A DNA stretch of 64,000 nt from Oscillospiraceae bacterium (GTDB taxonomy: Bacteria > Bacillota > Clostridia > Oscillospirales > CAG-272). Made by a program: the position numbers and the translations under genes. The notes below the pieces were generated by a model. It did not search any database and was not told where the DNA came from. It saw only the letters and a list, made by a program, of their open reading frames with translations. The stretch is taken from the NCBI GenBank assembly GCA_015063695.1, contig SVTQ01000010.1:609-64608 (forward strand), in the 5' to 3' direction. Below are positions 1-64,000 of this stretch, piece by piece. The number at the start of each line of letters is the position of its first letter. The stretch's first letter is position 1.

Positions 1-685
1 TGCCACCGATGCAATATCGGGCTTCACCTCCTATTTTACGGAATTTGACCGTATCGTCGAAGAGAACAATGCCCTTCGCGAAGAGCTGACTTCCCTCAAG
101 GACCAGATTTCAAGCTCCGAAGAAACAGAACAGATGAACGAATGGCTTTACAGATATCTCGAGCTCAGACGCGAGCACACCGATTTCGGGTTTGCAGATG
201 CCAACGTCACGGGACGGGAATCGGGAAACTATATGACCGTTTTCACCCTTGACAAGGGCACTGCTCACGGAATCAAAAGCGGAATGCCTGCTGTTACCGA
301 CTACGGCGTTGTAGGCTACGTTTCCGAGGCAGGTCTTGACTGGTGCAAGGTGGTTACTCTTCTTGAATCAAACTCTGCGGCAGGCGTATACATTGAAAGA
401 ACGGGAGAGGCGGGAATAGTTGAAGGCGACTTTGCTCTCGCTTCCGAGGGTCTTTGCAAGATGCTCTACATCGATGCAGAGTCCTCTGTTCACGAAGGCG
501 ACCGTATTTTTACAAGCGGTTACGGAAGCGTTTATCCCCGTGGCCTTCTTGTGGGCTACGTTGAAAAGGTTGAACCCGATGCAAATACAAGAACACTTGT
601 TGCTTATGTCCGTCCTGCAGAACAGATGAAGGATATCCGCCGTCTCATGATAATCACCGAATACGAGGTGGTTGCAGATGAATGA
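1..685 (+). CDS. mreC: Rod shape-determining protein MreC, C-terminal part (5' end outside window)
   Basis: Frame of ORF 134..685 stays open to the window edge (...EENNALREELTSLKDQISS coiled-coil-like segment). Beta-rich C-domain with GMPAVTDYGVVGYV and SGYGSVYPRGLLVGYV. Followed directly by mreD and a PBP2 gene. Confidence 0.85.
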   Translation, partial: ATDAISGFTSYFTEFDRIVEENNALREELTSLKDQISSSEETEQMNEWLYRYLELRREHTDFGFADANVTGRESGNYMTVFTLDKGTAHGIKSGMPAVTDYGVVGYVSEAGLDWCKVVTLLESNSAAGVYIERTGEAGIVEGDFALASEGLCKMLYIDAESSVHEGDRIFTSGYGSVYPRGLLVGYVEKVEPDANTRTLVAYVRPAEQMKDIRRLMIITEYEVVADE

Positions 686-1649
686 CAACAATAATCAGAA
701 AAACACACCGAATAATCCCGAAAGCGGCCCTCAGAAAATAGAGCTTCCCGGCGGAGGCTACGGTGTTTATATGGGAGAGACGGGAAAAGGACAGCCTTCC
801 CCCCGAGGCAAACGCCGCCCCCATCCTTCGGGCGCTCCGACCGGCAACCGTCCTCTGGTGCCCCCTGCCACCTCGGGCAACAGACCCCCGAGAGGTACAT
901 CTTATCCGCAAAGATACTCTCTTTCCGATGCGGAAAGGCAGGAGATTGAGCGCAGACATGCCGCCGCAAGAGCAAAAAGACGTGCCGCCGCTGACGGCAG
1001 AGTTAAAAAATACGGGGCAAATAAAATGCCCGAGCCCACACTGAAGGAAGGTGTGGTAAAATACGCAAGCTATTATCTGAAACAGATACTTGACCGCATA
1101 TATATGACGTGGATGGGAATTTCCATCGACCTTGACACCATAATAAAATCGCTTATTATCGCAGGTATGGTACTGCTTTTCGCCATACTGCAGACAACGG
1201 TGTTCGCCCGCTTTACTCCCTTCGGCGCAACTCCCGACCTTATGCTTGCCCTTGTAATTGCGGTGGGCACGACGGAAGGAGAACGCTGGGGCGGTGCCAC
1301 GGGACTTGCCGCCGCTTTTCTCATTGAATCTCTCGGAGGCACGGGAATTACCCTTCTCCCCCTCCTCTACGTGCCGGTGGGATATACCGTCGGTGTCCTT
1401 TGCACAGAATATCTTCGCGACTCAGTAATAATCAGAACTATCTATACCTTCAGCGCAGGAATACTGAGAGCGGTAATAACTGCCATATACGCAAATATCG
1501 CCTTTGACAAGGTGGACGCAGGACTTCTGTTCTCGTCAATTCTTATCCCCGAATATTTCTCGACCGCGCTTATGGCTTTTCTTCCCCACGTTACCGAGTG
1601 GTTTGCTCTCAAAGCCTTCCACAGATCCAGAGAAGACAGAGTTTCATAA
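672..1649 (+). CDS. mreD: Rod shape-determining protein MreD with long Pro/Gly/Arg-rich N-terminal extension
   Basis: C-terminal ~175 aa form about five hydrophobic segments (PDLMLALVIAVG, LLPLLYVPVGY...) in the classic position between mreC and mrdA. Start overlaps the mreC stop by 14 nt. The first ~145 aa are low complexity. An internal start at ATG 1104 cannot be excluded. Confidence 0.7.
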   Translation: MQMNDNNNQKNTPNNPESGPQKIELPGGGYGVYMGETGKGQPSPRGKRRPHPSGAPTGNRPLVPPATSGNRPPRGTSYPQRYSLSDAERQEIERRHAAARAKRRAAADGRVKKYGANKMPEPTLKEGVVKYASYYLKQILDRIYMTWMGISIDLDTIIKSLIIAGMVLLFAILQTTVFARFTPFGATPDLMLALVIAVGTTEGERWGGATGLAAAFLIESLGGTGITLLPLLYVPVGYTVGVLCTEYLRDSVIIRTIYTFSAGILRAVITAIYANIAFDKVDAGLLFSSILIPEYFSTALMAFLPHVTEWFALKAFHRSREDRVS

Positions 1650-1680
1650 AAAACCGAAACCAAAGAAAGGAGGTACCCGC

Positions 1681-3828
1681 ATGAAACAGAAAAAAGAATT
1701 TCTTATAAGATATATCATAATGGGTGCCTTCTTCGTTATTTTCGCCTTTATTTTTGCGGGAAGACTTATAAACATTGACGTTACGGGTCAGGGCTACGTT
1801 ACCGACACGTCCTACACCGAATACAGAAAAAGAACCGAAAAAATACAGGCTGTGCGCGGTGAAATCTTCGACAGAAACGGAAATCCTCTCGTTACCAACG
1901 TATACAGCTACGACGTATATTTCGAGGCAGGCTCCATGAACGGAACCAACCTCGTAAAAAACAAAATAATAATGGGCGTTCTGCGATCCGCCGAAAAATG
2001 CGGAGAGTATGATAAAGTTAATATGCCCACTCTTCCTTTCCTTGAAATAAAGAACGCTTCGGGAACGGAAACAAACTACGAATACGACTCGTCCTTTATG
2101 TCAACCGTCTACGGCTCAAGACTTGAGAAGCTTCTCCTTGAGATAACGGAAGAGGAAGAGCTGCCGCCTGCATCCGAGGCGGTAAGTATACTTCTTAAAA
2201 GATACGGACTTATCGACAAGGAAGGGCGACTCGGTTACAGCGAAGAAAGAGTGAGACTGCTTCTCTCCTTCCGACTTGACATGGAGCTGAAGAATTTTTC
2301 TTCCCTCGCGCCCTACACAGTAATTTCAGATGCGAGCATGGAGCTTATGACAGTTCTTTCCGAAACGGGACTTCGCGGTGTTGCCTTTGAAAAGAAGATC
2401 ACCCGTGTTTATAATTACCCCGGCTATGCTTCCCATCTGCTTGGAAGAACGGGTAAGATTCAGGCGGCAAAGGCTGACTATTATAAAGAGCTCGGTTACC
2501 CCATGGATGCCATCGTAGGTATTTCGGGCGCCGAGGAGGCCTTTGAAAGCTATCTGCGCGGTGTTGACGGAGAAAAGACCGTCATTGAAGACGAATACGG
2601 AAACGTGATCGACGAATACGTTTCGAAGGAACCCGTTTCGGGCAAAAACGTATATCTTACCCTCGACATTGAAATGCAGATCGCCGCCGAAGAAGCACTG
2701 AAAAACAACATTCAGCTTATCGTTGACAATGCGATAGCAAACGGTGAGGAAAAATCGGGCGAGGATGCCAATGCAGGTGCGCTCTCACTTGTAAAGGTTG
2801 AAACGGGCGAGGTTCTCGCTCTCGCTTCATACCCCACCTACAACCTTGCAACCTTCAACGAGGACTACGAGGCTCTCAGAACAGACGAGCTTTCCCCCAT
2901 GTTCAACCGCGCCCTTGAGGGTACATACGCTCCCGGTTCAACCTTCAAGCCCGGTGTTGCGGCGGCGGCGCTTCAGGAAGGAACAGTTTCCCCCTATACG
3001 CTCCTGCCCTGCAACGGTCCTTATAAGTATTATGAGGACAGCGGCTTTACCCCCGCTTGCTGGTTATGGAACATGAGACGCGGAAGCCACGGAATGATAG
3101 ACGTTACCGAGGCAATTCAGGTCTCCTGTAACTGCTACTTCTACGAGGTGGGCAGACTTCTCACCATCGGCACCATGAACAGATACTGCAAGGGATTCGG
3201 CCTCGGTCAGCCCACAGGCATTGAGCTTGACGAAAAGACGGGCGTTCTTGCAGGCCCCGAATACAGAGACGAGCACGGACTTGAGTCATGGACTCCCGGT
3301 CAGACCATCACTGCCGCCATCGGTCAGTCCGATAACCTCTTCACTCCTCTTCAGATCAGTCAGTATATCGCAACCATCCTCAACAGCGGAAACCGCCGCG
3401 GTGCACACATGCTCTATGAAGTTCATGAATTCGGCACCGACGAGGTCATATATAAATCGGAACCTGAAATTATCGACAATTCCGTTTCCCTCTCCGATGC
3501 TGTTGTAAGCACGGTTAAAAACGGCATGAAAAACGTTATGGAAGACGGCTCTGCCGCGCGAGTTTTCAGAAACTACCCTGTTGCTATCGGCGGTAAAACA
3601 GGTACGGCGCAGGTAAGAGAAGACCGTTCCGACAACGCTATCTTCACAGCATTCGCTCCCTTCAATTCTCCCGAAATAGTTGCTTCCTGCGTGATCGAGC
3701 AGGGCGCAAGCGGCGCCGACGCAGGTTACGCCATAAAGGACGTCTTTGACAAATACTTCGGATTTGTAACCGAGGAAGAACCGGACGAAAGCACAGAAGA
3801 TACAGAAAACACAGAGGCGGAAGAATAA
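1681..3828 (+). CDS. mrdA: Penicillin-binding protein 2 (elongasome transpeptidase)
   Basis: ATG 1681 is preceded by AAAGGAGG. N-terminal TM segment. SxxK (GSTFKP), SxN (QSDN) and KTG (GKTGTA) motifs. mreCD synteny. The ORF-track start at 1504 overlaps mreD and lacks an RBS. Confidence 0.9.
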   Translation: MKQKKEFLIRYIIMGAFFVIFAFIFAGRLINIDVTGQGYVTDTSYTEYRKRTEKIQAVRGEIFDRNGNPLVTNVYSYDVYFEAGSMNGTNLVKNKIIMGVLRSAEKCGEYDKVNMPTLPFLEIKNASGTETNYEYDSSFMSTVYGSRLEKLLLEITEEEELPPASEAVSILLKRYGLIDKEGRLGYSEERVRLLLSFRLDMELKNFSSLAPYTVISDASMELMTVLSETGLRGVAFEKKITRVYNYPGYASHLLGRTGKIQAAKADYYKELGYPMDAIVGISGAEEAFESYLRGVDGEKTVIEDEYGNVIDEYVSKEPVSGKNVYLTLDIEMQIAAEEALKNNIQLIVDNAIANGEEKSGEDANAGALSLVKVETGEVLALASYPTYNLATFNEDYEALRTDELSPMFNRALEGTYAPGSTFKPGVAAAALQEGTVSPYTLLPCNGPYKYYEDSGFTPACWLWNMRRGSHGMIDVTEAIQVSCNCYFYEVGRLLTIGTMNRYCKGFGLGQPTGIELDEKTGVLAGPEYRDEHGLESWTPGQTITAAIGQSDNLFTPLQISQYIATILNSGNRRGAHMLYEVHEFGTDEVIYKSEPEIIDNSVSLSDAVVSTVKNGMKNVMEDGSAARVFRNYPVAIGGKTGTAQVREDRSDNAIFTAFAPFNSPEIVASCVIEQGASGADAGYAIKDVFDKYFGFVTEEEPDESTEDTENTEAEE

Positions 3829-3853
3829 AAGCCTTGAAACAATAGACAAAAAT

Positions 3854-4561
3854 ATGACAAACGTTAAAAAGACAATTAGAAAAAGTAAGAGACTTTCGGA
3901 AAAGGGAAAGGCAGTCACAGAAAAGCTGAAAGAGATTTATCCCGAGTCCGAATGTGCCCTTGAATATGACGGCGACCCATGGCGGCTTCTTGTCATGGCA
4001 AGGCTCTCCGCCCAGTGTACCGATGCAAGGGTAAATATCGTATGCCGTGATCTTTTTGAAAGATTCCCCGATGCTTCTTCAATGGCTGAGGGTGACCTTT
4101 CCGAGATCGAAGAGCTTGTGCGCCCCTGCGGCCTTTACAAGCTTAAAGCGGCAAATATAAAAGACTGTTCCAAAATCGTTACGGAAAAGTACGGCGGAAA
4201 TATTCCCGACACCATGGAAGAGCTTCTCGCCCTCCCCGGCGTCGGCAGAAAAATTGCCAATTTGCTCCTTGGTGACATTTTCGGCAAAGGCGGCATAGTT
4301 GCCGATACCCACTGCATGAGAATATGCTCAAGGCTGGGCTTTTACAAGGAAGGCAAAAAGGATCCGCTCTTTACCGAAAAGGTAATGGACCTCTACGTAG
4401 ACAAAAACGAGCAAAGCGACTTCTGCCACAGAATAGTATTTTTCGGCAGAGAATGGTGCAAGGCGGCGTCTCCCCGTTGTGAGGAATGTCCCCTTGCAGA
4501 GCTTTGCGATAAATATATAAAAAACACAGCTCCTACGAAAGGAAAAAAGACAAATGAGTGA
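3854..4561 (+). CDS. nth: Endonuclease III (DNA glycosylase/AP lyase)
   Basis: HhH-GPD element LPGVGRKIANLLL. C-terminal 4Fe-4S ligands C-x6-C-x2-C-x5-C (CKAASPRCEECPLAELC). Confidence 0.9.
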   Translation: MTNVKKTIRKSKRLSEKGKAVTEKLKEIYPESECALEYDGDPWRLLVMARLSAQCTDARVNIVCRDLFERFPDASSMAEGDLSEIEELVRPCGLYKLKAANIKDCSKIVTEKYGGNIPDTMEELLALPGVGRKIANLLLGDIFGKGGIVADTHCMRICSRLGFYKEGKKDPLFTEKVMDLYVDKNEQSDFCHRIVFFGREWCKAASPRCEECPLAELCDKYIKNTAPTKGKKTNE

Positions 4562-5633
4562 TAAAAACTGCTCCTGCAAAAATAAAGAAAAAAATCCCCG
4601 CCTCGGCAAAGTAGGCGGTCAGGCGGTCCTTGAAGGCATCATGATGCGTGCAGGCGACAACACAAGCCTTGCGGTAAGAAAGGAAGACGGCTCCATCGCC
4701 GTTGAAAACGGAACCTTCACCTCCGTCAGAAAAAAGCATAAGATACTTAATATTCCCATCATCAGAGGTTGTGTAAATATGGTTGAGATGTTTACTCTCA
4801 GCTATTCCACCCTTGAACAGTCCGCAAAGATGCTTGGTCTTGACGAGTTTGAAGAGGAAACGAAGTTTGACAAGTGGCTCAAGGAAAAGCTTGGCGATAA
4901 GCTTATGAACGTTGTAATGTCCGTTGCGGCAGTGCTTGGCGTTGCCCTTGCCTTCGGTCTTTTCACCTTCCTTCCCGCCCTTATCACAAAGTGGCTGAAC
5001 AGCCTTGTCGAAGGCGGTCTCGGTTGGTGGCAGAACCTTATTTCCGGCGGCGTACGTATAACCATTTTCGTGGCCTATATGATGCTTGTTTCCCTTATGA
5101 AGGAGATACGCACAACCTTTGAGTACCACGGCGCAGAGCACAAGTCCATCGCTTGCTACGAAGCAGGCGAGGAGCTTACTCCCGAAAACGCAAAGAAATA
5201 CACCCGTTTCCATCCCCGTTGCGGCACAAGCTTTATTTTCGTTGTGCTTATTATTTCCATTCTTATTTTCTCCATCGTTAAATGGGAAATGAACGTTTTC
5301 GCAATGGTTGCTCTCCGTCTCTGCCTTCTTCCCGTTGTTGTGGGAATAAGCTTTGAATTCCTTATGATTGCAGGAAAGCATCAGAATTTTATTACAAAAA
5401 TTCTCTCTGCTCCCGGTCTTCTCATGCAGAGAATAACAACAAAAGAGCCCTCCCTTGACCAGCTTGAAGTTGCAATCAAAGCACTCAAGTGCGCTATGCC
5501 CGACGAATTCCCCGAGGAACTCATCGAAAACAGCGAAGAAAGCACAGAAGAGGCAGAAGAAAGCGAAAACTCTGCAGAAAACACCGAAGAGGCGGAAACT
5601 GCGGAAAACACCGAAACTGAAAATGACGGTTAA
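4554..5633 (+). CDS. DUF1385 (YqhQ-like) membrane protein with acidic C-terminal tail
   Basis: N-terminal GGQAVLEGIMMR motif, HGAEHK motif, several TM segments. Sits upstream of prmC as in many Firmicutes. Glu/Thr/Asn-rich tail. Confidence 0.75.
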   Translation: MSDKNCSCKNKEKNPRLGKVGGQAVLEGIMMRAGDNTSLAVRKEDGSIAVENGTFTSVRKKHKILNIPIIRGCVNMVEMFTLSYSTLEQSAKMLGLDEFEEETKFDKWLKEKLGDKLMNVVMSVAAVLGVALAFGLFTFLPALITKWLNSLVEGGLGWWQNLISGGVRITIFVAYMMLVSLMKEIRTTFEYHGAEHKSIACYEAGEELTPENAKKYTRFHPRCGTSFIFVVLIISILIFSIVKWEMNVFAMVALRLCLLPVVVGISFEFLMIAGKHQNFITKILSAPGLLMQRITTKEPSLDQLEVAIKALKCAMPDEFPEELIENSEESTEEAEESENSAENTEEAETAENTETENDG

Positions 5634-6441
5634 AGAAATAGAGCGCAGGCTGAGGGAGGCAGGTATTGAAAATGCCCCGGGAGAGGCCATGCTTATTGCA
5701 GAGCATTTTTCGGGTATTCCCCGCTCCCGTCTTCTTATAATGAAGGATGAAGAGCTTAAAGCAGAAGGTCTTTCCGAAGCTGTGACAAGACGCGAAGAAA
5801 GAGAACCTCTTCAGTACATTCTCGGCGAGTGGGCTTTCATGAACGAAGTTTATGAGGTGAACCCCTCCACCCTCGTTCCCCGTGAAGACACGGAGATACT
5901 TGTGACCTACGGCATCGAAAATATTCCGAAAAACGGAGTTTTCCTTGACCTTTGCGCGGGAAGCGGTTGCGTCGGCATCTCAACTCTTGCCGCAAGGGGC
6001 GACCTTTCCTGCATTTCCGTTGAGCTTTATCCCGAAACTCTTGAGACGGCAAAGAGAAATGCCGCGCGAAACGGCGTTTCCGACAGAATAAAGTTCCTCC
6101 TCGCCGACGTAACGAAAGAAATATTCGGTGAAGAAGGAATATTCGACGCAGTGCTGACAAATCCCCCCTACGTAACTGCAGAAGAATGGGAAGACCTTGA
6201 AGAGGACGTAAAAAAAGAGCCCAAGGCGGCGCTTACCGACGGCGCTGACGGCCTTTCCATTATAAGAAGCATCCTTGAGATTTACCCCTCCCATATCAGA
6301 GAAGGCGGTTTTATCGCCATTGAAATGGGGGCTTATCAAGGCAACGCGGTCACAGAAATTGCAAAAGAAAACGGACTTTCCTGCCGTATTCTGAAAGACT
6401 ATTCGGGAAAAGACAGAGTTGCGCTCTGCAATAAGATTTAA
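5623..6441 (+). CDS. prmC: Peptide chain release factor N5-glutamine methyltransferase
   Basis: NPPY catalytic motif (LTNPPYV), SAM-binding DLCAGSGC, PLQYILGEW motif. Start moved to ATG 5623 (MTVKEIERRL). The upstream part of ORF 5455.. is the alternative frame of the DUF1385 tail. Confidence 0.88.
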   Translation: MTVKEIERRLREAGIENAPGEAMLIAEHFSGIPRSRLLIMKDEELKAEGLSEAVTRREEREPLQYILGEWAFMNEVYEVNPSTLVPREDTEILVTYGIENIPKNGVFLDLCAGSGCVGISTLAARGDLSCISVELYPETLETAKRNAARNGVSDRIKFLLADVTKEIFGEEGIFDAVLTNPPYVTAEEWEDLEEDVKKEPKAALTDGADGLSIIRSILEIYPSHIREGGFIAIEMGAYQGNAVTEIAKENGLSCRILKDYSGKDRVALCNKI

Positions 6442-6458
6442 AACCGAAAGGTGAACCT

Positions 6459-6935
6459 ATGAAAAGACTTTTAAACCTGTTCAGTATCCTTTGTCCCGTT
6501 GGGACGGCGGTAATACTGTACGTGTGCATATCGGAAATATTTTCGGGCGGTGAGAATATACTGTTTCCGGTGCTGGCTTCCGTGTTTTCCATAGCCGTGT
6601 CCGTAATGCTCTGGGCGGTATCTGCAATTTACGACAAGGTCACAAACCTTGAAGAGACCCTCGGAATATATGTTGACCGCGGATATGAGGAGGAAGAGAT
6701 AGAGAAAAAAGAATGTCCCGTCTGCCACAGAGAGATCGACCTTGACTACGTGGTCTGTCCCTTCTGCGAAAACAAGGATTTCGACAGAAAGCCTTTCGGT
6801 GACAACCCTTACGGCGACACACTTAACAGAAAAAACAGAGAAGAAAGATTTCCTACCGACGATCCCGAATACAACGGCACCGATTTCAGCGGTGAAGACG
6901 TTGTAAGCTGTCACGGTGACAGCGACGAAAACTGA
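6459..6935 (+). CDS. Membrane-anchored zinc-ribbon protein (hypothetical)
   Basis: Two N-terminal TM helices, then CPVC-x14-CPFC zinc-ribbon spacing. No family recognised. Confidence 0.5.
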   Translation: MKRLLNLFSILCPVGTAVILYVCISEIFSGGENILFPVLASVFSIAVSVMLWAVSAIYDKVTNLEETLGIYVDRGYEEEEIEKKECPVCHREIDLDYVVCPFCENKDFDRKPFGDNPYGDTLNRKNREERFPTDDPEYNGTDFSGEDVVSCHGDSDEN

Positions 6936-6959
6936 CATCCAACCTACAAAGGAGTTAAT

Positions 6960-8033
6960 ATGAAAACAAAGCTTTGTATACTTTTCGGAGGCGCATCCTC
7001 AGAATATGAGGTTTCCCTGGTATCCTCCTTCGGAGTTCTTACCAATGTAAACAGAGAAATATTTGACGTTACCGCCATCGGTATCACCAGAGAAGGAAAA
7101 TGGTTCCTTTTTGAGGGCGACGTTGAAAATATAAAGAACGGCACATGGTGCAAGGATGAAAGTTCCCTCTCCCCCGTTCTCTTCAATCCCGCTCCGGGAT
7201 GCGACAACTTCGCGGTAATGAGCGCGGACGGCACTATCTGCCGCACCATGTCCTTTGACGCGGTGTTCCCCGTTCTCCACGGCGCTTTCGGCGAGGACGG
7301 AACTCTCCAGGGTATGCTCTCCATGGCTAAAATTCCCTTTGTCGGCCCCGGCCACACCTCAAGCGGTGTCTGCATGGACAAAGCATTCACAAAGCAGATA
7401 GTTGAATATACGGGTGTCCGTCAGGCAAAGGCTGTTATCGCCGTTAAAGATGAATTCGAAAAAGACGCCGAGGGCATCATTTCCGCTGTGGAAGCTATGG
7501 GCTACCCCGTTTTCGTAAAGCCCTCAAGAGCAGGCTCCTCCGTGGGCGTTTCAAAGGCTAAGAACAGAGAAAAGCTCATCGCCGCTCTCGAAGTCGCTTT
7601 TAAGGAAGACACAAAGGTGCTCGTTGAAGAATTTATCGACGGCCGCGAGGTTGAAGTTGCTGTTATGGAAAGCGAAGGCGCATACACCGCTTCCGTCCCC
7701 GGTGAGATCGACCCCGGATGCGAATTCTACGACTACGAAACAAAATACGTAAGCGACACAGCTTCCTACTATATCCCCGCAAGGCTCACCGAAGAACAGA
7801 CGGACTACATAAAGGAAGCCGCAGTTAAGATCTTTAAAGCTCTCGACTGCCGCACCCTCTCAAGAGTTGACTTCTTTGCCTGCAAAAACGGAGAGCTTGT
7901 ATTCAATGAAATAAACACCATCCCCGGCTTTACTCCCATCAGCATGTATCCCAAGCTCTTTATGAACTCGGGCATGACCTACGGCGAAATAATTACGGCT
8001 CTCGTTATGTCCGCCATAAAGACAGAAAAATAA
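6960..8033 (+). CDS. ddl: D-alanine--D-alanine ligase
   Basis: N-terminal LFGGASSEYEVSL, ATP-grasp core (GYPVFVKPSRAGSSVGVSKA), C-terminal EINTIPGFT motif. Confidence 0.92.
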   Translation: MKTKLCILFGGASSEYEVSLVSSFGVLTNVNREIFDVTAIGITREGKWFLFEGDVENIKNGTWCKDESSLSPVLFNPAPGCDNFAVMSADGTICRTMSFDAVFPVLHGAFGEDGTLQGMLSMAKIPFVGPGHTSSGVCMDKAFTKQIVEYTGVRQAKAVIAVKDEFEKDAEGIISAVEAMGYPVFVKPSRAGSSVGVSKAKNREKLIAALEVAFKEDTKVLVEEFIDGREVEVAVMESEGAYTASVPGEIDPGCEFYDYETKYVSDTASYYIPARLTEEQTDYIKEAAVKIFKALDCRTLSRVDFFACKNGELVFNEINTIPGFTPISMYPKLFMNSGMTYGEIITALVMSAIKTEK

Positions 8034-8037
8034 CAGC

Positions 8038-8640
8038 ATGCAAAAGGAGCGAAAAATGAAAAAGGACGTTCTTTCCGTTTCTGAGTTTCCCGAAAATTAC
8101 AAGGAGATATTTTCGGTTAGACTCACCAATAAAAAGCAAGTGCTTCTCGTTAACGTAATAGCGATACTTATTGGTATCATAATGGCAGTACCCATGCACT
8201 TTTTGGTTCCGTTCCAAACTCTTTTTAATATGGAAAACGGTATTGTGCCGTATATGATACGTTTTTTAACTATTTTTGTATCCCTCGTGCTTTACATAGT
8301 GCTTCACGAAGCTGTACACGCCGTCGTAATGAAATATTACGGTGCAAAAAAATGCAACTTCGGCTTTAACGGACTTTACGCATGGGTAGGAGCAGACTGC
8401 TTCTTCCCAAAAAAGCCTTATATTGTGATAGCTCTTGCACCCGTAGTTTTCTGGGGCATCATTCTGCTTATCTGCAACCTCCTCGTTCCCTCGGATTGGT
8501 TCTGGGTGGTATACATCATACAGATATGCAACGTCAGCGGCGCGGCAGGTGACTTTTACGTTTCATGGAAATTTTCAAAAATGCCTGGCGATATCTTAAT
8601 AAAAGACACAGGGCATTCCATGTCCGTATACAGTAAATAA
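8038..8640 (+). CDS. DUF3267-like putative membrane zincin
   Basis: Four or five TM segments with an HEAVHAVV (HExxH) motif at a helix end. Start could be ATG 8056. Confidence 0.55.
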   Translation: MQKERKMKKDVLSVSEFPENYKEIFSVRLTNKKQVLLVNVIAILIGIIMAVPMHFLVPFQTLFNMENGIVPYMIRFLTIFVSLVLYIVLHEAVHAVVMKYYGAKKCNFGFNGLYAWVGADCFFPKKPYIVIALAPVVFWGIILLICNLLVPSDWFWVVYIIQICNVSGAAGDFYVSWKFSKMPGDILIKDTGHSMSVYSK

Positions 8641-8758
8641 GTAACTTATAGACATATCCCAAGCAAAGATATTAAAAGAACAGAAAAAAACAACTCTTTT
8701 TAATTTATTTTGTTACATAGATGCCGTATAGTTGCTGAAATATTTGGTAAAATAACTG

Positions 8759-8787
8759 TTGATTATATCAAAAAAATGTGGTATATT
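8759..8787 (+). promoter_or_regulatory. Sigma-A-type promoter for pgk-tpiA
   Basis: TTGATT, 17-nt spacer, TATATT, with TGG immediately upstream of the -10 (extended -10 like), about 45 nt before pgk. Confidence 0.45.
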
Positions 8788-8832
8788 TAGAACAGTAAAA
8801 AATTATATAATATATAAATGGAGATTAATGTT

Positions 8833-10020
8833 ATGACCTACAACAAAAAAACTGTTGAAGACATTGAAGTTAAGGGCAAAAAAGTCCTCGTAAGATGCGA
8901 TTTCAATGTTCCCATGAAAGACGGCGTTATCACAAACGATAACAGAATCGTCGGCGCACTCCCTACGATCAAGTACCTTCTTGAAAACGGCGCAAAGGTT
9001 ATCCTTTGCTCTCACATGGGCAGACCCAAGGGTGAATTCAACATGCAGTTCTCTCTCGCTCCCGTTGCAGCTAAGCTCTCCGAGTACCTCGGTATCGAAG
9101 TTGTAATGGCTAAGGACGTAATCGGCGAAGACGCAAAGGCTAAGGCTGCAGCTCTTAACGAAGGCGAAGTTCTCCTTATCGAAAACGTACGTTTCCACAA
9201 GGAAGAAACAAAGAACGAGCCCGAATTCGCAAAGGAACTCGCTTCCATGGCAGAGATCTTCGTAAACGATGCTTTCGGCGCAGCTCACAGAGCTCACGCT
9301 TCCACAGCAGGCGTTGCTGATTATCTCCCTGCAGTTTGCGGTTACCTCATTAAGAAAGAGATCTCCATTATGGGACAGGCTCTTGAAAATCCCGCAAGAC
9401 CCTTCGTTGCTATCCTCGGCGGCGCAAAGGTTTCCGACAAGATCGGCGTTATCAATAACCTCATTGAAAAGGTTGACACACTTATTATCGGCGGCGGTAT
9501 GGCTTACACATTCTTCAAGTCATTCGGGTATGAGATCGGTACCTCCATCTGCGAAGACGACAAGATCGATCTTGCTAAAGAGCTTCTCGCAAAGGCAGAA
9601 GCTAAAGGCGTTAAGTTCCTCCTCCCCATCGACAACGTTATCGGTAAAGAATACGACGAAAACACAGAATTTGATTTCGTTAAGTCTGACGCTATTCCCG
9701 ACGGCTGGATGGGTCTTGACATCGGCGAAGAAACTCGTAAGCTCTACACAGAAGCTATCAAGGGTGCAGGCACAGTAGTTTGGAACGGTCCTATGGGCGT
9801 TTCCGAATGGAAGAACTTTGCAGGCGGTACAGAAGCAGTTGCTAAGGCAGTTGCTGAATCCGGCGCAGTTTCCATCATCGGCGGCGGCGACTCTGCTGCA
9901 GCAGTTGCAAAGCTCGGCTTTGCTGACAAGATGACTCACATCTCCACAGGTGGCGGTGCATCCCTCGAATTCCTCGAAGGGCTCGAACTTCCCGGTATCG
10001 CTTGTCTTCAGGACAAATAA
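8833..10020 (+). CDS. pgk: Phosphoglycerate kinase
   Basis: [37 protein letters not shown] motifs. ATG 8833 has a GGAG 9 nt upstream. The ORF-track start 8818 contains that RBS. Confidence 0.95.
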
Positions 10021-10041
10021 TAAGGTCGGAGGCGTTTCAAA

Positions 10042-10812
10042 ATGAAAAAAGAAGTAAGACGCGCTATTATCGCAGGCAACTGGAAGATGAACATGACTCC
10101 CTCTGCCGCAAAAGAAGCTATTGGAAAGACTGCAGAGCTCACAAAGGATATGAACGGCTGCGACGTTATCCTCTGCGTTCCTTTCGTTGACATCCCTGCT
10201 GCTGTTGAAGCTGCAAAGGGCACAAACGTTAAGATCGGTGCACAGAACGTTCACTTCGAAAAGAAGGGTGCTTTCACAGGCGAGATCGCAGGTGACATGC
10301 TCGTTGAATGCGGCATCGAATACGTTATTATCGGCCACAGCGAAAGAAGACAGTATTTCGGCGAAACAGACAAGACTGTTAACCTCAGAACAAAGGCAGC
10401 TCTCGAAGCAGGTCTCAAGGTTATCCTCTGCCTCGGCGAAGTTCTTGAAGAAAGAGAAGCAGGCATAACGTCCGAGATCGTTTCCATGCAGACAAAGCTT
10501 GACCTTGCAGGTCTCTCCGCTGAAGACATGAAGAACGTTATCATCGCATACGAACCCGTTTGGGCTATCGGTACAGGTCTCACTGCTACTCCCGAACAGG
10601 CTGAAGAAGTTTGCGCTATCATCAGAAACGTTATTGCAGGTCTTTACAGTGAAGAAGTTGCTGAAGGCGTTACAATTCAGTACGGCGGAAGCATGAACGA
10701 AGGCAACGCAGCTGCTCTTCTCTCCAAGGTAAACATTGACGGCGGTCTTATCGGCGGCGCATCTCTCGTTCCCGAAAAGTTCGTTCAGATCGTTGAAGCT
10801 GCTCAGGCGTAA
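10042..10812 (+). CDS. tpiA: Triosephosphate isomerase
   Basis: AGNWKMN, IIGHSERR, AYEPVWAIGTG, GGASL motifs. Confidence 0.95.
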   Translation: MKKEVRRAIIAGNWKMNMTPSAAKEAIGKTAELTKDMNGCDVILCVPFVDIPAAVEAAKGTNVKIGAQNVHFEKKGAFTGEIAGDMLVECGIEYVIIGHSERRQYFGETDKTVNLRTKAALEAGLKVILCLGEVLEEREAGITSEIVSMQTKLDLAGLSAEDMKNVIIAYEPVWAIGTGLTATPEQAEEVCAIIRNVIAGLYSEEVAEGVTIQYGGSMNEGNAAALLSKVNIDGGLIGGASLVPEKFVQIVEAAQA

Positions 10813-10843
10813 GTCACGACAGTAAAAATCAATTTCAAAATTC

Positions 10844-10867
10844 AGCGGGGCTGTTTTCAGCCCCGCT
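10844..10867 (+). terminator. Hairpin terminator after tpiA
   Basis: Perfect 10-bp stem AGCGGGGCTG/CAGCCCCGCT with a TTTT loop. The downstream T tract is weak. Confidence 0.6.
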
Positions 10868-10904
10868 TGATATTGGAATTTTTAAAATTCGCTTACTTTA
10901 CAGC

Positions 10905-10981
10905 TTTGAATATTCAAGTGTCTGAATACGGAAAGATTTTCACCTCACCTTATTTAGGCGTTTGAATGTTCAAAGTCTGAA
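10905..10981 (+). promoter_or_regulatory. Two ~22-nt direct repeats, each containing a palindrome (candidate operators)
   Basis: TTTGAATATTCAAGTGTCTGAA (10905..10926) and TTTGAATGTTCAAAGTCTGAA (10961..10981). TTGAATATTCAA is a perfect 12-bp palindrome. Upstream of the antiporter gene. Confidence 0.4.
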
Positions 10982-11022
10982 CTGAAAACCACGTAATTTT
11001 TATTACAGAAAGTGTACATATT

Positions 11023-12288
11023 ATGCAGACAATACTTTGTATGGCAGTAGTCCTTCTTGCAGGACTTATCATGTCACGTCTCATCAAGCCCCTTCAGCTT
11101 CCCGCTGTTACGGCATATCTTATTGCGGGTATCCTTATAGGTCCCTTCTGTCTCGGCAGACTTGGCATTGACGGTCTCGGCTTCTCCTCTCTCGAGCAGG
11201 TTGAAGGCTTCGGTCTCGTTGCAGATATCGCTCTCGGATTTATAGCATTTGCAATCGGTAACGAATTCAGACTCTCTCAGCTTAAGGAAACAGGAAAACA
11301 GGCTACCATCATCGGTATAGTTCAGGCTTTTGTTGCTACCCTTGCAGTTGATATAGCTCTTATTATCGTTCATGTAATCGTCGGGGACAAGTTCTCCCTT
11401 GCAGCCGCAGTTACCCTCGGCGCTATTGCTGCCGCAACTGCTCCTGCTGCAACTCTCATGGTAGTACGTCAGTACAAGGCGAAGGGTAAGCTCACCGACC
11501 TTCTTCTTCCCATCGTTGCTCTCGACGACGCGGTAGGACTTATTATCTTTGCAGTTTCCTTTGGCATTGCAAAGGCGTTTACTCTCGGCCACGTAAACGT
11601 TGTTTCCATTATAGTAGAACCTATTATAGAAATCGTTCTTTCCATTGTTCTCGGCGCAGTTCTGGGTGTTCTTCTCAATTTTGCAGAACGCTTCTTCCAC
11701 TCCAGAAGTAAACGTCTCTCCCTTGCAGTTACTTTTGTACTTCTTGCAGTTGCGATCTCAATGCTCAAGTTCAATGTAGGCGGTATCCACATAGGCTTCT
11801 CCTCTCTTCTCGTTTGCATGATGCTCGGTACTCTCTTCTGCAACCTCTGTGATTTTTCAGAAGAACTTATGGACCGTTGCGACAGATGGACTGCTCCTCT
11901 CTTTATCATGTTCTTCGTTCTCTCCGGTGCTGAACTTGACTTCAGCGTTTTCGGAGATATGACTATTATCATCATCGGTATCATCTATATCATCTTCCGT
12001 TCCCTCGGTAAGTATTTCGGTACTATGGTCAGCGCAAAAGCGGCAGGATGTGACAAAGATACTGTCAAGTACCTCGGTATCACTCTTCTGCCCCAGGCAG
12101 GCGTTGCTCTCGGAATGTCCGTTATCGCAAGACAGGAGCTTGGCGCTGACGGTACTATCATCCGTAACATCGTTCTCTTCGGAGTTCTTATCTATGAACT
12201 CTTCGGACCTATGGCTACCAAAATCGCCCTCACCAAGGCAGGTAACATCATTCCCGAACACCGCAAGAGCTCCAGAGGCGTTAAGTAA
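11023..12288 (+). CDS. Cation:proton antiporter (Na+/H+ exchanger family)
   Basis: About 12 TM segments. The N-terminus (LLAGLIMSRLIKPLQLPAVTAYLIAGILIGP) is typical of the CPA/Na_H_Exchanger family. Confidence 0.8.
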   Translation: MQTILCMAVVLLAGLIMSRLIKPLQLPAVTAYLIAGILIGPFCLGRLGIDGLGFSSLEQVEGFGLVADIALGFIAFAIGNEFRLSQLKETGKQATIIGIVQAFVATLAVDIALIIVHVIVGDKFSLAAAVTLGAIAAATAPAATLMVVRQYKAKGKLTDLLLPIVALDDAVGLIIFAVSFGIAKAFTLGHVNVVSIIVEPIIEIVLSIVLGAVLGVLLNFAERFFHSRSKRLSLAVTFVLLAVAISMLKFNVGGIHIGFSSLLVCMMLGTLFCNLCDFSEELMDRCDRWTAPLFIMFFVLSGAELDFSVFGDMTIIIIGIIYIIFRSLGKYFGTMVSAKAAGCDKDTVKYLGITLLPQAGVALGMSVIARQELGADGTIIRNIVLFGVLIYELFGPMATKIALTKAGNIIPEHRKSSRGVK

Positions 12289-12313
12289 ATTAGATTTAAG
12301 TAAGGATTTATAT

Positions 12314-12355
12314 GGGGGCTTTTCGAGAAAAGCCCCCATACCCCCAAAAGCCTTT
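12314..12355 (+). repeat. REP-like element copy A (modules M1+M2)
   Basis: GGGGGCTTTTCGAGAAAAGCCCCC hairpin, then ATA-CCCCCAAAAGCCTTT. Same architecture as copies at 30279, 34305 and 49963, and inverted at 30485, 35538 and 40133. Confidence 0.8.
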
Positions 12356-12358
12356 AAA

Positions 12359-12389
12359 AACAACCCCGGATTGACAATCCGGGGTTGTT
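12359..12389. terminator. Bidirectional hairpin terminator between the convergent antiporter and kinase genes
   Basis: AACAACCCCGGA/TCCGGGGTTGTT 12-bp stem, flanked by an A-run on the left and a T-run on the right. Confidence 0.7.
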
Positions 12390-12406
12390 TATTGTGAATA
12401 AGGTTC

Positions 12407-14545
12407 TTATTTCTTCATTTCCACTGTTGCTTTAAACAGATCACCGTCAACTAAAATCGAAAGCTCTCCCTTTTGAAGTCCCGTAAGACTTCGCGCTATT
12501 GAGAGCCCAAGCCCCGAGCCTTCGGTGCTTCTTGAACTATCGGCGCGGACAAATCTTTCCATCAGCTCGTCTTCCGAAATATTGAGCTGATATTTTGAAA
12601 CGTTTTTGAAAATGAATTTGACCGAGTCCCCAAAGTCTTCAAGGCTGACGTAAACTCTTGTTCCCGGCTGAGCATATTTGCAGATATTATTCATAAGGTT
12701 GTCAAGAACACGCCACATCAGATTGCCGTCCCCGGTAAAATAAATGGGATATTCGGGCTTTATAAGCACAAGCTCAAGCTCTGCTTCATTAATTCTCGTT
12801 TCATATTCTCCGAGAACCTGCCCGAGAAGAACTCCGCCTTCAATAGGAGAAAGATTTACCTTAACGTTTCCCGTTGATGCCTTTGATGCTTCCACAAGGT
12901 CGTAAATAAGCTTCTTCAGTCTTGAGCACTGTCGTTCGAGAACCTCAAGATATTCTCTTGACTTTTCGTTTTCAGGCTCTTCCTTTTTAAGCAGGTCAAC
13001 GTAATTTATTATTGAAGTAAGCGGCGTTTTAATATCGTGGGAGACGTTTGTGATAAGCTCCGTCTTGAGTCTTTCGCTTTTCAGCTTTTCCTCAACGGCG
13101 GCGGCCATTCCGTCTCTTATGCTGTTAAGATTTTCCCCGTGCTCACGAAGCTCCTGCGGCATACCCGAGGTATCTATCTTATAGGAAAGATTTCCTGAGG
13201 AAATTTCGCGGCATCCTGTTTTCAGCTTTTTCATCTGAATTACAAAGTAGAGAATAAGGGGAATAAGGAAAAGATTTTCAATAAACCACCAAAAGATCAG
13301 CCATCCGAGCTCTGCCTGCCACAGAATACAAAGGAAAAATGCAATTAACTCCGCGGCAAGCACTGCGGCTATAGCGAGAGCACTCTTCCACACAACGGGT
13401 AAACCGATAAGTATTTCTCTGAAGAAAACGAAAAGCTTCCGAAGGAGACGGTAAAAATAGCGGAAGACCTTGTAAATTACAGTATTTTTCAGGAGAGTTC
13501 CCGTTTTACATCTTACTGTGAAGGTATAAAGATAAGCGAGGATAAGAAGGATGTCGGCATATGCGGCGATAGCTCCGAGAATAATGGCAGGCGCAATCTG
13601 CAATTCGGAAACAAATTCTCCGAAAAATATAAATTCAAGGCCGGCGATACAAACATAAGCCGCAGTAAGAACGTCAAAAGGAATTCTGTCAAAGACACCG
13701 CAGGCAGGCTCATCCGAACCCTTTTTATAGCCTGCCGTATAAAGAAGGAAAACCACCGAAACGGCAGACGTGAAAAACAGAATAAGGGCAAGAACAGGGA
13801 AGATAAATCTTACGGAATACATAAGACCTACAAGCTTCTCTGCAAAATACATCTTGTCAAAATGCTTGAACTCTTCCTTGACGTAGACTTTTGTGCGTAT
13901 CTCCGTCAGCATTTCCGGTTCATCGCCGTAATAATCTCTGTCGCAGACCTCGGGAGCTTCGGTGCTTTCAAAAGCTTCTTCGTGAGGCTCTTTTTTGTCA
14001 GAATAAAGACTGCTCTCACTCTCGGTAAAGCCCGTGGTGTCGGGATCAGGATCGGACGCTGTTTCTTCTTCTGTATCGGCACCTGCCGTCGTATCGTAAT
14101 ATACGGAATTATCCGATGAAATAACTATTTTTCCCGTTTCGTTTCTTACGGAAACTCTGTCTATACATTCTACTTGCATGCGAAAGCTTTCTTCGGCATA
14201 ATTTGACAGAAGAACTGTTCCGTCGGGAAGTGTCACTTCAAAATAAACGGAAGAGTAAGTATCCTCAAGATGCGGTACAAGAGACTTTGCTGCATGAGCT
14301 TCCGCGTATACCGTTCCGTTGTCGTAAACGAGGTAATCCGAGGCGGAAAGACCTATCTTCCAGGCATATTCGAATGCAATATTTTCAAGGCTCTCGCCAA
14401 GAACCTTTTCTCGATCTTCGGTATATACGTCGTACTTCATTATAATGACGGTGCCGAAGGCAGTAAAAATAAAACCGAAAATCAATACCGAAGCGAGAAA
14501 GAACGTAATCAGCTTAAGGGCGAAGCTTTTTTTGAGCTTTGTCAT
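12407..14545 (-). CDS. Sensor histidine kinase with large N-terminal sensing and multi-TM region
   Basis: H-box SHDIKTPLTSI, N-box DNLMNNICKYA, G-box GSGLGLSIARS. N-terminal TM, extracytoplasmic domain with an acidic stretch, then about 6 TM segments. Confidence 0.9.
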   Translation of the reverse strand: MTKLKKSFALKLITFFLASVLIFGFIFTAFGTVIIMKYDVYTEDREKVLGESLENIAFEYAWKIGLSASDYLVYDNGTVYAEAHAAKSLVPHLEDTYSSVYFEVTLPDGTVLLSNYAEESFRMQVECIDRVSVRNETGKIVISSDNSVYYDTTAGADTEEETASDPDPDTTGFTESESSLYSDKKEPHEEAFESTEAPEVCDRDYYGDEPEMLTEIRTKVYVKEEFKHFDKMYFAEKLVGLMYSVRFIFPVLALILFFTSAVSVVFLLYTAGYKKGSDEPACGVFDRIPFDVLTAAYVCIAGLEFIFFGEFVSELQIAPAIILGAIAAYADILLILAYLYTFTVRCKTGTLLKNTVIYKVFRYFYRLLRKLFVFFREILIGLPVVWKSALAIAAVLAAELIAFFLCILWQAELGWLIFWWFIENLFLIPLILYFVIQMKKLKTGCREISSGNLSYKIDTSGMPQELREHGENLNSIRDGMAAAVEEKLKSERLKTELITNVSHDIKTPLTSIINYVDLLKKEEPENEKSREYLEVLERQCSRLKKLIYDLVEASKASTGNVKVNLSPIEGGVLLGQVLGEYETRINEAELELVLIKPEYPIYFTGDGNLMWRVLDNLMNNICKYAQPGTRVYVSLEDFGDSVKFIFKNVSKYQLNISEDELMERFVRADSSRSTEGSGLGLSIARSLTGLQKGELSILVDGDLFKATVEMKK

Positions 14546-15240
14546 TTTTTTATACCTCCGTCAAATTTGTATCCCTGTCCCCAAACTACTTTTATATACT
14601 GGGGAGAAGCGGGGTCGATTTCTGTTTTTTCTCGGATATGGCGTATGTGAACGGCAACGGTGGCCTCGGCCCCGAGAGGAGTATCGTTCCACACCTTGAT
14701 ATAGATATCCTTCGGCGAAAATACCTCGCCGGGATTTGCCATAAGAAGACGCAATATCTCAAATTCCGTCGGAGTGAGATTTATTTCCGCATCACCTTTT
14801 GTAACTCTTTTCTTTTTTACGTCAAGCTCAAGCTCTCCGGCTCTGAGAATTTCATCCGCCGCACTCCCCGAACCAAGCTGCATATAGCGTCTTATCTGAG
14901 AGCGGACACGGGCGATGACCTCAACGGGATTAAAGGGCTTTGTGATATAGTCGTCAGCTCCCACATTAAGACCGAGGATTATATCGCTGTCCTCACTTTT
15001 GGCAGTGAGGAGAATGACGGGAAGATTACTGAACTCCCGAAGCTCAACCATCGTTTCTATACCGTTCTTTTCGGGCATCATTATGTCGAGCATTGCAAGA
15101 TGAATTTCGTTTTCTTTGACAGTTTCAAGAGCCTCTTTACCGTTGTAAGCACAAAAGACTTTAAATCCTTCGGATTCAAGATATATTTTTAGAGCGGCAA
15201 CGATATCCTTTTCATCGTCGCACACAAGTACGTTGTACAT
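14542..15240 (-). CDS. OmpR/PhoB-family response regulator
   Basis: Receiver domain (VCDDEKDI, LDIMMP, LTAK). Winged-helix C-terminus (LTPTEFEILRLL, VWGQGYKF). 4-nt overlap with the kinase gene. Confidence 0.92.
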   Translation of the reverse strand: MYNVLVCDDEKDIVAALKIYLESEGFKVFCAYNGKEALETVKENEIHLAMLDIMMPEKNGIETMVELREFSNLPVILLTAKSEDSDIILGLNVGADDYITKPFNPVEVIARVRSQIRRYMQLGSGSAADEILRAGELELDVKKKRVTKGDAEINLTPTEFEILRLLMANPGEVFSPKDIYIKVWNDTPLGAEATVAVHIRHIREKTEIDPASPQYIKVVWGQGYKFDGGIKK

Positions 15241-15510
15241 GAAAGTGCCCTCCTTCGGGATCTGTTTTACAAATTCATTTTATACCAAAATCTTTTAATA
15301 AGCAACAAGGAAAACTCTTAAGTTTTTATTAAGGAAAGCAATTCGGAGTTTTTTTCAAAAAACAATAGACAACAGAGTTTTTATATGTTATTATAAAATG
15401 AATATATATATAGTAAAATGGCTTTTTATACCATAAAAAGCTTTTTGCCGAAAAAATTCAAATAACAAAACCAACCTAACAGATATAAAAGAAAAAAGGA
15501 GGCAAAAAAG

Positions 15511-17457
15511 ATGTCAATAAAAAAAAGAGTTGGCCTGACCCTTATATCTTTTGTTTTCATCTTTGTTTTTCTCCTTTCACCTCTCGCCTATGCGGCGGGC
15601 AGTGAAACGGAAGGAAAATGCGGTCCATCCCTTACGTGGAATTACGATGCCGCTTCCGGCTCGCTTACTATTTCCGGCGAGGGGCCCATGTATGACTACG
15701 CAAATTTTTCCATTACGGTGGATTGCGCTCCATACAGCGTATACAGAGCAAAGATCAAATCTGTTGTAATTGAAGAAGGCTGTACTAAGATAGGCACCTA
15801 TGCCTTCTCCGGACTTACGGCTCTTACTCTCGTAAAGTTTCCCGAAAACTCTCTGAAAGAAATCGGTGCTTATGCTTTCAACTACTGCACAGAGCTCACA
15901 AGAATGATAATACCCGACAGCGTTACACTTTTAGGTGAGTCTGCATTTACTACCTGTCAGAAGCTTAAAATGATCCGCTTCGGTACAGGAATTACGTCTC
16001 TCCCCACAGGAATATGCCGTAAGGCTTCGGAGCTTACAGATGTTTTCCTTACGGAAAATATCAAGTACATCGGGAACGCTGCATTTTACGAATGCAAGAA
16101 GCTTGTAAACATTGATATTTCTTCTGTGGAAGTTTTTGAAGCAAATGCGTTTTTCAGCTGCACTTCTCTCAAAAGTGTCCGCTTCGGAGATAATATCAAG
16201 ACAATAGGCTCAAACTCTTTCTATTCCTGCAGCGCGCTTTCCGAAATTATTTTTGACGGAACGCCTACTGCAATTGCCTCCGCCTTCTGCTACGGCTCTC
16301 CTTGGTACAATTCCCATGACTATGGCATGTATACCATTTGCAACGGCGAAATTCTTATGTGCCGTACTCCTTATTCGGCAAGCGAGATAGTAGTCCCCGA
16401 AGGTGTTAAGATGATAGCCGACAACGCATTTGCCAACAATGCTTCCATAACAAAGGTCGTTCTGCCCGAAAGTCTTGAGGTTATAGGCTCCATGGCTTTC
16501 TCAAGAGCAGACTCCCTGACCTCCATAATCATTCCCGACAACGTAAAAGAAATACGCAAAAACGCCCTCGGTTACAAAACGCAAGGATCTTCAGATTCCA
16601 TTATCAACCCGAACTTTGTGATAACGAGCAGAGGAAAGGGCGTCGCTTATGCTTATGCAACACAAAACGGCATAAATTATAACTGTCTCCATGAATACGA
16701 AATCGCGGTTCAGTCCGAAAACTGTACCGAAGCTATATACAGTCTTGAAAAATGTATTTACTGCGATATCGTTATCGAAAAGACTGCTCTTCCCGTAAAA
16801 GAAAGCCACGATTTTACCGAAACTGTAACAACTCCCGATTGCGAAAACGGCGGATACACCCTTTACAGCTGTAAAAACTGCAATTTCAGCTTTAAAGATG
16901 CCGAAACATCAGCAAAGGGTCATTCTTCAACGGAAATTTGGGAGATCGTTGCCGAGCCCGAATGTGAAGAATACGGAAAGATAGCCCTTCTCTGCAGTGA
17001 CTGCGGCGATATCATTTCCGAAAAGCTTATAGAAAAAAACGGCCATTCGGAATCCGGCGCTCTCCGCACTCTCGCCGCAGAAAGCTGTACCGAAGCGGGA
17101 CTTTACGAAAAGTATTGCACAACTTGCGATGCGACTCTTGAAACCGTAACCGTTCCCGCGGTGGGTCACACCCCTGCAGGCGACTATGAGACCGTAATTC
17201 CCTTTGAAACGGAAAACGCAGGATGCGAAATGATCCGTTGCAAGACCTGCGGTATTGCGATCTCCGTTCGTTGGTTTGTGTACGACGGCGATGAAAAAGT
17301 AATAATTGACAAGAGCGAAGCAAGAAATATCTGCCTTGCAGGTATGGCGGAAGCTTTCGAGGGAACTTATGAAGTTTCCGTTTCAAGCTACGATTTCAAC
17401 TTTGACGGAATATTAAGTGCAAAGGACAAACTCACCGTCAAGCTTATGACCGAGTAA
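15511..17457 (+). CDS. Secreted BspA-type leucine-rich-repeat protein with Cys3-His repeat modules and a degenerate dockerin-like end
   Basis: Signal peptide (..LAYAAG). About 12 repeats of IPxSVxxIGxxAFxxCxxL (LRR_5 type). Four to five ~40-aa modules of C-x5-10-C-x2-C...H. One DxNxDGxIxxxD loop (DFNFDGILSAKD). Confidence 0.8.
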   Translation: MSIKKRVGLTLISFVFIFVFLLSPLAYAAGSETEGKCGPSLTWNYDAASGSLTISGEGPMYDYANFSITVDCAPYSVYRAKIKSVVIEEGCTKIGTYAFSGLTALTLVKFPENSLKEIGAYAFNYCTELTRMIIPDSVTLLGESAFTTCQKLKMIRFGTGITSLPTGICRKASELTDVFLTENIKYIGNAAFYECKKLVNIDISSVEVFEANAFFSCTSLKSVRFGDNIKTIGSNSFYSCSALSEIIFDGTPTAIASAFCYGSPWYNSHDYGMYTICNGEILMCRTPYSASEIVVPEGVKMIADNAFANNASITKVVLPESLEVIGSMAFSRADSLTSIIIPDNVKEIRKNALGYKTQGSSDSIINPNFVITSRGKGVAYAYATQNGINYNCLHEYEIAVQSENCTEAIYSLEKCIYCDIVIEKTALPVKESHDFTETVTTPDCENGGYTLYSCKNCNFSFKDAETSAKGHSSTEIWEIVAEPECEEYGKIALLCSDCGDIISEKLIEKNGHSESGALRTLAAESCTEAGLYEKYCTTCDATLETVTVPAVGHTPAGDYETVIPFETENAGCEMIRCKTCGIAISVRWFVYDGDEKVIIDKSEARNICLAGMAEAFEGTYEVSVSSYDFNFDGILSAKDKLTVKLMTE

Positions 17458-17474
17458 AGAAAGAGGTTAAAAAC

Positions 17475-19397
17475 ATGAAAAGATTAATATGTTTTCTTTT
17501 GGCTTTGACAATTACCCTCACTGTAACTCCTGTTTTCGGAGCTACTGTTTATAAATATTACTGCGAAGACGGCATTACCGCTAAGGTTGACGCGACAGCT
17601 AAGACCCTCACCCTCTCAGGAGAAGGTGATATGATGGACTACGCCGCGGACAACAGACCTCCGTGGTATGAAAGAAAATCCATATACACAAAGGTAATTA
17701 TCGAAAACGGCATTACCTCCATCGGCGACTATGCCTTCACCGATAACCTTGTGCTTGTTTCGGCAGATATCCCCGAATCCGTAACAAAAGTCGGAGACTA
17801 TGCTTTCCAGAAGTGTATCAAACTCACTGATATGCATTTTTCCGATAACGTAAAAGAGATCGGCATCTATGCTTTGGCCGATTGTAACGCACTGAAGAGA
17901 GTAACTCTCCCCAAGGTACTCCCCGAAATTCCTCAGGCGTTGTTCAGATGCAGTTATTATATTGAAAGCATCGTAATGCCCGAGGACTGTCCCTCTATCG
18001 GTGCCAGCGCATTCATGAGCTGCTCATACCTCAAAAATATAACTCTGCCCGCAAATCTCAGATCCATCGGAAACTATGCTTTCAACGGATGTAACGCTCT
18101 CGCTTCCGTTACGATACCGAACGGTACCGAGTCCATCGGTGACTTTGCTTTTTACAGTCTTTCAAAGCTCAGCGAGATAAACATTCCAAGCTCCGTAAAC
18201 TATATAGGTGAGGATGCTTTCTGCGGCACTCCTTGGTACAATGCTCTCTCAAACGGATTTAATCTCATTAACGGAATTGCCATCACATATAAAGGAAGTG
18301 CAACTACAAAAACCCTTAAAATTCCCGAAGGTGCCGTAACCGTTGCCCCCGGAATTTGCGGAAGCGCAATCTACGCAACGGAAGTTATAATTCCCGACTC
18401 TGTAAAATCTATCAGTCAATATGCCTTCTACGGTCTTTCATCTCTCTATTCAGTAACTATTCCCGATAATGTGGAAACTATAGGTGACTATGCTTTAGGT
18501 TATTACGCATCTTCGTTAGGTTCTCCCACTCCGATCTATCCCTTCACCATTTATTCAAGCAATCCTGTCGCAAAGGAATATGCCGAAAACAATCAGTTTG
18601 ATTTCGTATGTCTCCACAAGGAATACTCCTTATCAAACTATCCCGACTGCACCGTAGGCGGCACTGCTGACAAAATCTGCCTCTGTTGCGGTGAAATTAT
18701 AGGAACAGAAGACATATCCAAAGGAACTCATAGCTATAAAACAAAGATTTTCGGTGCAACTTGTACCGAAAACGGATTCATAAAGAGCTCATGTACAGTT
18801 TGCGGATATGAAAGGACTACCGTTACCGAGCCTGCAACAGGCCACACCGCAAACGGAAGCTTCAAAATTCAGAACTCCACGTGTGCAGAAAGCGGCTGTA
18901 TCTATAAGCTCTGTGATATCTGCGGCGAAAGCTTTGATGAAGTGAAAATAGAAAAGCTTCCACACACGCCTTCCGAAAAGAAGACTGTGGTAACGGCTCC
19001 CACTTGCATTGAAGAGGGTGAGTACTGCGTTCTCTGCAAAGACTGCGGTGAAGTCCTTGAAAAAGGAACTATCCCTGCACATGGACACACAAAAAGCTCA
19101 GAATTTACAGTTCTTAATGATTCCGACTATTTTGAAGATATCAAAGGACTTTATATAAGAGAGTGCACTAATTGTCACATAGCTCTGGACTATGGAGAAT
19201 TCTACAAGGGTGATTTGAACAATGATGAGGAAATTAATTCCCGTGATATTATAATTATTAAAAAGATTCTTGCAGGCGATATTTCCTATGATGAAGAAAA
19301 GCTAATATTACTTGAATTTCTGGGCGACATGAACAACGATGGGGAAATCACATCGCGAGACAATATAGCACTGAAGAAAATCGTCAGAAACGGCTGA
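17475..19397 (+). CDS. Secreted BspA-type LRR protein with Cys3-His repeat modules and a type I dockerin
   Basis: Signal peptide. LRR_5-type repeats. Five Cys3-His modules. C-terminal duplicated Ca-binding loops GDLNNDEEINSRD and GDMNNDGEITSRD (dockerin). Confidence 0.85.
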   Translation: MKRLICFLLALTITLTVTPVFGATVYKYYCEDGITAKVDATAKTLTLSGEGDMMDYAADNRPPWYERKSIYTKVIIENGITSIGDYAFTDNLVLVSADIPESVTKVGDYAFQKCIKLTDMHFSDNVKEIGIYALADCNALKRVTLPKVLPEIPQALFRCSYYIESIVMPEDCPSIGASAFMSCSYLKNITLPANLRSIGNYAFNGCNALASVTIPNGTESIGDFAFYSLSKLSEINIPSSVNYIGEDAFCGTPWYNALSNGFNLINGIAITYKGSATTKTLKIPEGAVTVAPGICGSAIYATEVIIPDSVKSISQYAFYGLSSLYSVTIPDNVETIGDYALGYYASSLGSPTPIYPFTIYSSNPVAKEYAENNQFDFVCLHKEYSLSNYPDCTVGGTADKICLCCGEIIGTEDISKGTHSYKTKIFGATCTENGFIKSSCTVCGYERTTVTEPATGHTANGSFKIQNSTCAESGCIYKLCDICGESFDEVKIEKLPHTPSEKKTVVTAPTCIEEGEYCVLCKDCGEVLEKGTIPAHGHTKSSEFTVLNDSDYFEDIKGLYIRECTNCHIALDYGEFYKGDLNNDEEINSRDIIIIKKILAGDISYDEEKLILLEFLGDMNNDGEITSRDNIALKKIVRNG

Positions 19398-19446
19398 ATT
19401 TTTTAACGTTTAAAAGTTTTTAAAAAACACCCTTCGGGAGAAAAGC

Positions 19447-20757
19447 ATGAATTTCGAAAAAGCTAAAGAAAATGTCGCAAAAGGACTTTATAACAGTTTT
19501 TTTGCAGAAAAATCAGGAATTCCTTCTGACCGTATCTTTGAATACAAAAAAAAGCTGACGTGGCTCCTTAAACGTTTTGAGGAGCATTTCGGTGAAGCGT
19601 CGGAAAGAAACGTGCACCTTATTACCGTAGGCGGCAGAAGTGAAATATCGGGCAATCACACGGACCACAACTGCGGAAAGGTAATTGCCGCTTCGGTGGG
19701 CCTTTCCGTTCTGGCTGTTGTTTGCCCCCGCGACGACGGAATAATAAGACTCAAAAGCCACGGCTTTGATGAAGACCGTCTTACCGTCGGCGATATCGGG
19801 GAACCCGATGCAGAGAACTTCTTCAGTTCCGTATCCCTCATAGCAGGTACCGTAAAAGGCTTTGAAAAAAGAGGACTTAAGGTAGGCGGCTTTGATGCCT
19901 ACACCACCTCTGACGTACTCAAGGGCTCGGGACTTTCTTCCTCCGCCGCTTTTGAAGTAACCGTCGGAAAAATACTCTCCGTTCTTTACAACGAAGACAA
20001 TGTTTCAAATATCGAGCTTGCCAAGATCGCACAGTTTGCGGAAAACGTTTATTTCGGAAAGCCATGCGGTCTCATGGACCAGGCGGCATGTGCTGTTGGC
20101 GGTCTAATCACCGTAGACTTCGAAAACACCAAGGAGCCCGTTGTGGAAAAACTCGATTTTTCTCCCACAGACATGGGATACTCCCTCTGCATCATAGATA
20201 CGGGCGGATGCCATGCCGACCTCAACGACGAATACGCTTCAGTTACACGCGAAATGAAGGCTGTTGCCTCCGCTCTCGGAAAAGAAGTTCTGAGAGGGAC
20301 CGATGAAGAGGAAGTCTTGGGAAATCTTTCTCTCCTCCGCGAAAAATGCGGCGACCGCGCTATTCTCCGCGCTCTCCATTTTTTTGAAGAAAACAAGAGA
20401 GTTGACAAAATAGTCGCGGCATGCAAAGATAAAAATATTGACTCCTTCTTAAAAAACATCACCGCATCGGGAAATTCAAGCTTCAAATACCTTCAGAATC
20501 TCTATCCTCCCAAGGCACCGAACGAACAAGGACTTCCCCTTGCCCTTTTCCTCACTGAAAAATTTATTGCGGAAAACGGAAATAAGGGCGCCTGCCGAGT
20601 TCACGGAGGCGGTTTTGCAGGAACTGTACAAGCGTTCATTCCCACCGAGCTGAAGGACACTTATAAAGAACATATTGAAAAAGCTTTCGGCGAGGGCTCC
20701 TGCTACGTTCTGAACATCAGATCTGAAGGCGCAACGGATTTTACCGAAAGATTTTAA
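19447..20757 (+). CDS. galK: Galactokinase (GHMP kinase family)
   Basis: GGRSEISGNHTDHNCGKV (galactokinase signature region), GSGLSSSAAFEV (GHMP ATP motif), C-terminal RVHGGGFAGT. Confidence 0.8.
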   Translation: MNFEKAKENVAKGLYNSFFAEKSGIPSDRIFEYKKKLTWLLKRFEEHFGEASERNVHLITVGGRSEISGNHTDHNCGKVIAASVGLSVLAVVCPRDDGIIRLKSHGFDEDRLTVGDIGEPDAENFFSSVSLIAGTVKGFEKRGLKVGGFDAYTTSDVLKGSGLSSSAAFEVTVGKILSVLYNEDNVSNIELAKIAQFAENVYFGKPCGLMDQAACAVGGLITVDFENTKEPVVEKLDFSPTDMGYSLCIIDTGGCHADLNDEYASVTREMKAVASALGKEVLRGTDEEEVLGNLSLLREKCGDRAILRALHFFEENKRVDKIVAACKDKNIDSFLKNITASGNSSFKYLQNLYPPKAPNEQGLPLALFLTEKFIAENGNKGACRVHGGGFAGTVQAFIPTELKDTYKEHIEKAFGEGSCYVLNIRSEGATDFTERF

Positions 20758-20789
20758 CAATATCAAAAACAATTTACAGAGGCATTAAA

Positions 20790-21368
20790 ATGAAACTCAA
20801 TCTTCCCAATAAACTGACTTTGTTCAGAATATTTATGGTTCCCGTGTTTATGGTAATTGCCGTCGGTATTCCCATGAGCGACACTCTTTCAAGAATAGTC
20901 TCGGCGGCAGTCTTTCTCATTACCGCTTTGACCGATATGCTTGACGGAAAAATTGCGAGAAAATATGATCTTATAACAGATTTCGGCAAGTTTATGGATC
21001 CCCTTGCAGATAAATTCATCGTATTTGCCGCTCTTCTTGCAATTCTCGTAAAATTCGATTATCTTCAGGGCGTTTTCATCTGGGCGGCGGCAATAGTAAT
21101 GTTTCGCGAGCTTGCGGTCACTTCCATCAGACTTGTGGCGGCAGGCAAAGAAGGCATGGTTATTGCGGCAAGTTGGCTGGGCAAGGTCAAGACCGTGACT
21201 CAGATGACCTGCATTATGACAGTTTTCCTCGAGCCCGTCATCTTCCCCTTTGACTTCATTCAAAAATATCATCCCGTATCTTACGTAACTATTGCCGCTA
21301 TGACCGTGATGACCCTCTGGTCCGGCATCGACTATATCAAAACGTATTGGAAATTCATCAAACCGTAA
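20790..21368 (+). CDS. pgsA: CDP-diacylglycerol--glycerol-3-phosphate 3-phosphatidyltransferase
   Basis: NKLTLFRI start and CDP-alcohol transferase motif D-x2-DG-x2-AR-x8-G-x3-D-x3-D (DMLDGKIARKYDLITDFGKFMDPLADK). Confidence 0.9.
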   Translation: MKLNLPNKLTLFRIFMVPVFMVIAVGIPMSDTLSRIVSAAVFLITALTDMLDGKIARKYDLITDFGKFMDPLADKFIVFAALLAILVKFDYLQGVFIWAAAIVMFRELAVTSIRLVAAGKEGMVIAASWLGKVKTVTQMTCIMTVFLEPVIFPFDFIQKYHPVSYVTIAAMTVMTLWSGIDYIKTYWKFIKP

Positions 21369-21390
21369 AAACAGTGCACGGAGAAATATA

Positions 21391-21846
21391 ATGAAGAAAA
21401 TAACCAGCTTTACAGTTGACCACACAAAAATCGACCCCGGTCTTTTTATCTCCAGAAAAGACGGAGACGTCACCACCTATGATATGAGAGTAAAAAAGCC
21501 CAATGCGGGCGACTATATGTCTCATATTGAAATGCACTCTTTTGAGCACATGTTCGCAACTTATGTCAGAAACGGAGCCATAGCGGACAATGTTCTCTAT
21601 TTCGGCCCAATGGGCTGTCAAACAGGCTTCTACCTTCTCACTTCAAACGTACCCGACGAAGAAGTTCTTTCCGAAATAAGAGACGTTCTGGCAAAAATAA
21701 TCGCTCACGAAGGCGAAGTCTTCGGCGCATCTGAAATCGAATGCGGAAACTACCGCTGTCTCAACCTTGAAGCGGCAAAGAAGGTGGCAAAGGAGTACCT
21801 TTCCATTCTTGACGGCAGAGAAACAGACTTTCTCTACCACTGCTGA
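21391..21846 (+). CDS. luxS: S-ribosylhomocysteine lyase
   Basis: SFTVDHTK, HSFEH metal motif, GPMGCQTGFY. Confidence 0.93.
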   Translation: MKKITSFTVDHTKIDPGLFISRKDGDVTTYDMRVKKPNAGDYMSHIEMHSFEHMFATYVRNGAIADNVLYFGPMGCQTGFYLLTSNVPDEEVLSEIRDVLAKIIAHEGEVFGASEIECGNYRCLNLEAAKKVAKEYLSILDGRETDFLYHC

Positions 21847-21869
21847 AACTTGTAAGGAGAAAACGCTTT

Positions 21870-22559
21870 ATGATAGGAATTATCGGAGCTATGGAGGTTG
21901 AGGTCGCAGCCCTCAAAAGTGAAATAGAAAACAAAGAAGTGACCGAAATTTCGGGAATAGAGTTTGTAAAGGGAGATCTTTGCGGCAAAGAAGTAGTCGT
22001 TGCAAAGTGCGGAGTCGGCAAGGTTTTTGCCGCGCTCTGCGCCCAGACCATGATACTTAAATTCGCCCCCGACTGCATCATCAATACAGGCGTTGCGGGC
22101 TCACTTTCCGAAAAACTCGGCGTTTGCGACGTTGCGATTGCAGAGTCCGTCGTTCAGCATGATATGGACACATCCGCCATCGGTGACCCCGTTGGACTTA
22201 TTTCGGGAATCAATATTATAAACATCCCTGCTGACAAGAATGTATCTGAACTTCTCACGTCAGTTGTATCTGATCTCGGCATCAATACCTACGCAGGTGC
22301 TATCGCATCAGGCGACCAGTTTATCTCCTCTGCAGAAAAAAAGAGCTACATAACAAATACCTTCTGTGCAGTTGCCTGCGAAATGGAAGGCGCGGCAATC
22401 GGCCACGTTTGTTACGTAAACAATGTTCCCTTCGGAGTTGTCCGCGCTATTTCCGACAATGCGGACGGCACGTCTCACATGGACTTCCCCACCTTTGCGG
22501 CAAAGGCGGCTGAAATATCAATAAAGACCGTAAAAGAATTCGTAAAAAGAAAGAACTGA
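21870..22559 (+). CDS. mtnN: 5'-methylthioadenosine/S-adenosylhomocysteine nucleosidase
   Basis: MIGIIGAMEVEV start, CEMEGAAIGHV, VVRAISD motifs. Adjacent to luxS (activated methyl cycle). Confidence 0.92.
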   Translation: MIGIIGAMEVEVAALKSEIENKEVTEISGIEFVKGDLCGKEVVVAKCGVGKVFAALCAQTMILKFAPDCIINTGVAGSLSEKLGVCDVAIAESVVQHDMDTSAIGDPVGLISGINIINIPADKNVSELLTSVVSDLGINTYAGAIASGDQFISSAEKKSYITNTFCAVACEMEGAAIGHVCYVNNVPFGVVRAISDNADGTSHMDFPTFAAKAAEISIKTVKEFVKRKN

Positions 22560-22560
22560 A

Positions 22561-23001
22561 ATGATTCCAAAACAGAAAGATTTAACTATGTCAACTTCAA
22601 GGAAATTGCTTGAGACTTACCTTGCAAAGGATAACAACGAGCTCGTCTCTCTTGCAAAAGATGCTTACAGCAGAATAATGCCATTTTGCAAAAAGCTCTA
22701 CAATAACGAAAAAGACGGAGTTATAGTTCTTTTCACATTCATTATTACCGCTGTAGGTGCAGACTGTGAGCTCACTCCCCGCGAAAGAGCCTTTCTCCGC
22801 GAGGTCATAAAAGTAAGCGATGAGCTTATAATCAAATGTGTAAACGCCTTTAACCCTAAGATGGATACTCTTGCAGATACTCTTTTCGATAATTTCCCCA
22901 CAGACGTACGTAAAGATCTGCTCACCTTTATTCTCTGCGTCCTCGCCTCGGACGGAGTTACCCGCGAGGAAACGGAATTTTTGAGAATTCTTCTGGCATA
23001 G
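22561..23001 (+). CDS. Hypothetical protein, possibly TerB-like
   Basis: Two helical repeats carrying AD(C/G)ELTPRERAFL and SDGVTREETEFL, reminiscent of TerB/DjlA N-domains. Weak assignment. Confidence 0.35.
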   Translation: MIPKQKDLTMSTSRKLLETYLAKDNNELVSLAKDAYSRIMPFCKKLYNNEKDGVIVLFTFIITAVGADCELTPRERAFLREVIKVSDELIIKCVNAFNPKMDTLADTLFDNFPTDVRKDLLTFILCVLASDGVTREETEFLRILLA

Positions 23002-23010
23002 CATAAAAGA

Positions 23011-23066
23011 GAACCCCTTACTAAAGAGAACCCCAAGCCGTCTTACGACAGCTTGAGGACCCCTTG
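23011..23066 (+). repeat. REP-like element, solo middle module (M3)
   Basis: Reverse complement AGGGGTCCTCAAGCTGTCGTAAGACGGCTTGGGGTTCTCTTTAGTAAGGGGTT aligns with the insert of copy C (30503..30553: AGGGGTCCTCAAGCTATCTCAGATAGCTTGGGGTTCTCGTTTGTTGGGGTT). Confidence 0.65.
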
Positions 23067-23073
23067 TCAAACG

Positions 23074-23105
23074 AAAAATGCACTGTATTACGCAGTGCAT
23101 TTTTT
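23074..23105. terminator. Bidirectional terminator between convergent genes
   Basis: AAAAATGCACTG-TATTACG-CAGTGCATTTTT. A-run and T-run flank a GC-containing stem. Confidence 0.75.
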
Positions 23106-23111
23106 CTTGTA

Positions 23112-24308
23112 TTAAAGATTGTATTCTTCAGCAAGCTTTTTGAAAGCAGGAAGAGCGCGTTTTATCATGTCAGTCGAAACGCAGTAGGAAATACGAACGT
23201 AACCGCTGCAACCGAAGGAATCGGAAGGAACGAGAAGAAGCTCGTACTTTTTAGCTCTTTCACAAAAAGCGGAAGCATCCTCCTCGGGAGATCTCATAAA
23301 GAGATAGAAGGCTCCGTCGGGATGAACACAGCTGAATCCGTATTCGGTAAGAGAATTATAGAGCAGGTCACGGTTTTCGCGGTAAACCCCAATATCCGCT
23401 GTTTTGCCGAGACACTCGGCAACAACCCTCTGCATCATGGAAGGAGCACAAACGAAGCCGAGGGCTCTGCCTGCCCCGCAGATCGCAGCGTATATCTCTC
23501 TGTTATCGGGCATATTTCTGCCGATGGCAATATAACCGATACGCTCACCGGGAAGAGAGAGAGACTTACTGAAGGAATAGCACACAACAGAGGCATCGTA
23601 GCAATTGATAAGATAAGGAACCTCTGTGCTGTCGTCGTAAACAAGCTCTCTGTAAGGCTCGTCGGCAATAAGATATATGATATGACCGTACTCTTTGCTC
23701 TTTGCTTTTAAAAGGGCGCAAAGCTTTTCTATACAGTCGGGAGTGAGAACGACACCCGTGGGATTATTGGGGGTATTGATAATTACAGCCTTTGTTTTTT
23801 CTGAAAGAGTTTTTTCAAGGGCATCAAAGTCAATTCTGAAGCCTTCGGTGTCGGCAGGCACTACTGCAAGAGTTGCTCCCGCGTTTTCCGCAAAAACTCT
23901 GTACTCGGGGAAAAAGGGGGCGATAGCTACGACCTCGTCTCCCTCGCAAACGATGGCATTAAGAGTAACCGTAAGAGATGCCGCCGCGCCGCAGGTCATA
24001 TAGATATCATCCTTTGTAACGTCAGCACCGAAGCGTTTTTTAATATCCTCGGAAATGGCAATTCTGACCTTTTCGTCACCCTGAGCGGACGTGTAACCGT
24101 GAAGAGCTACGGGGCCCATGTTCTCCATAAGGCTCTTTATTGTGCCGTCAACGATCTCGGGAGCAGGTACGCTGGGATTTCCGAGGCTGAAATCGAAAAT
24201 ATTTTCTCTGCCTATCTCTTTCGCTCTGTTGTTTCCGTATTCAAATATCTCTCGGATAACGGAACGGACCGTTCCGAGAGCAACCATTTTCTTATTGATG
24301 TTTGCCAT
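23112..24308 (-). CDS. Class I pyridoxal-phosphate aminotransferase (aspartate/aromatic type)
   Basis: PLP-lysine motif SFSKSLSLPGERIGY, NPTG motif (NTPNNPTGVV). About 400 aa. Last gene of the iorAB-paaK-ACT string (46-nt gap from the ACT gene). Confidence 0.88.
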   Translation of the reverse strand: MANINKKMVALGTVRSVIREIFEYGNNRAKEIGRENIFDFSLGNPSVPAPEIVDGTIKSLMENMGPVALHGYTSAQGDEKVRIAISEDIKKRFGADVTKDDIYMTCGAAASLTVTLNAIVCEGDEVVAIAPFFPEYRVFAENAGATLAVVPADTEGFRIDFDALEKTLSEKTKAVIINTPNNPTGVVLTPDCIEKLCALLKAKSKEYGHIIYLIADEPYRELVYDDSTEVPYLINCYDASVVCYSFSKSLSLPGERIGYIAIGRNMPDNREIYAAICGAGRALGFVCAPSMMQRVVAECLGKTADIGVYRENRDLLYNSLTEYGFSCVHPDGAFYLFMRSPEEDASAFCERAKKYELLLVPSDSFGCSGYVRISYCVSTDMIKRALPAFKKLAEEYNL

Positions 24309-24354
24309 AAATTCTCCATATACGGGTGAAGAGGGAAAATCTCCCTCTCCTCCG

Positions 24355-24783
24355 TCAATTTTTTATCGTTTCCTCGTCAAGAAGCTCAATTCCTGCATCT
24401 GTCAGGACCTTTTCCGCCTTTTCGGAATCGTCTGTTCTCATTACGGTGAAAGCCTTTTCGGTTCTTGTTGTAACGAGAGCATACATATATTCGATGTTTA
24501 CGCCGTTTGCCTCAAGAACGCTGAGGGCATGGGCAAGTCCGCCGGGAACGTCGGGAACTGCAAAAGCAGTAACTTCTCTGATACTCGCGGTGTGGCCTGC
24601 TTCGCGAAGAACTTCAACCGCTTCCTCGGGACGGTCAGCGATGATACGGACTATACCGTAGTCGCTGGTATCTGCAACACACATGGTACGAAGGTCGATA
24701 CCTGCCGCTGCAATTACGTCGGTGATCTCGTGGAGAGTACCTCTTTTATTTTCACAAAATACGGATAACTGTTTAATTCCCAT
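24355..24783 (-). CDS. Tandem ACT-domain protein
   Basis: Two ~65-aa ACT-like halves (LSVFCENKRGTLHEIT..., FAVPDVPGGLAHALS...). This protein type commonly accompanies paaK-like ligases. Confidence 0.75.
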   Translation of the reverse strand: MGIKQLSVFCENKRGTLHEITDVIAAAGIDLRTMCVADTSDYGIVRIIADRPEEAVEVLREAGHTASIREVTAFAVPDVPGGLAHALSVLEANGVNIEYMYALVTTRTEKAFTVMRTDDSEKAEKVLTDAGIELLDEETIKN

Positions 24784-24834
24784 ATCATTTTCTCCTAAAA
24801 ATTATTTCAATGGTTGTTGCGATAAAACTGTTTA

Positions 24835-26148
24835 TCAGTCATGCAGCTTTCTCTTGTCTACTATTCTTACAGCCTTGCCTTCGCTTCTTGCGATAGTCTT
24901 AGGAGCAACAAGGTGAACTGCAGGGCCGATACCCAGCATACTTCTGAGGGCATCACGCAAAGATTTTTCCTTTGCCGCGATGGTCTTTACGGAGTCGTCA
25001 AACTGCTCGGGGGGAAGCTCCACGTATACGTCGAAGGTGTCCGAATTGTTCACGCGTGACAGCTCTATCTGATAGTTGGGAGAGAAGCCTTCCTTAAGAA
25101 GCACCGCTTCTATCTGTGAGGGGAATACGTTTACGCCTCTTATGATCATCATATCGTCGCTTCTGCCCATGGGCTTTGCCATGCGGATGAAGGTTCTTCC
25201 GCAGGAGCACTTTTCGCGGGAGAGAACGCAGATGTCACGGGTACGGTAACGAAGCATGGGAAAAGCTTCTTTGTCAAGACATGTAAATACAAGCTCGCCC
25301 TTTGTTCCTTCGGGAAGAACTTCTCCGGTTTCGGGATTGATTATCTCAGCAAGAAAGTGGTCCTCGTTTATGTGCATACCACCCTGCTCTTCACACTCAA
25401 AGGAAACGCCGGGACCGGAAATTTCCGTAAGTCCGTAAATATCGTATGCCTTGATGCCGAGAGTTTCTTCGATATTTTTTCTGATCTCTGCAGTCCAAGG
25501 CTCTGCGCCGAAGATACCTGCCTTGAGAGGAATAGTGTCGGGAGTATATCCCATTTCCTTAAGGCTCTCGCCGAGGTATGCGGCATAAGAGGGAGTACAG
25601 CAAAGAACTGTGGCTTTAAGGTCAGTCATAAACTGGATCTGTCTTTCTGTATTACCCGAAGACATGGGAAGTGTAAGGCAACCAACCTTATGGGAGCCGC
25701 CGTTGAGACCGGGACCGCCCGTAAACAGACCGTAACCGTAGCTTACCTGAACAACGTCACTCTTATCTGCACCTGCCGCAACAAGAGCTCTTGCGCAGCA
25801 GTCTTCCCAAAGGTCGATATCCTGCTGTGTGTAATATGCGATAACTCTCTTGCCCGTTGTGCCCGAGGTGGACTGAATACGAACACAGTCTTCAAGGGGC
25901 TTTGCAAGCATACCGTAAGGATAATTATCACGAAGATCGCTCTTTTCGATAAAAGGAAGCTTGTGAAGATCCTCTATACCCTTTATGTCATCGGGGGTAA
26001 CGCCCTTCGCCTCCATTTTAGCTCTGTAATAGGGAACGTTATCCCATACATGCTTTACCTGTTTTACCAGCTTTTCCGACTGAAGCTTTTTGATCTCTTC
26101 AACGGGCATAGTTTCAAATTCAGGCTGATAATACTTTTTGTTTTCCAT
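24835..26148 (-). CDS. paaK: Phenylacetate--CoA ligase family (AMP-forming)
   Basis: STSGTTGKRV adenylation motif, YGLTE, C-terminal subdomain typical of PaaK. About 437 aa. Confidence 0.88.
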   Translation of the reverse strand: MENKKYYQPEFETMPVEEIKKLQSEKLVKQVKHVWDNVPYYRAKMEAKGVTPDDIKGIEDLHKLPFIEKSDLRDNYPYGMLAKPLEDCVRIQSTSGTTGKRVIAYYTQQDIDLWEDCCARALVAAGADKSDVVQVSYGYGLFTGGPGLNGGSHKVGCLTLPMSSGNTERQIQFMTDLKATVLCCTPSYAAYLGESLKEMGYTPDTIPLKAGIFGAEPWTAEIRKNIEETLGIKAYDIYGLTEISGPGVSFECEEQGGMHINEDHFLAEIINPETGEVLPEGTKGELVFTCLDKEAFPMLRYRTRDICVLSREKCSCGRTFIRMAKPMGRSDDMMIIRGVNVFPSQIEAVLLKEGFSPNYQIELSRVNNSDTFDVYVELPPEQFDDSVKTIAAKEKSLRDALRSMLGIGPAVHLVAPKTIARSEGKAVRIVDKRKLHD

Positions 26149-26193
26149 TAAATAACCTTCTTCCGTGTTGGAATAAAATATAATATTTTAACT

Positions 26194-26763
26194 TTAGTTT
26201 CTACCTAAAGCAAAAGCCTTTTTGTTCATTTCAACAAATTTCGGCGCCACTGATTTTTCAATAGCGGCGATCCATTTTTCCTCGGGGATGTCAAGATACT
26301 TTGAAAGTCTTCCCATGAGAACGATATTTACAGCCTTTGAAGAGCCTGCTTCAAGAGCGGGAGTGAGAGCGTCGATGGCATCAACCGAGACACCCTTTTC
26401 GGAAAGACCTTCGAGAATACCGTGGGGATATTCTGCGGCTCCCGTGATTACGGGCATAGGGTCTATCTCCTGAGAATTCACGATAATCTTTCCGCCTTCC
26501 TTAAGACAGTCCGCATAACGAGCCGCTTCAAGCTTTTCAAAGGAAACGATAAAGTCTGCCTCGCCCTTGTCGATTATGGGAGAATATACTTTTTCACCTG
26601 CGCGAACGTAAGTCACAACGCTTCCTCCGCGCTGGCTCATACCGTGAACCTCGGAAACCTTTACGTCATAGCCCTCGTCAACAAGAAGTCTGCCAAGGAG
26701 CTTACTTGCGAGAAGAGAGCCCTGACCGCCGACACCTACTATCATTATATCAGCACTTTTCAT
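26194..26763 (-). CDS. iorB: Indolepyruvate:ferredoxin oxidoreductase, beta subunit
   Basis: IVGVGGQGSLLAS nucleotide-fold start. About 190 aa. Start overlaps the iorA stop. Confidence 0.88.
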   Translation of the reverse strand: MKSADIMIVGVGGQGSLLASKLLGRLLVDEGYDVKVSEVHGMSQRGGSVVTYVRAGEKVYSPIIDKGEADFIVSFEKLEAARYADCLKEGGKIIVNSQEIDPMPVITGAAEYPHGILEGLSEKGVSVDAIDALTPALEAGSSKAVNIVLMGRLSKYLDIPEEKWIAAIEKSVAPKFVEMNKKAFALGRN

Positions 26764-28502
26764 TATTCTTCACCTCCGACAATGGCTTTGAAGGGACAGA
26801 GCTGCTTGCACAGACCGCATCCCGTACAGAGAGTTGCATCAATAAACGCTTTGCCGTCCTTCATACTGATGGCAGGACAGCCTATCTTCATGCACGCCTT
26901 ACAGGAACGGCACTTGTCAGTATCAATGGTGAGGGCGGGAGCCGCCTTTACGTACTTGAGAAGAGCGCAGGGGCGTCTTGAAATAATTACGGAGGGTTCG
27001 TTTGCGGCAACCTCTTCACGGATGACCGCTTCCGTTTCCTTGAGGTCGTAGGGGTCAACGACTCTCACGCGGTTTATACCGAGAGCGCGGCAAAGAGCCT
27101 CAAGATCGATCTTGCCTGCAGGGTCGCCCTTGATGTTATATCCCGTTGTGGGATTATGCTGGTGGCCTGTCATGCCTGTGATGGAGTTGTCAACTATAAT
27201 AACGGTGGAATTCGTACCGTTGTAAGCGATATTTGCAAGGCCCGTCATACCTGAGTGCATAAAGGTGGAGTCACCGATAACGCAGACAGTCTTGTTTTCG
27301 CTCTTTTCGCCGAGAGCCTTGTTGAAGCCGTGAATACCCGAAACGGATGCGCCCATACAAAGCACGCTGTCGAGAGCACCGAGGGGAGCGGCAGAACCGA
27401 GAGTATAGCAACCTATATCGCCGAGAGCCGTGAGCTTATTCTTTGAAAGGATATAGAACAGTCCGCGGTGAGGACATCCTGCACACATAACGGGAGGACG
27501 GACGGGTATTGCTTCCTCGCTCTTTGTAAACTTCTTTTCGTCAAGACCGAAAGCCTTCGCGATAAGTCCCTGAGAAAATTCTCCGCAGATGGGAAGGATA
27601 TTCTTTCCGTCAACATCGATGCCCAGTGCCTTACAGTGGTTTTCGATAACGGGGTCAAGCTCTTCGATAACTACAACCCTTTCAACCTTTTCCGCAAAGT
27701 CCTTAATAATATCTACGGGAAGGGGATTTACAAGACCGAGCTTAAGCACGGAAACTCTGTCGCCGAAAACTTCCTTTACGTAGTCGTAGGAAGTACCTGC
27801 GGTGATGATGCCAAGCTTTTTGTCCTCTGCCCATTCAACGCGGTTGAGGGGAGAGGTCTCGGCGAGAGCCGTAAGCTTTTCGCATCTCTCTTCAACGAAG
27901 GGATGGCGGCGGATAGCATTTGCAGGAGCCATTATGTATTTCTGAGGAGCTTTTACGTATTCTTTTGTTTCGATGGCTTTAGGCTCACATGCTTCGACGA
28001 TACCCTGAGAGTGAGCAATTCTTGTGCACATACGGAGAATTACGGGAGTGTCGTATTCTTCGGAAAGCTCAAAAGCGATCTTTGTAAATTCCTTTGCCTC
28101 GAAAGAATCGGAGGGCTCAAGCATGGGAACCTTTGATGCTATGGCATAGTGACGGGAGTCCTGCTCGTTCTGAGAGGAGTGCATGCCGGGGTCGTCGGCA
28201 ACGCAGACAACAAGACCGCCGTTAACTCCCGTATAGGAGAGGGTAAAGAGAGGATCAGCCGCCACGTTAAGTCCTACGTGCTTCATGCAGCAAGCGCTTC
28301 TCGCTCCTGCAAGGGATGCACCGAAAGCAACCTCAAGGGCAACCTTTTCGTTGGGAGCCCATTCGGAGTAGATTTCATCATATTTTGCGGCAAACTCCGT
28401 AATTTCAGTGGAGGGAGTGCCGGGATAGCTTGAAACTACAGCACAGCCTGCTTCATAAAGACCGCGGGCAACTGCTTCGTTTCCTAACATAAGTCTTTTC
28501 AT
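26763..28502 (-). CDS. iorA: Indolepyruvate:ferredoxin oxidoreductase, alpha subunit
   Basis: N-terminal GNEAVARG..SYPGTPSTE, TPP-binding GDSTFMHSG, two C-terminal CxxCxxCxxxCP ferredoxin motifs. Confidence 0.9.
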   Translation of the reverse strand: MKRLMLGNEAVARGLYEAGCAVVSSYPGTPSTEITEFAAKYDEIYSEWAPNEKVALEVAFGASLAGARSACCMKHVGLNVAADPLFTLSYTGVNGGLVVCVADDPGMHSSQNEQDSRHYAIASKVPMLEPSDSFEAKEFTKIAFELSEEYDTPVILRMCTRIAHSQGIVEACEPKAIETKEYVKAPQKYIMAPANAIRRHPFVEERCEKLTALAETSPLNRVEWAEDKKLGIITAGTSYDYVKEVFGDRVSVLKLGLVNPLPVDIIKDFAEKVERVVVIEELDPVIENHCKALGIDVDGKNILPICGEFSQGLIAKAFGLDEKKFTKSEEAIPVRPPVMCAGCPHRGLFYILSKNKLTALGDIGCYTLGSAAPLGALDSVLCMGASVSGIHGFNKALGEKSENKTVCVIGDSTFMHSGMTGLANIAYNGTNSTVIIVDNSITGMTGHQHNPTTGYNIKGDPAGKIDLEALCRALGINRVRVVDPYDLKETEAVIREEVAANEPSVIISRRPCALLKYVKAAPALTIDTDKCRSCKACMKIGCPAISMKDGKAFIDATLCTGCGLCKQLCPFKAIVGGEE

Positions 28503-28636
28503 TGAGGATCTCCGTTTTATATATACAAGTGTATGAGATTTTTAAGATATTTTATATTATAATACAAACCAAGTTATAATTCAATATAAAATTTATAATA
28601 CAAGAAGAAAATTTGTATAAAAAGCCACAAGACAAG

Positions 28637-28662
28637 CATCGGGTACCGTTTGGCACCCGATG
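28637..28662 (-). terminator. Terminator of the symporter gene
   Basis: On the minus strand: CAUCGGGUGCC-AAAC-GGUACCCGAUG, followed by a U-rich tract. The single imperfect pair is G-U on the minus strand but A-C on the plus strand. Confidence 0.7.
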
Positions 28663-28678
28663 CGGATATTCCACGAAA

Positions 28679-30268
28679 TTATTTTTCATCAAGAGAGCTT
28701 CTTACGGGAACCGTTATTTCCTTTTCGTAACAAGCGAACATTTCATCGGTGTTTTCGGGCTTCAGCTTCTGTGTCAAAAGACTGACGACGGGAACGATAA
28801 CAAGACCGCCTACCATGGCAAATACGCCTGAGTAGAGAGAGTTTTTAAATACGAAACCGAGCACTCCGCCGTCAAAGGCGAGCCATTTCATGGATACGGC
28901 AAGCTGAACGAGCATAAGTCCGACACCCCATACGAAGGAAGTCCAGACCGCAGGACGGGTCACTTTTTTCCAGTACAGACCGTAGAGGAACGGAGCAAGG
29001 AACGCGCCTGCAAGTGCGCCCCAGGAAACACCCATCATCTGAGCAATGAATACAACTCCCGACCATACGGAATCCTTGAGAATTGCGATCGCCGCAGAGA
29101 GAACGATGAAAAATACTATAAATGCGCGAAGGATGAAAAGCTTCTTTTTCTCGGAGACTTCTTTCCTTGAAGCGGGTACTATAACGTCAAGGGTAAGAGT
29201 GGATGCCGAGGTGAGAACGAGAGAGGAAAGGGTGGACATGGATGCAGCCAGAACCAGAACTATCACCACAGCTACGATAACGGGAGAAAGGGTTGAGAGC
29301 ATCTTGGGGATTATGGCATCAAAGCCGCCGATGGCAAGTCTTTCTTCTTCCGTCATAAACAGTCTGCCAAAGCCGCCGAGGAAGTAACAGCCGCCTGCAA
29401 CAACTATAGCAAAGAGAGTGGAAATTAGAGTTCCTTTACGAATCGCCGCTTCATTTGTAATGGAGTAGAACTTGCCCACCATCTGAGGAAGTCCCCATGT
29501 GCCGAGTGATGTGAGAAGTACAACGAAAATAAGGAATACAGGGTCGGGTCCGAAGAAGGATGTATACTGCCATCCTCCGTTTGAGCCTTCCGCAAGTGCG
29601 GTAACAGAGCCCATAAGTCCGCCGTTTTCACCCAGCACCGCAAAAATTACGGCTACAATTCCCACAAGCATGATAATGCCCTGAATGAAATCGTTTATTG
29701 CCGTCGCCATGTAGCCGCCGAATACGACGTAAATACCCGTAAGGATCGCCATTGCCGCTATACATACCCAGTAAGGAATTTCAAAAGCTATACCGAAAAG
29801 GCTTGAAAGTCCGTTGTAAAGGGATGCAGTGTAAGGAATGAGGAATACGAATACGATAACGGATGCCGCAATCTTGAGTGCCTTTGAACCGTATCTCTTT
29901 TCAAAAAAGTCGGGCATGGTCTTTGAGTCAAGATGCTGTGTCATAACTCTCGTTCTTCTGCCGAGAATATTCCATGCAAGAAGTGAGCCGATAAAGGCGT
30001 TGCCGAGACCTATCCACGTTGAGGCAAGACCGAAGTTCCAACCGAACTGACCTGCGTAGCCTACAAAAATTACAGCTGAAAAGTATGACGTGCCGAAAGC
30101 AAAAGCTGTAAGCCATGGGCCGACGGAACGACCGCCTAAAACGAAGCCGTTAACGTCGGTCGAATGACGTCTGCAATAAAGACCTACGCCTATCATAAGT
30201 GCAAAAAAACAAATAATAAGTACGGATGTGAGTATCTGAGCAGTAGTCATATCATTTTCTCCTTTCAA
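28679..30268 (-). CDS. Sodium:solute symporter family transporter
   Basis: About 13 TM segments. SSS-type N-terminus (GGRSVGPWLTAFAFGTSYFSAV). Confidence 0.85.
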   Translation of the reverse strand: MKGENDMTTAQILTSVLIICFFALMIGVGLYCRRHSTDVNGFVLGGRSVGPWLTAFAFGTSYFSAVIFVGYAGQFGWNFGLASTWIGLGNAFIGSLLAWNILGRRTRVMTQHLDSKTMPDFFEKRYGSKALKIAASVIVFVFLIPYTASLYNGLSSLFGIAFEIPYWVCIAAMAILTGIYVVFGGYMATAINDFIQGIIMLVGIVAVIFAVLGENGGLMGSVTALAEGSNGGWQYTSFFGPDPVFLIFVVLLTSLGTWGLPQMVGKFYSITNEAAIRKGTLISTLFAIVVAGGCYFLGGFGRLFMTEEERLAIGGFDAIIPKMLSTLSPVIVAVVIVLVLAASMSTLSSLVLTSASTLTLDVIVPASRKEVSEKKKLFILRAFIVFFIVLSAAIAILKDSVWSGVVFIAQMMGVSWGALAGAFLAPFLYGLYWKKVTRPAVWTSFVWGVGLMLVQLAVSMKWLAFDGGVLGFVFKNSLYSGVFAMVGGLVIVPVVSLLTQKLKPENTDEMFACYEKEITVPVRSSLDEK

Positions 30269-30278
30269 CTGCTTTTAA

Positions 30279-30335
30279 GGGGAAACTTTCTGTAGCAAGT
30301 TTCCCCTTATACCCCTTCAAAGACTTTTGAAAAGG
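30279..30335 (+). repeat. REP-like element copy B (M1+M2)
   Basis: GGGGAAACTT-TCTGTAGC-AAGTTTCCCC hairpin, TTATA, CCCCTTCAAAGACTTTTGAAAAGG. Lies 10 nt upstream of the symporter start, so within its leader. Confidence 0.7.
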
Positions 30336-30484
30336 TATAAGAATAAACATTGTATTTTTTATTAAACTTTACGGCTCTTTGATTATCTTCTGTAAACCGA
30401 TAGTTTACAAAGAGCCTATTTATACTTTAATTGGGTAATAAGTTTTTAGTACATTCTCGACCAACTTGAGAAAATACCCTTAAA

Positions 30485-30579
30485 CCCGTTCAAAAGTTTT
30501 GTAGGGGTCCTCAAGCTATCTCAGATAGCTTGGGGTTCTCGTTTGTTGGGGTTTGGGGGACTTTTCTAAAAGTCCCCCC
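30485..30579 (-). repeat. REP-like element copy C (M2-M3-M1, inverted, full length)
   Basis: CCCGTTCAAAAGTTTTGTAGGGG, plus a ~45-nt middle module with a CAAGCTATC/GATAGCTTG hairpin, plus GGGGGACTTTTCTAAAAGTCCCCCC. Starts 7 nt after the ligase stop codon. Confidence 0.8.
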
Positions 30580-30586
30580 ATATTCC

Positions 30587-32230
30587 TCATCCGCTGATCT
30601 GAGCTTCTACGAGGCTGCCGCCGCAGTAGAGCTCGCGAAGACGGGGCTTTTCGATTTTGCCGGTGGGATTACGGGGCACGCTTGCGAAGATAATTTTGCG
30701 AGGTCTCTTGTACTTGGGAAGGGAGAGACAGAATTCATTGATCTCATCTTCTGTGCAGTCCATACCTTCTTTGATTTCAATGATTGCAGCCGCAATTTCG
30801 CCGAGACGCTTGTCGGGAAGACCGATAACGGCAACGTCCTTAATTTTTTCGTGAGCGCGGAGATGGTCTTCGATCTGAACGGGATAAAGGTTTTCGCCTC
30901 CGCTGATGATAACGTCCTTCTTACGGTCAACGAGATAGATAAATCCGTCCTCGTCTTCCTTTGCCATGTCTCCCGTAAGAAGCCAGTCGCCGCGGATAAT
31001 TTCGCTTGTAGCCTCGGGATTTTTGTAATAGCACTTCATAACGCCGGGACCTCTTACTGCAAGCTCACCGACCTCGCCATTTATAACGGGCTTGCCCTTT
31101 TCGTCAACGATTGCAGTTTCCCAAAGGTGACCTGCCTTGCCGATAGCACCTACCTTGTCAATGTTTTCAACACCGAGGTGAACACAGCCGGGACCGATGG
31201 ACTCGGAAAGACCGTAGTTTGTATCGTAATCGTGACTTGGGAACACGCTCTTCCAACGCTTGATAAGAGACGGAGGAACGGGCTGAGCACCTACGTGCAT
31301 AAGACGCCACTGAGAGAGGCGAAAATCTTCAAGCTTAAGGTCTCCTCTGTCAATGGAATCGAGAATATCCTGAACCCACGGAACGAGAAGCCAGACGATG
31401 GTCGCCTTTTCTTCGGAAGCTGTCTGCAGTACCCACTCGGGCTTTACGCCACGGAGAAGAACCGCTTTTGACCCGGTAAGAAGAGAGCCGAACCAGTGCA
31501 TCTTTGCGCCCGTATGGTAAAGAGGAGGAATACAGAGGAAAACGTCGTCCTTTGTCTGGGAGTGATGATTTTGCTCCGTAAGACAGGAGGAAACAAGAGC
31601 CGCATGTCTGTGAAGAATAGCCTTGGGGAAACCTGTAGTGCCCGATGAGAAGTAAATTGCCGCATCGTCCTCATCCTTTATCTCAACGGGAGGAACGGTC
31701 GTGGAGCAATAATAGGTCATCTGAGCATAATTGTCAGCGAACCCCGGAGTTTTTTCTTTGTCACCGACGAAGAAGAAATCGTCAATAGCCGAAAGCTCAT
31801 CGTAGACAGTTTCAATTCTTTCAATAAATTCGGGACCGAACACAAGCATTCTCGCATCCGCAAGGTCGAGACAGTACTTAATTTCATCCGCGGAATATCT
31901 GTAATTCATGGGAACCGCAAGTGCGCCTGTTTTGAGAATACCGAAATAAATGGGAAGCCACTCAAGACAGTTCATAAGAAGAATAGCAACCTTGTCACCC
32001 TTCTTTATTCCTCTTGTGAAAAGAAGATTGGCAAATCTGTTTGCCTTAACGTCGAATTCCTTCCAGGTCATTTCGCGGCGGTACTTTTCGGACTCGCTCG
32101 CCGTGTCTATAAGATTGAATTCACGCCACGTAACGTTTTCTTCCGGCTGATTTTCGGGGTTGACCTCAACGATCGCCACGTCCGTGGGATAAATTTTTGC
32201 ATTTCTTTCAAGAAAATCTGTAATGGGCAT
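30587..32230 (-). CDS. Adenylate-forming acyl/aryl-CoA ligase (ANL superfamily)
   Basis: YFSSGTTGFPKA, WLLTGDMA, DRKKDVIISGGENLYP, terminal GKIEK lysine motif. RBS GGAGGG. Substrate not assignable from sequence. Confidence 0.85.
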   Translation of the reverse strand: MPITDFLERNAKIYPTDVAIVEVNPENQPEENVTWREFNLIDTASESEKYRREMTWKEFDVKANRFANLLFTRGIKKGDKVAILLMNCLEWLPIYFGILKTGALAVPMNYRYSADEIKYCLDLADARMLVFGPEFIERIETVYDELSAIDDFFFVGDKEKTPGFADNYAQMTYYCSTTVPPVEIKDEDDAAIYFSSGTTGFPKAILHRHAALVSSCLTEQNHHSQTKDDVFLCIPPLYHTGAKMHWFGSLLTGSKAVLLRGVKPEWVLQTASEEKATIVWLLVPWVQDILDSIDRGDLKLEDFRLSQWRLMHVGAQPVPPSLIKRWKSVFPSHDYDTNYGLSESIGPGCVHLGVENIDKVGAIGKAGHLWETAIVDEKGKPVINGEVGELAVRGPGVMKCYYKNPEATSEIIRGDWLLTGDMAKEDEDGFIYLVDRKKDVIISGGENLYPVQIEDHLRAHEKIKDVAVIGLPDKRLGEIAAAIIEIKEGMDCTEDEINEFCLSLPKYKRPRKIIFASVPRNPTGKIEKPRLRELYCGGSLVEAQISG

Positions 32231-32283
32231 CTGCGTGCCCTCCTTTCGCGTTTTGCCTTATCTGTCAGTATTTTTGGTATCGT

Positions 32284-32556
32284 AAAAACAAAATCCTCTG
32301 TACAAAAAGTACAGAGGACGAATATATCGCGGTACCACCTCAGTTTACGAACTTCTCACAAAGTCCGCCTCATCAGGCACATTCATGCCCTGCTGTTTTA
32401 CGGTCAGCTTCCGTCGCGGCTTTGGCACATTACGTGTGTTTACCGCGCAGCTTGCGGAATGTATTCGCTTTCCGACTCCGACTGCCTCGCATCAAACGGC
32501 AGCTTTCTGAACGGCTCATCGGGGAGCTACTTGTTTCCGGTCATCACTTTATAATC
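32284..32556 (-). promoter_or_regulatory. T-box riboswitch leader, predicted tyrosine (UAC) specifier
   Basis: Minus strand 5'->3': AGUGAUGA (GA/K-turn). Helix CGGAA/UUCCG. Specifier loop ACAAGUA...GAA-UAC-A (codon at 32461..32463). AG bulge UUCAGAAAG. Distal helix CUGCC/GGCAG. T-box sequence AACUGAGGUGGUACCGCGA (32328..32343). Terminator CCUCUGUAC-UUUUU-GUACAGAGG (32295..32317) plus U-run, mutually exclusive with GAGG/CCUC antiterminator pairing. Confidence 0.85.
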
Positions 32557-32576
32557 GGTTATTAAATTATGTAAAA

Positions 32577-32605
32577 AGTGTAGCACAAAAGCACAAATTT
32601 GTCAA
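32577..32605 (-). promoter_or_regulatory. Sigma-A promoter of the T-box leader
   Basis: Minus strand TTGACA, 17 nt (AATTTGTGCTTTTGTGC), TACACT. About 20 nt upstream of the leader's GA motif. Confidence 0.65.
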
Positions 32606-32713
32606 GAATGTTTTTAAAAAATCTCAATTTATCAACAAATTCCACAAAATTCCACAAAAAACTTCAGCAAAGTGAAGGCTTTCCCTCTCGGAATTTCATA
32701 TTTTCAACAAAAA

Positions 32714-33373
32714 TCACCAGACTATCTCTTCTCTGCCTTTTGCGCGAAGGAACTCGTTTGCCCTTGAAAAATGACGGCATCCGAAAAATCCGTTGTAAGC
32801 CGAAAGGGGGCTTGGATGAGCGGCAGTCAGAATAAGATGGTTCGGGTTTGTGATAAGCGACCTTTTCGCCTTGGCGTTTGCTCCCCACAGGAGAAATACG
32901 ATAGGTTCGGGAGCATCGTTAAGTAAGCTTATTACTCTGTCGGTAAATATCTCCCATCCGAGGGGTCTGTGGCTGTTGGGAGAACCCTCTCTCACAGTAA
33001 GAACGGTATTGAGAAGCAGAACTCCCTGCCGAGCCCAACGGGTGAGCTCCCCGTTTTCGGGCATGGGTGCACCCACGTCGGTCTCAAGCTCCTTGAAAAT
33101 ATTTTTGAGAGAAGGAGGCATCTGAATTCCCGGCTTTACCGAAAAACAGAGTCCATGTGCCTGACCCGGACCGTGGTAAGGGTCCTGGCCGAGGATAACT
33201 ACCTTTACGTCCTCAAACGCCGTGTATTTAAGGGCATTGAAAATATCGTACATGTCGGGATATATAGTTCGCGTTTTATATTCAACTGCGAGGTTACGCC
33301 TTAAATTCTGATAATATTCCTTTTCAAATTCATCCTTAAGAAGGGCATCCCAGCTGTTTCCCAAGTTTACCAT
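32714..33373 (-). CDS. ung: Uracil-DNA glycosylase (family 1)
   Basis: GQDPYHGPGQAHGLCFSV water-activating loop and HPSPLSA motif. Confidence 0.95.
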   Translation of the reverse strand: MVNLGNSWDALLKDEFEKEYYQNLRRNLAVEYKTRTIYPDMYDIFNALKYTAFEDVKVVILGQDPYHGPGQAHGLCFSVKPGIQMPPSLKNIFKELETDVGAPMPENGELTRWARQGVLLLNTVLTVREGSPNSHRPLGWEIFTDRVISLLNDAPEPIVFLLWGANAKAKRSLITNPNHLILTAAHPSPLSAYNGFFGCRHFSRANEFLRAKGREEIVW

Positions 33374-33578
33374 GACTTTTCTCCGTTTTCTAAAATATCC
33401 GAGTATATTTTACCGCCACTTTCATCCGTTTTCAAGTACCGGGCCGACTTTTGACACTCAAAAATAAAAAAATACCGATGATTTTACGAAAAAGTGGTGC
33501 AATTCTCTAAAATCCGTATTATAATGTAGTTGTAATTATTTTGTACATTGCGACAGAATGCCGCATAAGGAGGCAAAC

Positions 33579-34298
33579 ATGATCAGAGTTACGGTATGGA
33601 ACGAATACTGGCACGAAAAAAACAACGAGGACGTTGCTAAGATCTACCCCGAAGGTATTCACAAGGCAATCGCTGAATTCCTCGGCAAGGAAGAAGACAT
33701 CGAAGTGCGTACAGCTACTCTCGACGATCCCGAATGCGGTCTCACAGAGGAGGTTCTCTGGAATACCGACGTTCTTATCTGGTGGGGCCACTGCTGTCAC
33801 CCCATGGTACCCGATGAGGTTGCCGAAAGAGTTCAGAATGAAGTTCTCAAGGGCATGGGTATGATATTCCTTCACTCCGCCCACCACTCCAAGCCCTTCA
33901 AGAGACTTATGGGTACTACCTGTAACCTCGGTTGGCGCGAAAGCGGCGACCTTGAAAGAATTTGGAAGATCAATGCAGGCCACCCCATCACACAGGGCAT
34001 CGACCACTTCTTCGAGCTCGAACACGAAGAAACCTACGCTGAACCCTTCGGTATTCCCGAACCCGATGAAGTTCTCTTCATGGGCTGGTTCTCGGGCGGC
34101 GAGCTCTTCCGCGCAGGCTGTACCTTCCACCGTGAAAACGGCAGAATTTTCTACTTCCAGCCCGGTCACGAGACCTTCCCCACATTCTATAATGAAAACG
34201 TTCAGACAGTAATCAAAAACGCGGTTCGCTGGGCAGCTCCATCCTTCCGCTCCAACATCCTCACCTGCCCCTTCGTCGAAAAGGCAAACAAGGAATGA
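33579..34298 (+). CDS. ThuA-like (trehalose-utilisation family) protein
   Basis: [12 protein letters not shown] start, class-I-glutamine-amidotransferase-like fold signature typical of ThuA. ATG 33579 is preceded by AAGGAGG. Confidence 0.65.
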
Positions 34299-34304
34299 TA
34301 ATGA

Positions 34305-34353
34305 GGGGGTCTTTTCGAGAAAAGACCCCCTTCACCCCCAAAAGCTTTTGGGC
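34305..34353 (+). repeat. REP-like element copy E (M1+M2)
   Basis: GGGGGTCTTTTCGAGAAAAGACCCCC, TTCA, CCCCCAAAAGCTTTTGGG. Confidence 0.8.
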
Positions 34354-34389
34354 GAGAAGGAAATCTTTTTCCGATTTCTTGTACTAAAT

Positions 34390-34441
34390 AAACGGCACTA
34401 TGTAAATACAGAAAAATCTGTAAAACTACATAGTGCCGTTT
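34390..34441 (+). repeat. Long-hairpin element HP2 copy 1 (also a bidirectional terminator)
   Basis: AAACGGCACTATGT-AAATACAGAAAAATCTGTAAAACT-ACATAGTGCCGTTT, followed by a T-run. Near-identical copies at 35382 and 40056. Confidence 0.8.
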
Positions 34442-34443
34442 TT

Positions 34444-34950
34444 TTAATTTTTGGTAGTACATTTTTCTGTAAAGTCATTATCTTCGTTTGAAATCAATAT
34501 CATTTCTTTTTTCTGCTTCCGTGCATATTCAAAAGTTTGATAAGCGCCGCCAAATCTCCTCTCCAGATAAAAAACAGTCAAATCACTTCTGTCAATCATT
34601 TCACGATTGCGTTTTTGAAACACTGCTTTATAGTGAGTATTATCGGAGTTTTCGAATATATCAATATTATCATAATAATTTTCGAAAGATTGCCGATTGT
34701 TTCTGTATTCTGCCGTTTCGTAAGGAAGTACAAGTGTATGACAAGAATTATCATTACGATATTTCCCTTTTACTCTTCTGATAGCGGAAGAAACCATTTG
34801 ATCGAATTCTCCGTTTCTGCCTATCAAAAACTCTACGTACTCTTTTGTTGCGAGTAATTCTTTGATTATTCTTTCAATCTGCTTTTCCACATATAAAAAG
34901 TGTTCAACTTCCCTGTGACCGAAAAAACTTACGGTGTAAATATCAAGCAT
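34444..34950 (-). CDS. SLOG-superfamily protein, DUF1273 (YpsA/YoqJ-like)
   Basis: FFGHRE start, LIGRNGEFDQMVSSAI, LVLPY, QKRNREMIDRSDL motifs in the order seen in YpsA/YoqJ. The gene is visibly AT-rich relative to its neighbours. Confidence 0.65.
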   Translation of the reverse strand: MLDIYTVSFFGHREVEHFLYVEKQIERIIKELLATKEYVEFLIGRNGEFDQMVSSAIRRVKGKYRNDNSCHTLVLPYETAEYRNNRQSFENYYDNIDIFENSDNTHYKAVFQKRNREMIDRSDLTVFYLERRFGGAYQTFEYARKQKKEMILISNEDNDFTEKCTTKN

Positions 34951-35041
34951 TCTTTATACCTCTTATAATGCAACTGCAATCTGAATATTACATAATTCCT
35001 TATTATTATACATTTGCTCTATAAATTAGTCAAGTGCTCTA

Positions 35042-35380
35042 TTGTGTATGCAGTTTATCATCATCGGAGAAAGTATAATTATATACAGGAAGGATGGTGA
35101 CTGTACGGTGAGTAAAAAAATTGATTTTAAAAACAGAGACAGATTTATCCAGTTAGGCATCGCTATCGCGGCTTTGCGTAAAATGCGAGGAATGTCTCAG
35201 GAACAGCTTGCAGAAAAATCAAACGTCAGTCGTTCCCATATCAGCGCAATTGAAGCACCCGGCATGGTCCGTCCCTTTTCATTAGACGTGTTTTTTAATA
35301 TAGCAGATGCTTTGGACGTTGACCCCGCAGATTTGATCAATGCAACGGTATTCCCCGACAAAATCTTAAAGAATAAATAA
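35042..35380 (+). CDS. XRE-family helix-turn-helix regulator
   Basis: LRKMRGMSQEQLAEKSNVSRSHISAIE HTH. Divergent from the SLOG gene. The true start is probably internal (for example GTG 35109). Confidence 0.7.
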   Translation: MCMQFIIIGESIIIYRKDGDCTVSKKIDFKNRDRFIQLGIAIAALRKMRGMSQEQLAEKSNVSRSHISAIEAPGMVRPFSLDVFFNIADALDVDPADLINATVFPDKILKNK

Positions 35381-35381
35381 A

Positions 35382-35433
35382 AAACGGCACTATGTGAAAG
35401 CAGAAAAATCTGTAAAGTTACATAGTGCCGTTT
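35382..35433 (+). repeat. Long-hairpin element HP2 copy 2 (terminator of the XRE gene)
   Basis: AAACGGCACTATGT-GAAAGCAGAAAAATCTGTAAAGTT-ACATAGTGCCGTTT, then a T-rich tract. Confidence 0.8.
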
Positions 35434-35537
35434 CTTTTGTTACCAAAATAAAAAAATAGGCTCATGTCGCACGATAATGTTTAACCGCACTAACAGAGAG
35501 CCGTAAAGAGTATCCTATCTTTTAAAAGTTTTCCCAA

Positions 35538-35592
35538 CCCCGTTCAAAAAGTTTTGAAGGGGTTTGGGGGGACTTTTTCAAAAGTACCCCCC
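35538..35592 (-). repeat. REP-like element copy F (M2+M1, inverted)
   Basis: CCCCGTTCAAAAAGTTTTGAAGGGG, TTT, GGGGGGACTTTTTCAAAAGTACCCCCC. Confidence 0.8.
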
Positions 35593-35614
35593 ATAAATCC
35601 CAACTAATTCTAAC

Positions 35615-37006
35615 TTAAAGTTCGCAGTTGTTTACTGTTCTGGGGAAGGGGATGACGTCACGGATGTTGGAAACACCTGTGAGGTACATAACGCATCTTT
35701 CAAAACCGAGACCGAAGCCTGCGTGACGCGCACTGCCGTAGCGGCGAAGGTCGAGATAGAAGCCGTAGTCTTCCTTGTTGAGACCTAGCTCATCCATACG
35801 GGAAGTGAGCTTGTCGAGGTCGTCTTCACGCTGGCTGCCGCCGATAATTTCGCCGATACCGGGAACGAGACAGTCCATAGCGGCAACGGTCTTGCCGTCC
35901 TCGTTGAGCTTCATGTAGAAAGCCTTGATCTCCTTGGGATAGTCTGTAACGAAAACAGGCTTCTTGTAAACCTCTTCAGTGAGATATCTTTCGTGCTCTG
36001 TCTGAAGGTCACAGCCCCAGAATACCTTGTAATCGAAGTTGTCGTTGTTCTTTTCGAGAATTTCAATAGCTTCCGTATAAGTAACGTGACCGAATTCGGA
36101 GTTGACAACGGAATTGAGTCTGTCAAGAAGACCCTTGTCAACGAAGCTGTTGAAGAAGTTCATTTCTTCGGGTGCGTTTTCAAGAACGTAGTTAATAACG
36201 TACTTGATCATAGCCTCAGCAATTTCCATGTTATCATTAAGGTCAGCAAAAGCCATTTCGGGCTCGATCATCCAGAATTCAGCCGCATGACGTGTGGTGT
36301 TGGAATTCTCCGCACGGAAGGTGGGGCCGAAGGTGTAGATATTTCTGAATGCCATGGCATAGGTTTCACCGTTGAGCTGACCGCTTACGGTAAGGTTTGT
36401 GCTCTTGCCGAAAAAGTCTTCTGTAAAGTCTATCTTGCCTTCCTCGTCGCGGGGAATGTTGTCAAGATCAAGAGTTGTTACACGGAACATTTCACCTGCG
36501 CCCTCGCAGTCACTTGCAGTGATGAGAGGTGTATGAACGTAAACGAAGTTCTGTTCCTGGAAGAACTTGTGAATTGCGTAAGCGCAAAGGGAGCGCACAC
36601 GGAAAACGGCCTGGAACAGGTTTGTTCTGGGACGGAGATGAGAGATCGTGCGGAGAAATTCGGGAGAATGTCTCTTCTTCTGAAGGGGATAGTCGGGAGT
36701 TGACGCGCCCTCAAGGATAACGCTCTCTGCCTGGATCTCAAAAGGCTGCTTCGCATCGGGAGTCATAACGAGAGTACCCTCAACGATAAGCGCGGAGCCA
36801 ACGTTGAACTTAGAAATAGCCTCGAAGTTTTCAAGGGCATCACCGTAAACTATCTGAAGTGTCTGAAAGAAAGAGCCGTCGGAAAGAGTGATAAAGCCGA
36901 AGGACTTGGAAGCGCGGATACTGCGTACCCAACCGCCGACGCGAACCTTTTGCTCGGCATATTTGTCAGTTTCTTTGTAAAGCTCTCTGATGGTCGTAAG
37001 TTCCAT
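35615..37006 (-). CDS. asnS: Asparagine--tRNA ligase
   Basis: OB-fold N-domain ([11 protein letters not shown]). Class II motifs [21 protein letters not shown] and [12 protein letters not shown]. 463 aa. Confidence 0.95.
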
Positions 37007-37152
37007 TACTTTTACCTCTGTATATAAATCTGTGATTAAAATTACTTTTTCGGAAAAACCTTCCGTTTATACAATACAGAGTTATTGTAGCACATCTTGG
37101 GAGAAAATACCACAGTTAAAGCAAAAAAAATTAAAAACAAATAAAAAACAAC

Positions 37153-37173
37153 GGGGAGCCATCTCAGCTCCCC
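37153..37173 (-). terminator. Terminator of pdxK
   Basis: GGGGAGC-loop-GCTCCCC, followed on the minus strand by a long U-run. Confidence 0.75.
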
Positions 37174-37186
37174 GAAAATTGCCGAC

Positions 37187-38026
37187 TTACTTTGTCAGCA
37201 TCGAAAGACATTTTTCAAACTTTACGCCGTACTTGTGGAAATCGTCACCCACAGTAAGCTTAATAGACTCAACCGTGAAATCAACGGCAGTTTTCAGCGC
37301 GCTCTCCATATCTGCGCCCTTTGTCAGCGCACCCATAAGAGAGGAAGAGAACACGTCACCCGTGCCGTGATAGGAAACGGGAATGTTTTCGCGGTGATAC
37401 TCAAAATATTCCCCTGTTTCGCTGCTATATGCAACTGCGCCCTGTGTGTCTTCACTGTAACGGACACCCGTAACGATAGCACATTTTGCACCCATAGCGC
37501 AAAGTCTATTCAGAAGACCGTGGATATATTCCTCTGTATGACCGTCGGGAACATATTCCTCTCCCAGCATGATAGCTGCCTCAGTAAGGTTGGGAACGAT
37601 CACGTCCGCCTTTGAGCAGAGCTTTGCCATCTCAGCGGCAAATTCTTCGGTAAAGCCCGTGTAGAGCTTGCCGTTATCAGCCATAACGGGGTCAATGAAA
37701 ACGAGACCGTCATCTCCTCTGAAGGCATCAATGAAATCGGATACCATGGAAAGCTGCTCCTTGGAGCCCAGATATCCTGTGTAGATACCGTCAAAATCTA
37801 TATTTTCCTTCTGCCAGTGAGCAGATATCTTCGGAATTTCATCTGTCAGGTCAGCAAAGGTGAAGCCTGAAAAGCCGCCTGTGTGTGTGGAAAGCACCGC
37901 GGTGGGAATGATACTGCATTCAATACCCATAGCGGAAATAACGGGGAGGGCTACCGTAAGGGAGCATTTACCGAAGCAGGAGATATCCTGAATCGTCACT
38001 ATTCTTTTCATTTCTCTTTTTTCCAT
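37187..38026 (-). CDS. pdxK: Pyridoxal/pyridoxine/pyridoxamine kinase
   Basis: Ribokinase-fold PdxK pattern (IQDISCFGKCSLTVALPV, HGTGDVFSS). Start set to the ATG after AAGGAG. The ORF-track GTG 38038 abuts the RBS. Confidence 0.85.
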   Translation of the reverse strand: MEKREMKRIVTIQDISCFGKCSLTVALPVISAMGIECSIIPTAVLSTHTGGFSGFTFADLTDEIPKISAHWQKENIDFDGIYTGYLGSKEQLSMVSDFIDAFRGDDGLVFIDPVMADNGKLYTGFTEEFAAEMAKLCSKADVIVPNLTEAAIMLGEEYVPDGHTEEYIHGLLNRLCAMGAKCAIVTGVRYSEDTQGAVAYSSETGEYFEYHRENIPVSYHGTGDVFSSSLMGALTKGADMESALKTAVDFTVESIKLTVGDDFHKYGVKFEKCLSMLTK

Positions 38027-38241
38027 TGTTAACGTCACTCCTTCGGTGAAAAAAGCTGGTTTTCATACCGTAAAATATTCTACTCCCCATACACCTTATG
38101 TGTCAATATAAAAATTAGCCTAAAATGAAGGGAAAGAAAGGCCGTTATTTTACACCTGCAATAAGGGATAAGAAAATTTATTATACTAAAGGCACAAAGC
38201 TTAAACTGTCAGCTGCAGCCCCCCGTCGGGCAACTCATATT

Positions 38242-38355
38242 TTAAAAGGGCATAAGTCTTATAAAAAGGTCCATAAGCAGGAGCACTCCCCAAAAGGCAA
38301 GACCCATAATGCCCATTGCCGCAAAATAAAGAGCTATGTTTTCAAGTGTTTTCAT
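38242..38355 (-). CDS. Possible 37-aa hydrophobic peptide
   Basis: ATG preceded by GAGG. MKTLENIALYFAAMGIMGLAFWGVLLLMDLFIRLMPF forms one TM helix. Below the ORF-track length cut-off. No homology evidence. Confidence 0.3.
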   Translation of the reverse strand: MKTLENIALYFAAMGIMGLAFWGVLLLMDLFIRLMPF

Positions 38356-38610
38356 ATTAGTACCTCACTTTCGTACTTTTAACACAAACTGTGTTTCTCA
38401 TATGCCGGACTTTCTGTTTACGCTTTCATTATACAGGCACACATGTCCGATAAACCGTACATATAAAACTGTTTTTTACGTCGGTTGCAACAAAAGAAAA
38501 CCTTCCTTTTTGTGAAAAACGCAGAAAAAGAAAAAGAGCCTTTGAAAAAGCTCCGATATAATGTAAAATATAAGAGTAAGATCCTGTAATTCTGAAAGAT
38601 AAGGTAAAAA

Positions 38611-39600
38611 ATGGCAAAAAGAGGAAAACAAAAGCTGAAGCTTCTCCGCATCCGCGATGCCCTTCTTGAATACTCCGACGAAACGCATCCCATGACCGTT
38701 GCAGACATTATCGGTTATCTCGAAACCTGCGGCATTGAAGCGGAGCGCAAAAGCATTTATGAGGATATTGAAGAACTGAAATATTACGGAATGGATATCA
38801 TTACCGTCAAGGGCAAGGGCGGCGGCTACTACGTTGGAAGCCGCGACTTTGAAACGGCGGAGCTGAAGCTCCTCGTTGACGCGGTCCAGTCATCAAAATT
38901 TATTACCACCGCCAAAAGCCGTCAGCTTATAGACAGTATTTCCTCTCTTGCGGGAGTTCACGACAGAGCGAAGCTGAAAAGACAGATTTATATCTCCGAC
39001 CGTATAAAGTCAATGAATAAAAGTATTTACTACACCGTTGACAGTATACATACGGCGATAAACGAAAACTCAAAGATAAGATTTGGTTATTATCATCTGA
39101 ACAGTAAAAAGGAAAAGATAAGGCACCACGACGGAAAGATCTACGAGGCAAGCCCCTGGCTTCTCACCTGGAACGACGAATACTATTATCTTGCGGCATA
39201 CGATAGCAAAAGCGGCATAATGAAACACTACCGTGTTGATAAAATGGAGAGAGTTACCGTCACGGGCGAAAGGCGCGACGGCGAAGAAGTTTTCAAAAAA
39301 ATGGATCTTGACCTCTATTCAACGGGTATGTTCGGAATGTTCACAGGTGAGCTTGAAAACGTCACCCTCGAATGTGACGAAAGCCTTGCGGGAGCAGTTC
39401 TTGACCGCTTCGGCATGGATACCTTTACCTCACAGAGGGAAAACGGAAAATTTATCGCCTCCGTCAAGGTTGCCGTCAGTCCCCTCTTTTTCGGATGGGT
39501 AGCAGGCTTTGGTACCAAAATGAAGATAACAGCCCCCGAAAGAGTTGCAAATGAAATGAAAAACAATCTTTCGGATATACTGAAGCTGTACGAAAGCTGA
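38611..39600 (+). CDS. WYL-domain transcriptional regulator (HTH-WYL-WCX architecture)
   Basis: N-terminal wHTH (LLRIRDALLEYSDETHPMTVADI). Central WYL-like segment (ASPWLLTWNDEYYYLAAYD...HYRVDKM). C-terminal extension domain. Confidence 0.8.
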   Translation: MAKRGKQKLKLLRIRDALLEYSDETHPMTVADIIGYLETCGIEAERKSIYEDIEELKYYGMDIITVKGKGGGYYVGSRDFETAELKLLVDAVQSSKFITTAKSRQLIDSISSLAGVHDRAKLKRQIYISDRIKSMNKSIYYTVDSIHTAINENSKIRFGYYHLNSKKEKIRHHDGKIYEASPWLLTWNDEYYYLAAYDSKSGIMKHYRVDKMERVTVTGERRDGEEVFKKMDLDLYSTGMFGMFTGELENVTLECDESLAGAVLDRFGMDTFTSQRENGKFIASVKVAVSPLFFGWVAGFGTKMKITAPERVANEMKNNLSDILKLYES

Positions 39601-39617
39601 TTTTAAGGAGCATAGTT

Positions 39618-40046
39618 ATGGAAAAAATAATAGTAAGCGCATGTCTCCTCGGCGTATCCTGCCGTTATGACGGAAAAAGCGTTCCCCGCGAAAAGGTAAT
39701 CGCACTCATGAATAAATATATCCTTATTCCCGTCTGCGCAGAGGTCCTCGGCGGACTTGCCACTCCACGCGTTCCCTCGGAAATTGTCGGCGGTAAAGTC
39801 ATAAATAAAGAAGGGGTTGACGTTACGGAAAACTACCTGCGCGGAGCAAAGGAAGTCCTTCGCCTTTGTAAACTTTACGGGGTGAAAAAAGCGATACTCA
39901 AAGAAAAAAGCCCCTCCTGCGGTGTCAATCTCATCTATGACGGCACCTTTTCGGGCACTTTAAAAAACGGTCACGGCATCTGCGCCGACCTTCTCTCCCG
40001 AAACGGAATTGAAATTTTCAGTGAAGAGAACTCAGACAAACTTTAA
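39618..40046 (+). CDS. DUF523 protein (TudS-like putative thiouracil desulfidase)
   Basis: VSACLLGVSCRYDG start. Conserved Cys in PVCAEV and SPSCG, as in the DUF523 Fe-S family. Confidence 0.75.
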   Translation: MEKIIVSACLLGVSCRYDGKSVPREKVIALMNKYILIPVCAEVLGGLATPRVPSEIVGGKVINKEGVDVTENYLRGAKEVLRLCKLYGVKKAILKEKSPSCGVNLIYDGTFSGTLKNGHGICADLLSRNGIEIFSEENSDKL

Positions 40047-40055
40047 TAACAAACA

Positions 40056-40107
40056 AAACGGCACTGTGTAAACGTAGAAAAATCTGCAAAACAACACAGT
40101 GCCGTTT
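40056..40107 (+). repeat. Long-hairpin element HP2 copy 3 (terminator of the DUF523 gene)
   Basis: AAACGGCACTGTGT-AAACGTAGAAAAATCTGCAAAACA-ACACAGTGCCGTTT plus T-run. The stem carries compensatory A>G / T>C changes relative to copies 1 and 2. Confidence 0.8.
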
Positions 40108-40132
40108 TTTTATACAAAAATATTCCCGAGCT

Positions 40133-40190
40133 CCCTTTCAAAAATTTTTGAAAGGGGTACGGGGGAAACTTTTTATAAAAAGTTTCCCCC
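40133..40190 (-). repeat. REP-like element copy G (M2+M1, inverted)
   Basis: CCCTTTCAAAAATTTTTGAAAGGGG, TAC, GGGGGAAACTTTTTATAAAAAGTTTCCCCC. Confidence 0.8.
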
Positions 40191-40208
40191 GCATATCCAA
40201 ACTATTTC

Positions 40209-40784
40209 TTACTTCGCATCACTGGGCTTAGCGCAACCGGGAAGGTCAACCTCGCCGAGCTTCTTTACTTCAAAGCCGTTAGCCTTGAATTCTTCATAAT
40301 CGAAAGCTTCGAGCTCGTCATAAGCGAGCTTGTGGAATTCATAGAAGTTAGGCCACCATTCGTAGCCGTCGCCCATGTTATTTTCAAGGAAAAGGTCGGC
40401 AATTTCAATACCGAGATTGTGACCGATGTAGTGACCGCCCATAGCGAGAACGTTACAGTTGTTACCTGTAATAGCGCGGAGAGCCGCATGAGGGCTTTCA
40501 ACAACTGCTGCATGAACGTGAGGACACTTGCTTGCCGCGATATGGATACCCATACCTGTGCCGCAGAAGATAAGAGCTCTTTCGAACTCGCCTTCGGCGA
40601 TCTTAGCACCTGCCTTAAGGCCGATGCGGTGGAACATTTCGGGATTTTCTTCGTCGATGGTCTTAACACCGATGTCTGTTACTGTCCAGCCCTTGCTCTC
40701 AAGGTGCTCAACGATAGCGTTCTTAAGGTTAACGCCTGCGATATCAGCAGCAACCAGAACCTGCTTGTCTTTGATTGTTTTCAT
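40209..40784 (-). CDS. RpiB/LacA/LacB-family sugar-phosphate isomerase with C-terminal extension
   Basis: ALIFCGTGMGIHIAASK core motif. About 40 extra C-terminal residues compared with a typical ~150-aa RpiB. Confidence 0.75.
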   Translation of the reverse strand: MKTIKDKQVLVAADIAGVNLKNAIVEHLESKGWTVTDIGVKTIDEENPEMFHRIGLKAGAKIAEGEFERALIFCGTGMGIHIAASKCPHVHAAVVESPHAALRAITGNNCNVLAMGGHYIGHNLGIEIADLFLENNMGDGYEWWPNFYEFHKLAYDELEAFDYEEFKANGFEVKKLGEVDLPGCAKPSDAK

Positions 40785-40821
40785 TTTTTCTACCTCTTAT
40801 CTGATTAAAATTATTTCTTTA

Positions 40822-41553
40822 TTACTTTCTGTCGGAAAGGCGGTTGGAATAGAGCCACGCGCCGATGCCGGGCTCGGAGCAAGCCATGTCCCAGACCCAA
40901 TGTCCTTCTCCTGCGTACTCCTTATATTCTATCTTATTGCCGCCTGCGGCAATGATAGCGTTGTAAATATTTCTTGTTCCCTGAACGAGAACTGCATCGT
41001 CAACGTCGCCGTGGAAGGTGCGTATGGGAATATCTCTCAGAAGCTCTGCCTTTGAAGGGTCAGCACCGCCGCAGATAGGCATACCTGCCGCGAAGATATC
41101 ACCGTGACGCATAAGAAGGTCCCAGGTACCGAAACCGCCCATAGAGATACCCATTACGTAAACTCTGTCGCGGTCAGCATTATACTTTGTGATAACCTCG
41201 TCAAGAAGCTTAATAACAGTTTTGAGCTGCCAGGTTTCTGCAACGTTATCAACACTGTAATCAACTTCGTACCAGGGAGTGTTTACCCACTGTGTTTCAG
41301 CGGGACACTGAGGAGCGATGATAATGGAATCCTTCGCCTCGGGATTGTTCTTTGCGAATGCGCCGAGAGCGTTGATAAGCTGAATATGATTATCGTCGCC
41401 GCGTTCACCTGCACCGTGCATAAAGAGCAGAACGGGCAGATTTTCGGGCGCTCCTTCGGGAACGTAAAGTCTGAAGGGAATGTTTCCTTCCTCTCCTTCA
41501 CAGATCTCGGGACTGAAGGGAGCAAGTATCTGTTCAACTTCGTATAAGTACAT
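40822..41553 (-). CDS. Alpha/beta-hydrolase esterase
   Basis: HGAGERGDD, nucleophile elbow GISMGGFG, HGDVDDAV, GEGHWVW (Ser-Asp-His). Start set to the ATG (MYLYEV...) after GGAGGA. The ORF-track ATG 41568 contains the RBS. Confidence 0.75.
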   Translation of the reverse strand: MYLYEVEQILAPFSPEICEGEEGNIPFRLYVPEGAPENLPVLLFMHGAGERGDDNHIQLINALGAFAKNNPEAKDSIIIAPQCPAETQWVNTPWYEVDYSVDNVAETWQLKTVIKLLDEVITKYNADRDRVYVMGISMGGFGTWDLLMRHGDIFAAGMPICGGADPSKAELLRDIPIRTFHGDVDDAVLVQGTRNIYNAIIAAGGNKIEYKEYAGEGHWVWDMACSEPGIGAWLYSNRLSDRK

Positions 41554-41652
41554 ATTATTTTCCTCCATGGAAATTATCTGCTGCTACAAGTATACCAACT
41601 TTTTTACAAGTTTTCAAGGCGGGCGGACAAAAAACTTTAAGCTCGCGCCTTC

Positions 41653-41895
41653 TTATTTGAGCAAAAGCTCCGCTTTGCAGGCTTTGCATATCTTCTTGTC
41701 CTTGAAATCAATAACGTCGGCCGTAGAACCGCAGAAAATGCAGGAGGGTTCATATTTTCTGAGAATTATGGAGTTGTTCTCAAAAAATATCTCGATACCG
41801 CTGTCGGGACCGATATCAAGCCTGTTTCTCATCTCAATGGGAAGGACAAAACGGCCCAGTGAGTCGATCTTTCTTACTATACCCGTGCTTTTCAT
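41653..41895 (-). CDS. abrB: AbrB-family transition-state regulator
   Basis: MKSTGIVRKIDSLGRFVLPIEMR SpoVT/AbrB swapped-hairpin domain. C-terminal CIFCG...CKAC as in clostridial AbrB paralogues. Confidence 0.88.
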   Translation of the reverse strand: MKSTGIVRKIDSLGRFVLPIEMRNRLDIGPDSGIEIFFENNSIILRKYEPSCIFCGSTADVIDFKDKKICKACKAELLLK

Positions 41896-41985
41896 AGTAT
41901 TTTTTCTCCTTTTTCAAAATAAAATTATTATGTATTATGTGTTCCGCCAAGGCGGATATTGAACGGTTTGTGAAAGGATGACGAA

Positions 41986-42570
41986 ATGCTCGGAAAATGC
42001 TTCTCTGTGCTCACCCTTGTTTCATTTGTTTTTGCCATTTTTCTCGGGAATACCGAAGCTGTGGCAGTTGGCGCAATAGACGGCGCAGCCGCGGCAATTA
42101 AGACAGTTATCTCACTTTCGGGCATGATGTGCCTCTGGTGCGGAATAATGAACGTATTCAGAAAAGCGGGACTTGTTGAAAAGCTTTCAAAGCTTCTCTC
42201 CCCCGTACTTTCACTCATTTTCCCCACCGCTTTTAAAACCGGAAACGCCAAGGAAGAAATAACGGGAGCGGTAAGCGCAAATCTTCTCGGGATCGGCAAC
42301 GCCGCAACACCCTTTGCCCTTTCGGCCATGAAGAAAATGGACGAAAATCACAAAAAAACCGTGGCTACGGACGACATGATAATGCTCACTGTCCTTGCGG
42401 CATCCCCCGTCACTCTTCTTCCAACCACCCTTATTACTCTCCGACGGGCGGCAGGCTCTCTTTATCCTTATAAAATAATAATTCCCGTATGGATAGGCTC
42501 TCTTGTAACCTGCCTTTTCGCCGTAATTCTCTGCAAACTTTGCGCCGCCGTAAGAAATCGAAAATTATGA
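41986..42570 (+). CDS. spmA: Spore maturation protein A (nucleoside-recognition membrane protein)
   Basis: Gate-domain membrane protein with LSGMMCLWCGIMNV and NLLGIGNAATPF motifs. Paired with spmB. Confidence 0.8.
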   Translation: MLGKCFSVLTLVSFVFAIFLGNTEAVAVGAIDGAAAAIKTVISLSGMMCLWCGIMNVFRKAGLVEKLSKLLSPVLSLIFPTAFKTGNAKEEITGAVSANLLGIGNAATPFALSAMKKMDENHKKTVATDDMIMLTVLAASPVTLLPTTLITLRRAAGSLYPYKIIIPVWIGSLVTCLFAVILCKLCAAVRNRKL

Positions 42571-43091
42571 TAGGTTACGTATCTTCTCTCATAATACCGC
42601 TTATACTGTGCGCCCTTTCCGCCTTTCTGTTTTTTGACAAAAAGAACTATTTTGATGCCTTTATTGAAGGCGCCAAGGAAGGACTTTCCGTCACGGTATC
42701 ACTCATACCCGCCATGGTACTTATCATGACCGCTCTTTCAATGCTGTCTGCAAGCGGAGCCATCGCTTTTATTATCGAAAAATCAAACGGATTTTTTGAA
42801 AAAATCGGAATTCCCTCGGAAATACTCCCTCTTATTCTCACCCGTCCCTTCTCCGGCTCGGGAGCTAACGCTTCCTATACTCAGCTTCTGAGTGAAACGG
42901 GAGCAGACAGCTTCCCCGCTTTTGCGGCTTCCGTTATCATGGGAAGCGGCGACACGCTCGTGTATATAATATCCGTATATTTTTCGGGAGCGAGGCACGT
43001 AAAAAACACCGCCTATACCATCCCCGTTTCGCTCTGCGCCATGATATTTTCCGTCTTTTTCTGCTGTTTTCTTGCAAGACTGTTCTACTGA
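42567..43091 (+). CDS. spmB: Spore maturation protein B
   Basis: ATGA overlap with spmA. TRPFSGSGA motif. Five or so TM segments. Confidence 0.8.
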   Translation: MIGYVSSLIIPLILCALSAFLFFDKKNYFDAFIEGAKEGLSVTVSLIPAMVLIMTALSMLSASGAIAFIIEKSNGFFEKIGIPSEILPLILTRPFSGSGANASYTQLLSETGADSFPAFAASVIMGSGDTLVYIISVYFSGARHVKNTAYTIPVSLCAMIFSVFFCCFLARLFY

Positions 43092-43178
43092 TCCGACTAA
43101 AAAGCTGAAATTCCTCTTGAAAAAACCTTCAATTAATGTGATAATATAAATAAAGATTATCATGTGAGAGGAATTAAC

Positions 43179-43883
43179 ATGGAACAGATATATACAATAC
43201 CCATAAACGAGGCATTTGAAAACAGCGCGTCAGACCACTCGCTGGGCTGTCCCTTCTGTAATCTTCATAAGAAGTTCGAAGACGACGAGCTTTCCCTCAT
43301 CCTCGGCGCTTCCATGATGGAACCCGATGTGCGCATAAAGACAAACGAGCTGGGCTTTTGCAACCGTCACTATAAGAAAATGTTTTCTGCAGGCAAAAAA
43401 CTTCCCCTTGCTCTTATTCTTGAGAGCCATCTTGCAACAGTTTCCGAAAGCCTTACAATAAATAAGCTTCTTCCCGCCGCAAGCGGAAAAAACGCCGCAA
43501 AAACCTTCTCAAAGCTCTCCGAGACCTGCTATATCTGCGAGAGAATAGAAAGAAATTTCAACCACATGCTTAATAACGCCGTCGCTCTCTTCATGGCGGA
43601 CGTGGATTTCAGAAAGAAATGCGCCTCTCAGCCCTGCTTCTGCATAGAGCACTACGGTCAGTTTCTCGCCATGGCACAGCAAAAGCTGAAGGGCAAGGAT
43701 TTTGCCGCCCTTTATAAAACTGTTTTCCAGGTGGAAGAGAAGTACGTGAAGAAGGTTCAGGAAAACGTCTCCTTTTTCGTCAAAAAATTCGATTACCGCT
43801 ATGCGGACGAGCCTTGGGGTGATGCAAAGGATGCGGTCGAAAAGGCAATAATTTCCCTCACAGGCGAGCATCCCGAAGAATGA
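43179..43883 (+). CDS. Cys-rich hypothetical protein (DUF6062-like)
   Basis: CPFC...FCNRH and CYIC...FCIEH cysteine pairs. ATG 43179 follows GAGAGG. Family assignment is from memory of the pattern only. Confidence 0.5.
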   Translation: MEQIYTIPINEAFENSASDHSLGCPFCNLHKKFEDDELSLILGASMMEPDVRIKTNELGFCNRHYKKMFSAGKKLPLALILESHLATVSESLTINKLLPAASGKNAAKTFSKLSETCYICERIERNFNHMLNNAVALFMADVDFRKKCASQPCFCIEHYGQFLAMAQQKLKGKDFAALYKTVFQVEEKYVKKVQENVSFFVKKFDYRYADEPWGDAKDAVEKAIISLTGEHPEE

Positions 43884-43895
43884 TTTCAAAAGGTG

Positions 43896-43921
43896 TCCTC
43901 TCTTTCAGTTGGAAGAGAGGA
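43896..43921 (+). terminator. Terminator after the DUF6062-like gene
   Basis: TCCTCTCTT-TCAGTTGG-AAGAGAGGA, followed by TATTTTATTGTTTT. Confidence 0.7.
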
Positions 43922-44215
43922 TATTTTATTGTTTTGAAATGCCAATTTATGGTAATTGAGCATATAAATTTCCAATATTTACCTTATATTGACATTATAT
44001 ACCAATTTAAAGATTTTTTCAAGGGTAATAACAAAGGTTTTTCATTATTTACAACAGGCATCACTTCCTCGCAATTTTACAATCCGAAATACCAAAGGAA
44101 TATAAAACACATAAACAAGCGACATAAACTTTGCTCAGTATTTGCCAATATTTTTGCGTGTTATGTAATATACTTTTTCCACATGAAAAATAATAGAGTC
44201 AATCAGAGGAAAACT

Positions 44216-45004
44216 ATGAATTCAAATATTTTTAATATATATACTGATACCGCAGATCATCAGAACCTCGACAATAACGTACAATATAGATACCACGTAG
44301 AGCTTACTCCACGAAAAAGCTGTATTACTGCTAAAGAATTTGCTTCCTTTACAAAAAGCATCAAAGAATACGGAATTTTTGAACCTATAATCATTGATGA
44401 GACCGGAAACGTAATTGACGGTAACAAAAGGTATTATGCCGCCGTTTCCCTCGGCATGATATATCTGCCATGCATTACGGAAGGCGTACATTACATTCCT
44501 GCCTACAAATCAGTACTTGATACAATTACCGACCCCTCCCTTCATTTTTTCCAAAAAGCCTCGTCAATATTTGAATTATCGGATAAATATCTTATGACCC
44601 AAGAAAAAATTGCTATTTTGCTTGGAGTAAGCCAGTCATATGTAGCAAACAAAATGCGACTGCTTACATTTACAGAACAACAAATTAAGCTGATAATTGA
44701 AGGAGCTCTGACTGAAAGACACGCAAGAGCCTTACTTAGAATTAAAAACACTGATAAACGGACGGAAGCGATCCGCTACGCAGTCGAAAACGGCATGAAC
44801 GTTTCTTCTACAGAAAAATACATCGACAACATAATTGAAAATAGTTTTGACTTTGACATAATTAACAAACCCCAAGGGGTAAAAGCCGCATGTAAAGAAA
44901 TCGACAAATTTTCGAGCGCCGCCAAGGAAATGGGGGTATTTGTAAAAATCAATCGCGCCGAAGATACTCGATCAATCAACTACACAGTAAAGATCTACAA
45001 GTAA
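44216..45004 (+). CDS. Divergent ParB/Noc-like protein
   Basis: ParB N-domain (GIFEPIIIDETGNVIDGNKRYYAA), HTH (QEKIAILLGVSQSYVANKMRLL, LTERHARALL). Start at the ATG after AGAGGA. Upstream 43880..44215 is AT-rich noncoding. Confidence 0.75.
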   Translation: MNSNIFNIYTDTADHQNLDNNVQYRYHVELTPRKSCITAKEFASFTKSIKEYGIFEPIIIDETGNVIDGNKRYYAAVSLGMIYLPCITEGVHYIPAYKSVLDTITDPSLHFFQKASSIFELSDKYLMTQEKIAILLGVSQSYVANKMRLLTFTEQQIKLIIEGALTERHARALLRIKNTDKRTEAIRYAVENGMNVSSTEKYIDNIIENSFDFDIINKPQGVKAACKEIDKFSSAAKEMGVFVKINRAEDTRSINYTVKIYK

Positions 45005-45011
45005 CAAATAA

Positions 45012-45027
45012 TGTTTCACGTGAAACA
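45012..45027. promoter_or_regulatory. parS site 1
   Basis: TGTTTCACGTGAAACA, a perfect 16-bp palindrome matching the Firmicute parS consensus TGTTNCACGTGAAACA. Confidence 0.9.
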
Positions 45028-45037
45028 TTTAAATGTA

Positions 45038-45080
45038 GAAGAGGATGTAAAAAACTGACAGGTTTTTTTACAACCTCTTC
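45038..45080 (+). terminator. Terminator of the noc-like gene
   Basis: Imperfect long stem GAAGAGGATGTAAAAAAC / GGTTTTTTTACAACCTCTTC, followed by TTTTCATTTT. Confidence 0.6.
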
Positions 45081-45099
45081 TTTTCATTTTGATCGCAAC

Positions 45100-45115
45100 T
45101 GTTTCACGTGAAACA
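45100..45115. promoter_or_regulatory. parS site 2
   Basis: Second identical TGTTTCACGTGAAACA, 88 bp from site 1 and about 160 bp upstream of parA. Confidence 0.9.
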
Positions 45116-45273
45116 ATTTTAATCACTACAAATAAAAAAATATTAGCAATTAAACCAATTGACAAAAGGCTCCTATATGATATATAATATATTTTGATAG
45201 GATTTGCTCAAAAACGCAATTCAAGTAACCTTATACTAAAAAACAACTGAATATATAGAATTTAGGAGAAAAA

Positions 45274-46044
45274 ATGTCAAAACCGGTAGTTATAGCATTT
45301 GCAAACCAGAAAGGCGGTGTTGGTAAGACAACGTCCGCGGTTAACATAGCGGCTGCAATCGGCGCTCTCGGTCACACAGTTCTACTTTGTGATCTTGACC
45401 CTCAGGGTAATGCCACCAGCGGCACCGGAATAAACAAAAAAGCCATACAGCGTTCATCATATGAAGCTCTTCTCGGTCAATGCACCCCTGATTCTGCGGT
45501 AATTAAGACAAAATGGAAGAATTTATCCGTAATGCCTTCAACGATCAACCTTGCAGGTGCAGAAATCGATCTTATTGATGTGGAAAACAGAGAAAGATGC
45601 CTCGACAGAGTAATAAACGGGCTTACGGAGAATTTCGATTACATAGTTATTGACTGTCCTCCGTCCCTCGGCATGCTTACCATAAATGCTCTGACATGCT
45701 GCGACGGCGTTGTTATTCCCATGCAGTGCGAGTACTTCGCTCTCGAAGGTCTCTCGCAGCTTATGATAACAATCAAAAAAGTAAAACAGAGATTTAATAA
45801 AAACCTCTGTATTATGGGTATACTTATTACAATGTATAACGGCAGACTTAATCTGTCAGCTCAGGTTGTTGACGAGCTTAAAAAATACTATGCAGATAAG
45901 CTCTTCAAAACAACTATTTCAAGAAACGTCAAGGTTTCCGAAGCTCCAAGCTTCGGCGAGCCTGTTATATACTACGACAAATATTCCAAGGGTAGCCTTG
46001 CATACATGGACGTTGCAAAAGAGCTCCTCGACAGAATTTGTTGA
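45274..46044 (+). CDS. soj: Chromosome partitioning ATPase ParA/Soj
   Basis: Deviant Walker A NQKGGVGKTT, DCPPSLG. 256 aa. Followed by parB. Confidence 0.95.
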   Translation: MSKPVVIAFANQKGGVGKTTSAVNIAAAIGALGHTVLLCDLDPQGNATSGTGINKKAIQRSSYEALLGQCTPDSAVIKTKWKNLSVMPSTINLAGAEIDLIDVENRERCLDRVINGLTENFDYIVIDCPPSLGMLTINALTCCDGVVIPMQCEYFALEGLSQLMITIKKVKQRFNKNLCIMGILITMYNGRLNLSAQVVDELKKYYADKLFKTTISRNVKVSEAPSFGEPVIYYDKYSKGSLAYMDVAKELLDRIC

Positions 46045-46099
46045 TAACTTATAATATATATTATAAGTACCTCAAAATACATGAAGGAAAGGTGAAATA

Positions 46100-46981
46100 A
46101 TGGCAAAGAAACAGTCACTTGGTAAAGGTCTCGACCTTATATTTGACGACAACACACCCGAAAGCAATAACCAGATAGCACACATCTCCATTGAGTCCCT
46201 TCATCCAAGAAAAAATCAGCCCCGTAAATACTTTGACAGTGATGCTCTTTCCGAGCTTGCGAATTCTATTTCTATTCACGGTGTAATTCAGCCCATAATC
46301 GCAAGGGATATGAAAAACGGAACCTACGAGATCATCGCAGGCGAAAGAAGATACAGAGCATCAAAGCTGGCAGGTCTTTCCGAAATTCCCTGTATTATTA
46401 TGGAAGCGGACGAGCTTCTGACAGCTCAGCTTGCGCTTATTGAAAACATTCAGCGCGAAGACTTAAATCCCATTGAAGAAGCTAAGGCTTATAAGGCCCT
46501 TATAGACAGCTACGGAATGTCCCACGAAGAAGTTGCGTCAAAAGTAGGTAAGAGCCGCTCGGCAATTACAAACAGTATGCGTCTTATGGATCTTCCCGAA
46601 GAAATTCTTGATATACTTGCAAGAGGCGAGCTTTCCGCAGGCCACTGCAGAGCACTTCTCGGTCTTCGTGACAGAAGCCGTATAGTGGAGATCGCAGAAC
46701 GCGCCGCAAGCAGAAATCTTTCTGTTCGTGACGTTGAATCAATTGTCAGAAAACTCAACAAACAAACGGAAGAAAAGGCAGAAGAAATTTCCTCGGAAGC
46801 CGCGCTCTCTGTCAACTACTACAAGGAGCTTGAAAACAAAGCTACAGACATGGCCGGCCGCCGTGTTAAGATCACAGCAGGTAAAAATAAGAACTTCCTT
46901 CAGATAGAATATACAGATAACCGTGATCTTGAAGCCATTCTCATAAAGCTTTGCGGTAACAATATTATAGAAGAAGAATAA
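46100..46981 (+). CDS. spo0J: Chromosome partitioning protein ParB/Spo0J
   Basis: GVIQPIIAR, IIAGERRYRAS (CTP-binding Arg patch), HTH SHEEVASKVGKSRSAITNSMRL. Confidence 0.95.
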   Translation: MAKKQSLGKGLDLIFDDNTPESNNQIAHISIESLHPRKNQPRKYFDSDALSELANSISIHGVIQPIIARDMKNGTYEIIAGERRYRASKLAGLSEIPCIIMEADELLTAQLALIENIQREDLNPIEEAKAYKALIDSYGMSHEEVASKVGKSRSAITNSMRLMDLPEEILDILARGELSAGHCRALLGLRDRSRIVEIAERAASRNLSVRDVESIVRKLNKQTEEKAEEISSEAALSVNYYKELENKATDMAGRRVKITAGKNKNFLQIEYTDNRDLEAILIKLCGNNIIEEE

Positions 46982-47014
46982 TTTCCATTTTTTGGTAATA
47001 AAGAGGTAGATAAA

Positions 47015-48304
47015 ATGATCGATATTAAACTTATAAAAGAAAACCCCGAAGACGTAGTTGCAAGACTGGCGGCAAAGGGTAAGGATGCAGAAAATGAGAT
47101 AAAGAGAATTCTCGAACTTGACGAAGAACGCCGTTCTCTTATCGCTGAAACAGAAAATAAGAAGGCTGAACAGAACAAGCAGACAAAGCTCGTTCCTCAG
47201 CTCAAGAAGGAAGGCAAGGATGTAACTCCCATTTTCGCAAAAATGAAGGAGCTTGGTGCAGAAGTTAAGGCAGGCGAAGCAAAGCTTGCTGAGGTTGAAG
47301 CAGAATATAACGAGCTCATGCTCGGTCTTCCCAACCTTCCCGACCGTGACCTCGCTCCCGGCGGCAAGGAAAACAACGAGCCTATCAGATACTACGGTGA
47401 ACCTCACGTATTTGATTTCACACCCAAGAACCACGTTGACCTTTGCACATCCTGCGGCCTTATAGACTACGAAAGAGGCGTAAAGCTCTCCGGCAACGGC
47501 TTCTGGATCTATAAGGGTCTCGGAGCGAGACTTGAATGGGCGCTTCTCAACTACTTTATCGACACTCACCTCGGTGACGGCTACGAGCTCGTTCTCGTTC
47601 CCCACATGCTTGGCTACGAATGCGGTCTCACAGCAGGTCAGTTCCCCAAGTTCAAGGACGAAGTATACTGGCTTGACACAGCAGAAGACGAACGCCGCCG
47701 CTTCATGCTTCCCACAGCTGAAACTGCTCTCGTTTCTCTCCACCGCGACGAAATACTTACAGAAGCAGACCTTCCCAAAAAATACATCTCCTACACACCT
47801 TGCTTCCGCCGCGAAGCAGGCTCTTACAGAGCAGACGAGCGCGGTATGGTAAGAGGACATCAGTTCAACAAGGTTGAAATGGTTCAGTACACAAAGCCCG
47901 AAGATTCCGATGCGGCATTTGAAGAACTCGTAGGAAAGGCTGAAGCTCTCGTTAAAGGCCTCGGCTTCCACTTCAGAACTGTTAAGCTTGCGGCAGCAGA
48001 CTGTTCTGCATCCATGGCAAGAACATACGATATCGAAATTCACATCCCCTCTATGGACGGCTACAAGGAAGTTTCCTCCGTTTCCAACGCAAGAGATTAC
48101 CAGGCACGCCGCGGCATGATGAGATTCAGAAGAAACGAAGGCGGCAAGCCCGAATTCCTCCACACTCTCAACGGTTCCGGCCTTGCAACAAGCCGTATTC
48201 TTCCCGCCATCGTAGAACAGAACCAGAACGCTGACGGCTCCGTTACAGTTCCCGAGGTACTCCGCAAGTACATCGGCGTTGACGTAATAAAGCCCATTAA
48301 GTAA
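47015..48304 (+). CDS. serS: Serine--tRNA ligase
   Basis: N-terminal coiled-coil arm. Class II motifs (FRREAGS, GSGLATSRILPAIVEQ). Confidence 0.95.
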   Translation: MIDIKLIKENPEDVVARLAAKGKDAENEIKRILELDEERRSLIAETENKKAEQNKQTKLVPQLKKEGKDVTPIFAKMKELGAEVKAGEAKLAEVEAEYNELMLGLPNLPDRDLAPGGKENNEPIRYYGEPHVFDFTPKNHVDLCTSCGLIDYERGVKLSGNGFWIYKGLGARLEWALLNYFIDTHLGDGYELVLVPHMLGYECGLTAGQFPKFKDEVYWLDTAEDERRRFMLPTAETALVSLHRDEILTEADLPKKYISYTPCFRREAGSYRADERGMVRGHQFNKVEMVQYTKPEDSDAAFEELVGKAEALVKGLGFHFRTVKLAAADCSASMARTYDIEIHIPSMDGYKEVSSVSNARDYQARRGMMRFRRNEGGKPEFLHTLNGSGLATSRILPAIVEQNQNADGSVTVPEVLRKYIGVDVIKPIK

Positions 48305-48310
48305 TAGCGT

Positions 48311-48883
48311 ATGGGAAGATCAATTCTTGCAGCTACAGAGTACGTAAACCTTGAGTTTCACAATACTTTTATAACTCTAAAACTTGTGCTCATCGGACTT
48401 TACGCAGGGCTCCTGATTGCCCTCATAATGTCTTACTACCGTAAAATTTACCTTGGTGCCCTCGTCAGAAAGCTTCTTAAAAAAGAAGCGCTCTCCGAAG
48501 AAACAGCTCTGACCCTCAAAGAAGCAGAGGTTAATGCAGGCTACTTTATGAAAAAAGCACTTAAGGAAGGCGGTACTCTCAGAAGATATATAAACATATG
48601 CGGAGGAACTTCTCCAAAAGAGATCTCAAAGGTAAAACAAAAAATCCGCTCCTTTTTCGGTCTCGAAACGAAGCCTCAGAATTACGATTTTGACACAATG
48701 AAGCTCTATATCCCCGAGGAGATCAAATATAAAGCTGATATCGCCTTTGAAAGAGGCAATCTCAGCCCTATGCTCCTTATTATTTTCGCGGCTATTCTGA
48801 CTGCGATCTTTGTGGGAATAAACCTTGTTATTCCCGAGCTTCTCACCATGCTTGACAATTTTATCACTATCATAAAAAAATAA
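48311..48883 (+). CDS. Hypothetical membrane protein
   Basis: One N-terminal and one C-terminal TM helix with a basic soluble middle. No recognisable family. Confidence 0.45.
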   Translation: MGRSILAATEYVNLEFHNTFITLKLVLIGLYAGLLIALIMSYYRKIYLGALVRKLLKKEALSEETALTLKEAEVNAGYFMKKALKEGGTLRRYINICGGTSPKEISKVKQKIRSFFGLETKPQNYDFDTMKLYIPEEIKYKADIAFERGNLSPMLLIIFAAILTAIFVGINLVIPELLTMLDNFITIIKK

Positions 48884-48939
48884 AACGCAAGTATTCTTTT
48901 AAGCAATAAAATCATATGAAAGAATAAAGGATCTGAAAA

Positions 48940-49953
48940 ATGGGAAAGAAAAAGAATAAAAAGGTTGTAACCGAAAAGGAAAACGTAACAGAAGCTGAAG
49001 TAAAGGCTGAAGAAACAGTTGAAGAAACTGCTTCCGAAGCTAATGAAGAATCCCCCGAAATTGATGCAAAAGCTGCGGCTGAAGCTGCTGAAGAAGCTGA
49101 AATCGAAGCAGAAGCTGACAAAAAGCCCGTTGCAAACACAAAGAGCATCGTTATTACCGTAATTGCAAGCGTTGTTCTCTGCGTTGCTCTTATCGCACTT
49201 GCAGTTTATCTTCTCGGTTACAGATACATGAGCTACCGCCTTGACGACGGCACAACAGTTCAGTTTCTCGGAACAGTAAACAAGGAAAACTACCCCGTTA
49301 CAGGCAGAATTTACTATTCCAACGGTCTGACAGCTTACGTTAACTCCGAAACAGGCGAGATCAGCTACACAGACGGCACTCTCTACACAGGCGAGCTTCA
49401 AAATCTTCTCCGTCACGGCAAAGGTAAGATAGTTTATGCCAGCGGTGACACTTATGAAGGCGAATTCTCCAATGATGCCATCGGAGGCAAGGGTGTCTAC
49501 ACCTATGCTGAAGGTCATACCTATGAGGGCGAATTTAAAAACGGCCTCAAAAACGGCTACGGTAAGTACACTTGGGCAAGCGGAGCATGTTACGAAGGTA
49601 ACTACGTTGATGACAAAAAGAACGGAGAAGGTAAATTCATCTATGCTGACGGCTCCTTCTATGAAGGTCCCTTCGTTGACGATAAAAAGAACGGAAAGGG
49701 TACCTACACGTGGGCAAACGGCGACGTTTATACAGGCGATTTTGTCAATGATGAACGTACCGGAAACGGAACGATGAAGTGGGCGAACGGTGATATGTAC
49801 GTGGGCGAGTTCAAAAACGGTCAGCTCCACGGTAAAGGTGTTTCCACTGACAAGAACGGCAGAAGCTATGAAGGCTACTACGAAAACGGCGTACCCGTAA
49901 GAGGTGCCGACGCAGAAGACACTGCAGAAGATACAACAGAAGTTACTGAATAA
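48940..49953 (+). CDS. Membrane-anchored MORN-repeat protein
   Basis: Acidic N-terminus, one TM helix, then about 8 tandem 23-aa Y-x-G-(E/D)-(F/W)-x-x-(G/D)-x-x-x-G-x-G repeats (for example YEGEFKNGLKNGYGKYTWASGACYEGNYVDDKKNGEG). Confidence 0.8.
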   Translation: MGKKKNKKVVTEKENVTEAEVKAEETVEETASEANEESPEIDAKAAAEAAEEAEIEAEADKKPVANTKSIVITVIASVVLCVALIALAVYLLGYRYMSYRLDDGTTVQFLGTVNKENYPVTGRIYYSNGLTAYVNSETGEISYTDGTLYTGELQNLLRHGKGKIVYASGDTYEGEFSNDAIGGKGVYTYAEGHTYEGEFKNGLKNGYGKYTWASGACYEGNYVDDKKNGEGKFIYADGSFYEGPFVDDKKNGKGTYTWANGDVYTGDFVNDERTGNGTMKWANGDMYVGEFKNGQLHGKGVSTDKNGRSYEGYYENGVPVRGADAEDTAEDTTEVTE

Positions 49954-49962
49954 AGTATTAAA

Positions 49963-50012
49963 GGGGGCTTTTCGTGAAAAGCCCCCTTATACCCCCAAAA
50001 GCTTTTGAACGG
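49963..50012 (+). repeat. REP-like element copy D (M1+M2)
   Basis: GGGGGCTTTTCGTGAAAAGCCCCC, TTATA, CCCCCAAAAGCTTTTGAACGG. Confidence 0.8.
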
Positions 50013-50021
50013 AACAAGTTT

Positions 50022-50549
50022 ATGTATTATATTTTTTCGATTTTAACTATTGCCATAGCGGCGTTTTTTATTATTTCTCTCGCATCTGCAGATAAAAAAG
50101 AGAGCACAAAATTTACGAAAGCTCTGAAAATTTCGTCTTTCGTTTATTCCCTTGCAGGTATTATTTTTTCCGCGTCCGTTGCCGTAATTTTAAACGGCAA
50201 GCTGAAAGATACCGGCCTTACGGAAGAATACGTTTCATGGGCAAAGGATATGTTCCACGGATTTTGCCGTTTCTGTATTCTATTTTTCCTTATAATAACC
50301 TTACTCTCGTTGATTTCTTTCTTTGTAAGCAAAAAACTCAGAATTATCCGCACCCTTCTTATACTTTCCGCATCAATAATAATTCTGATTATGGGAGTTA
50401 TGTACTCCTATATTGCGTCAAACGATACCGTATCCCTTTCGGCATACGTTCAGCTTTTCGCACTGGGTATGTCTGCAGCCGCAGTATATCCCGTTTTCTT
50501 TGAATTTATAAGACTTGAAAATTCCCTTTTGAAAAAGGATAAACAATAA
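50022..50549 (+). CDS. Hypothetical polytopic membrane protein
   Basis: Five or six TM segments. Start moved to ATG 50022 because the ORF-track start 49974 lies inside REP copy D. Confidence 0.5.
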   Translation: MYYIFSILTIAIAAFFIISLASADKKESTKFTKALKISSFVYSLAGIIFSASVAVILNGKLKDTGLTEEYVSWAKDMFHGFCRFCILFFLIITLLSLISFFVSKKLRIIRTLLILSASIIILIMGVMYSYIASNDTVSLSAYVQLFALGMSAAAVYPVFFEFIRLENSLLKKDKQ

Positions 50550-51910
50550 TGAAAACAAAAAGATTACTTGCCGTTTTTCTAATTATCGCAGTGTTTTCTT
50601 CCCTTGTTTCCTGTGCTAAAGGAAACGGCCCTGAAGAAAATACCGTAAACAATGAAATGCCGGGAGAGCCCGTTATTGAAGTTACAAATGAAGCAACCAC
50701 CGAGGACGGTCTTTACGATTACGGTCTTGCAGACGGCGGCTCCACTGTTTTTCTTAAGTCCTACAACGGAAAAAATGAAAAAAGCCTCACAGTGCCGGAC
50801 ACAATTAACTCTCTTCCTGTAAAATATATCGGAAGCGACTGTTTTGCAAAGCACTCGGAGCTTGAAGAGATTACACTTCCCGACAGTGTTGAAATTATTG
50901 AAAGCTATGCCTTTAATATCTGTGACGGACTTAAAAAAGTAACTCTTCCGAAAAATCTTACAGAGATAAGAGAAGGAACTTTTTCTCAGTGCGCGACTCT
51001 TCACACCGCGGAAATACCGAGCACTGTTAAAAGTATCGGAGAAGGTGCATTCTACAACTGCGCCTCTCTTAAGACATCTCTTCCCGAAAGCCTTGTAAAC
51101 ATCTACGATTATGCTTTTTACGGCTGTATTTCCATGGAAGTTCTTTACTTCGCGGATACTGTTGAAAAAATAGGTCTCCACGCTTTTTCGGTTTGCCCGA
51201 GTGTTTCCGTTATTTCCTTCGGAGAAAACTCATCTATAAAAGAGCTCGGAGACTATGCCTTCAATCAGTGTGAAAAGGTCGAAACTCTCACTCTTCCGGA
51301 CTCCCTTATATCCCTTTCAAATGGCGCTTTTGCCAACTGCACTGCCCTTGCCCATCTTGTACTCCCTTCAAATCTTGAATCCATCGGGGAAGGAGCATTC
51401 TACGACTGCAAGGCGCTTTTCGAAGTAGCTTTCCCTAAAAGTGTTACCAAAATTGAAAACTATGCTTTCTGCGGATGCACATCTCTTGTAAAGGCAGAGC
51501 TTACTGACAGCGTTACAGACCTCGGCGAGTACGTATTCTCAGCTTGTAAGAGCCTTAAAGAGACACGTCTTCCCGAGGGTATGAAGATAATTCCCAAATA
51601 CACCTTTGCTTCCTGCGAAGCTCTCGAAGCTGTTACTATTCCCGAGTCAGTAGCAGAGATCGGTGACTTTGCTTTCTCCGCATGTGAAAAGCTCACCGCG
51701 GTAACACTTCCCGACTCAGTTTCGACCATTGGCGAAGCATCCTTTGCAGGCTGCATATCTCTCACAAAGATAAAACTTACGAAAAACGTAGAAACCATCG
51801 GAAATAACGCATTTTCCGACGTCGGCACAGATTTTACCTTTATTTGTCCCGAAGACTGTAAAGCTGCAGAATACGCAAAGAATTTTAATATAAAAGTAGC
51901 AAGTGAATAA
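50549..51910 (+). CDS. BspA-type LRR lipoprotein
   Basis: Lipobox LVSC after a signal sequence. About 14 LRR_5-type repeats (LPDSVxxIGxxAFxxCxxL). No Cys modules or dockerin. Confidence 0.8.
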   Translation: MKTKRLLAVFLIIAVFSSLVSCAKGNGPEENTVNNEMPGEPVIEVTNEATTEDGLYDYGLADGGSTVFLKSYNGKNEKSLTVPDTINSLPVKYIGSDCFAKHSELEEITLPDSVEIIESYAFNICDGLKKVTLPKNLTEIREGTFSQCATLHTAEIPSTVKSIGEGAFYNCASLKTSLPESLVNIYDYAFYGCISMEVLYFADTVEKIGLHAFSVCPSVSVISFGENSSIKELGDYAFNQCEKVETLTLPDSLISLSNGAFANCTALAHLVLPSNLESIGEGAFYDCKALFEVAFPKSVTKIENYAFCGCTSLVKAELTDSVTDLGEYVFSACKSLKETRLPEGMKIIPKYTFASCEALEAVTIPESVAEIGDFAFSACEKLTAVTLPDSVSTIGEASFAGCISLTKIKLTKNVETIGNNAFSDVGTDFTFICPEDCKAAEYAKNFNIKVASE

Positions 51911-51927
51911 TCTAATATAAAGCAAAA

Positions 51928-51951
51928 GGCACTATGTGAAAACATAGTGCC
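51928..51951 (+). repeat. Short hairpin of the HP2 family, left copy
   Basis: GGCACTATGT-GAAA-ACATAGTGCC. Same 10-bp stem as HP2 copies 1 and 2. Identical copy at 52187. Confidence 0.8.
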
Positions 51952-52186
51952 TCAGAGTGTAGACAAAGTCTACACTCTGAGTGAGACTGAGAGAAACGAA
52001 GGTAGATTTGGCGATTTTTCTCTCGTCGGCGTAGTGACCTACGGTAGAGAGGAAAACTCGCCAAAAGCAGATGTGGCGGGCGTTTTGCCCGCCTCTTGTA
52101 TGTTAGTTGTACTTCGCCGCTAAAAGTGTGGTACATCTAATTTTTGCACACACATCTGCGTTATACCGAGTTTGTCTTCAGTCTGA
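51952..52186 (+). ncRNA. Candidate structured RNA or MITE-like insert (unclassified)
   Basis: Hand-folded helices: 51952..51980 hairpin. Closing helix AGACTGA(51984)/TCAGTCT(52178). 59-nt extended hairpin 52007..52065 (TTTGGCGA/TCGCCAAA, TTTTTCTCTC/GAGAGGAAAA with one G-U, CGTAG/CTACG). Domain closed by GCAGATGTG(52067)/CACATCTGC(52151), holding GCGGGC/GCCCGC and TAGTTGTAC/GTACATCTA hairpins. No credible ORF. Strand uncertain. Confidence 0.3.
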
Positions 52187-52210
52187 GGCACTATGTGAAA
52201 ACATAGTGCC
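52187..52210 (+). repeat. Short hairpin of the HP2 family, right copy
   Basis: Identical GGCACTATGTGAAAACATAGTGCC. Preceded by TCTGAG, which complements the CTCAGA following the left copy. Confidence 0.8.
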
Positions 52211-52219
52211 TATTGTTTA

Positions 52220-52846
52220 TTAATAAGTGGGAGTATCAAGCTTCCACGTTCCGTCTTCTTCCTTCAGCATCTTGACCTTTATAGTGTCAGAAGGTTCACC
52301 GTCAATTTTAGAATCTACCGTAAATACAACGTATGACGCAGTTTTCTTTACAATTTTTATAGAATCCACGTCAAAAGTTCTTCCGTTATAAAGAATTTCG
52401 TCCTCTATATCAACTCTCTGGGTAAGAATTCCGTATTCACTTTCAATGAAACGGGCATATTCAACGATTGCCCCTGTTTTGGAATCCTTATGGCCTGTAA
52501 AAGCAATGTCAAACATACTTTCACAGTAATCTGAGGAATAAACAGATAGAGCCGCATTTTTAAGCTCTTCAACAGTCTGATAAGGATAATCTGCATGCAC
52601 GTCTGCATAAGAAGCAACTTTTATATCCACATCTTCATTAAGAGCTTCAAGAGCGTATTCATTGCTCTTCTCATCAACGTCTATTCCCTTGCCGTAAAAT
52701 ATCTCATTTATCTCACAGCTTTTTTCAAGAAGAGATGCTGCAGTATTTACCGCATCCTCATCGGAAAGACGTGAGCAGGAACAAAGAGAGAGGCACATAA
52801 TAGCCGCCAAAACAAAAGAAGTAACGGCAAAACATATTTTTTTCAT
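52220..52846 (-). CDS. Hypothetical lipoprotein
   Basis: Signal peptide with a Cys-containing lipobox-like LSLCSC. No family recognised. Confidence 0.55.
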   Translation of the reverse strand: MKKICFAVTSFVLAAIMCLSLCSCSRLSDEDAVNTAASLLEKSCEINEIFYGKGIDVDEKSNEYALEALNEDVDIKVASYADVHADYPYQTVEELKNAALSVYSSDYCESMFDIAFTGHKDSKTGAIVEYARFIESEYGILTQRVDIEDEILYNGRTFDVDSIKIVKKTASYVVFTVDSKIDGEPSDTIKVKMLKEEDGTWKLDTPTY

Positions 52847-52848
52847 TT

Positions 52849-53292
52849 TTAACTCCTTGTATTATCCTTTATTTTTTCTTTTTTTAACGATTCAGCAAAA
52901 AGTGCTGCAACAACAAAGAAGTCAAGAGCGGCTGCAATAAGATAATTGAAATTATAACCTGAAGAATACAGGAAAGCATAAATATGTACCGCAAAATCGG
53001 AAATAAGAGCAACAGAGGGGGGAAGCTTTATCCATATGGAAGCTTTCTTTTTCGTGAAGAAAAACAAAGCCATAAGGGTGATACAGATAAGATAAATTAT
53101 CGTGTAGATAATAAATACCGCAACCGATGATACGGTGGGGTCTGAAAAATCACCGTAGTAACAACCAATTGAAATAATTTCCGCAAGGGGTACGGGAAGC
53201 ATAATTCCCGAAAAAATAAATACAAGTGCTCCTGCCAAAGACAAAACGGCCATGGCAAGTACAAAAATTTTATCTATTCTATATTTTTTCAT
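52849..53292 (-). CDS. Hypothetical membrane protein
   Basis: Four TM segments. 2-nt gap to the downstream lipoprotein gene. Confidence 0.5.
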   Translation of the reverse strand: MKKYRIDKIFVLAMAVLSLAGALVFIFSGIMLPVPLAEIISIGCYYGDFSDPTVSSVAVFIIYTIIYLICITLMALFFFTKKKASIWIKLPPSVALISDFAVHIYAFLYSSGYNFNYLIAAALDFFVVAALFAESLKKEKIKDNTRS

Positions 53293-53304
53293 TTTCTTTA
53301 AATA

Positions 53305-53345
53305 GGGCGGATACTACTGTATTATAAATTACATAATATCCGCCC
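53305..53345 (-). terminator. Hairpin after gyrA
   Basis: GGGCGGATA / TATCCGCCC 9-bp stem with a 23-nt AT loop. Modest U tract on the minus strand. Confidence 0.45.
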
Positions 53346-53361
53346 TTCTGCATAAAATAAT

Positions 53362-55986
53362 TTAATTTTCGTTATTATTTCTTTCTTCCTGTTCTGCAAG
53401 GGCAGCATCAAGAAGCTTTTCTATTCCCGTATCGGCATAGGGAGCGTTTTCAGTGGAAGGAGCGGGAGCTTCAGCTGTTTCAGAAATTTCTACAGCTTCC
53501 GCATTTTCCTCGGAAAATTCTTCTTCAGTTTCTTTAACCTTTTCGGTAGAGGAGAAGTTCACTACCTTTGCATCATCGGAAAGCTTAATTATCTTAACGC
53601 CGGAGGCAGTTCTTCCGTAGATGGGAATATCCTCTGCAGGAGTCTTTATGATAATACCCGTATCGGTAATAAGAAGCATATCACGGTCCTCGGAAACTAC
53701 CTTGATACCGCAAAGTTTACCTGTCTTATCGCTGAGATTATGACAGATAACACCCTGAATACCTCTGCCCTTTGAATCGAACTGAGAAGCTTCTGTTCTT
53801 TTACCAAATCCGTTTTCAGTAACAGTTATAAGCTTGTACTTTTCCTGCCACTCTTCCGTGTTAACAATAAGTGCGGCGCCTACAACGTAGTCCTCCCCGC
53901 GGAGTCTTATACCGCGGACACCTCTTGCAGTTCTGCCTACAACGGTTACGCGATCTTCTGCAAATCTTGCGCCGAGACCTTCTCTTGTTGCAATAAGTAC
54001 GTCGCAGTTGCCGTCAGTACGGGATACGAAGATAAGCTCGTCACCCTCATCAAGATTGATGGCAATCTTACCGCCGCGTCTCTGATAGCTGTACTCTGAA
54101 AGAGGAGTTCTTTTGATGATACCGCCCTTTGTAACCATTACCAGATATTCGTGTTCCGAGAATTCGGGAATTTCGATAATTGTTGTAATTCTTTCGTTTT
54201 CCGCTATCTCAAGAAGATTTACAATATTTGTACCCTTTGCAGTGGGACTTGCTTCGGGAACCTGATAAGCCTTCTTTGCAAATACCTTACCGAAGTTTGT
54301 AAAGAACAGGAGAGTTGAGTGAGAGTTTGTAACGATAACTCTTTCAATGAAGTCCTCTTCTTTAGTCTTCATTCCCGTTCTGCCGCGGCCGCCGCGCTTC
54401 TGCGCAGAGTAAACGGAGGAGGGCTGACGCTTGATGTAACCTGCGTTTGTCATTGTAACAACGCATTCGTGACGTTCAATAAGGTCTTCTATATCGATAT
54501 CGTCCTGAGACTCAACGATTACAGTCTTTCTGTCGTCACCGAATTTTCTCTTGATCTCAAGAAGGTCCTCGCGCACGATTGCCTTGATCTCATTCTTATC
54601 TGCAAGAATAGCGTTAAGTCTGTCAATGGTTGCGCGAAGCTCGGAGAGTTTGTTTTCGATCTTTTCGCGTTCCATGCCGGAAAGTCTGCCCAGAGTCATG
54701 GAAACTATAGCCTGCGCCTGCTCTTCGGAAAGACCGAAGCGTTCAATAAGGTTTACCTTAGCGCCCGAAACGTCGGGAGAGCTTCTGATAATATTTATAA
54801 CCTCGTCTATATGGTCAACTGCAAGCTGATATCCGTCGTAGATATGCTTTTCATGGAGAGCCTTTGCAAGGTCAAAACGGCATCTTCTCTCAATTACTTC
54901 CTGCTGGAAGTTTACGTAATTGTCAAGTATTTCAAGGAGAGTGAGAGTTTTGGGTTCACCGTTTACAAGAGCTATCATATTAGCCGCAAAGGTATCCTGA
55001 AGCTTTGTATACTTATAGAACTGATTGAGAATTATCTGACCGTTTACGTCGCGTCTGTATTCAACGACGATTCTGATACCCTTCTTCTTGTCAGACTCGT
55101 CTCGGATAGCAGTAACGCCCTCAATTCTCTTTTCCTTGACCTGGTCAGCCATGGCACCGATAAGAACGGACTTATTTACCATATAAGGAATTTCCGTAAT
55201 GATAATTCTGTTCTTGTCTTCTTCAACCTCGGCGCGGCCGCGCATAACTATCTTTCCCTTACCTGTGGCATATGCGTTCATGATACCGCTTGTACCGTAG
55301 ATAATACCTCCCGTGGGGAAGTCGGGACCTTTGATATACTGCATTACGTCAACAACTCCTGCTTCGGGGTTGTCCATATAATAAATTGCGGCATCAATTA
55401 TCTCACTGAGATTGTGAGGAGGAATATTCGTTGCCATACCTACGGCAATACCTACCGTACCGTTAGCAAGAAGGTTAGGAAATCTTGAGGGAAGAACGGA
55501 AGGCTCTTCTCTTGTGTAGTCAAAGTTCTGAACCATGTCTACAACATCTTTTTCGATATCCCTCATAAGCTCATCGGAGATCTTAGCCATTCTGGATTCT
55601 GTATAACGGTAAGCAGCAGCGCCGTCACCGTCAATAGAACCGAAGTTACCCTGACCCTGAATAAGAGGATAACGGTAGGAGAAATCCTGAGCCATTCTTA
55701 CCATTGTTCCGTATACTGCGGCATCACCGTGAGGATGATAACGACCAAGCACGTTACCGACGGTAGTAGCAGATTTACGGAAGGCATTGGAAGCGGTAAG
55801 GTTATCTTCATACATAGCATAAAGAATTCTTCTCTGACCGGGCTTCATACCGTCGCGAACGTCGGGAAGCGCACGGCTTGTAAGAACGGACATAGCGTAA
55901 GCCATAAAAGCTTCTCTTACCTGTCCTTCCATGTTTATGGGAACTATTTTTTGATTTTCGTAAGTTATATCTTTCTTTTCTTCCAA
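53362..55986 (-). CDS. gyrA: DNA gyrase subunit A
   Basis: [23 protein letters not shown], catalytic-Tyr region AAAYRYTE, beta-pinwheel C-terminal repeats, acidic tail. Confidence 0.97.
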
Positions 55987-56029
55987 AACTTTTTCCCTCT
56001 TTTGTATTTATTGTTTCGTTTAAATTCTG

Positions 56030-56920
56030 TTATTTTTCAAGATTTTCAGCCGTTTTGTCGGATGCAATTCTCATGGCATCGAAAATGCTTCTCTTGTTTT
56101 CAAATCTTTCAAAGAGAAATCTTGCAAGGAACATATCTCCCGCACCTTTAAAGCGTTTGATATTTGCTTTTTTTGCAGGACAAACAAACTGTCCCTCTTC
56201 ACCTACAAAAATACTTCCCTTTGAACCGAGAGTACAAAGGACCTCAACTCCCGTTTTTTCATATATGGCGGAAGCTGCCGCAAGCGCTTTCAGTCTCACT
56301 TCGTTTTCACTTCCCTCAAGAGCACATCCCGTAAGAAGGGAAAGCTCGTGTTCATTGGGTTTGATAAGGCTCGGTCCCGCTTCAAGACCCTGCTTTAAAA
56401 GCTCTCCGTCCGCATCGAGAACAGTATAAGAATTGTTCTTTTTTGCATTAAAGATAAGCATTTTATAAATATCGTTTCTGAACCCGGGAGGAGTTGAACC
56501 GCTGACTACGACGACCTTTTTTTCATCACTTGAAATAGTTTTGTCATAGAGAGCAAGAAACTTAAGAACTGCATCAAATTCAAGAGGCTCGCCGCACTCG
56601 TTTATTTCCGTATCAAGTCCTTCGGAGTCAATAATTGAAATATTTGTACGAAGTCTGCCCGAGGTCTTTATCTCAACGGGAGAAAGTCCTTCTTCAATGA
56701 AGCTTTTATAAGCTTCCTCTCCCACAGAGCCTCTGAGAATACACATCATGTCTGAATTGACACCGAGATTTTTAAGCTCTCTTGAAACGTTTATTCCCTT
56801 TCCGCTATATGAGATCTCGCTCATTTCTTCCGTTCTGTTAAGTCCTCCGGTTTTAAAAGGAACACTCAGACGGTACATTCTGTCAACGGTGGGATTAAGT
56901 GTTACGGTAACGTATTTCAT
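56030..56920 (-). CDS. PfkB-family sugar kinase (1-phosphofructokinase/tagatose-6-P kinase type)
   Basis: VTLNPTVD start, GKGINVS, C-terminal GAGDMF anion-hole motif. Only 5 nt after the gyrB stop and 43 nt before the gyrA start. Confidence 0.8.
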   Translation of the reverse strand: MKYVTVTLNPTVDRMYRLSVPFKTGGLNRTEEMSEISYSGKGINVSRELKNLGVNSDMMCILRGSVGEEAYKSFIEEGLSPVEIKTSGRLRTNISIIDSEGLDTEINECGEPLEFDAVLKFLALYDKTISSDEKKVVVVSGSTPPGFRNDIYKMLIFNAKKNNSYTVLDADGELLKQGLEAGPSLIKPNEHELSLLTGCALEGSENEVRLKALAAASAIYEKTGVEVLCTLGSKGSIFVGEEGQFVCPAKKANIKRFKGAGDMFLARFLFERFENKRSIFDAMRIASDKTAENLEK

Positions 56921-56925
56921 ACAGA

Positions 56926-58896
<1,971 letters not shown>

Positions 58897-58914
58897 TCAT
58901 TTTCCTCCTGAGCT

Positions 58915-59169
58915 TTAGAAAGGCAGCTCACACCTTTTGAGAAGAGATGCAACCGCAATCGGTGAAAGATACACCTTTTCTCCATCCTTGTTTTTAACTA
59001 TTACAAATGATTTCGGAAGATCAAAACCGACGCTTTCAAGTCTTCCGTCTTTTTCTGCATTTTTAAGATACGTTGCAGTAAGTGTGGGAGTTATTTTGCC
59101 GTCAAGCTCGAAAATTCCCACAATATCACTTTTTCTGACTATTACGTCAGCACCTAAATGTACGTACAT
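58915..59169 (-). CDS. DUF370 protein (RemB/YaaB-like)
   Basis: 84 aa, VGIFELD and SPIAVASLLKR segments. The conserved position just upstream of gyrB, as for Bacillus yaaB/remB. Confidence 0.7.
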   Translation of the reverse strand: MYVHLGADVIVRKSDIVGIFELDGKITPTLTATYLKNAEKDGRLESVGFDLPKSFVIVKNKDGEKVYLSPIAVASLLKRCELPF

Positions 59170-59174
59170 ACATT

Positions 59175-60323
59175 TTACTTTACGTTGCTTTTGGGCATTA
59201 CGTAGAACGTATAGCTTACGGGATCCTTGGAATCGGAATCACCGTTTGTTATCTTTGTACCGCTCGTAGGTCCACCAAGATTAATACAAACAGTGTTTGT
59301 ACCTTCACATGCGCGAAGAACACCTAAAATGTAACGGCAGTTATACTTGAACATGATTCCGTCCTCAAGTCCGTCTGTTGCCGCGGGAAGCTCATCGTAA
59401 ATGCTTCCGTTTGCAGAACTTGAAGAAATTTCCATAATGTCGGATTTATAATTGATAATGAGAGAGTTTTTGCTTTTACCGCCAAGTTTGTCTTCAGTTA
59501 CGATGGATGCTCTTTCAACAGCGTATCTGAAGTCAGCACAATTTACGTAAACGTGGCTGTTGCCGCCGAGAGCAAGAATTTTTTTATAGTTGAAATATTC
59601 ATCGTCAATAAGACGTGAAAAATATACGTAACCGTTAAGCTTGAAGATAACGTGCTTTCTTGCAACGCAGATCTCAATAGTATCTTCGCTGTCCTTAACG
59701 CTTCTCATAATATCAGAGAGAATTTTTGCAGGAATAATGAATTTATAATCGGAAGTTTCTCCTTCAAGAGCATATTCGGAAACTGCAAGCATATTTCTGT
59801 CACAGCCTACGCAAATAAGCTTTCCGTTTTCAATGGTAAAGAGAACGCCCGAGAATGCCTTACCCATATCTGCCTGAGCAACCGCAAAGAGAGTCTTGTT
59901 TACGAGACTTCTGAAAATGTGCTGAGGAAGAACGTAGTTCTTATCACCTGCAAGAAGAGGGAGAGAGGGATAGCTTTCGCCGGATGTTGCACCGATTTCA
60001 AAGGATGCGTTTCCGCTTGTTATCTTTGCTCTGCTCTTTCCGTCAATTTCAATGTTTATCTCTCCTTCGGGCATACTTCTTATGATCTGAAGAATGTTCT
60101 GAGAATTAACTGCAAAATTTCCTTCGGATGTGCTTTCACAGTCAACGTAGGTTCTCATACCCTTTTCCATATCGTATGCGGTAATTCTGCATTTACCTTC
60201 AATGTCCGAAGGATATTCAAAAAGTACACATTCAAGAACGTAATTAGTGTTTCTGTTGGGCGCGATAGCCGCCGCGGGAATAAGTGCATTTAAAAGCTTT
60301 TCTTTATCAAATACGAATTTCAT
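59175..60323 (-). CDS. dnaN: DNA polymerase III beta sliding clamp
   Basis: About 380 aa with three-domain periodicity. MKFVFDKEKLLNAL start. Immediately downstream of dnaA/oriC. Confidence 0.93.
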   Translation of the reverse strand: MKFVFDKEKLLNALIPAAAIAPNRNTNYVLECVLFEYPSDIEGKCRITAYDMEKGMRTYVDCESTSEGNFAVNSQNILQIIRSMPEGEINIEIDGKSRAKITSGNASFEIGATSGESYPSLPLLAGDKNYVLPQHIFRSLVNKTLFAVAQADMGKAFSGVLFTIENGKLICVGCDRNMLAVSEYALEGETSDYKFIIPAKILSDIMRSVKDSEDTIEICVARKHVIFKLNGYVYFSRLIDDEYFNYKKILALGGNSHVYVNCADFRYAVERASIVTEDKLGGKSKNSLIINYKSDIMEISSSSANGSIYDELPAATDGLEDGIMFKYNCRYILGVLRACEGTNTVCINLGGPTSGTKITNGDSDSKDPVSYTFYVMPKSNVK

Positions 60324-60898
60324 AAAATAGCTCCTTTCAAAATGGCTTCTTTAGTATAGATATTCGTTTAACTTATTTTTGGAACGAAATCATTCGTTTT
60401 TCGGATATTTCTTTTCAAATTTTAAAAATCGCCTTTACAGAGATATATTAATATATCTATTAATTGTAGTCGTAGTAGTAAGGGATGAAGAAACTGTTCA
60501 AAAGTACCGTGAAAGCTTACGGGAAAAGAATTTATCTTTTAAAATCCCTGTTCAAAACCTTAAAGCTTCCTTTCGGTTTTCTGTTTATTTCTTTTCGAAA
60601 ACTTTAAAATCTGCCTTAAAATTACTTTTTTTCAAATTTTCAGAAATAAAGGTACTTTTCTACAACGTTTTATTTTCGAAAACTTTTCTTATTTTAGGTT
60701 GTTTTTAAAATCCGTTCTTTTACTTTTTTATGAAAAAATGAAAACTTCGAAATTCTTTTCTACACGCTTTTTTCAAGCAAGGACAAGGCTTTGAATTTTT
60801 AATGTACAGCTTTTATACGACTTTTCTACAGCTTATCAACAACAAAAATTTACTGTCGGAAAGCCTGTAGAAAAGTTGTATTATTCAGAAAAGTTATC
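60324..60898. other. Predicted chromosomal origin oriC (dnaA-dnaN intergenic region)
   Basis: 575-bp AT-rich noncoding gap. CTTTTCTACA at 60655, 60755 and 60821, and inverted at 60866. TTATCAACA at 60833. 18-bp perfect palindrome AGATATATTAATATATCT at 60441..60458. TAG-TCG-TAG-TAG-TAA run at 60467..60481. Two ~31-nt AT-rich direct repeats at 60407 and 60587. Confidence 0.7.
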
Positions 60899-62314
60899 TT
60901 ACATTCTGATAGCTTTCATTATCTCGTCAACCGATTTTTCGAGATAAACGTCGTATGTAAGCATTTTCGCAAGTGAATCAATGTTAGATTTAACCGTAGA
61001 ATGTTTTCTCTGGAAAAGCATTCCGATCTCGGGAAGAGAAAGCTCCGTCATTTCTCTTATAATATACATAGAAACGTTTCTTGCTATCTGAATATGCTTA
61101 TCTCTTTTTCTTCCGATGATCTCTTCAACGGGTATTTCAAATTTTTCCGAGGTCTCGGAAATAATTTTTTCAACCATTGTTTTAGAGGAATCGTCTTCTC
61201 TTATAAAATCCTTGATGCTCTCTTTTACGATATCCATATCTACAGTAATACCGCTGAGAAAGTTAAGAGCCGCAAGCTTTTTTATAATACCTTCAATTTC
61301 CCTTATATTGGTGTGAAGCTTATCTGCGAGAAATTCAAGAATTTCATCGGAAAGCATAAGACCCGAATTTTGCGCTTTCTTTCTGAGAATTGCTATTCGA
61401 AGTTCAAAATCCGGAGGCTCAATATCTGCAATAAGTCCGTTTTCAAAACGTGAGGAAAGTCTCTTTGTAAGAGCTTCAAGCTTTGCGGGAGGCTTATCGG
61501 AGGTCATGATTATCTGTTTGTTATTTTCATAAAGAACGTCAAAGGTGTGGAAGAATTCTTCCTGTGAAGAATTTTTACCTGCAATAAACTGAATATCGTC
61601 AACAAGAAGAACGTCCGCGCTTCTGTATTTCTGTCGGAAGTTACTCATAGTACCTTCCTTGATACTGTCAATAAGGTTATTTGTAAATTCTTCGCCTTTT
61701 ACGTAAACTATCTTTTTTGAAGGATCGATTTCCAGCATCTTATTTGCAATTGCGTAGAGCAGGTGAGTTTTACCAATACCTGAAGGACCGTAAATAAAGA
61801 AGGGATTGAACTCTCGTGAGGATTTTTCCGCAACTGCTCTCGCCGCAGAGTACGCAAAAGTATTTGAAGAACCTACAACGTAATTTTCAAATGTGAAATC
61901 ATTCGTTCTCCTGTAAAAATTGTGGTCCTCATCATAAGCTCTTACAGGCTTTTTAGATTTTTGAAGAGGAATATCGTAAAAATCCTCGGGAAGAGGCTTT
62001 GAAAAATCAATTATTCCTTCTTCACCTTCGCCTATAAGCTTCCTCGGAACAAATTCTTTGTCAATTTCTATTTCAATTTCGGGAAGAAATCCAAGCTCTT
62101 TTCTGAAATATTCAACCAGTATCTCTTTGTAATGTGTGAGAATGGACTTTCTTTTGGTTTCGTTTTCAACAGCCAGATATACACATTTTGAATCTATATT
62201 AACTATTTTGCAGTTTCCGAACCAAAGATTGAAAGCGGAAGACGTTATGGCATTATCCGATTTAATGCGTTCCATTACAAGCTGAAATACCGTTTGTATG
62301 TATTTATCCGTCAT
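60899..62314 (-). CDS. dnaA: Chromosomal replication initiator DnaA
   Basis: Walker A GPSGIGKTHLL, LLVDDIQF, domain IV ARNVSMYIIREMTELSLPEIGMLFQRKHSTV. Confidence 0.97.
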   Translation of the reverse strand: MTDKYIQTVFQLVMERIKSDNAITSSAFNLWFGNCKIVNIDSKCVYLAVENETKRKSILTHYKEILVEYFRKELGFLPEIEIEIDKEFVPRKLIGEGEEGIIDFSKPLPEDFYDIPLQKSKKPVRAYDEDHNFYRRTNDFTFENYVVGSSNTFAYSAARAVAEKSSREFNPFFIYGPSGIGKTHLLYAIANKMLEIDPSKKIVYVKGEEFTNNLIDSIKEGTMSNFRQKYRSADVLLVDDIQFIAGKNSSQEEFFHTFDVLYENNKQIIMTSDKPPAKLEALTKRLSSRFENGLIADIEPPDFELRIAILRKKAQNSGLMLSDEILEFLADKLHTNIREIEGIIKKLAALNFLSGITVDMDIVKESIKDFIREDDSSKTMVEKIISETSEKFEIPVEEIIGRKRDKHIQIARNVSMYIIREMTELSLPEIGMLFQRKHSTVKSNIDSLAKMLTYDVYLEKSVDEIMKAIRM

Positions 62315-62642
62315 TTTTGCACTTCCTCTCTCTATATTATAAAATATATTAAATAATAATCTATTCTATTATATCATAATTAAATATCAATTGCAATCAA
62401 ACTTCAAATTTTTTATCATTGAAGATTTCGTCAAAATCCGAATATAAAAGACGTGAAAAGGCAGTGTTAACGGGGGTTTTTGGAATAATTTGTTATATTC
62501 TATTTTTTGTTAATGAAAAATTTACATTTATTTTTTATGCAGAACAGAAAAAATAAGAATAAGTATTAAAAAAATACTATTGTACGTCAGAAATATTTGT
62601 GGTAAAATTCAGATAAAGAAAAAGATAAGAAAGGAAAAAATT

Positions 62643-62987
62643 ATGCCTTATATTGAAATTAAAACTACAAAGAAAGTAACCGATGAAAATGGTGAGATCA
62701 TAAAGAGCGCCATGGGAAAAGCTATTGAATGTTTCCCCGGAAAAAACGAAAACTGGCTTATGGTAGGCATCGAAGACGGAATAAAAATGTGGTTCAGAGG
62801 TGATGCATCTGAGGACAGCGCCCTTGTTGACGTATGTCTTCTCGGAAAGGTTGATAAAAACGGCTCCGAAAAAATGACGGAGCAAATTTGCGATATTCTT
62901 GAAAAAGAGCTTGGCATTTCTTCCGAGCGCATTTATGTAAAGTATTCCGGCTATGAAAATTGGGGCTGGAATAAAAGCAATTTCTAA
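62643..62987 (+). CDS. MIF/tautomerase-superfamily protein
   Basis: MPYIEIKT gives catalytic-type Pro1 after Met removal. About 114 aa beta-alpha-beta duplication length typical of MIF-like tautomerases. Start after AAAGGAAAAAA. Confidence 0.55.
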   Translation: MPYIEIKTTKKVTDENGEIIKSAMGKAIECFPGKNENWLMVGIEDGIKMWFRGDASEDSALVDVCLLGKVDKNGSEKMTEQICDILEKELGISSERIYVKYSGYENWGWNKSNF

Positions 62988-63076
62988 AACATTTTTTTAT
63001 CTCGACTTTAATCATCATTTCTCTCGGCTTTAAAATGATAAAATCTTTTAAAAAGAGAGCTTAAAGGAGAGATAAA

Positions 63077-63607
63077 ATGACAGCGGAGTATATTTACAGA
63101 TGTGCTGTAGCAACCGTAAAGGTTTACGGCACGACCGACGCAGAAAAGATATTTTCAATGAGAGGCGCCGAGATAATGGATAAAGCCCCTTCGGGACTTT
63201 CGGGAATGATAATTTTGAAGGATGGAAAGCTTACAGTCTATCCACCGGAGGGAAATCTTCGGACAGTGAGAAAAATATCAATGGCACATATGTTGGGGCA
63301 CTTGGTTTTGCACCGTGAAAAGCTTTACAGAGGATTTTGCTTTGAGGATGCTCTTTTTATGAAAAAGGATTGCCACGTAGAGAAAGAAGCAGATATTTTC
63401 GCTTCTGAAATACTCATTTCCGATGAGAAAATAAAAGAGCTTGAAGGATACGGATTTACCGAAGGTCAGATAGCTTCTCACCTCGGACTTCTAAGACCTC
63501 TTGCAGGCTGCAAAATATATTCCATGAGATGCCGCGGAATTCCCGTCTGCGGTACCGCTTACAGAGAAGATTTTAATAAACGTTACGATATTGAAGTGAT
63601 AATGTAA
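63077..63607 (+). CDS. ImmA/IrrE-like domain protein with altered metal motif
   Basis: AHMLGHLVLH aligns with the family AHELGH (HExxH) motif, but Glu is replaced by Met. Downstream EKEADIFASEILI matches the family E..AN.FA..LL segment. Confidence 0.55.
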   Translation: MTAEYIYRCAVATVKVYGTTDAEKIFSMRGAEIMDKAPSGLSGMIILKDGKLTVYPPEGNLRTVRKISMAHMLGHLVLHREKLYRGFCFEDALFMKKDCHVEKEADIFASEILISDEKIKELEGYGFTEGQIASHLGLLRPLAGCKIYSMRCRGIPVCGTAYREDFNKRYDIEVIM

Positions 63608-64000
63608 ATGGCAAAGCAAACAGTAAAAACAAACGTAATGAGAGTGCTGGAAAAGGAAAAAGTTCTTTACGAGGCACACGAATATAATGAAGAAGAGACC
63701 GACGGCGAAAAGGTTGCCGCCCTTGTAGGTAAGCCTGCAAATACTGTCTTCAAAACTCTTGTTACCGAAGGCGGAAACAGAACCTATTTTGTTTTTGTAA
63801 TACCCGTGGAAAATACTCTGAATTTGAAAAAAGCCGCAAAGGCGGCAGGATGTAAATCCCTTTCGATGCTGAAACAAAAGGACCTTCTTCCACTGACGGG
63901 ATATGTTCACGGAGGCTGCTCTCCCGTGGGTATGAAAAAAATGTTTCCGACGTTTTTTCATAAAACAGCGGAAAATCTTGAAAAAATATGCGTAAGCGCA
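63608..64000 (+). CDS. ybaK: Cys-tRNA(Pro)/Cys-tRNA(Cys) deacylase YbaK (3' end outside window)
   Basis: Hand translation from ATG 63608: MAKQTVKTNVMRVLEKEKV...FKTLV...GYVHGGCSPVGMKK, typical of YbaK/EbsC. Open to the window end, so absent from the ORF track. Confidence 0.8.
   Translation, partial: MAKQTVKTNVMRVLEKEKVLYEAHEYNEEETDGEKVAALVGKPANTVFKTLVTEGGNRTYFVFVIPVENTLNLKKAAKAAGCKSLSMLKQKDLLPLTGYVHGGCSPVGMKKMFPTFFHKTAENLEKICVSA

Follow-up and report, generated by a model that had tools for sequence, protein, structure and literature searches.

In anaerobes, a route from aryl acetates to aromatic amino acids has been known since 1965, while the bacterial genes for it and their control have stayed vague. 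Indolepyruvate:ferredoxin oxidoreductase (IOR) clusters of gut bacteria are usually read the other way, as catabolic and giving rise to phenylacetate and indoleacetate. A 64,000-nucleotide stretch of DNA from an Oscillospiraceae bacterium (the window) carries an IOR cluster in line with a T-box-headed CoA ligase gene, and so raises the question of which direction such clusters serve, as a starvation-sensing T-box is direct regulatory evidence for the opposite direction. We analysed the locus together with 161 loci related to it in other species of Oscillospirales, many of them from metagenome-assembled genomes of rumen and hindgut. The gene string is probably a salvage module that would make tyrosine and phenylalanine from aryl acetates.

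The locus and its tyrosine T-box

The minus strand carries all seven genes, in the order FadD-like ligase, SSF symporter, iorA, iorB, paaK, ACT and aminotransferase (Table 1). This order and strand agree with the original prediction, and profile searches bore out the identities given there.

Table 1. Features of the locus, in the direction of transcription
Feature	Coordinates	Strand	Basis
Sigma-70-type promoter of T-box leader, TTGACA-17-TGcTACACT	32577..32605	-	Consensus scan, 10/12 matches, extended TG
T-box leader	32311..32553	-	Rfam RF00230, 102.7 bits vs gathering score 93, E = 1.5e-21
Intrinsic terminator of T-box	32293..32319	-	11-bp stem then T-run; -19.6 kcal/mol, z = -3.9
FadD-like AMP-forming acyl-CoA ligase, 547 aa	30587..32230	-	Pfam AMP-binding 240.9 bits, AMP-binding_C 46.9 bits
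Ligase–symporter spacer, 318 nt	30269..30586	-	Four hairpins (REP-like: 30503-30540, 30555-30579); weak promoter-like site 30410-30382
Sodium:solute symporter (SSF)	28679..30250	-	PF00474, 174.2 bits vs gathering score 22.8
Intrinsic terminator after symporter	28636..28663	-	12-bp stem, 8 GC pairs, T-rich tail; -24.3 kcal/mol, z = -7.2
iorA promoter, TTGAAT-17-TATAAT at 28584-28556	28552..28603	-	Embedded in repeated TTGTATTATAA motifs
iorA, alpha subunit, indolepyruvate/arylpyruvate:ferredoxin oxidoreductase	26763..28502	-	TIGR03336, 733 bits vs 650.9; TPP and 4Fe-4S domains
iorB, beta subunit	26194..26763	-	NF005325, 268.9 vs 230; PF01558; 1-nt overlap with iorA
PaaK-type phenylacetate-CoA ligase	24835..26148	-	TIGR02155 522.1 bits, AMP-binding_C_2; PDB PaaK 2y27 and 4r1l at 1e-121
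Tandem-ACT protein	24355..24783	-	PF19571, 113.7 bits; PDB 2f06 at 6e-26
Class I aminotransferase	23112..24308	-	NF005305, 559 bits vs 376; PDB 3ele at 1e-152
Terminator-like hairpin closing cluster	23031..23058	-	-26.9 kcal/mol, z = -6.3; related to hairpin 30503-30540

The leader upstream of the ligase matches the T-box family over its full length (model positions 1–219 in a covariance-model search). Its specifier, read from the cmscan alignment and from an alignment with 34 related leaders, is UAC (Tyr) at 32463–32461, lying within GAA-UAC-A at 32466–32460, that is, the S-turn GAA, the codon and a purine. The antiterminator bulge UGGU is found at 32337–32334, within GGUGGUACCGCG, and the 3′ strand of the antiterminator is overlapped by the 5′ arm of the terminator. 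On folding, the antiterminator helix GAGG...CCUC with its UGGUACC bulge formed only when the 3′ arm of the terminator was omitted, the two structures being mutually exclusive. Family score, specifier and competing terminator confirm the tyrosine T-box originally proposed for this gene, which is predicted to be switched on by it at tyrosine shortage.

The terminator expected 3′ of the symporter was also recovered, and iorAB, paaK, ACT and the aminotransferase lie beyond it with a promoter of their own. The layout therefore does not establish that these genes respond to amino-acid supply, which counts against the salvage reading. The window contains six copies of the TTGTATTATAA motif that surrounds this promoter, where 1.2 would be expected, and four of the six lie at the iorA promoter; an operator role for the repeats is speculation.

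Ligase and symporter are separated by 318 nt in the window and by only 4–48 nt at the corresponding junction in relatives, so the spacer appears to be a lineage-specific insertion. The REP elements claimed for it are partly supported: palindromic hairpins are present, but each has only one related copy in the window (30503–30540 resembles 23026–23064, and 30555–79 resembles 35567–91). All the spacer hairpins lack a T-tail on the minus strand, so read-through from ligase to symporter is possible, and the symporter is possibly co-transcribed with the ligase. Of the three or more transcription units that had been proposed, two are well supported, whereas the hairpins without T-tails leave the third uncertain.

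The encoded proteins

The first protein has the two domains of a class I ANL enzyme, AMP-binding and AMP-binding_C, together with the motifs of the class (SSGTTGxPK, YGxSE, TGD and the A10 lysine), which read YFSSGTTGFPKA, YGLSE, LLTGD and PTGKI in its translation. All 108 of its NCBIfam matches score below their own cutoffs, including the best, PRK06187 (long-chain fatty-acid-CoA ligase, FadD; 417.8 against 476); we therefore classify the protein no further than class I ANL CoA ligase and leave its specificity unassigned at this level. Its closest solved relatives, namely fatty-acyl, feruloyl, malonyl and coumarate ligases, are about equally distant, so the sequence by itself is no pointer to aryl acetates. 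Orthologues 69–96% identical occur across Oscillospirales. From genomic context and T-box specifiers, the sole sources for the substrate, we predict a 4-hydroxyphenylacetate (aryl acetate)-CoA ligase.

For paaK, the aerobic Paa-pathway equivalog is rejected (TIGR02155, 522.1 bits against a cutoff of 646.3), yet the protein is close to solved PaaK structures and carries AMP-binding_C_2, and is therefore PaaK-type without being an equivalog of the aerobic pathway. From the AMP-forming chemistry of both ligases, the original prediction had concluded that thioester formation is effectively irreversible. Pfam matches uphold the chemistry for both; the argument from it to irreversibility is suggestive rather than conclusive. 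An AMP-forming acetyl-CoA synthetase works in reverse in Syntrophus.

IorA and IorB both score above curated equivalog cutoffs. The ACT gene lies 3′ of paaK in most paaK-carrying related loci, usually 11–58 nt away. The class I aminotransferase is predicted to act on arylpyruvates; its orthologues (54–73% identical) lie directly 3′ of the ligase or iorB in six loci (L010, L029, L037, L090, L102 and L110).

The symporter reading frame spans 28679–30268, with the likely true ATG at 30250, 8 nt past GGAG. Membership of the SSF family was correctly foreseen, but within it the protein lies nearer PutP and PanF than the branch of ActP and the phenylacetate permeases, which the original prediction had mentioned as members of the family. 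It falls below the cutoffs for PutP (188 against 515), PanF (151 against 328), MctC and ActP (40 against 750), and the ActP/phenylacetate-permease branch is not supported, with PutP and PanF scoring higher. In 33 of 82 loci the gene adjoins the ligase on one side or the other, often within a Tyr T-box unit, and it is predicted to import the substrate of the ligase. Given its position nearer PutP and PanF than ActP, it could instead carry tyrosine itself, which counts against the salvage reading. The T-box would then mainly control a tyrosine importer, with the ligase a passenger acting on an unrelated substrate. Amino-acid transporters are indeed common T-box targets (PMC2494555), the nearest relative of the symporter, PutP, transports proline, and the operon in L082 is headed by an extra SNF-family transporter. 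However, a Tyr T-box accompanies the ligase alone, without the symporter, in at least eight assessable loci (L012, L015, L017, L019, L028, L076a, L125 and L132), and the ligase is tied to iorAB and the aminotransferase far above chance synteny; we consider a mainly importer-directed T-box unlikely.

Gene content and specifiers in related loci

An aryl-acetate-activating ligase, IOR and aminotransferase co-occur in the window, and this association recurs across the 161 loci, in which ligase, SSF symporter, iorAB, paaK–ACT and aminotransferase form a recurrent same-strand module. The flanking genes are not conserved around this linked set, which points to a mobile functional module. Co-occurrence, which the original prediction had named as a check, was found both for ligase with iorAB and for ligase with T-box leaders: iorAB comes next after the ligase, on its strand and typically 17–160 nt away, in 37 of the 58 loci that could be assessed; of the 79 loci retrieved by an iorA query, 41 contain the ligase; and a T-box occurs in 31 of 78 related loci. 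One species, L090, has the complete set of seven genes behind one Tyr T-box-like leader, spaced 4–38 nt apart. Eight loci have ligase–iorAB without paaK in the chain window, among them L077, in which paaK–ACT follows about 700 nt onward, and in three a second PaaK paralogue takes the place of the ligase. A PaaI-like hydroxyphenylacetyl-CoA thioesterase neighbours the cluster in three loci. Two observations count against the salvage reading: the T-box frequency is only about 40%, and most of the closest relatives (L002, L007, L082–L089) have a plain conserved promoter in place of any known riboswitch.

Including that of the window, 52 T-boxes (51 from related loci; 13 confirmed above the Rfam threshold) head module units. 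Their specifiers are UAC (Tyr) in 37 cases and UUC (Phe) in 15, with none for Trp or any other amino acid. Every unit that has the ligase and lacks paaK carries a Tyr specifier (about 20 loci, which fall into at least 14 clusters of T-box sequences), whereas units with paaK or iorAB–paaK and without the ligase are all Phe, in four lineages (L076b, L099/L107, L111 and L158). Counted as independent T-box lineages, Phe specifiers head 4/4 paaK-only and 0/14 ligase-only units (Fisher p ~ 3e-4). In other species, a T-box that belongs to paaK itself invariably has a Phe specifier. Units with both ligases have Tyr or Phe about equally often, which fits this division without being a test of it. Closely related T-boxes differ in specifier in accordance with the gene they precede (L076a Tyr and L076b Phe; L111 Phe and L050/57/64 Tyr), and the specifier has therefore been switched repeatedly.

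This pattern supports a split in which the ligase would serve tyrosine and PaaK phenylalanine, a division of labour that had been a guess. The indoleacetate and tryptophan part of the prediction found no support here, as nothing ties either to the cluster. The ligase might alternatively be general for phenylacetate, 4-hydroxyphenylacetate and indoleacetate and overlap with PaaK, its Tyr bias reflecting ancestry rather than substrate. That would accommodate the seven or eight loci with ligase–iorAB and no nearby paaK, the two-ligase units bearing either specifier, and T-box lineages that are few and mutually related. With a Phe specifier in all four independent cases in which the ligase was lost and paaK kept, and never in ligase-only units, we rate such broad specificity as rather improbable.

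The specifiers also bear on direction. The original prediction held the cluster to be anabolic because T-boxes switch genes on at amino-acid shortage, and a comparison in which every T-box is Tyr or Phe greatly strengthens that argument. In the opposite, catabolic direction, IorAB would gain energy by oxidizing arylpyruvates derived from Tyr, Phe or Trp to arylacetyl-CoA, the ligases being a side reaction or running in reverse. IOR is described as catabolic in Pyrococcus and reportedly also in Bacteroides thetaiotaomicron (PMC13285125), and the iorAB unit of the window has its own promoter and no T-box. Against this, 52 T-boxes, leaders that induce at amino-acid scarcity, head units of the module, both ligases are AMP-forming, and the conserved neighbours did not include any conspicuous phosphotransacylase/kinase pair or ADP-forming ligase, which catabolic clusters have (PMC13285125). 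In addition, iorAB itself lies behind a T-box in L090, L076b and L158, the one line of evidence from which we infer that IOR may run reductively in vivo. We therefore regard the catabolic direction as very improbable.

Proposed pathway and known systems

In the salvage module as we propose it, uncharged tRNA-Tyr would bind the leader through the UAC specifier and stabilize the antiterminator, allowing RNA polymerase to read into the FadD-like ligase gene and possibly onward into the symporter. The symporter would bring in aryl acetate with Na+, the FadD-like ligase would form 4-hydroxyphenylacetyl-CoA and PaaK phenylacetyl-CoA, and IorAB would carboxylate the thioester with CO2 and reduced ferredoxin; the aminotransferase would then convert the resulting arylpyruvate into Tyr or Phe. 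The ACT member of the PaaK–ACT pair is probably an amino-acid-sensing partner of PaaK.

More broadly, many gut and rumen Oscillospirales may be conditional Tyr/Phe prototrophs that use a riboswitch-wired salvage with two ligases, a dedicated 4-hydroxyphenylacetate-CoA ligase, an SSF aryl-acetate importer and specifiers repeatedly retuned to the ligase, a generalization that we judge evenly balanced. If true, genome-based predictions of Phe/Tyr auxotrophy in Clostridia need revision, and phenylacetate and 4-hydroxyphenylacetate, precursors of phenylacetylglutamine and p-cresol, are both consumed and produced in the gut. The analysis also names candidates: a new ligase family, a transporter and the PaaK–ACT pair.

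Neither the aryl-acetate pathway nor the pairing of IOR with PaaK is new. What appears to be undescribed is the wiring to T-boxes, the family of the ligase and the pattern of specifiers. The wiring had not been recognized as described in the original prediction either, and 'T-box' and 'indolepyruvate' were not found together in the literature searched. In RNA architecture, with a specifier codon followed by a purine and competing terminator and antiterminator, the module's leaders resemble the known Tyr/Phe T-boxes of tyrS, pheST, aromatic biosynthesis genes and transporters (RF00230; PMC2494555, PMC7583486), and the single-base Tyr/Phe specifier switch is known from Bacillus subtilis tyrS (PMC2494555, PMC7583486). 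They differ in cargo: here it comprises a CoA ligase of the ANL superfamily, a transporter of the SSF family and a 2-oxoacid:ferredoxin oxidoreductase, and PMC2494555 lists no such gene among T-box targets. The Tyr/Phe specifier pattern is a clean natural case of T-box retuning to cargo.

The cluster of Bacteroides likewise has iorAB beside a PaaK-type ligase, and a 2026 paper suspects from the AMP-forming chemistry of this arylacetate ligase that it and IOR may be anabolic (PMC13285125). Bacteroides lacks T-boxes and its cluster lacks a second FadD-like ligase and a symporter, whereas a starvation-sensing leader supports the direction proposed for the present locus. In Methanococcus maripaludis, IOR is anabolic on aryl acids (Porat et al. 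2004, cited in PMC4162585): a reductive IorAB-type oxidoreductase acts on activated aryl acetates, followed by transamination, as proposed here. That pathway is archaeal and without a T-box, and is not known to include a FadD-like second ligase or SSF symporter; the evidence here is regulatory and comparative, not genetic. Finally, rumen bacteria form Phe from phenylacetate (Allison 1965, cited in PMC7356843), and carboxylation of phenylacetate and 4-hydroxyphenylacetate to Phe and Tyr in the rumen (PMC7356843; Stack et al. 1983, cited in bioRxiv 10.1101/2019.12.11.873224) matches our proposal in both chemistry and habitat. As these sources present it, that work is physiology without assigned genes, for which the present locus offers candidate genes and regulatory logic.

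A tyrosine T-box ahead of a CoA ligase gene

An Rfam scan of the whole window matched a single family, the T-box, in the leader of the first gene of the string (see the table). Its specifier loop reads GAA-UAC-A, with the tyrosine codon UAC at 32463-32461, and its antiterminator bulge carries UGGU, the pairing partner of the terminal ACCA of tRNA-Tyr. The 5' arm of the terminator is at the same time the 3' strand of the antiterminator helix. The leader is thus a standard transcriptional T-box; it is the gene behind it that is non-standard. The seven minus-strand genes proposed for 23112-32230 in the original prediction were recovered in exactly that order.

Features of the gene string and its control regions (window coordinates unless a related locus, L-number, is named)
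Feature	Position	Strand	Evidence
T-box promoter	32605-32577	-	TTGACA-17-TGnTACACT
T-box	32311-32553	-	102.7 bits vs gathering score 93, E = 1.5e-21
T-box terminator	32319-32293	-	fold -19.6 kcal/mol, z = -3.9
Class I adenylate-forming (FadD-like) CoA ligase	30587-32230	-	Pfam AMP-binding 240.9 bits, AMP-binding_C 46.9 bits
Promoter-like site in ligase/symporter spacer, weak, only one there	30410-30382	-	9/12 matches
Sodium:solute symporter	28679-30268	-	PF00474
Strong terminator after symporter	28663-28636	-	-24.3 kcal/mol, z = -7.2
iorA promoter	28584-28556	-	TTGAAT-17-TATAAT
IorA	26763-28502	-	TIGR03336, 733 vs cutoff 650.9
IorB	26194-26763	-	NF005325, 268.9 vs cutoff 230
PaaK-type ligase	24835-26148	-	TIGR02155, 522 bits, below cutoff 646
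ACT pair	24355-24783	-	PF19571; PDB 2f06 at 6e-26
Class I aminotransferase	23112-24308	-	NF005305, 559 vs 376; PDB 3ele at 1e-152
Terminator-like hairpin closing iorA-aminotransferase run	23058-23031	-	fold
Conserved promoter and AT-rich leader	L002 9870-10000; L007 7640-7745; also L003, L083, L086, L088, L089, L094, L143		upstream of ligase

The symporter probably starts at the ATG at 30250, 8 nt past a GGAG, and the solved PaaK enzymes 2y27 and 4r1l match the second ligase at 1e-121. The FadD-like ligase reaches the curated cutoff of no NCBIfam family (top match PRK06187, 417.8 versus 476), and a long-chain fatty-acid ligase was rejected because the score is below the family cutoff. Among representatives clustered at 50% identity, one matched it at 69% and a few sister clusters at 42-54%, beyond which the search returned generic ANL and NRPS domains; the enzyme belongs to a tight family. 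No characterised member was found in our sequence and solved-structure comparisons, in which FadD13, FadD5 and the feruloyl-, malonyl- and coumarate-CoA ligases were about equally distant. A fold match among ANL enzymes does not discriminate aryl acetates from other acids.

The genes on either side are unrelated to the cluster (galactokinase, CDP-alcohol phosphatidyltransferase, luxS and MTA/SAH nucleosidase on one; ung, a ThuA-like gene and a class II tRNA synthetase on the other), and no shikimate or prephenate genes lie within the 64-kb window. The region at 42-52 kb carries parAB, noc, serS and adhesin-like genes, and its cluster of ParB/Noc-like, ParA, ParB and serS genes (43880-48304) points to a position of the window close to the chromosomal origin. 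At 15511-19397 are genes for two large BspA-type leucine-rich-repeat proteins, one of them with a dockerin domain, a hint of a cellulosome-associated organism.

The string had been predicted to comprise at least three transcription units. Two are well supported, given the strong terminator behind the symporter, the promoter of iorA and the lack of a minus-strand T-run behind any of the four hairpins in the 318-nt ligase/symporter spacer; from iorA to the aminotransferase the genes are spaced by 0-51 nt. The symporter may form a third unit, or may be transcribed by read-through from the T-box. The spacer, two of whose hairpins have one related copy each elsewhere in the window, is a recent insertion, because the same junction measures only 4-48 nt in relatives.

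The motif TTGTATTATAA matches six times in the window versus 1.2 expected, with four matches at 28552-28603, around the iorA promoter, where the repeats may be an operator for some regulator. The nearest relatives of the window (related loci L002, L007 and L082-L089) mostly have no T-box. T-box-less relatives have in common the conserved promoter TACTCGACAAA-N17-TGnTATAAT and, behind it, a leader rich in AT ('TATATTATA'); an Rfam search for another riboswitch in L002, L007, L082 and L083 matched no family. Together, this promoter and the TTGTATTATAA motifs indicate that a second, protein-based control may exist. Three further loci (L047 4880-4950, L049 9930-9985 and L032 1985-2040) have a short leader of about 70 nt that ends in a T-box-like terminator, CGTCCUCUGC...GCAGAGGACGUUUUU, and has neither Stem I nor a UGGN bulge.

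Conservation of the module

Searching with the ligase against one genome per species gave more than 599 matches; the best 80 of these, 69-87% identical, come nearly all from Oscillospirales MAGs of rumen, hindgut, human gut and digesters. With two closer relatives added by exact protein look-up, they form a first set of 82 loci. The predicted co-occurrence of the ligase with iorAB was seen from two independent queries: iorAB follows the ligase on the same strand in 37 of the 58 loci with enough downstream sequence (gaps typically 17-160 nt), and the ligase adjoins iorAB in 41 of 79 new loci found with IorA. In the first set the symporter adjoins the ligase in 33 of 82 loci (17 upstream, 16 downstream), and paaK and the ACT gene follow iorAB in 23. 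The window-type aminotransferase comes directly after the ligase in L029 and L037 and after iorB in L010. Eight loci have ligase-iorAB without paaK inside the chain window; L077, one of these eight, has paaK and the ACT gene some 700 nt beyond it. At L090 all seven genes, from ligase to aminotransferase in the order of the window, are consecutive, with gaps of 4-38 nt, behind one T-box-like leader.

Clustering of all other ORFs of the 82 loci, called greedily with spurious antisense ORFs included and used solely for this result, yielded no additional conserved neighbour; the module thus travels as one block among differing genomic contexts. Treponema/Spirochaetaceae MAGs (L118, L122, L124, L134, L135, L150 and L160) carry an iorA about 70% identical to that of the window, with a 65% identical ligase 1.8 kb away in L160, suggesting transfer between phyla.

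Several loci carry variants or additional genes. In L149, L157 and L159 (about 4650-6000), the gene ahead of iorA, where other loci have the FadD-like ligase, encodes a second PaaK paralogue that shares 47-49% identity with the PaaK of the window. The arrangement has the look of a non-orthologous replacement and points to two unlike aryl acetate ligases working with IOR. A PaaI-like hotdog thioesterase is encoded just upstream of the ligase leader in L047 (4418-4822), L049 (9445-9852) and L076 (9210-9629); its best NCBIfam match, hydroxyphenylacetyl-CoA thioesterase at 64 bits, lies below the equivalog cutoff and above the hotdog-domain cutoff. In L082, from a species with a ligase 88% identical to ours and no T-box, an SNF/NSS-family sodium-dependent transporter (8630-9979) heads a ligase-symporter-iorAB-paaK-ACT operon. 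An ORF of about 280 amino acids starting MYIDFHTH adjoins the symporter in L053 (9184-9999) and L029 (18724-19575); it looks like an amidohydrolase and was matched by no NCBIfam family. L085 has a glycine riboswitch at 10198-10289 (64.5 bits), a short way downstream of the cluster and apparently unconnected with the gene module.

T-box specifiers and ligase content

An HMM built from the first leaders found and run against all loci identified 51 more T-boxes heading units with ligase, iorAB or paaK, or 52 with that of the window; in the first set, 31 of the 78 loci with sufficient sequence upstream (about 40%) have one. Rfam's threshold was passed by 13 of the 15 submitted. The L090 leader (specifier UAC, 88.7 bits, just below threshold) and the first L076 leader were counted nonetheless, on the basis of E = 4.7e-20 for L090 and of the alignment of both with the other leaders; the L090 leader also clusters with that of the window. 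The specifier was taken throughout as the triplet directly behind the GAA S-turn, with one further base between it and the closing helix; 37 leaders read UAC (Tyr) and 15 UUC (Phe), which accounts for all of them.

Every unit that has the FadD-like ligase but lacks paaK carries a Tyr specifier. These units, from some 20 loci and no fewer than 14 T-box sequence clusters (72% identity), comprise the ligase by itself, the ligase plus symporter, ligase-iorAB, and ligase-iorAB-aminotransferase. Units with paaK and no FadD-like ligase all have Phe specifiers, the T-box lying between iorB and paaK in L099, L107 and L111 and before iorAB-paaK-ACT in L158 and, as a second T-box, in L076. Two-ligase units are divided, 7-8 of them carrying Tyr and 6-7 Phe. 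Phe specifiers head 4/4 paaK-only versus 0/14 ligase-only lineages (Fisher p about 3e-4), counted as T-box sequence clusters, a step short of full phylogenetic correction; the raw loci give 5/5 versus 0/20.

Tyr and Phe specifiers are mixed within T-box sequence clusters. In L076 the Phe leader closely copies the Tyr leader of the same locus; the Phe leader of L111 groups with Tyr leaders from L050, L057 and L064; and L044 (Tyr) groups with L030, L039 and L043 (Phe). From this mixing, the specifier has switched several times, always in the direction predicted by the cargo. Specifiers thus track ligase content, as expected from the proposed division of labour in which the T-box ligase serves tyrosine and PaaK phenylalanine; the indoleacetate branch of that proposal is unsupported, since no Trp specifier occurs among the 52 T-boxes.

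Direction of the pathway and relation to known systems

T-box genes are expressed more when the cognate tRNA is uncharged, and those under Tyr or Phe T-boxes are therefore expected to make more of these amino acids available. As far as we can see, the set of CoA ligase, IOR and aminotransferase could do so only by the aryl acetate route: the CoA ligase would activate the aryl acetate, IOR would reductively carboxylate the thioester to the arylpyruvate, and the arylpyruvate would be transaminated. A catabolic IOR was rejected because the same T-box logic speaks against it. In the window, the T-box ties the ligase side to amino-acid supply; the IOR half, which has its own promoter, may or may not respond to it.

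Substrate assignments, the direction in which IOR runs and the part played by the ACT protein are all inferred. From the specifiers, the FadD-like ligase most likely serves tyrosine, with 4-hydroxyphenylacetate as its substrate, and PaaK with its ACT partner would serve phenylalanine. The symporter, which shares the Tyr unit in many species, most simply imports the same acid as the ligase uses. Its sequence is nearer PutP/PanF than ActP, which makes import of tyrosine itself a live alternative to import of the ligase substrate.

Full-text searches turned up no link of a T-box to IOR, PaaK or acyl-CoA ligases, and none of the papers searched contains both 'T-box' and 'indolepyruvate'; an earlier mention in subscription papers, RegPrecise or TBDB is possible. 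A 2008 survey of T-box targets (PMC2494555) includes no CoA ligase, SSF transporter or ferredoxin oxidoreductase. Genetic work on Methanococcus maripaludis (PMC4162585, citing Porat 2004) and physiological work on rumen bacteria (Allison 1965, as cited in PMC7356843) reportedly showed the route from aryl acetate through arylpyruvate to the amino acid, and it has recently been suggested for IOR and an AMP-forming arylacetate ligase of Bacteroides (PMC13285125). The salvage pathway itself is old and the pairing of IOR with PaaK is already known; novelty appears to lie in the T-box wiring, the second family of ligases and the specifier rule.

Follow-up and report, generated by a model that had tools for sequence, protein, structure and literature searches.

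A tyrosine T-box riboswitch upstream of a putative arylacetate-CoA ligase gene in Oscillospirales

In a 64 kb stretch of DNA from an Oscillospirales bacterium (64,000 nucleotides, hereafter the window), the gene for an adenylate-forming CoA ligase is preceded by a canonical class-I transcription-attenuating T-box riboswitch with a tyrosine specifier. The riboswitch itself adds nothing new to the T-box mechanism. It is of the standard type, and its novelty lies in the kind of gene that it targets; we found no paper or T-box regulon table that lists such genes. The explanation that best accounts for the leader and its genes together is that the Tyr T-box induces the salvage of 4-hydroxyphenylacetate into tyrosine, a reading that we favour as probable. 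All features described below lie on the minus strand.

The leader was detected with Rfam cmscan as a match to the T-box family RF00230 at 32553..32311, which spans the full model (positions 1-219) with 102.7 bits against a gathering score of 93 (E 1.5e-21). RF00230 was the sole Rfam family above its gathering score in the whole 64 kb window, and a permissive Rfam scan of 22800..33600 returned this one T-box and two chance-level sRNA matches, with no second regulatory RNA found in that region. The leader has an MFE z-score of -3.25. The first-pass annotation had ascribed T-box hallmarks to this intergenic region and had proposed an Rfam search of the minus strand; that search gave a significant match, and all of the parts it had listed are present. 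They begin with a sigma-70-type promoter (32577..32605) that combines a -35 hexamer TTGACA (32605..32600), a 17-nt spacer and a TG-extended -10 hexamer TACACT (32582..32577), with 10 of 12 matches. Both hexamers are kept in the relatives L082 (96%) and L081 (92%).

Stem I (32450..32548) was delimited from the sequence, the Rfam alignment and compensatory pairs. It opens with the GA/K-turn motif AGUGAUGA (32548..32541), followed by a lower helix in which CCGGAA (32540..32535) pairs with UUCCG (32459..32455). The two S-turn halves of the specifier loop are AGUA (32531..32528) and GAA (32466..32464), and the specifier codon UAC (32461..32463) is followed by A32460 and then by the UUCCG strand of the helix. 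The distal part of the stem consists of an AG bulge, AGAAA (32508..32504), and the helix CUGCC/GGCAG with its loop GUUUGAUGCGA. Compared with the consensus, the AG bulge (AGAAA for AGAGA) and the distal loop (UUGAUG for UUGGUG) each carry one G-to-A change, and both changes are common to L081 and L082. The two motifs are those that make up the tRNA-elbow platform of T-boxes. Between Stem I and the T-box sequence, the region of Stem II, IIA/B and Stem III (32347..32449) was placed by the Rfam alignment; the pairs of Stems II and III covary, and Stem III shows compensatory changes in L081.

The conserved T-box sequence AAACUGAGGUGGUACCGCGA occupies 32346..32327, and its UGGU (32337..32334) fits a tRNA with A73, as annotated before. 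It is included in the antiterminator (32314..32341), which is built from GAGG, the bulge UGGUACC, GCGA-UAUAU-UCGU and CCUC. The competing intrinsic terminator (32284..32319) has an 11-bp stem with the core CCUCUGUAC-UUUUU-GUACAGAGG, the hairpin covering 32319..32293 and being followed by a U tract. The CCUC at 32317..32314 is common to the 3' strand of the antiterminator and the 5' arm of the terminator. No tRNA genes were found in the window.

Conservation of the leader was assessed in the loci of 80 species (ligase identity 69-87%). A strict motif search (GGTGGTACC[AG]CG) over these loci recovered only about 19 leaders, while a profile search identified 31 leaders in 30 of the 80 loci. Since an Rfam scan of 19 loci without a detected leader found no T-box, the absence of the leader from these loci is real at that threshold; among sampled orthologous loci, the leader passed the Rfam threshold in 10 of 12. 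Near-identical leaders that retain UAC occur in L082 and L081, and the nearest relatives in the genome collection (L002, L003, L007 and L083) have a plain promoter and no leader. When the 32 orthologous leaders, including that of the window, were aligned, compensatory changes were present in 41 of the 49 predicted pairs. The terminator pairs also covary, the codon columns are unpaired and GGUGGUA is invariant.

In this alignment the specifier column reads U-[A/U]-C, the U and C being invariant: 25 leaders including that of the window have UAC (Tyr) and seven have UUC (Phe). This is the comparison of orthologous leaders that had been suggested for the claim that UAC is the specifier, and the claim stands, with the codon in the canonical position (32463..32461). 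According to the T-box database TBDB, the specifier lies 2-4 nt before the 3' end of the specifier bulge, NNC codons are strongly preferred, and 99% of the known Tyr and Phe specifiers are UAC or UUC (PMC7778990). The position of UAC obeys the 2-4 nt rule. Two other frames were considered and rejected: the +1 frame yields inconsistent Thr and Ser codons, and the -1 frame yields Ile codons but breaks down in L025 and L042.

The specifier varies with the genes that follow. Stand-alone units consisting of T-box and ligase, or of T-box, SSF transporter and ligase, with unrelated genes downstream all have UAC, and those UUC leaders for which complete downstream data were available head operons that include iorAB-paaK. 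Locus L076 has both types, with a UAC leader before the ligase gene and a second, UUC leader before iorAB-paaK-ACT-aminotransferase; these two leaders of one locus (L076a and L076b) have promoter and leader sequence in common. Between ligases with a Tyr leader and those with a Phe leader the identity is 85-86%, and the ligase tree does not separate the two leader types; on it the Phe type has at least four origins, by a single A-to-U change.

The first gene behind the leader (30587..32230, with the ribosome-binding site GGAGG at 32243..32239) encodes a 547-aa acyl/aryl-CoA ligase of the ANL superfamily, just as the first-pass annotation had it. The assignment follows from an N-terminal AMP-binding domain (PF00501, 240.9 bits) and a C-terminal lid domain (PF13193, 46.9 bits). 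Among the named NCBIfam models, the best was PRK06187 with 417.8 bits, below its cutoff of 476, and the others (FadD, MenE, malonyl-CoA and others) were far below their cutoffs. A sequence search of the PDB placed FadD13, feruloyl-CoA synthetase and 4CL closest among solved structures; these are generic ANL relatives, and a substrate call was not obtained from this search. The protein belongs to a large orthologous family in Oscillospirales, with more than 599 matching stretches in a species-level genome collection. We regard it as a putative 4-hydroxyphenylacetate (arylacetate)-CoA ligase. Given identities of up to 86% between ligases of the two leader types, it may also be a general arylacetate ligase rather than one specific for 4-hydroxyphenylacetate.

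The next gene (28679..30250) encodes a sodium:solute symporter (SSF, PF00474), a putative aryl-acid importer that scored below every equivalog cutoff of NCBIfam. The listed open reading frame begins at TTG 30268, but the likely start is ATG 30250, which is preceded by AAAGGAG; the product in L082 is 523 aa. In 31 of the 80 loci an SSF gene adjoins the ligase gene, on either side. The spacer between the two genes of the window (30251..30586, about 336 nt up to the likely SSF start) contains three hairpins and a weak promoter-like site (30410..30382), and a canonical minus-strand terminator was not found in it. About 235 nt of this spacer are absent from the 96% relative L082, where it measures 84 nt. 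Because of this insertion with its hairpins and the promoter-like site, co-transcription of the SSF gene with the ligase gene is assumed here. A search of the rest of the window and of the loci for a repeat family shared with the spacer found none; there were only short palindromic matches at 23050..23064 and 35547..35591 in the window, and none in the loci.

Behind the SSF gene lies a terminator-like hairpin (28636..28663; 12 bp, eight of them G-C), the stem of which is kept in L082 with a different loop, and then a promoter-like sequence TTGAAT-17-TATAAT (28556..28584), also kept in L082, ahead of iorA. IorA (26763..28502) is the alpha subunit of an indolepyruvate (arylpyruvate):ferredoxin oxidoreductase (IOR) with TPP and 4Fe-4S domains (TIGR03336, 733 bits against a cutoff of 650.9), and IorB (26194..26763) is the beta subunit (NF005325, 268.9 bits against 230). 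The following gene (24835..26148) encodes a PaaK-like protein of the phenylacetate-CoA ligase family (PF14535), with a TIGR02155 score of 522.1 bits that falls short of the aerobic PaaK equivalog cutoff of 646.3. It is followed by a protein with a pair of ACT domains (24355..24783; PF19571, ACT_8), likely an amino-acid-binding regulator, and by a class I/II PLP aminotransferase (23112..24308; NF005305, 559 bits against 376), after which there is another terminator-like hairpin (23058..23031). The T-box-controlled unit in the clade of the window is most likely composed of two genes, ligase and SSF, and would end at 28663..28636. As a terminator-like hairpin and what looks like a separate promoter precede iorAB, IOR is not demonstrably under T-box control in the window.

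The linkage of these genes is conserved beyond the window. In 33 of the 53 loci with room for it, iorA lies at most 2.6 kb downstream of the ligase gene, often with gaps of 20-50 bp, and the ligase gene is syntenic with those for IorAB, the PaaK-like ligase, the ACT protein and the aminotransferase in most species with enough sequence. All steps from aryl acid to amino acid are encoded in one cluster (SSF, two ligases, IorAB and aminotransferase) that is conserved across species. The earlier framing, in which the T-box controls a ligase instead of a biosynthetic or transporter gene, does not survive this result, as a transporter gene comes next and the biosynthetic genes are syntenic. Since this gene set would turn an aryl-acetate into an aromatic amino acid, the leader follows the normal T-box logic of amino-acid supply, here by an alternative biosynthetic route. 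The accompanying proposal that the ligase makes something needed when tRNA-Tyr is uncharged does hold; the most likely product is 4-hydroxyphenylacetyl-CoA, as an intermediate of tyrosine synthesis.

On these observations of T-box, specifier, conservation and gene linkage we base the following mechanism. When tRNA-Tyr is mostly uncharged, its anticodon would pair with the UAC of the specifier loop in Stem I, and its free NCCA end would pair with the UGGU of the antiterminator bulge. This would stabilise the antiterminator (32341..32314) over the terminator (32319..32293), so that RNA polymerase could read into the genes behind. The symporter would then import an aryl-acetate, which in the case of a Tyr leader would be 4-hydroxyphenylacetate, and the ligase would turn it into its CoA thioester. 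The adjacent IorAB would carboxylate the thioester reductively with reduced ferredoxin and CO2, giving 4-hydroxyphenylpyruvate, from which the aminotransferase of the cluster would form tyrosine. Phenylacetate would enter the same route through the PaaK-like ligase and lead to phenylalanine. The substrates of ligase and transporter, the extent of the transcript and the anabolic direction of IOR are the predicted parts of this scheme. For the direction in this cluster there is one argument, that of regulatory logic: control by uncharged tRNA would make no sense unless the induced pathway supplied the amino acid.

Several other readings of the same genes were weighed. The most plausible of them, though clearly less so than the proposed route, is that the enzyme is a general arylacetate-CoA ligase acting on both phenylacetate and 4-hydroxyphenylacetate, so that the specifier would reflect the amino acid that is limiting in each species and not the specificity of the enzyme. 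The 85-86% identity across Tyr and Phe leaders and the repeated origin of the Phe type by one base change speak for it. Against this, all stand-alone ligase units have UAC, L076 separates Tyr (ligase) from Phe (iorAB-paaK), and retention of the second, PaaK-type ligase would be left without a clear reason. This reading is a refinement of the salvage route and not a contradiction of it. Unlikely, in our judgement, is the idea that the Tyr T-box is real but the ligase activates another tyrosine-related acid (3-(4-hydroxyphenyl)propionate, 4-hydroxyphenyllactate, p-coumarate or 4-hydroxybenzoate), bypassing IOR, for tyrosine or a tyrosine-derived product. Among the closest solved structures are feruloyl-CoA synthetase and 4-coumarate-CoA ligases, several species have the T-box-ligase unit alone with no IOR nearby, and the cluster already has a separate PaaK-like arylacetate ligase. 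Yet iorA stands directly after the ligase gene in those 33 of 53 loci, often within 20-50 bp, the CoA substrate of IOR is arylacetyl-CoA, and genes for an enoyl-CoA hydratase, dehydratase or lyase, as in a propionate/cinnamate route, were not found in the cluster.

The remaining two readings alter the direction of the pathway or its amino acid. The cluster could be catabolic, in line with the peptide fermentation from which IOR is best known, with IOR oxidising arylpyruvates from Tyr and Phe fermentation, the AMP-forming ligases running in reverse for ATP, and a misplaced or decaying T-box of little regulatory meaning. The retention of the leader in only 30 of the 80 loci fits this, as does the contribution of the Bacteroides IOR to phenylacetate production (PMC13285125). 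We nevertheless consider it improbable: to induce tyrosine breakdown when tRNA-Tyr is uncharged would work against the cell, purifying and compensatory selection on the leader is clear in many lineages, the specifier is always that of an aromatic amino acid, and the presence of an importer fits precursor uptake. AMP-forming ligases, moreover, favour thioester synthesis, as has been argued in PMC13285125. Reductive carboxylation of 2-methylbutyrate towards isoleucine has precedent in rumen bacteria, and a specifier set one base earlier (AUA/AUU, Ile) would make ligase and 2-oxoacid:ferredoxin oxidoreductase a salvage route for that branched-chain precursor. Most leaders do have AUA or AUU in the -1 frame, UGGU would also fit A73 of tRNA-Ile, and the ligase is similar to those for medium- and long-chain fatty acids. 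But the TBDB rule for the specifier position and the strong preference for NNC codons found there (PMC7778990) speak against it, Rfam aligns UAC to the codon positions of the model, and in L025 and L042, with their 3' loop segment of 8 nt, the -1 frame reads UUA (Leu) and the canonical one UAC. The oxidoreductase also scores above the equivalog cutoff for IOR, and the operon contains a PaaK-family ligase, which leaves the isoleucine reading with very little probability.

In architecture the leader matches the tyrS-type Tyr T-box leaders of B. subtilis (RF00230, class I transcriptional), with which it has in common the K-turn in Stem I, the S-turn specifier loop, Stems II and III, the UGGN bulge, a competing terminator, the UAC specifier and UGGU for A73. 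An AG bulge and a distal loop are present as well, but each with its G-to-A change. The leader further differs from them in that it gates a CoA ligase and an SSF symporter. Listed Tyr T-box targets are tyrS, shikimate-pathway genes, phhA and NhaC or NSS transporters (PMC2494555; PMC3766115 supplement). CoA ligase, iorA and paaK are not among the targets in the RegPrecise T-box tables (PMC3766115 supplement) or in Wels 2008 (PMC2494555), the two sources covered by this comparison. Literature searches for T-boxes combined with indolepyruvate, phenylacetate or IOR found nothing, and those for hydroxyphenylacetyl-CoA found natural-product and E. coli papers only.

T-boxes evolve by duplication and specifier change (Grundy, Henkin; Wels 2008; Vitreschak 2008). 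The single-base switches between UAC and UUC and the duplicated leaders within one locus (L076) match this pattern (background in PMC2494555), but the switch seen here splits the Tyr and Phe branches of one salvage pathway and not synthetase from transporter. As to the chemistry, aryl acids feed aromatic amino-acid synthesis via IOR in Methanococcus maripaludis (Porat et al. 2004, as cited in PMC4162585), and rumen bacteria convert phenylacetate to Phe (Allison 1965, as cited in PMC7356843). The proposed route is the same, from aryl-acetate through arylacetyl-CoA and, by reductive carboxylation with IOR, arylpyruvate to the amino acid; the difference lies in the host, an Oscillospirales bacterium, and in a dedicated 547-aa ANL ligase, an SSF importer and T-box control, all of them predicted here from sequence. 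In Bacteroides, an AMP-forming ligase beside IOR is an arylacetate-CoA ligase for which an anabolic role has been suggested (2026, PMC13285125). The co-location of the two is the same as in the window, but a T-box was not reported there. The window, unlike Bacteroides, has two ligases (one ANL FadD/4CL-like, one PaaK-like), a transporter, an ACT protein and an aminotransferase, and its T-box gives regulatory evidence for the direction that the Bacteroides case is without.

T-box specifiers are an established means of assigning function to unknown genes (PMC7778990). The Tyr and Phe specifiers described here tie two proteins of gut and rumen Oscillospirales to the supply of tyrosine, a ligase that is very common but has no name and an SSF transporter. 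The T-box also provides independent, regulation-based evidence for a biosynthetic direction of the IOR/arylacetate-ligase cluster, which has been raised only tentatively for Bacteroides (2026, PMC13285125) and is otherwise known from methanogens and old rumen labelling studies. The wider proposal, which we hold to be about evenly balanced, is that the 547-aa ligase and the SSF transporter form a 4-hydroxyphenylacetate-specific entry to an anabolic IOR pathway, and that many gut and rumen Oscillospirales make Tyr and Phe from the aryl-acetates of other microbes, consuming precursors of p-cresol and phenylacetylglutamine in a manner tuned by tRNA charging. If this is true, predictions of auxotrophy made from genomes by the shikimate route alone would be wrong for the carriers, and these Oscillospirales would be sinks for 4-hydroxyphenylacetate and phenylacetate, compounds tied to p-cresol and phenylacetylglutamine.

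When the whole 64 kb window was scanned against Rfam, a single family scored above its gathering threshold: the T-box family RF00230, matched over its full model on the minus strand (32553..32311; 102.7 bits, gathering score 93, E 1.5e-21). The T-box leader claimed in the first-pass annotation was thereby confirmed, and every leader part it listed was found when the minus-strand sequence was read beside the model alignment. On that strand, a TG-extended promoter in the sequence, TTGACA-17-TACACT (32605..32577), is followed by the GA/K-turn motif AGUGAUGA (32548..32541), a lower Stem I helix CCGGAA/UUCCG, the S-turn halves AGUA and GAA, an AG bulge AGAAA (32504..32508), a distal helix-loop with the loop UUGAUG (about 32491..32496) and a UAC specifier (32463..32461), succeeded by A and then the helix. 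The T-box sequence AAACUGAGGUGGUACCGCGA (32346..32327) includes UGGU at 32337..32334, and the 11-bp terminator hairpin with its U tract (32319..32293) has CCUC of its 5' arm in common with the antiterminator. The sole consensus deviations are one G-to-A change each in the AG bulge and the distal loop; both are common to the two closest relatives, and these two parts of the interdigitated T-loop platform may have changed as a pair. The riboswitch is a standard member of the T-box family. Two aminoacyl-tRNA synthetase genes in the window, a class II Asp/Asn/Lys-type gene (35615..37006, minus strand) and serS (47015..48304, plus strand), had no T-box at the Rfam gathering score, and the ligase gene is the target of the sole T-box in the 64 kb. 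The window also carries three BspA-type leucine-rich-repeat proteins and one MORN-repeat protein (15511..19397, 48940..49953, 50549..51910), as well as gyrB, gyrA and parA/parB, which places it near the chromosomal origin.

A scan for the ligase in one genome per species gave more than 599 matching stretches, of which the best 80 loci (69-87% identity) were kept. All but one of these 80 came from Clostridia/Bacillota MAGs or isolates, mainly Acutalibacteraceae, Oscillospiraceae, Ruminococcus, Faecousia and Pseudoflavonifractor. With a leader-built profile, 30 of the 80 best loci had a T-box immediately before the ligase or SSF-ligase genes, and the Pseudoflavonifractor locus L076 had a second leader; Rfam's own model confirmed the T-box in 10 of 12 sampled loci. 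RNAalifold predicted Stem I, Stem II, Stem III and the terminator from the 32-leader alignment, with compensatory changes in 41 of 49 predicted pairs. In the 96% and 92% identical relatives the leader is nearly the same as in the window, with UAC kept and compensatory changes in Stem III.

In the 32-leader alignment the specifier columns do not pair; their U and C never vary, and the middle base is A (25 leaders) or U (7), so that every specifier reads UAC (Tyr) or UUC (Phe). Its position agrees with the T-box database (TBDB) definition, 2-4 nt before the 3' end of the specifier bulge, and according to the same source UAC and UUC account for 99% of Tyr and Phe specifiers (PMC7778990). The +1 frame was rejected as it yields a mix of Thr and Ser codons, and so was the -1 frame, in which most leaders read Ile but L025 and L042 read Leu; for L025, the Rfam alignment places UAC at the model codon positions. 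The tyrosine assignment of the window leader stood; conservation of the Tyr codon held in 25 of the 32 leaders and both closest relatives, but not in the 7 UUC leaders.

The first ORF behind the leader (30587..32230, minus strand) was, as proposed, an ANL adenylate-forming ligase (547 aa; PF00501 and PF13193). No named NCBIfam ligase model matched it above cutoff, and its nearest solved structures are FadD13, FadD5, a feruloyl-CoA synthetase and 4-coumarate ligases. The first-pass gene account ended here and cast the target as a CoA ligase instead of a biosynthetic or transporter gene. This interpretation was partly supported: a Tyr T-box does gate a CoA ligase, but the target is best seen not as an exception to T-box logic but as belonging to an alternative system of uptake and biosynthesis. 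The same strand carries, farther downstream, genes for an SSF sodium:solute symporter (28679..30250), the indolepyruvate:ferredoxin oxidoreductase (IOR) subunits IorA (26763..28502; TIGR03336, 733 bits, above cutoff) and IorB (26194..26763; above cutoff), a PaaK-family ligase (24835..26148), an ACT-domain-pair protein (24355..24783; PF19571) and a class I aminotransferase (23112..24308; NF005305, above cutoff). Their predicted functions jointly span uptake, CoA activation, reductive carboxylation and transamination, a putative route from aryl-acetate to aromatic amino acid. Within the conserved cluster an ACT-domain-pair protein invariably comes after the PaaK-like ligase; as a candidate amino-acid-sensing partner, it might subject the ligase to feedback control.

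A 12-bp G+C-rich hairpin 3' of the SSF gene (28663..28636, minus strand) and, beyond it, a promoter-like TTGAAT-17-TATAAT (28584..28556, minus strand) are both kept in the 96% relative. For this reason the T-box most likely controls ligase and SSF in this clade, with iorAB-paaK-ACT-aminotransferase presumably under its own promoter. Three hairpins, but no canonical minus-strand terminator, are present in the long ligase-SSF spacer (30251..30586). In the 96% relative the spacer is 84 nt and lacks about 235 nt of the window's sequence, a segment that may have arisen as a small mobile or REP-like insertion. Three strong palindromes lie in the spacer (GGGGGGACTTTTAGAAAAGTCCCCC, CCCCAAGCTATCTGAGATAGCTTGAGG and GGGGAAACTTGCTACAGAAAGTTTCCCC), and short ones like them are found 3' of the aminotransferase gene (23031..23058) and near 35.55 kb (35547..35591).

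The order ligase-(SSF)-iorA-iorB-paaK-ACT(-aminotransferase) recurred among the best 80 loci. An SSF gene adjoined the ligase, on either side, in 31 of the 80, and iorA lay at most 2.6 kb downstream in 33 of 53 loci with room, often 20-50 bp away. Nineteen further loci had no T-box at threshold in the Rfam scan, and leaderless loci have a plain promoter and a short UTR. A -35-like TCGACAAA lies ~150 nt upstream of the ligase in leaderless L002, L003, L007 and L008 (variant TTGACAAA in L008) and was not seen in L013; most of these five loci have a short 5' UTR that is AT-rich and partly palindromic. These features suggest that a protein regulator may replace the T-box there. The 88% relative L083 (8630..17336) has no T-box, and its order SNF-ligase-SSF-iorAB-paaK-ACT stands behind a plain promoter; 22 nt separate the ligase from the NSS/SNF-family transporter gene (PF00209) ahead of it. 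Known aromatic amino-acid T-box targets include NSS transporters (PMC2494555).

Stand-alone T-box-ligase, T-box-SSF-ligase and T-box-ligase-SSF units all had UAC, and the genes behind them were unrelated (mraZ-mraW, M42 peptidases, ABC transporter, epimerase); UUC leaders with complete downstream sequence preceded operons containing iorAB-paaK. L076 has both, a UAC leader ahead of the ligase (9707..9965) and a clearly related UUC leader ahead of iorAB-paaK-ACT-aminotransferase (11727..11987). The two closely resemble each other in promoter and leader sequence, which suggests that one leader was duplicated and that a single specifier base then changed. Taken together, these arrangements link tyrosine with the 547-aa ligase and the SSF protein, and phenylalanine with the PaaK branch. 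A caveat comes from the ligase tree, where Tyr and Phe leader types are interleaved and the Phe type has at least four origins; identity between ligases of the two types reaches 86%, so that the 547-aa ligase may accept both aryl-acetates.

In the proposed mechanism, uncharged tRNA-Tyr would stabilise the antiterminator, allowing ligase and importer to be made; 4-hydroxyphenylacetate would be imported and turned into its CoA thioester, IorAB would reductively carboxylate this to 4-hydroxyphenylpyruvate, and the aminotransferase would yield tyrosine. The riboswitch step rests on T-box family membership, which was tested in this analysis. We infer the metabolic steps from the genes present, their synteny and the identity of the specifier, and from the reasoning that a pathway induced by starvation should supply what is lacking.

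There are precedents for such a route: IOR channels aryl acids into aromatic amino-acid synthesis in Methanococcus maripaludis (as cited in PMC4162585), and phenylalanine is formed from phenylacetate in rumen bacteria (as cited in PMC7356843). In Bacteroides, a 2026 study identified the AMP-forming ligase adjoining IOR as an arylacetate-CoA ligase and suggested an anabolic role for the pair (PMC13285125). Tyr T-box targets in regulon surveys comprise tyrS, shikimate-pathway genes, phhA and NhaC/NSS transporters, with no CoA ligase, iorA or paaK among the surveyed targets (PMC2494555, PMC3766115), and our literature searches turned up no paper linking a T-box with IOR or phenylacetate. In contrast to these known regulons, the window leader gates a CoA ligase, and its set of regulated genes is a new one for the T-box family. 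The T-box link annotates a very common unknown ligase and transporter, and provides regulatory evidence for anabolic IOR in gut Firmicutes.
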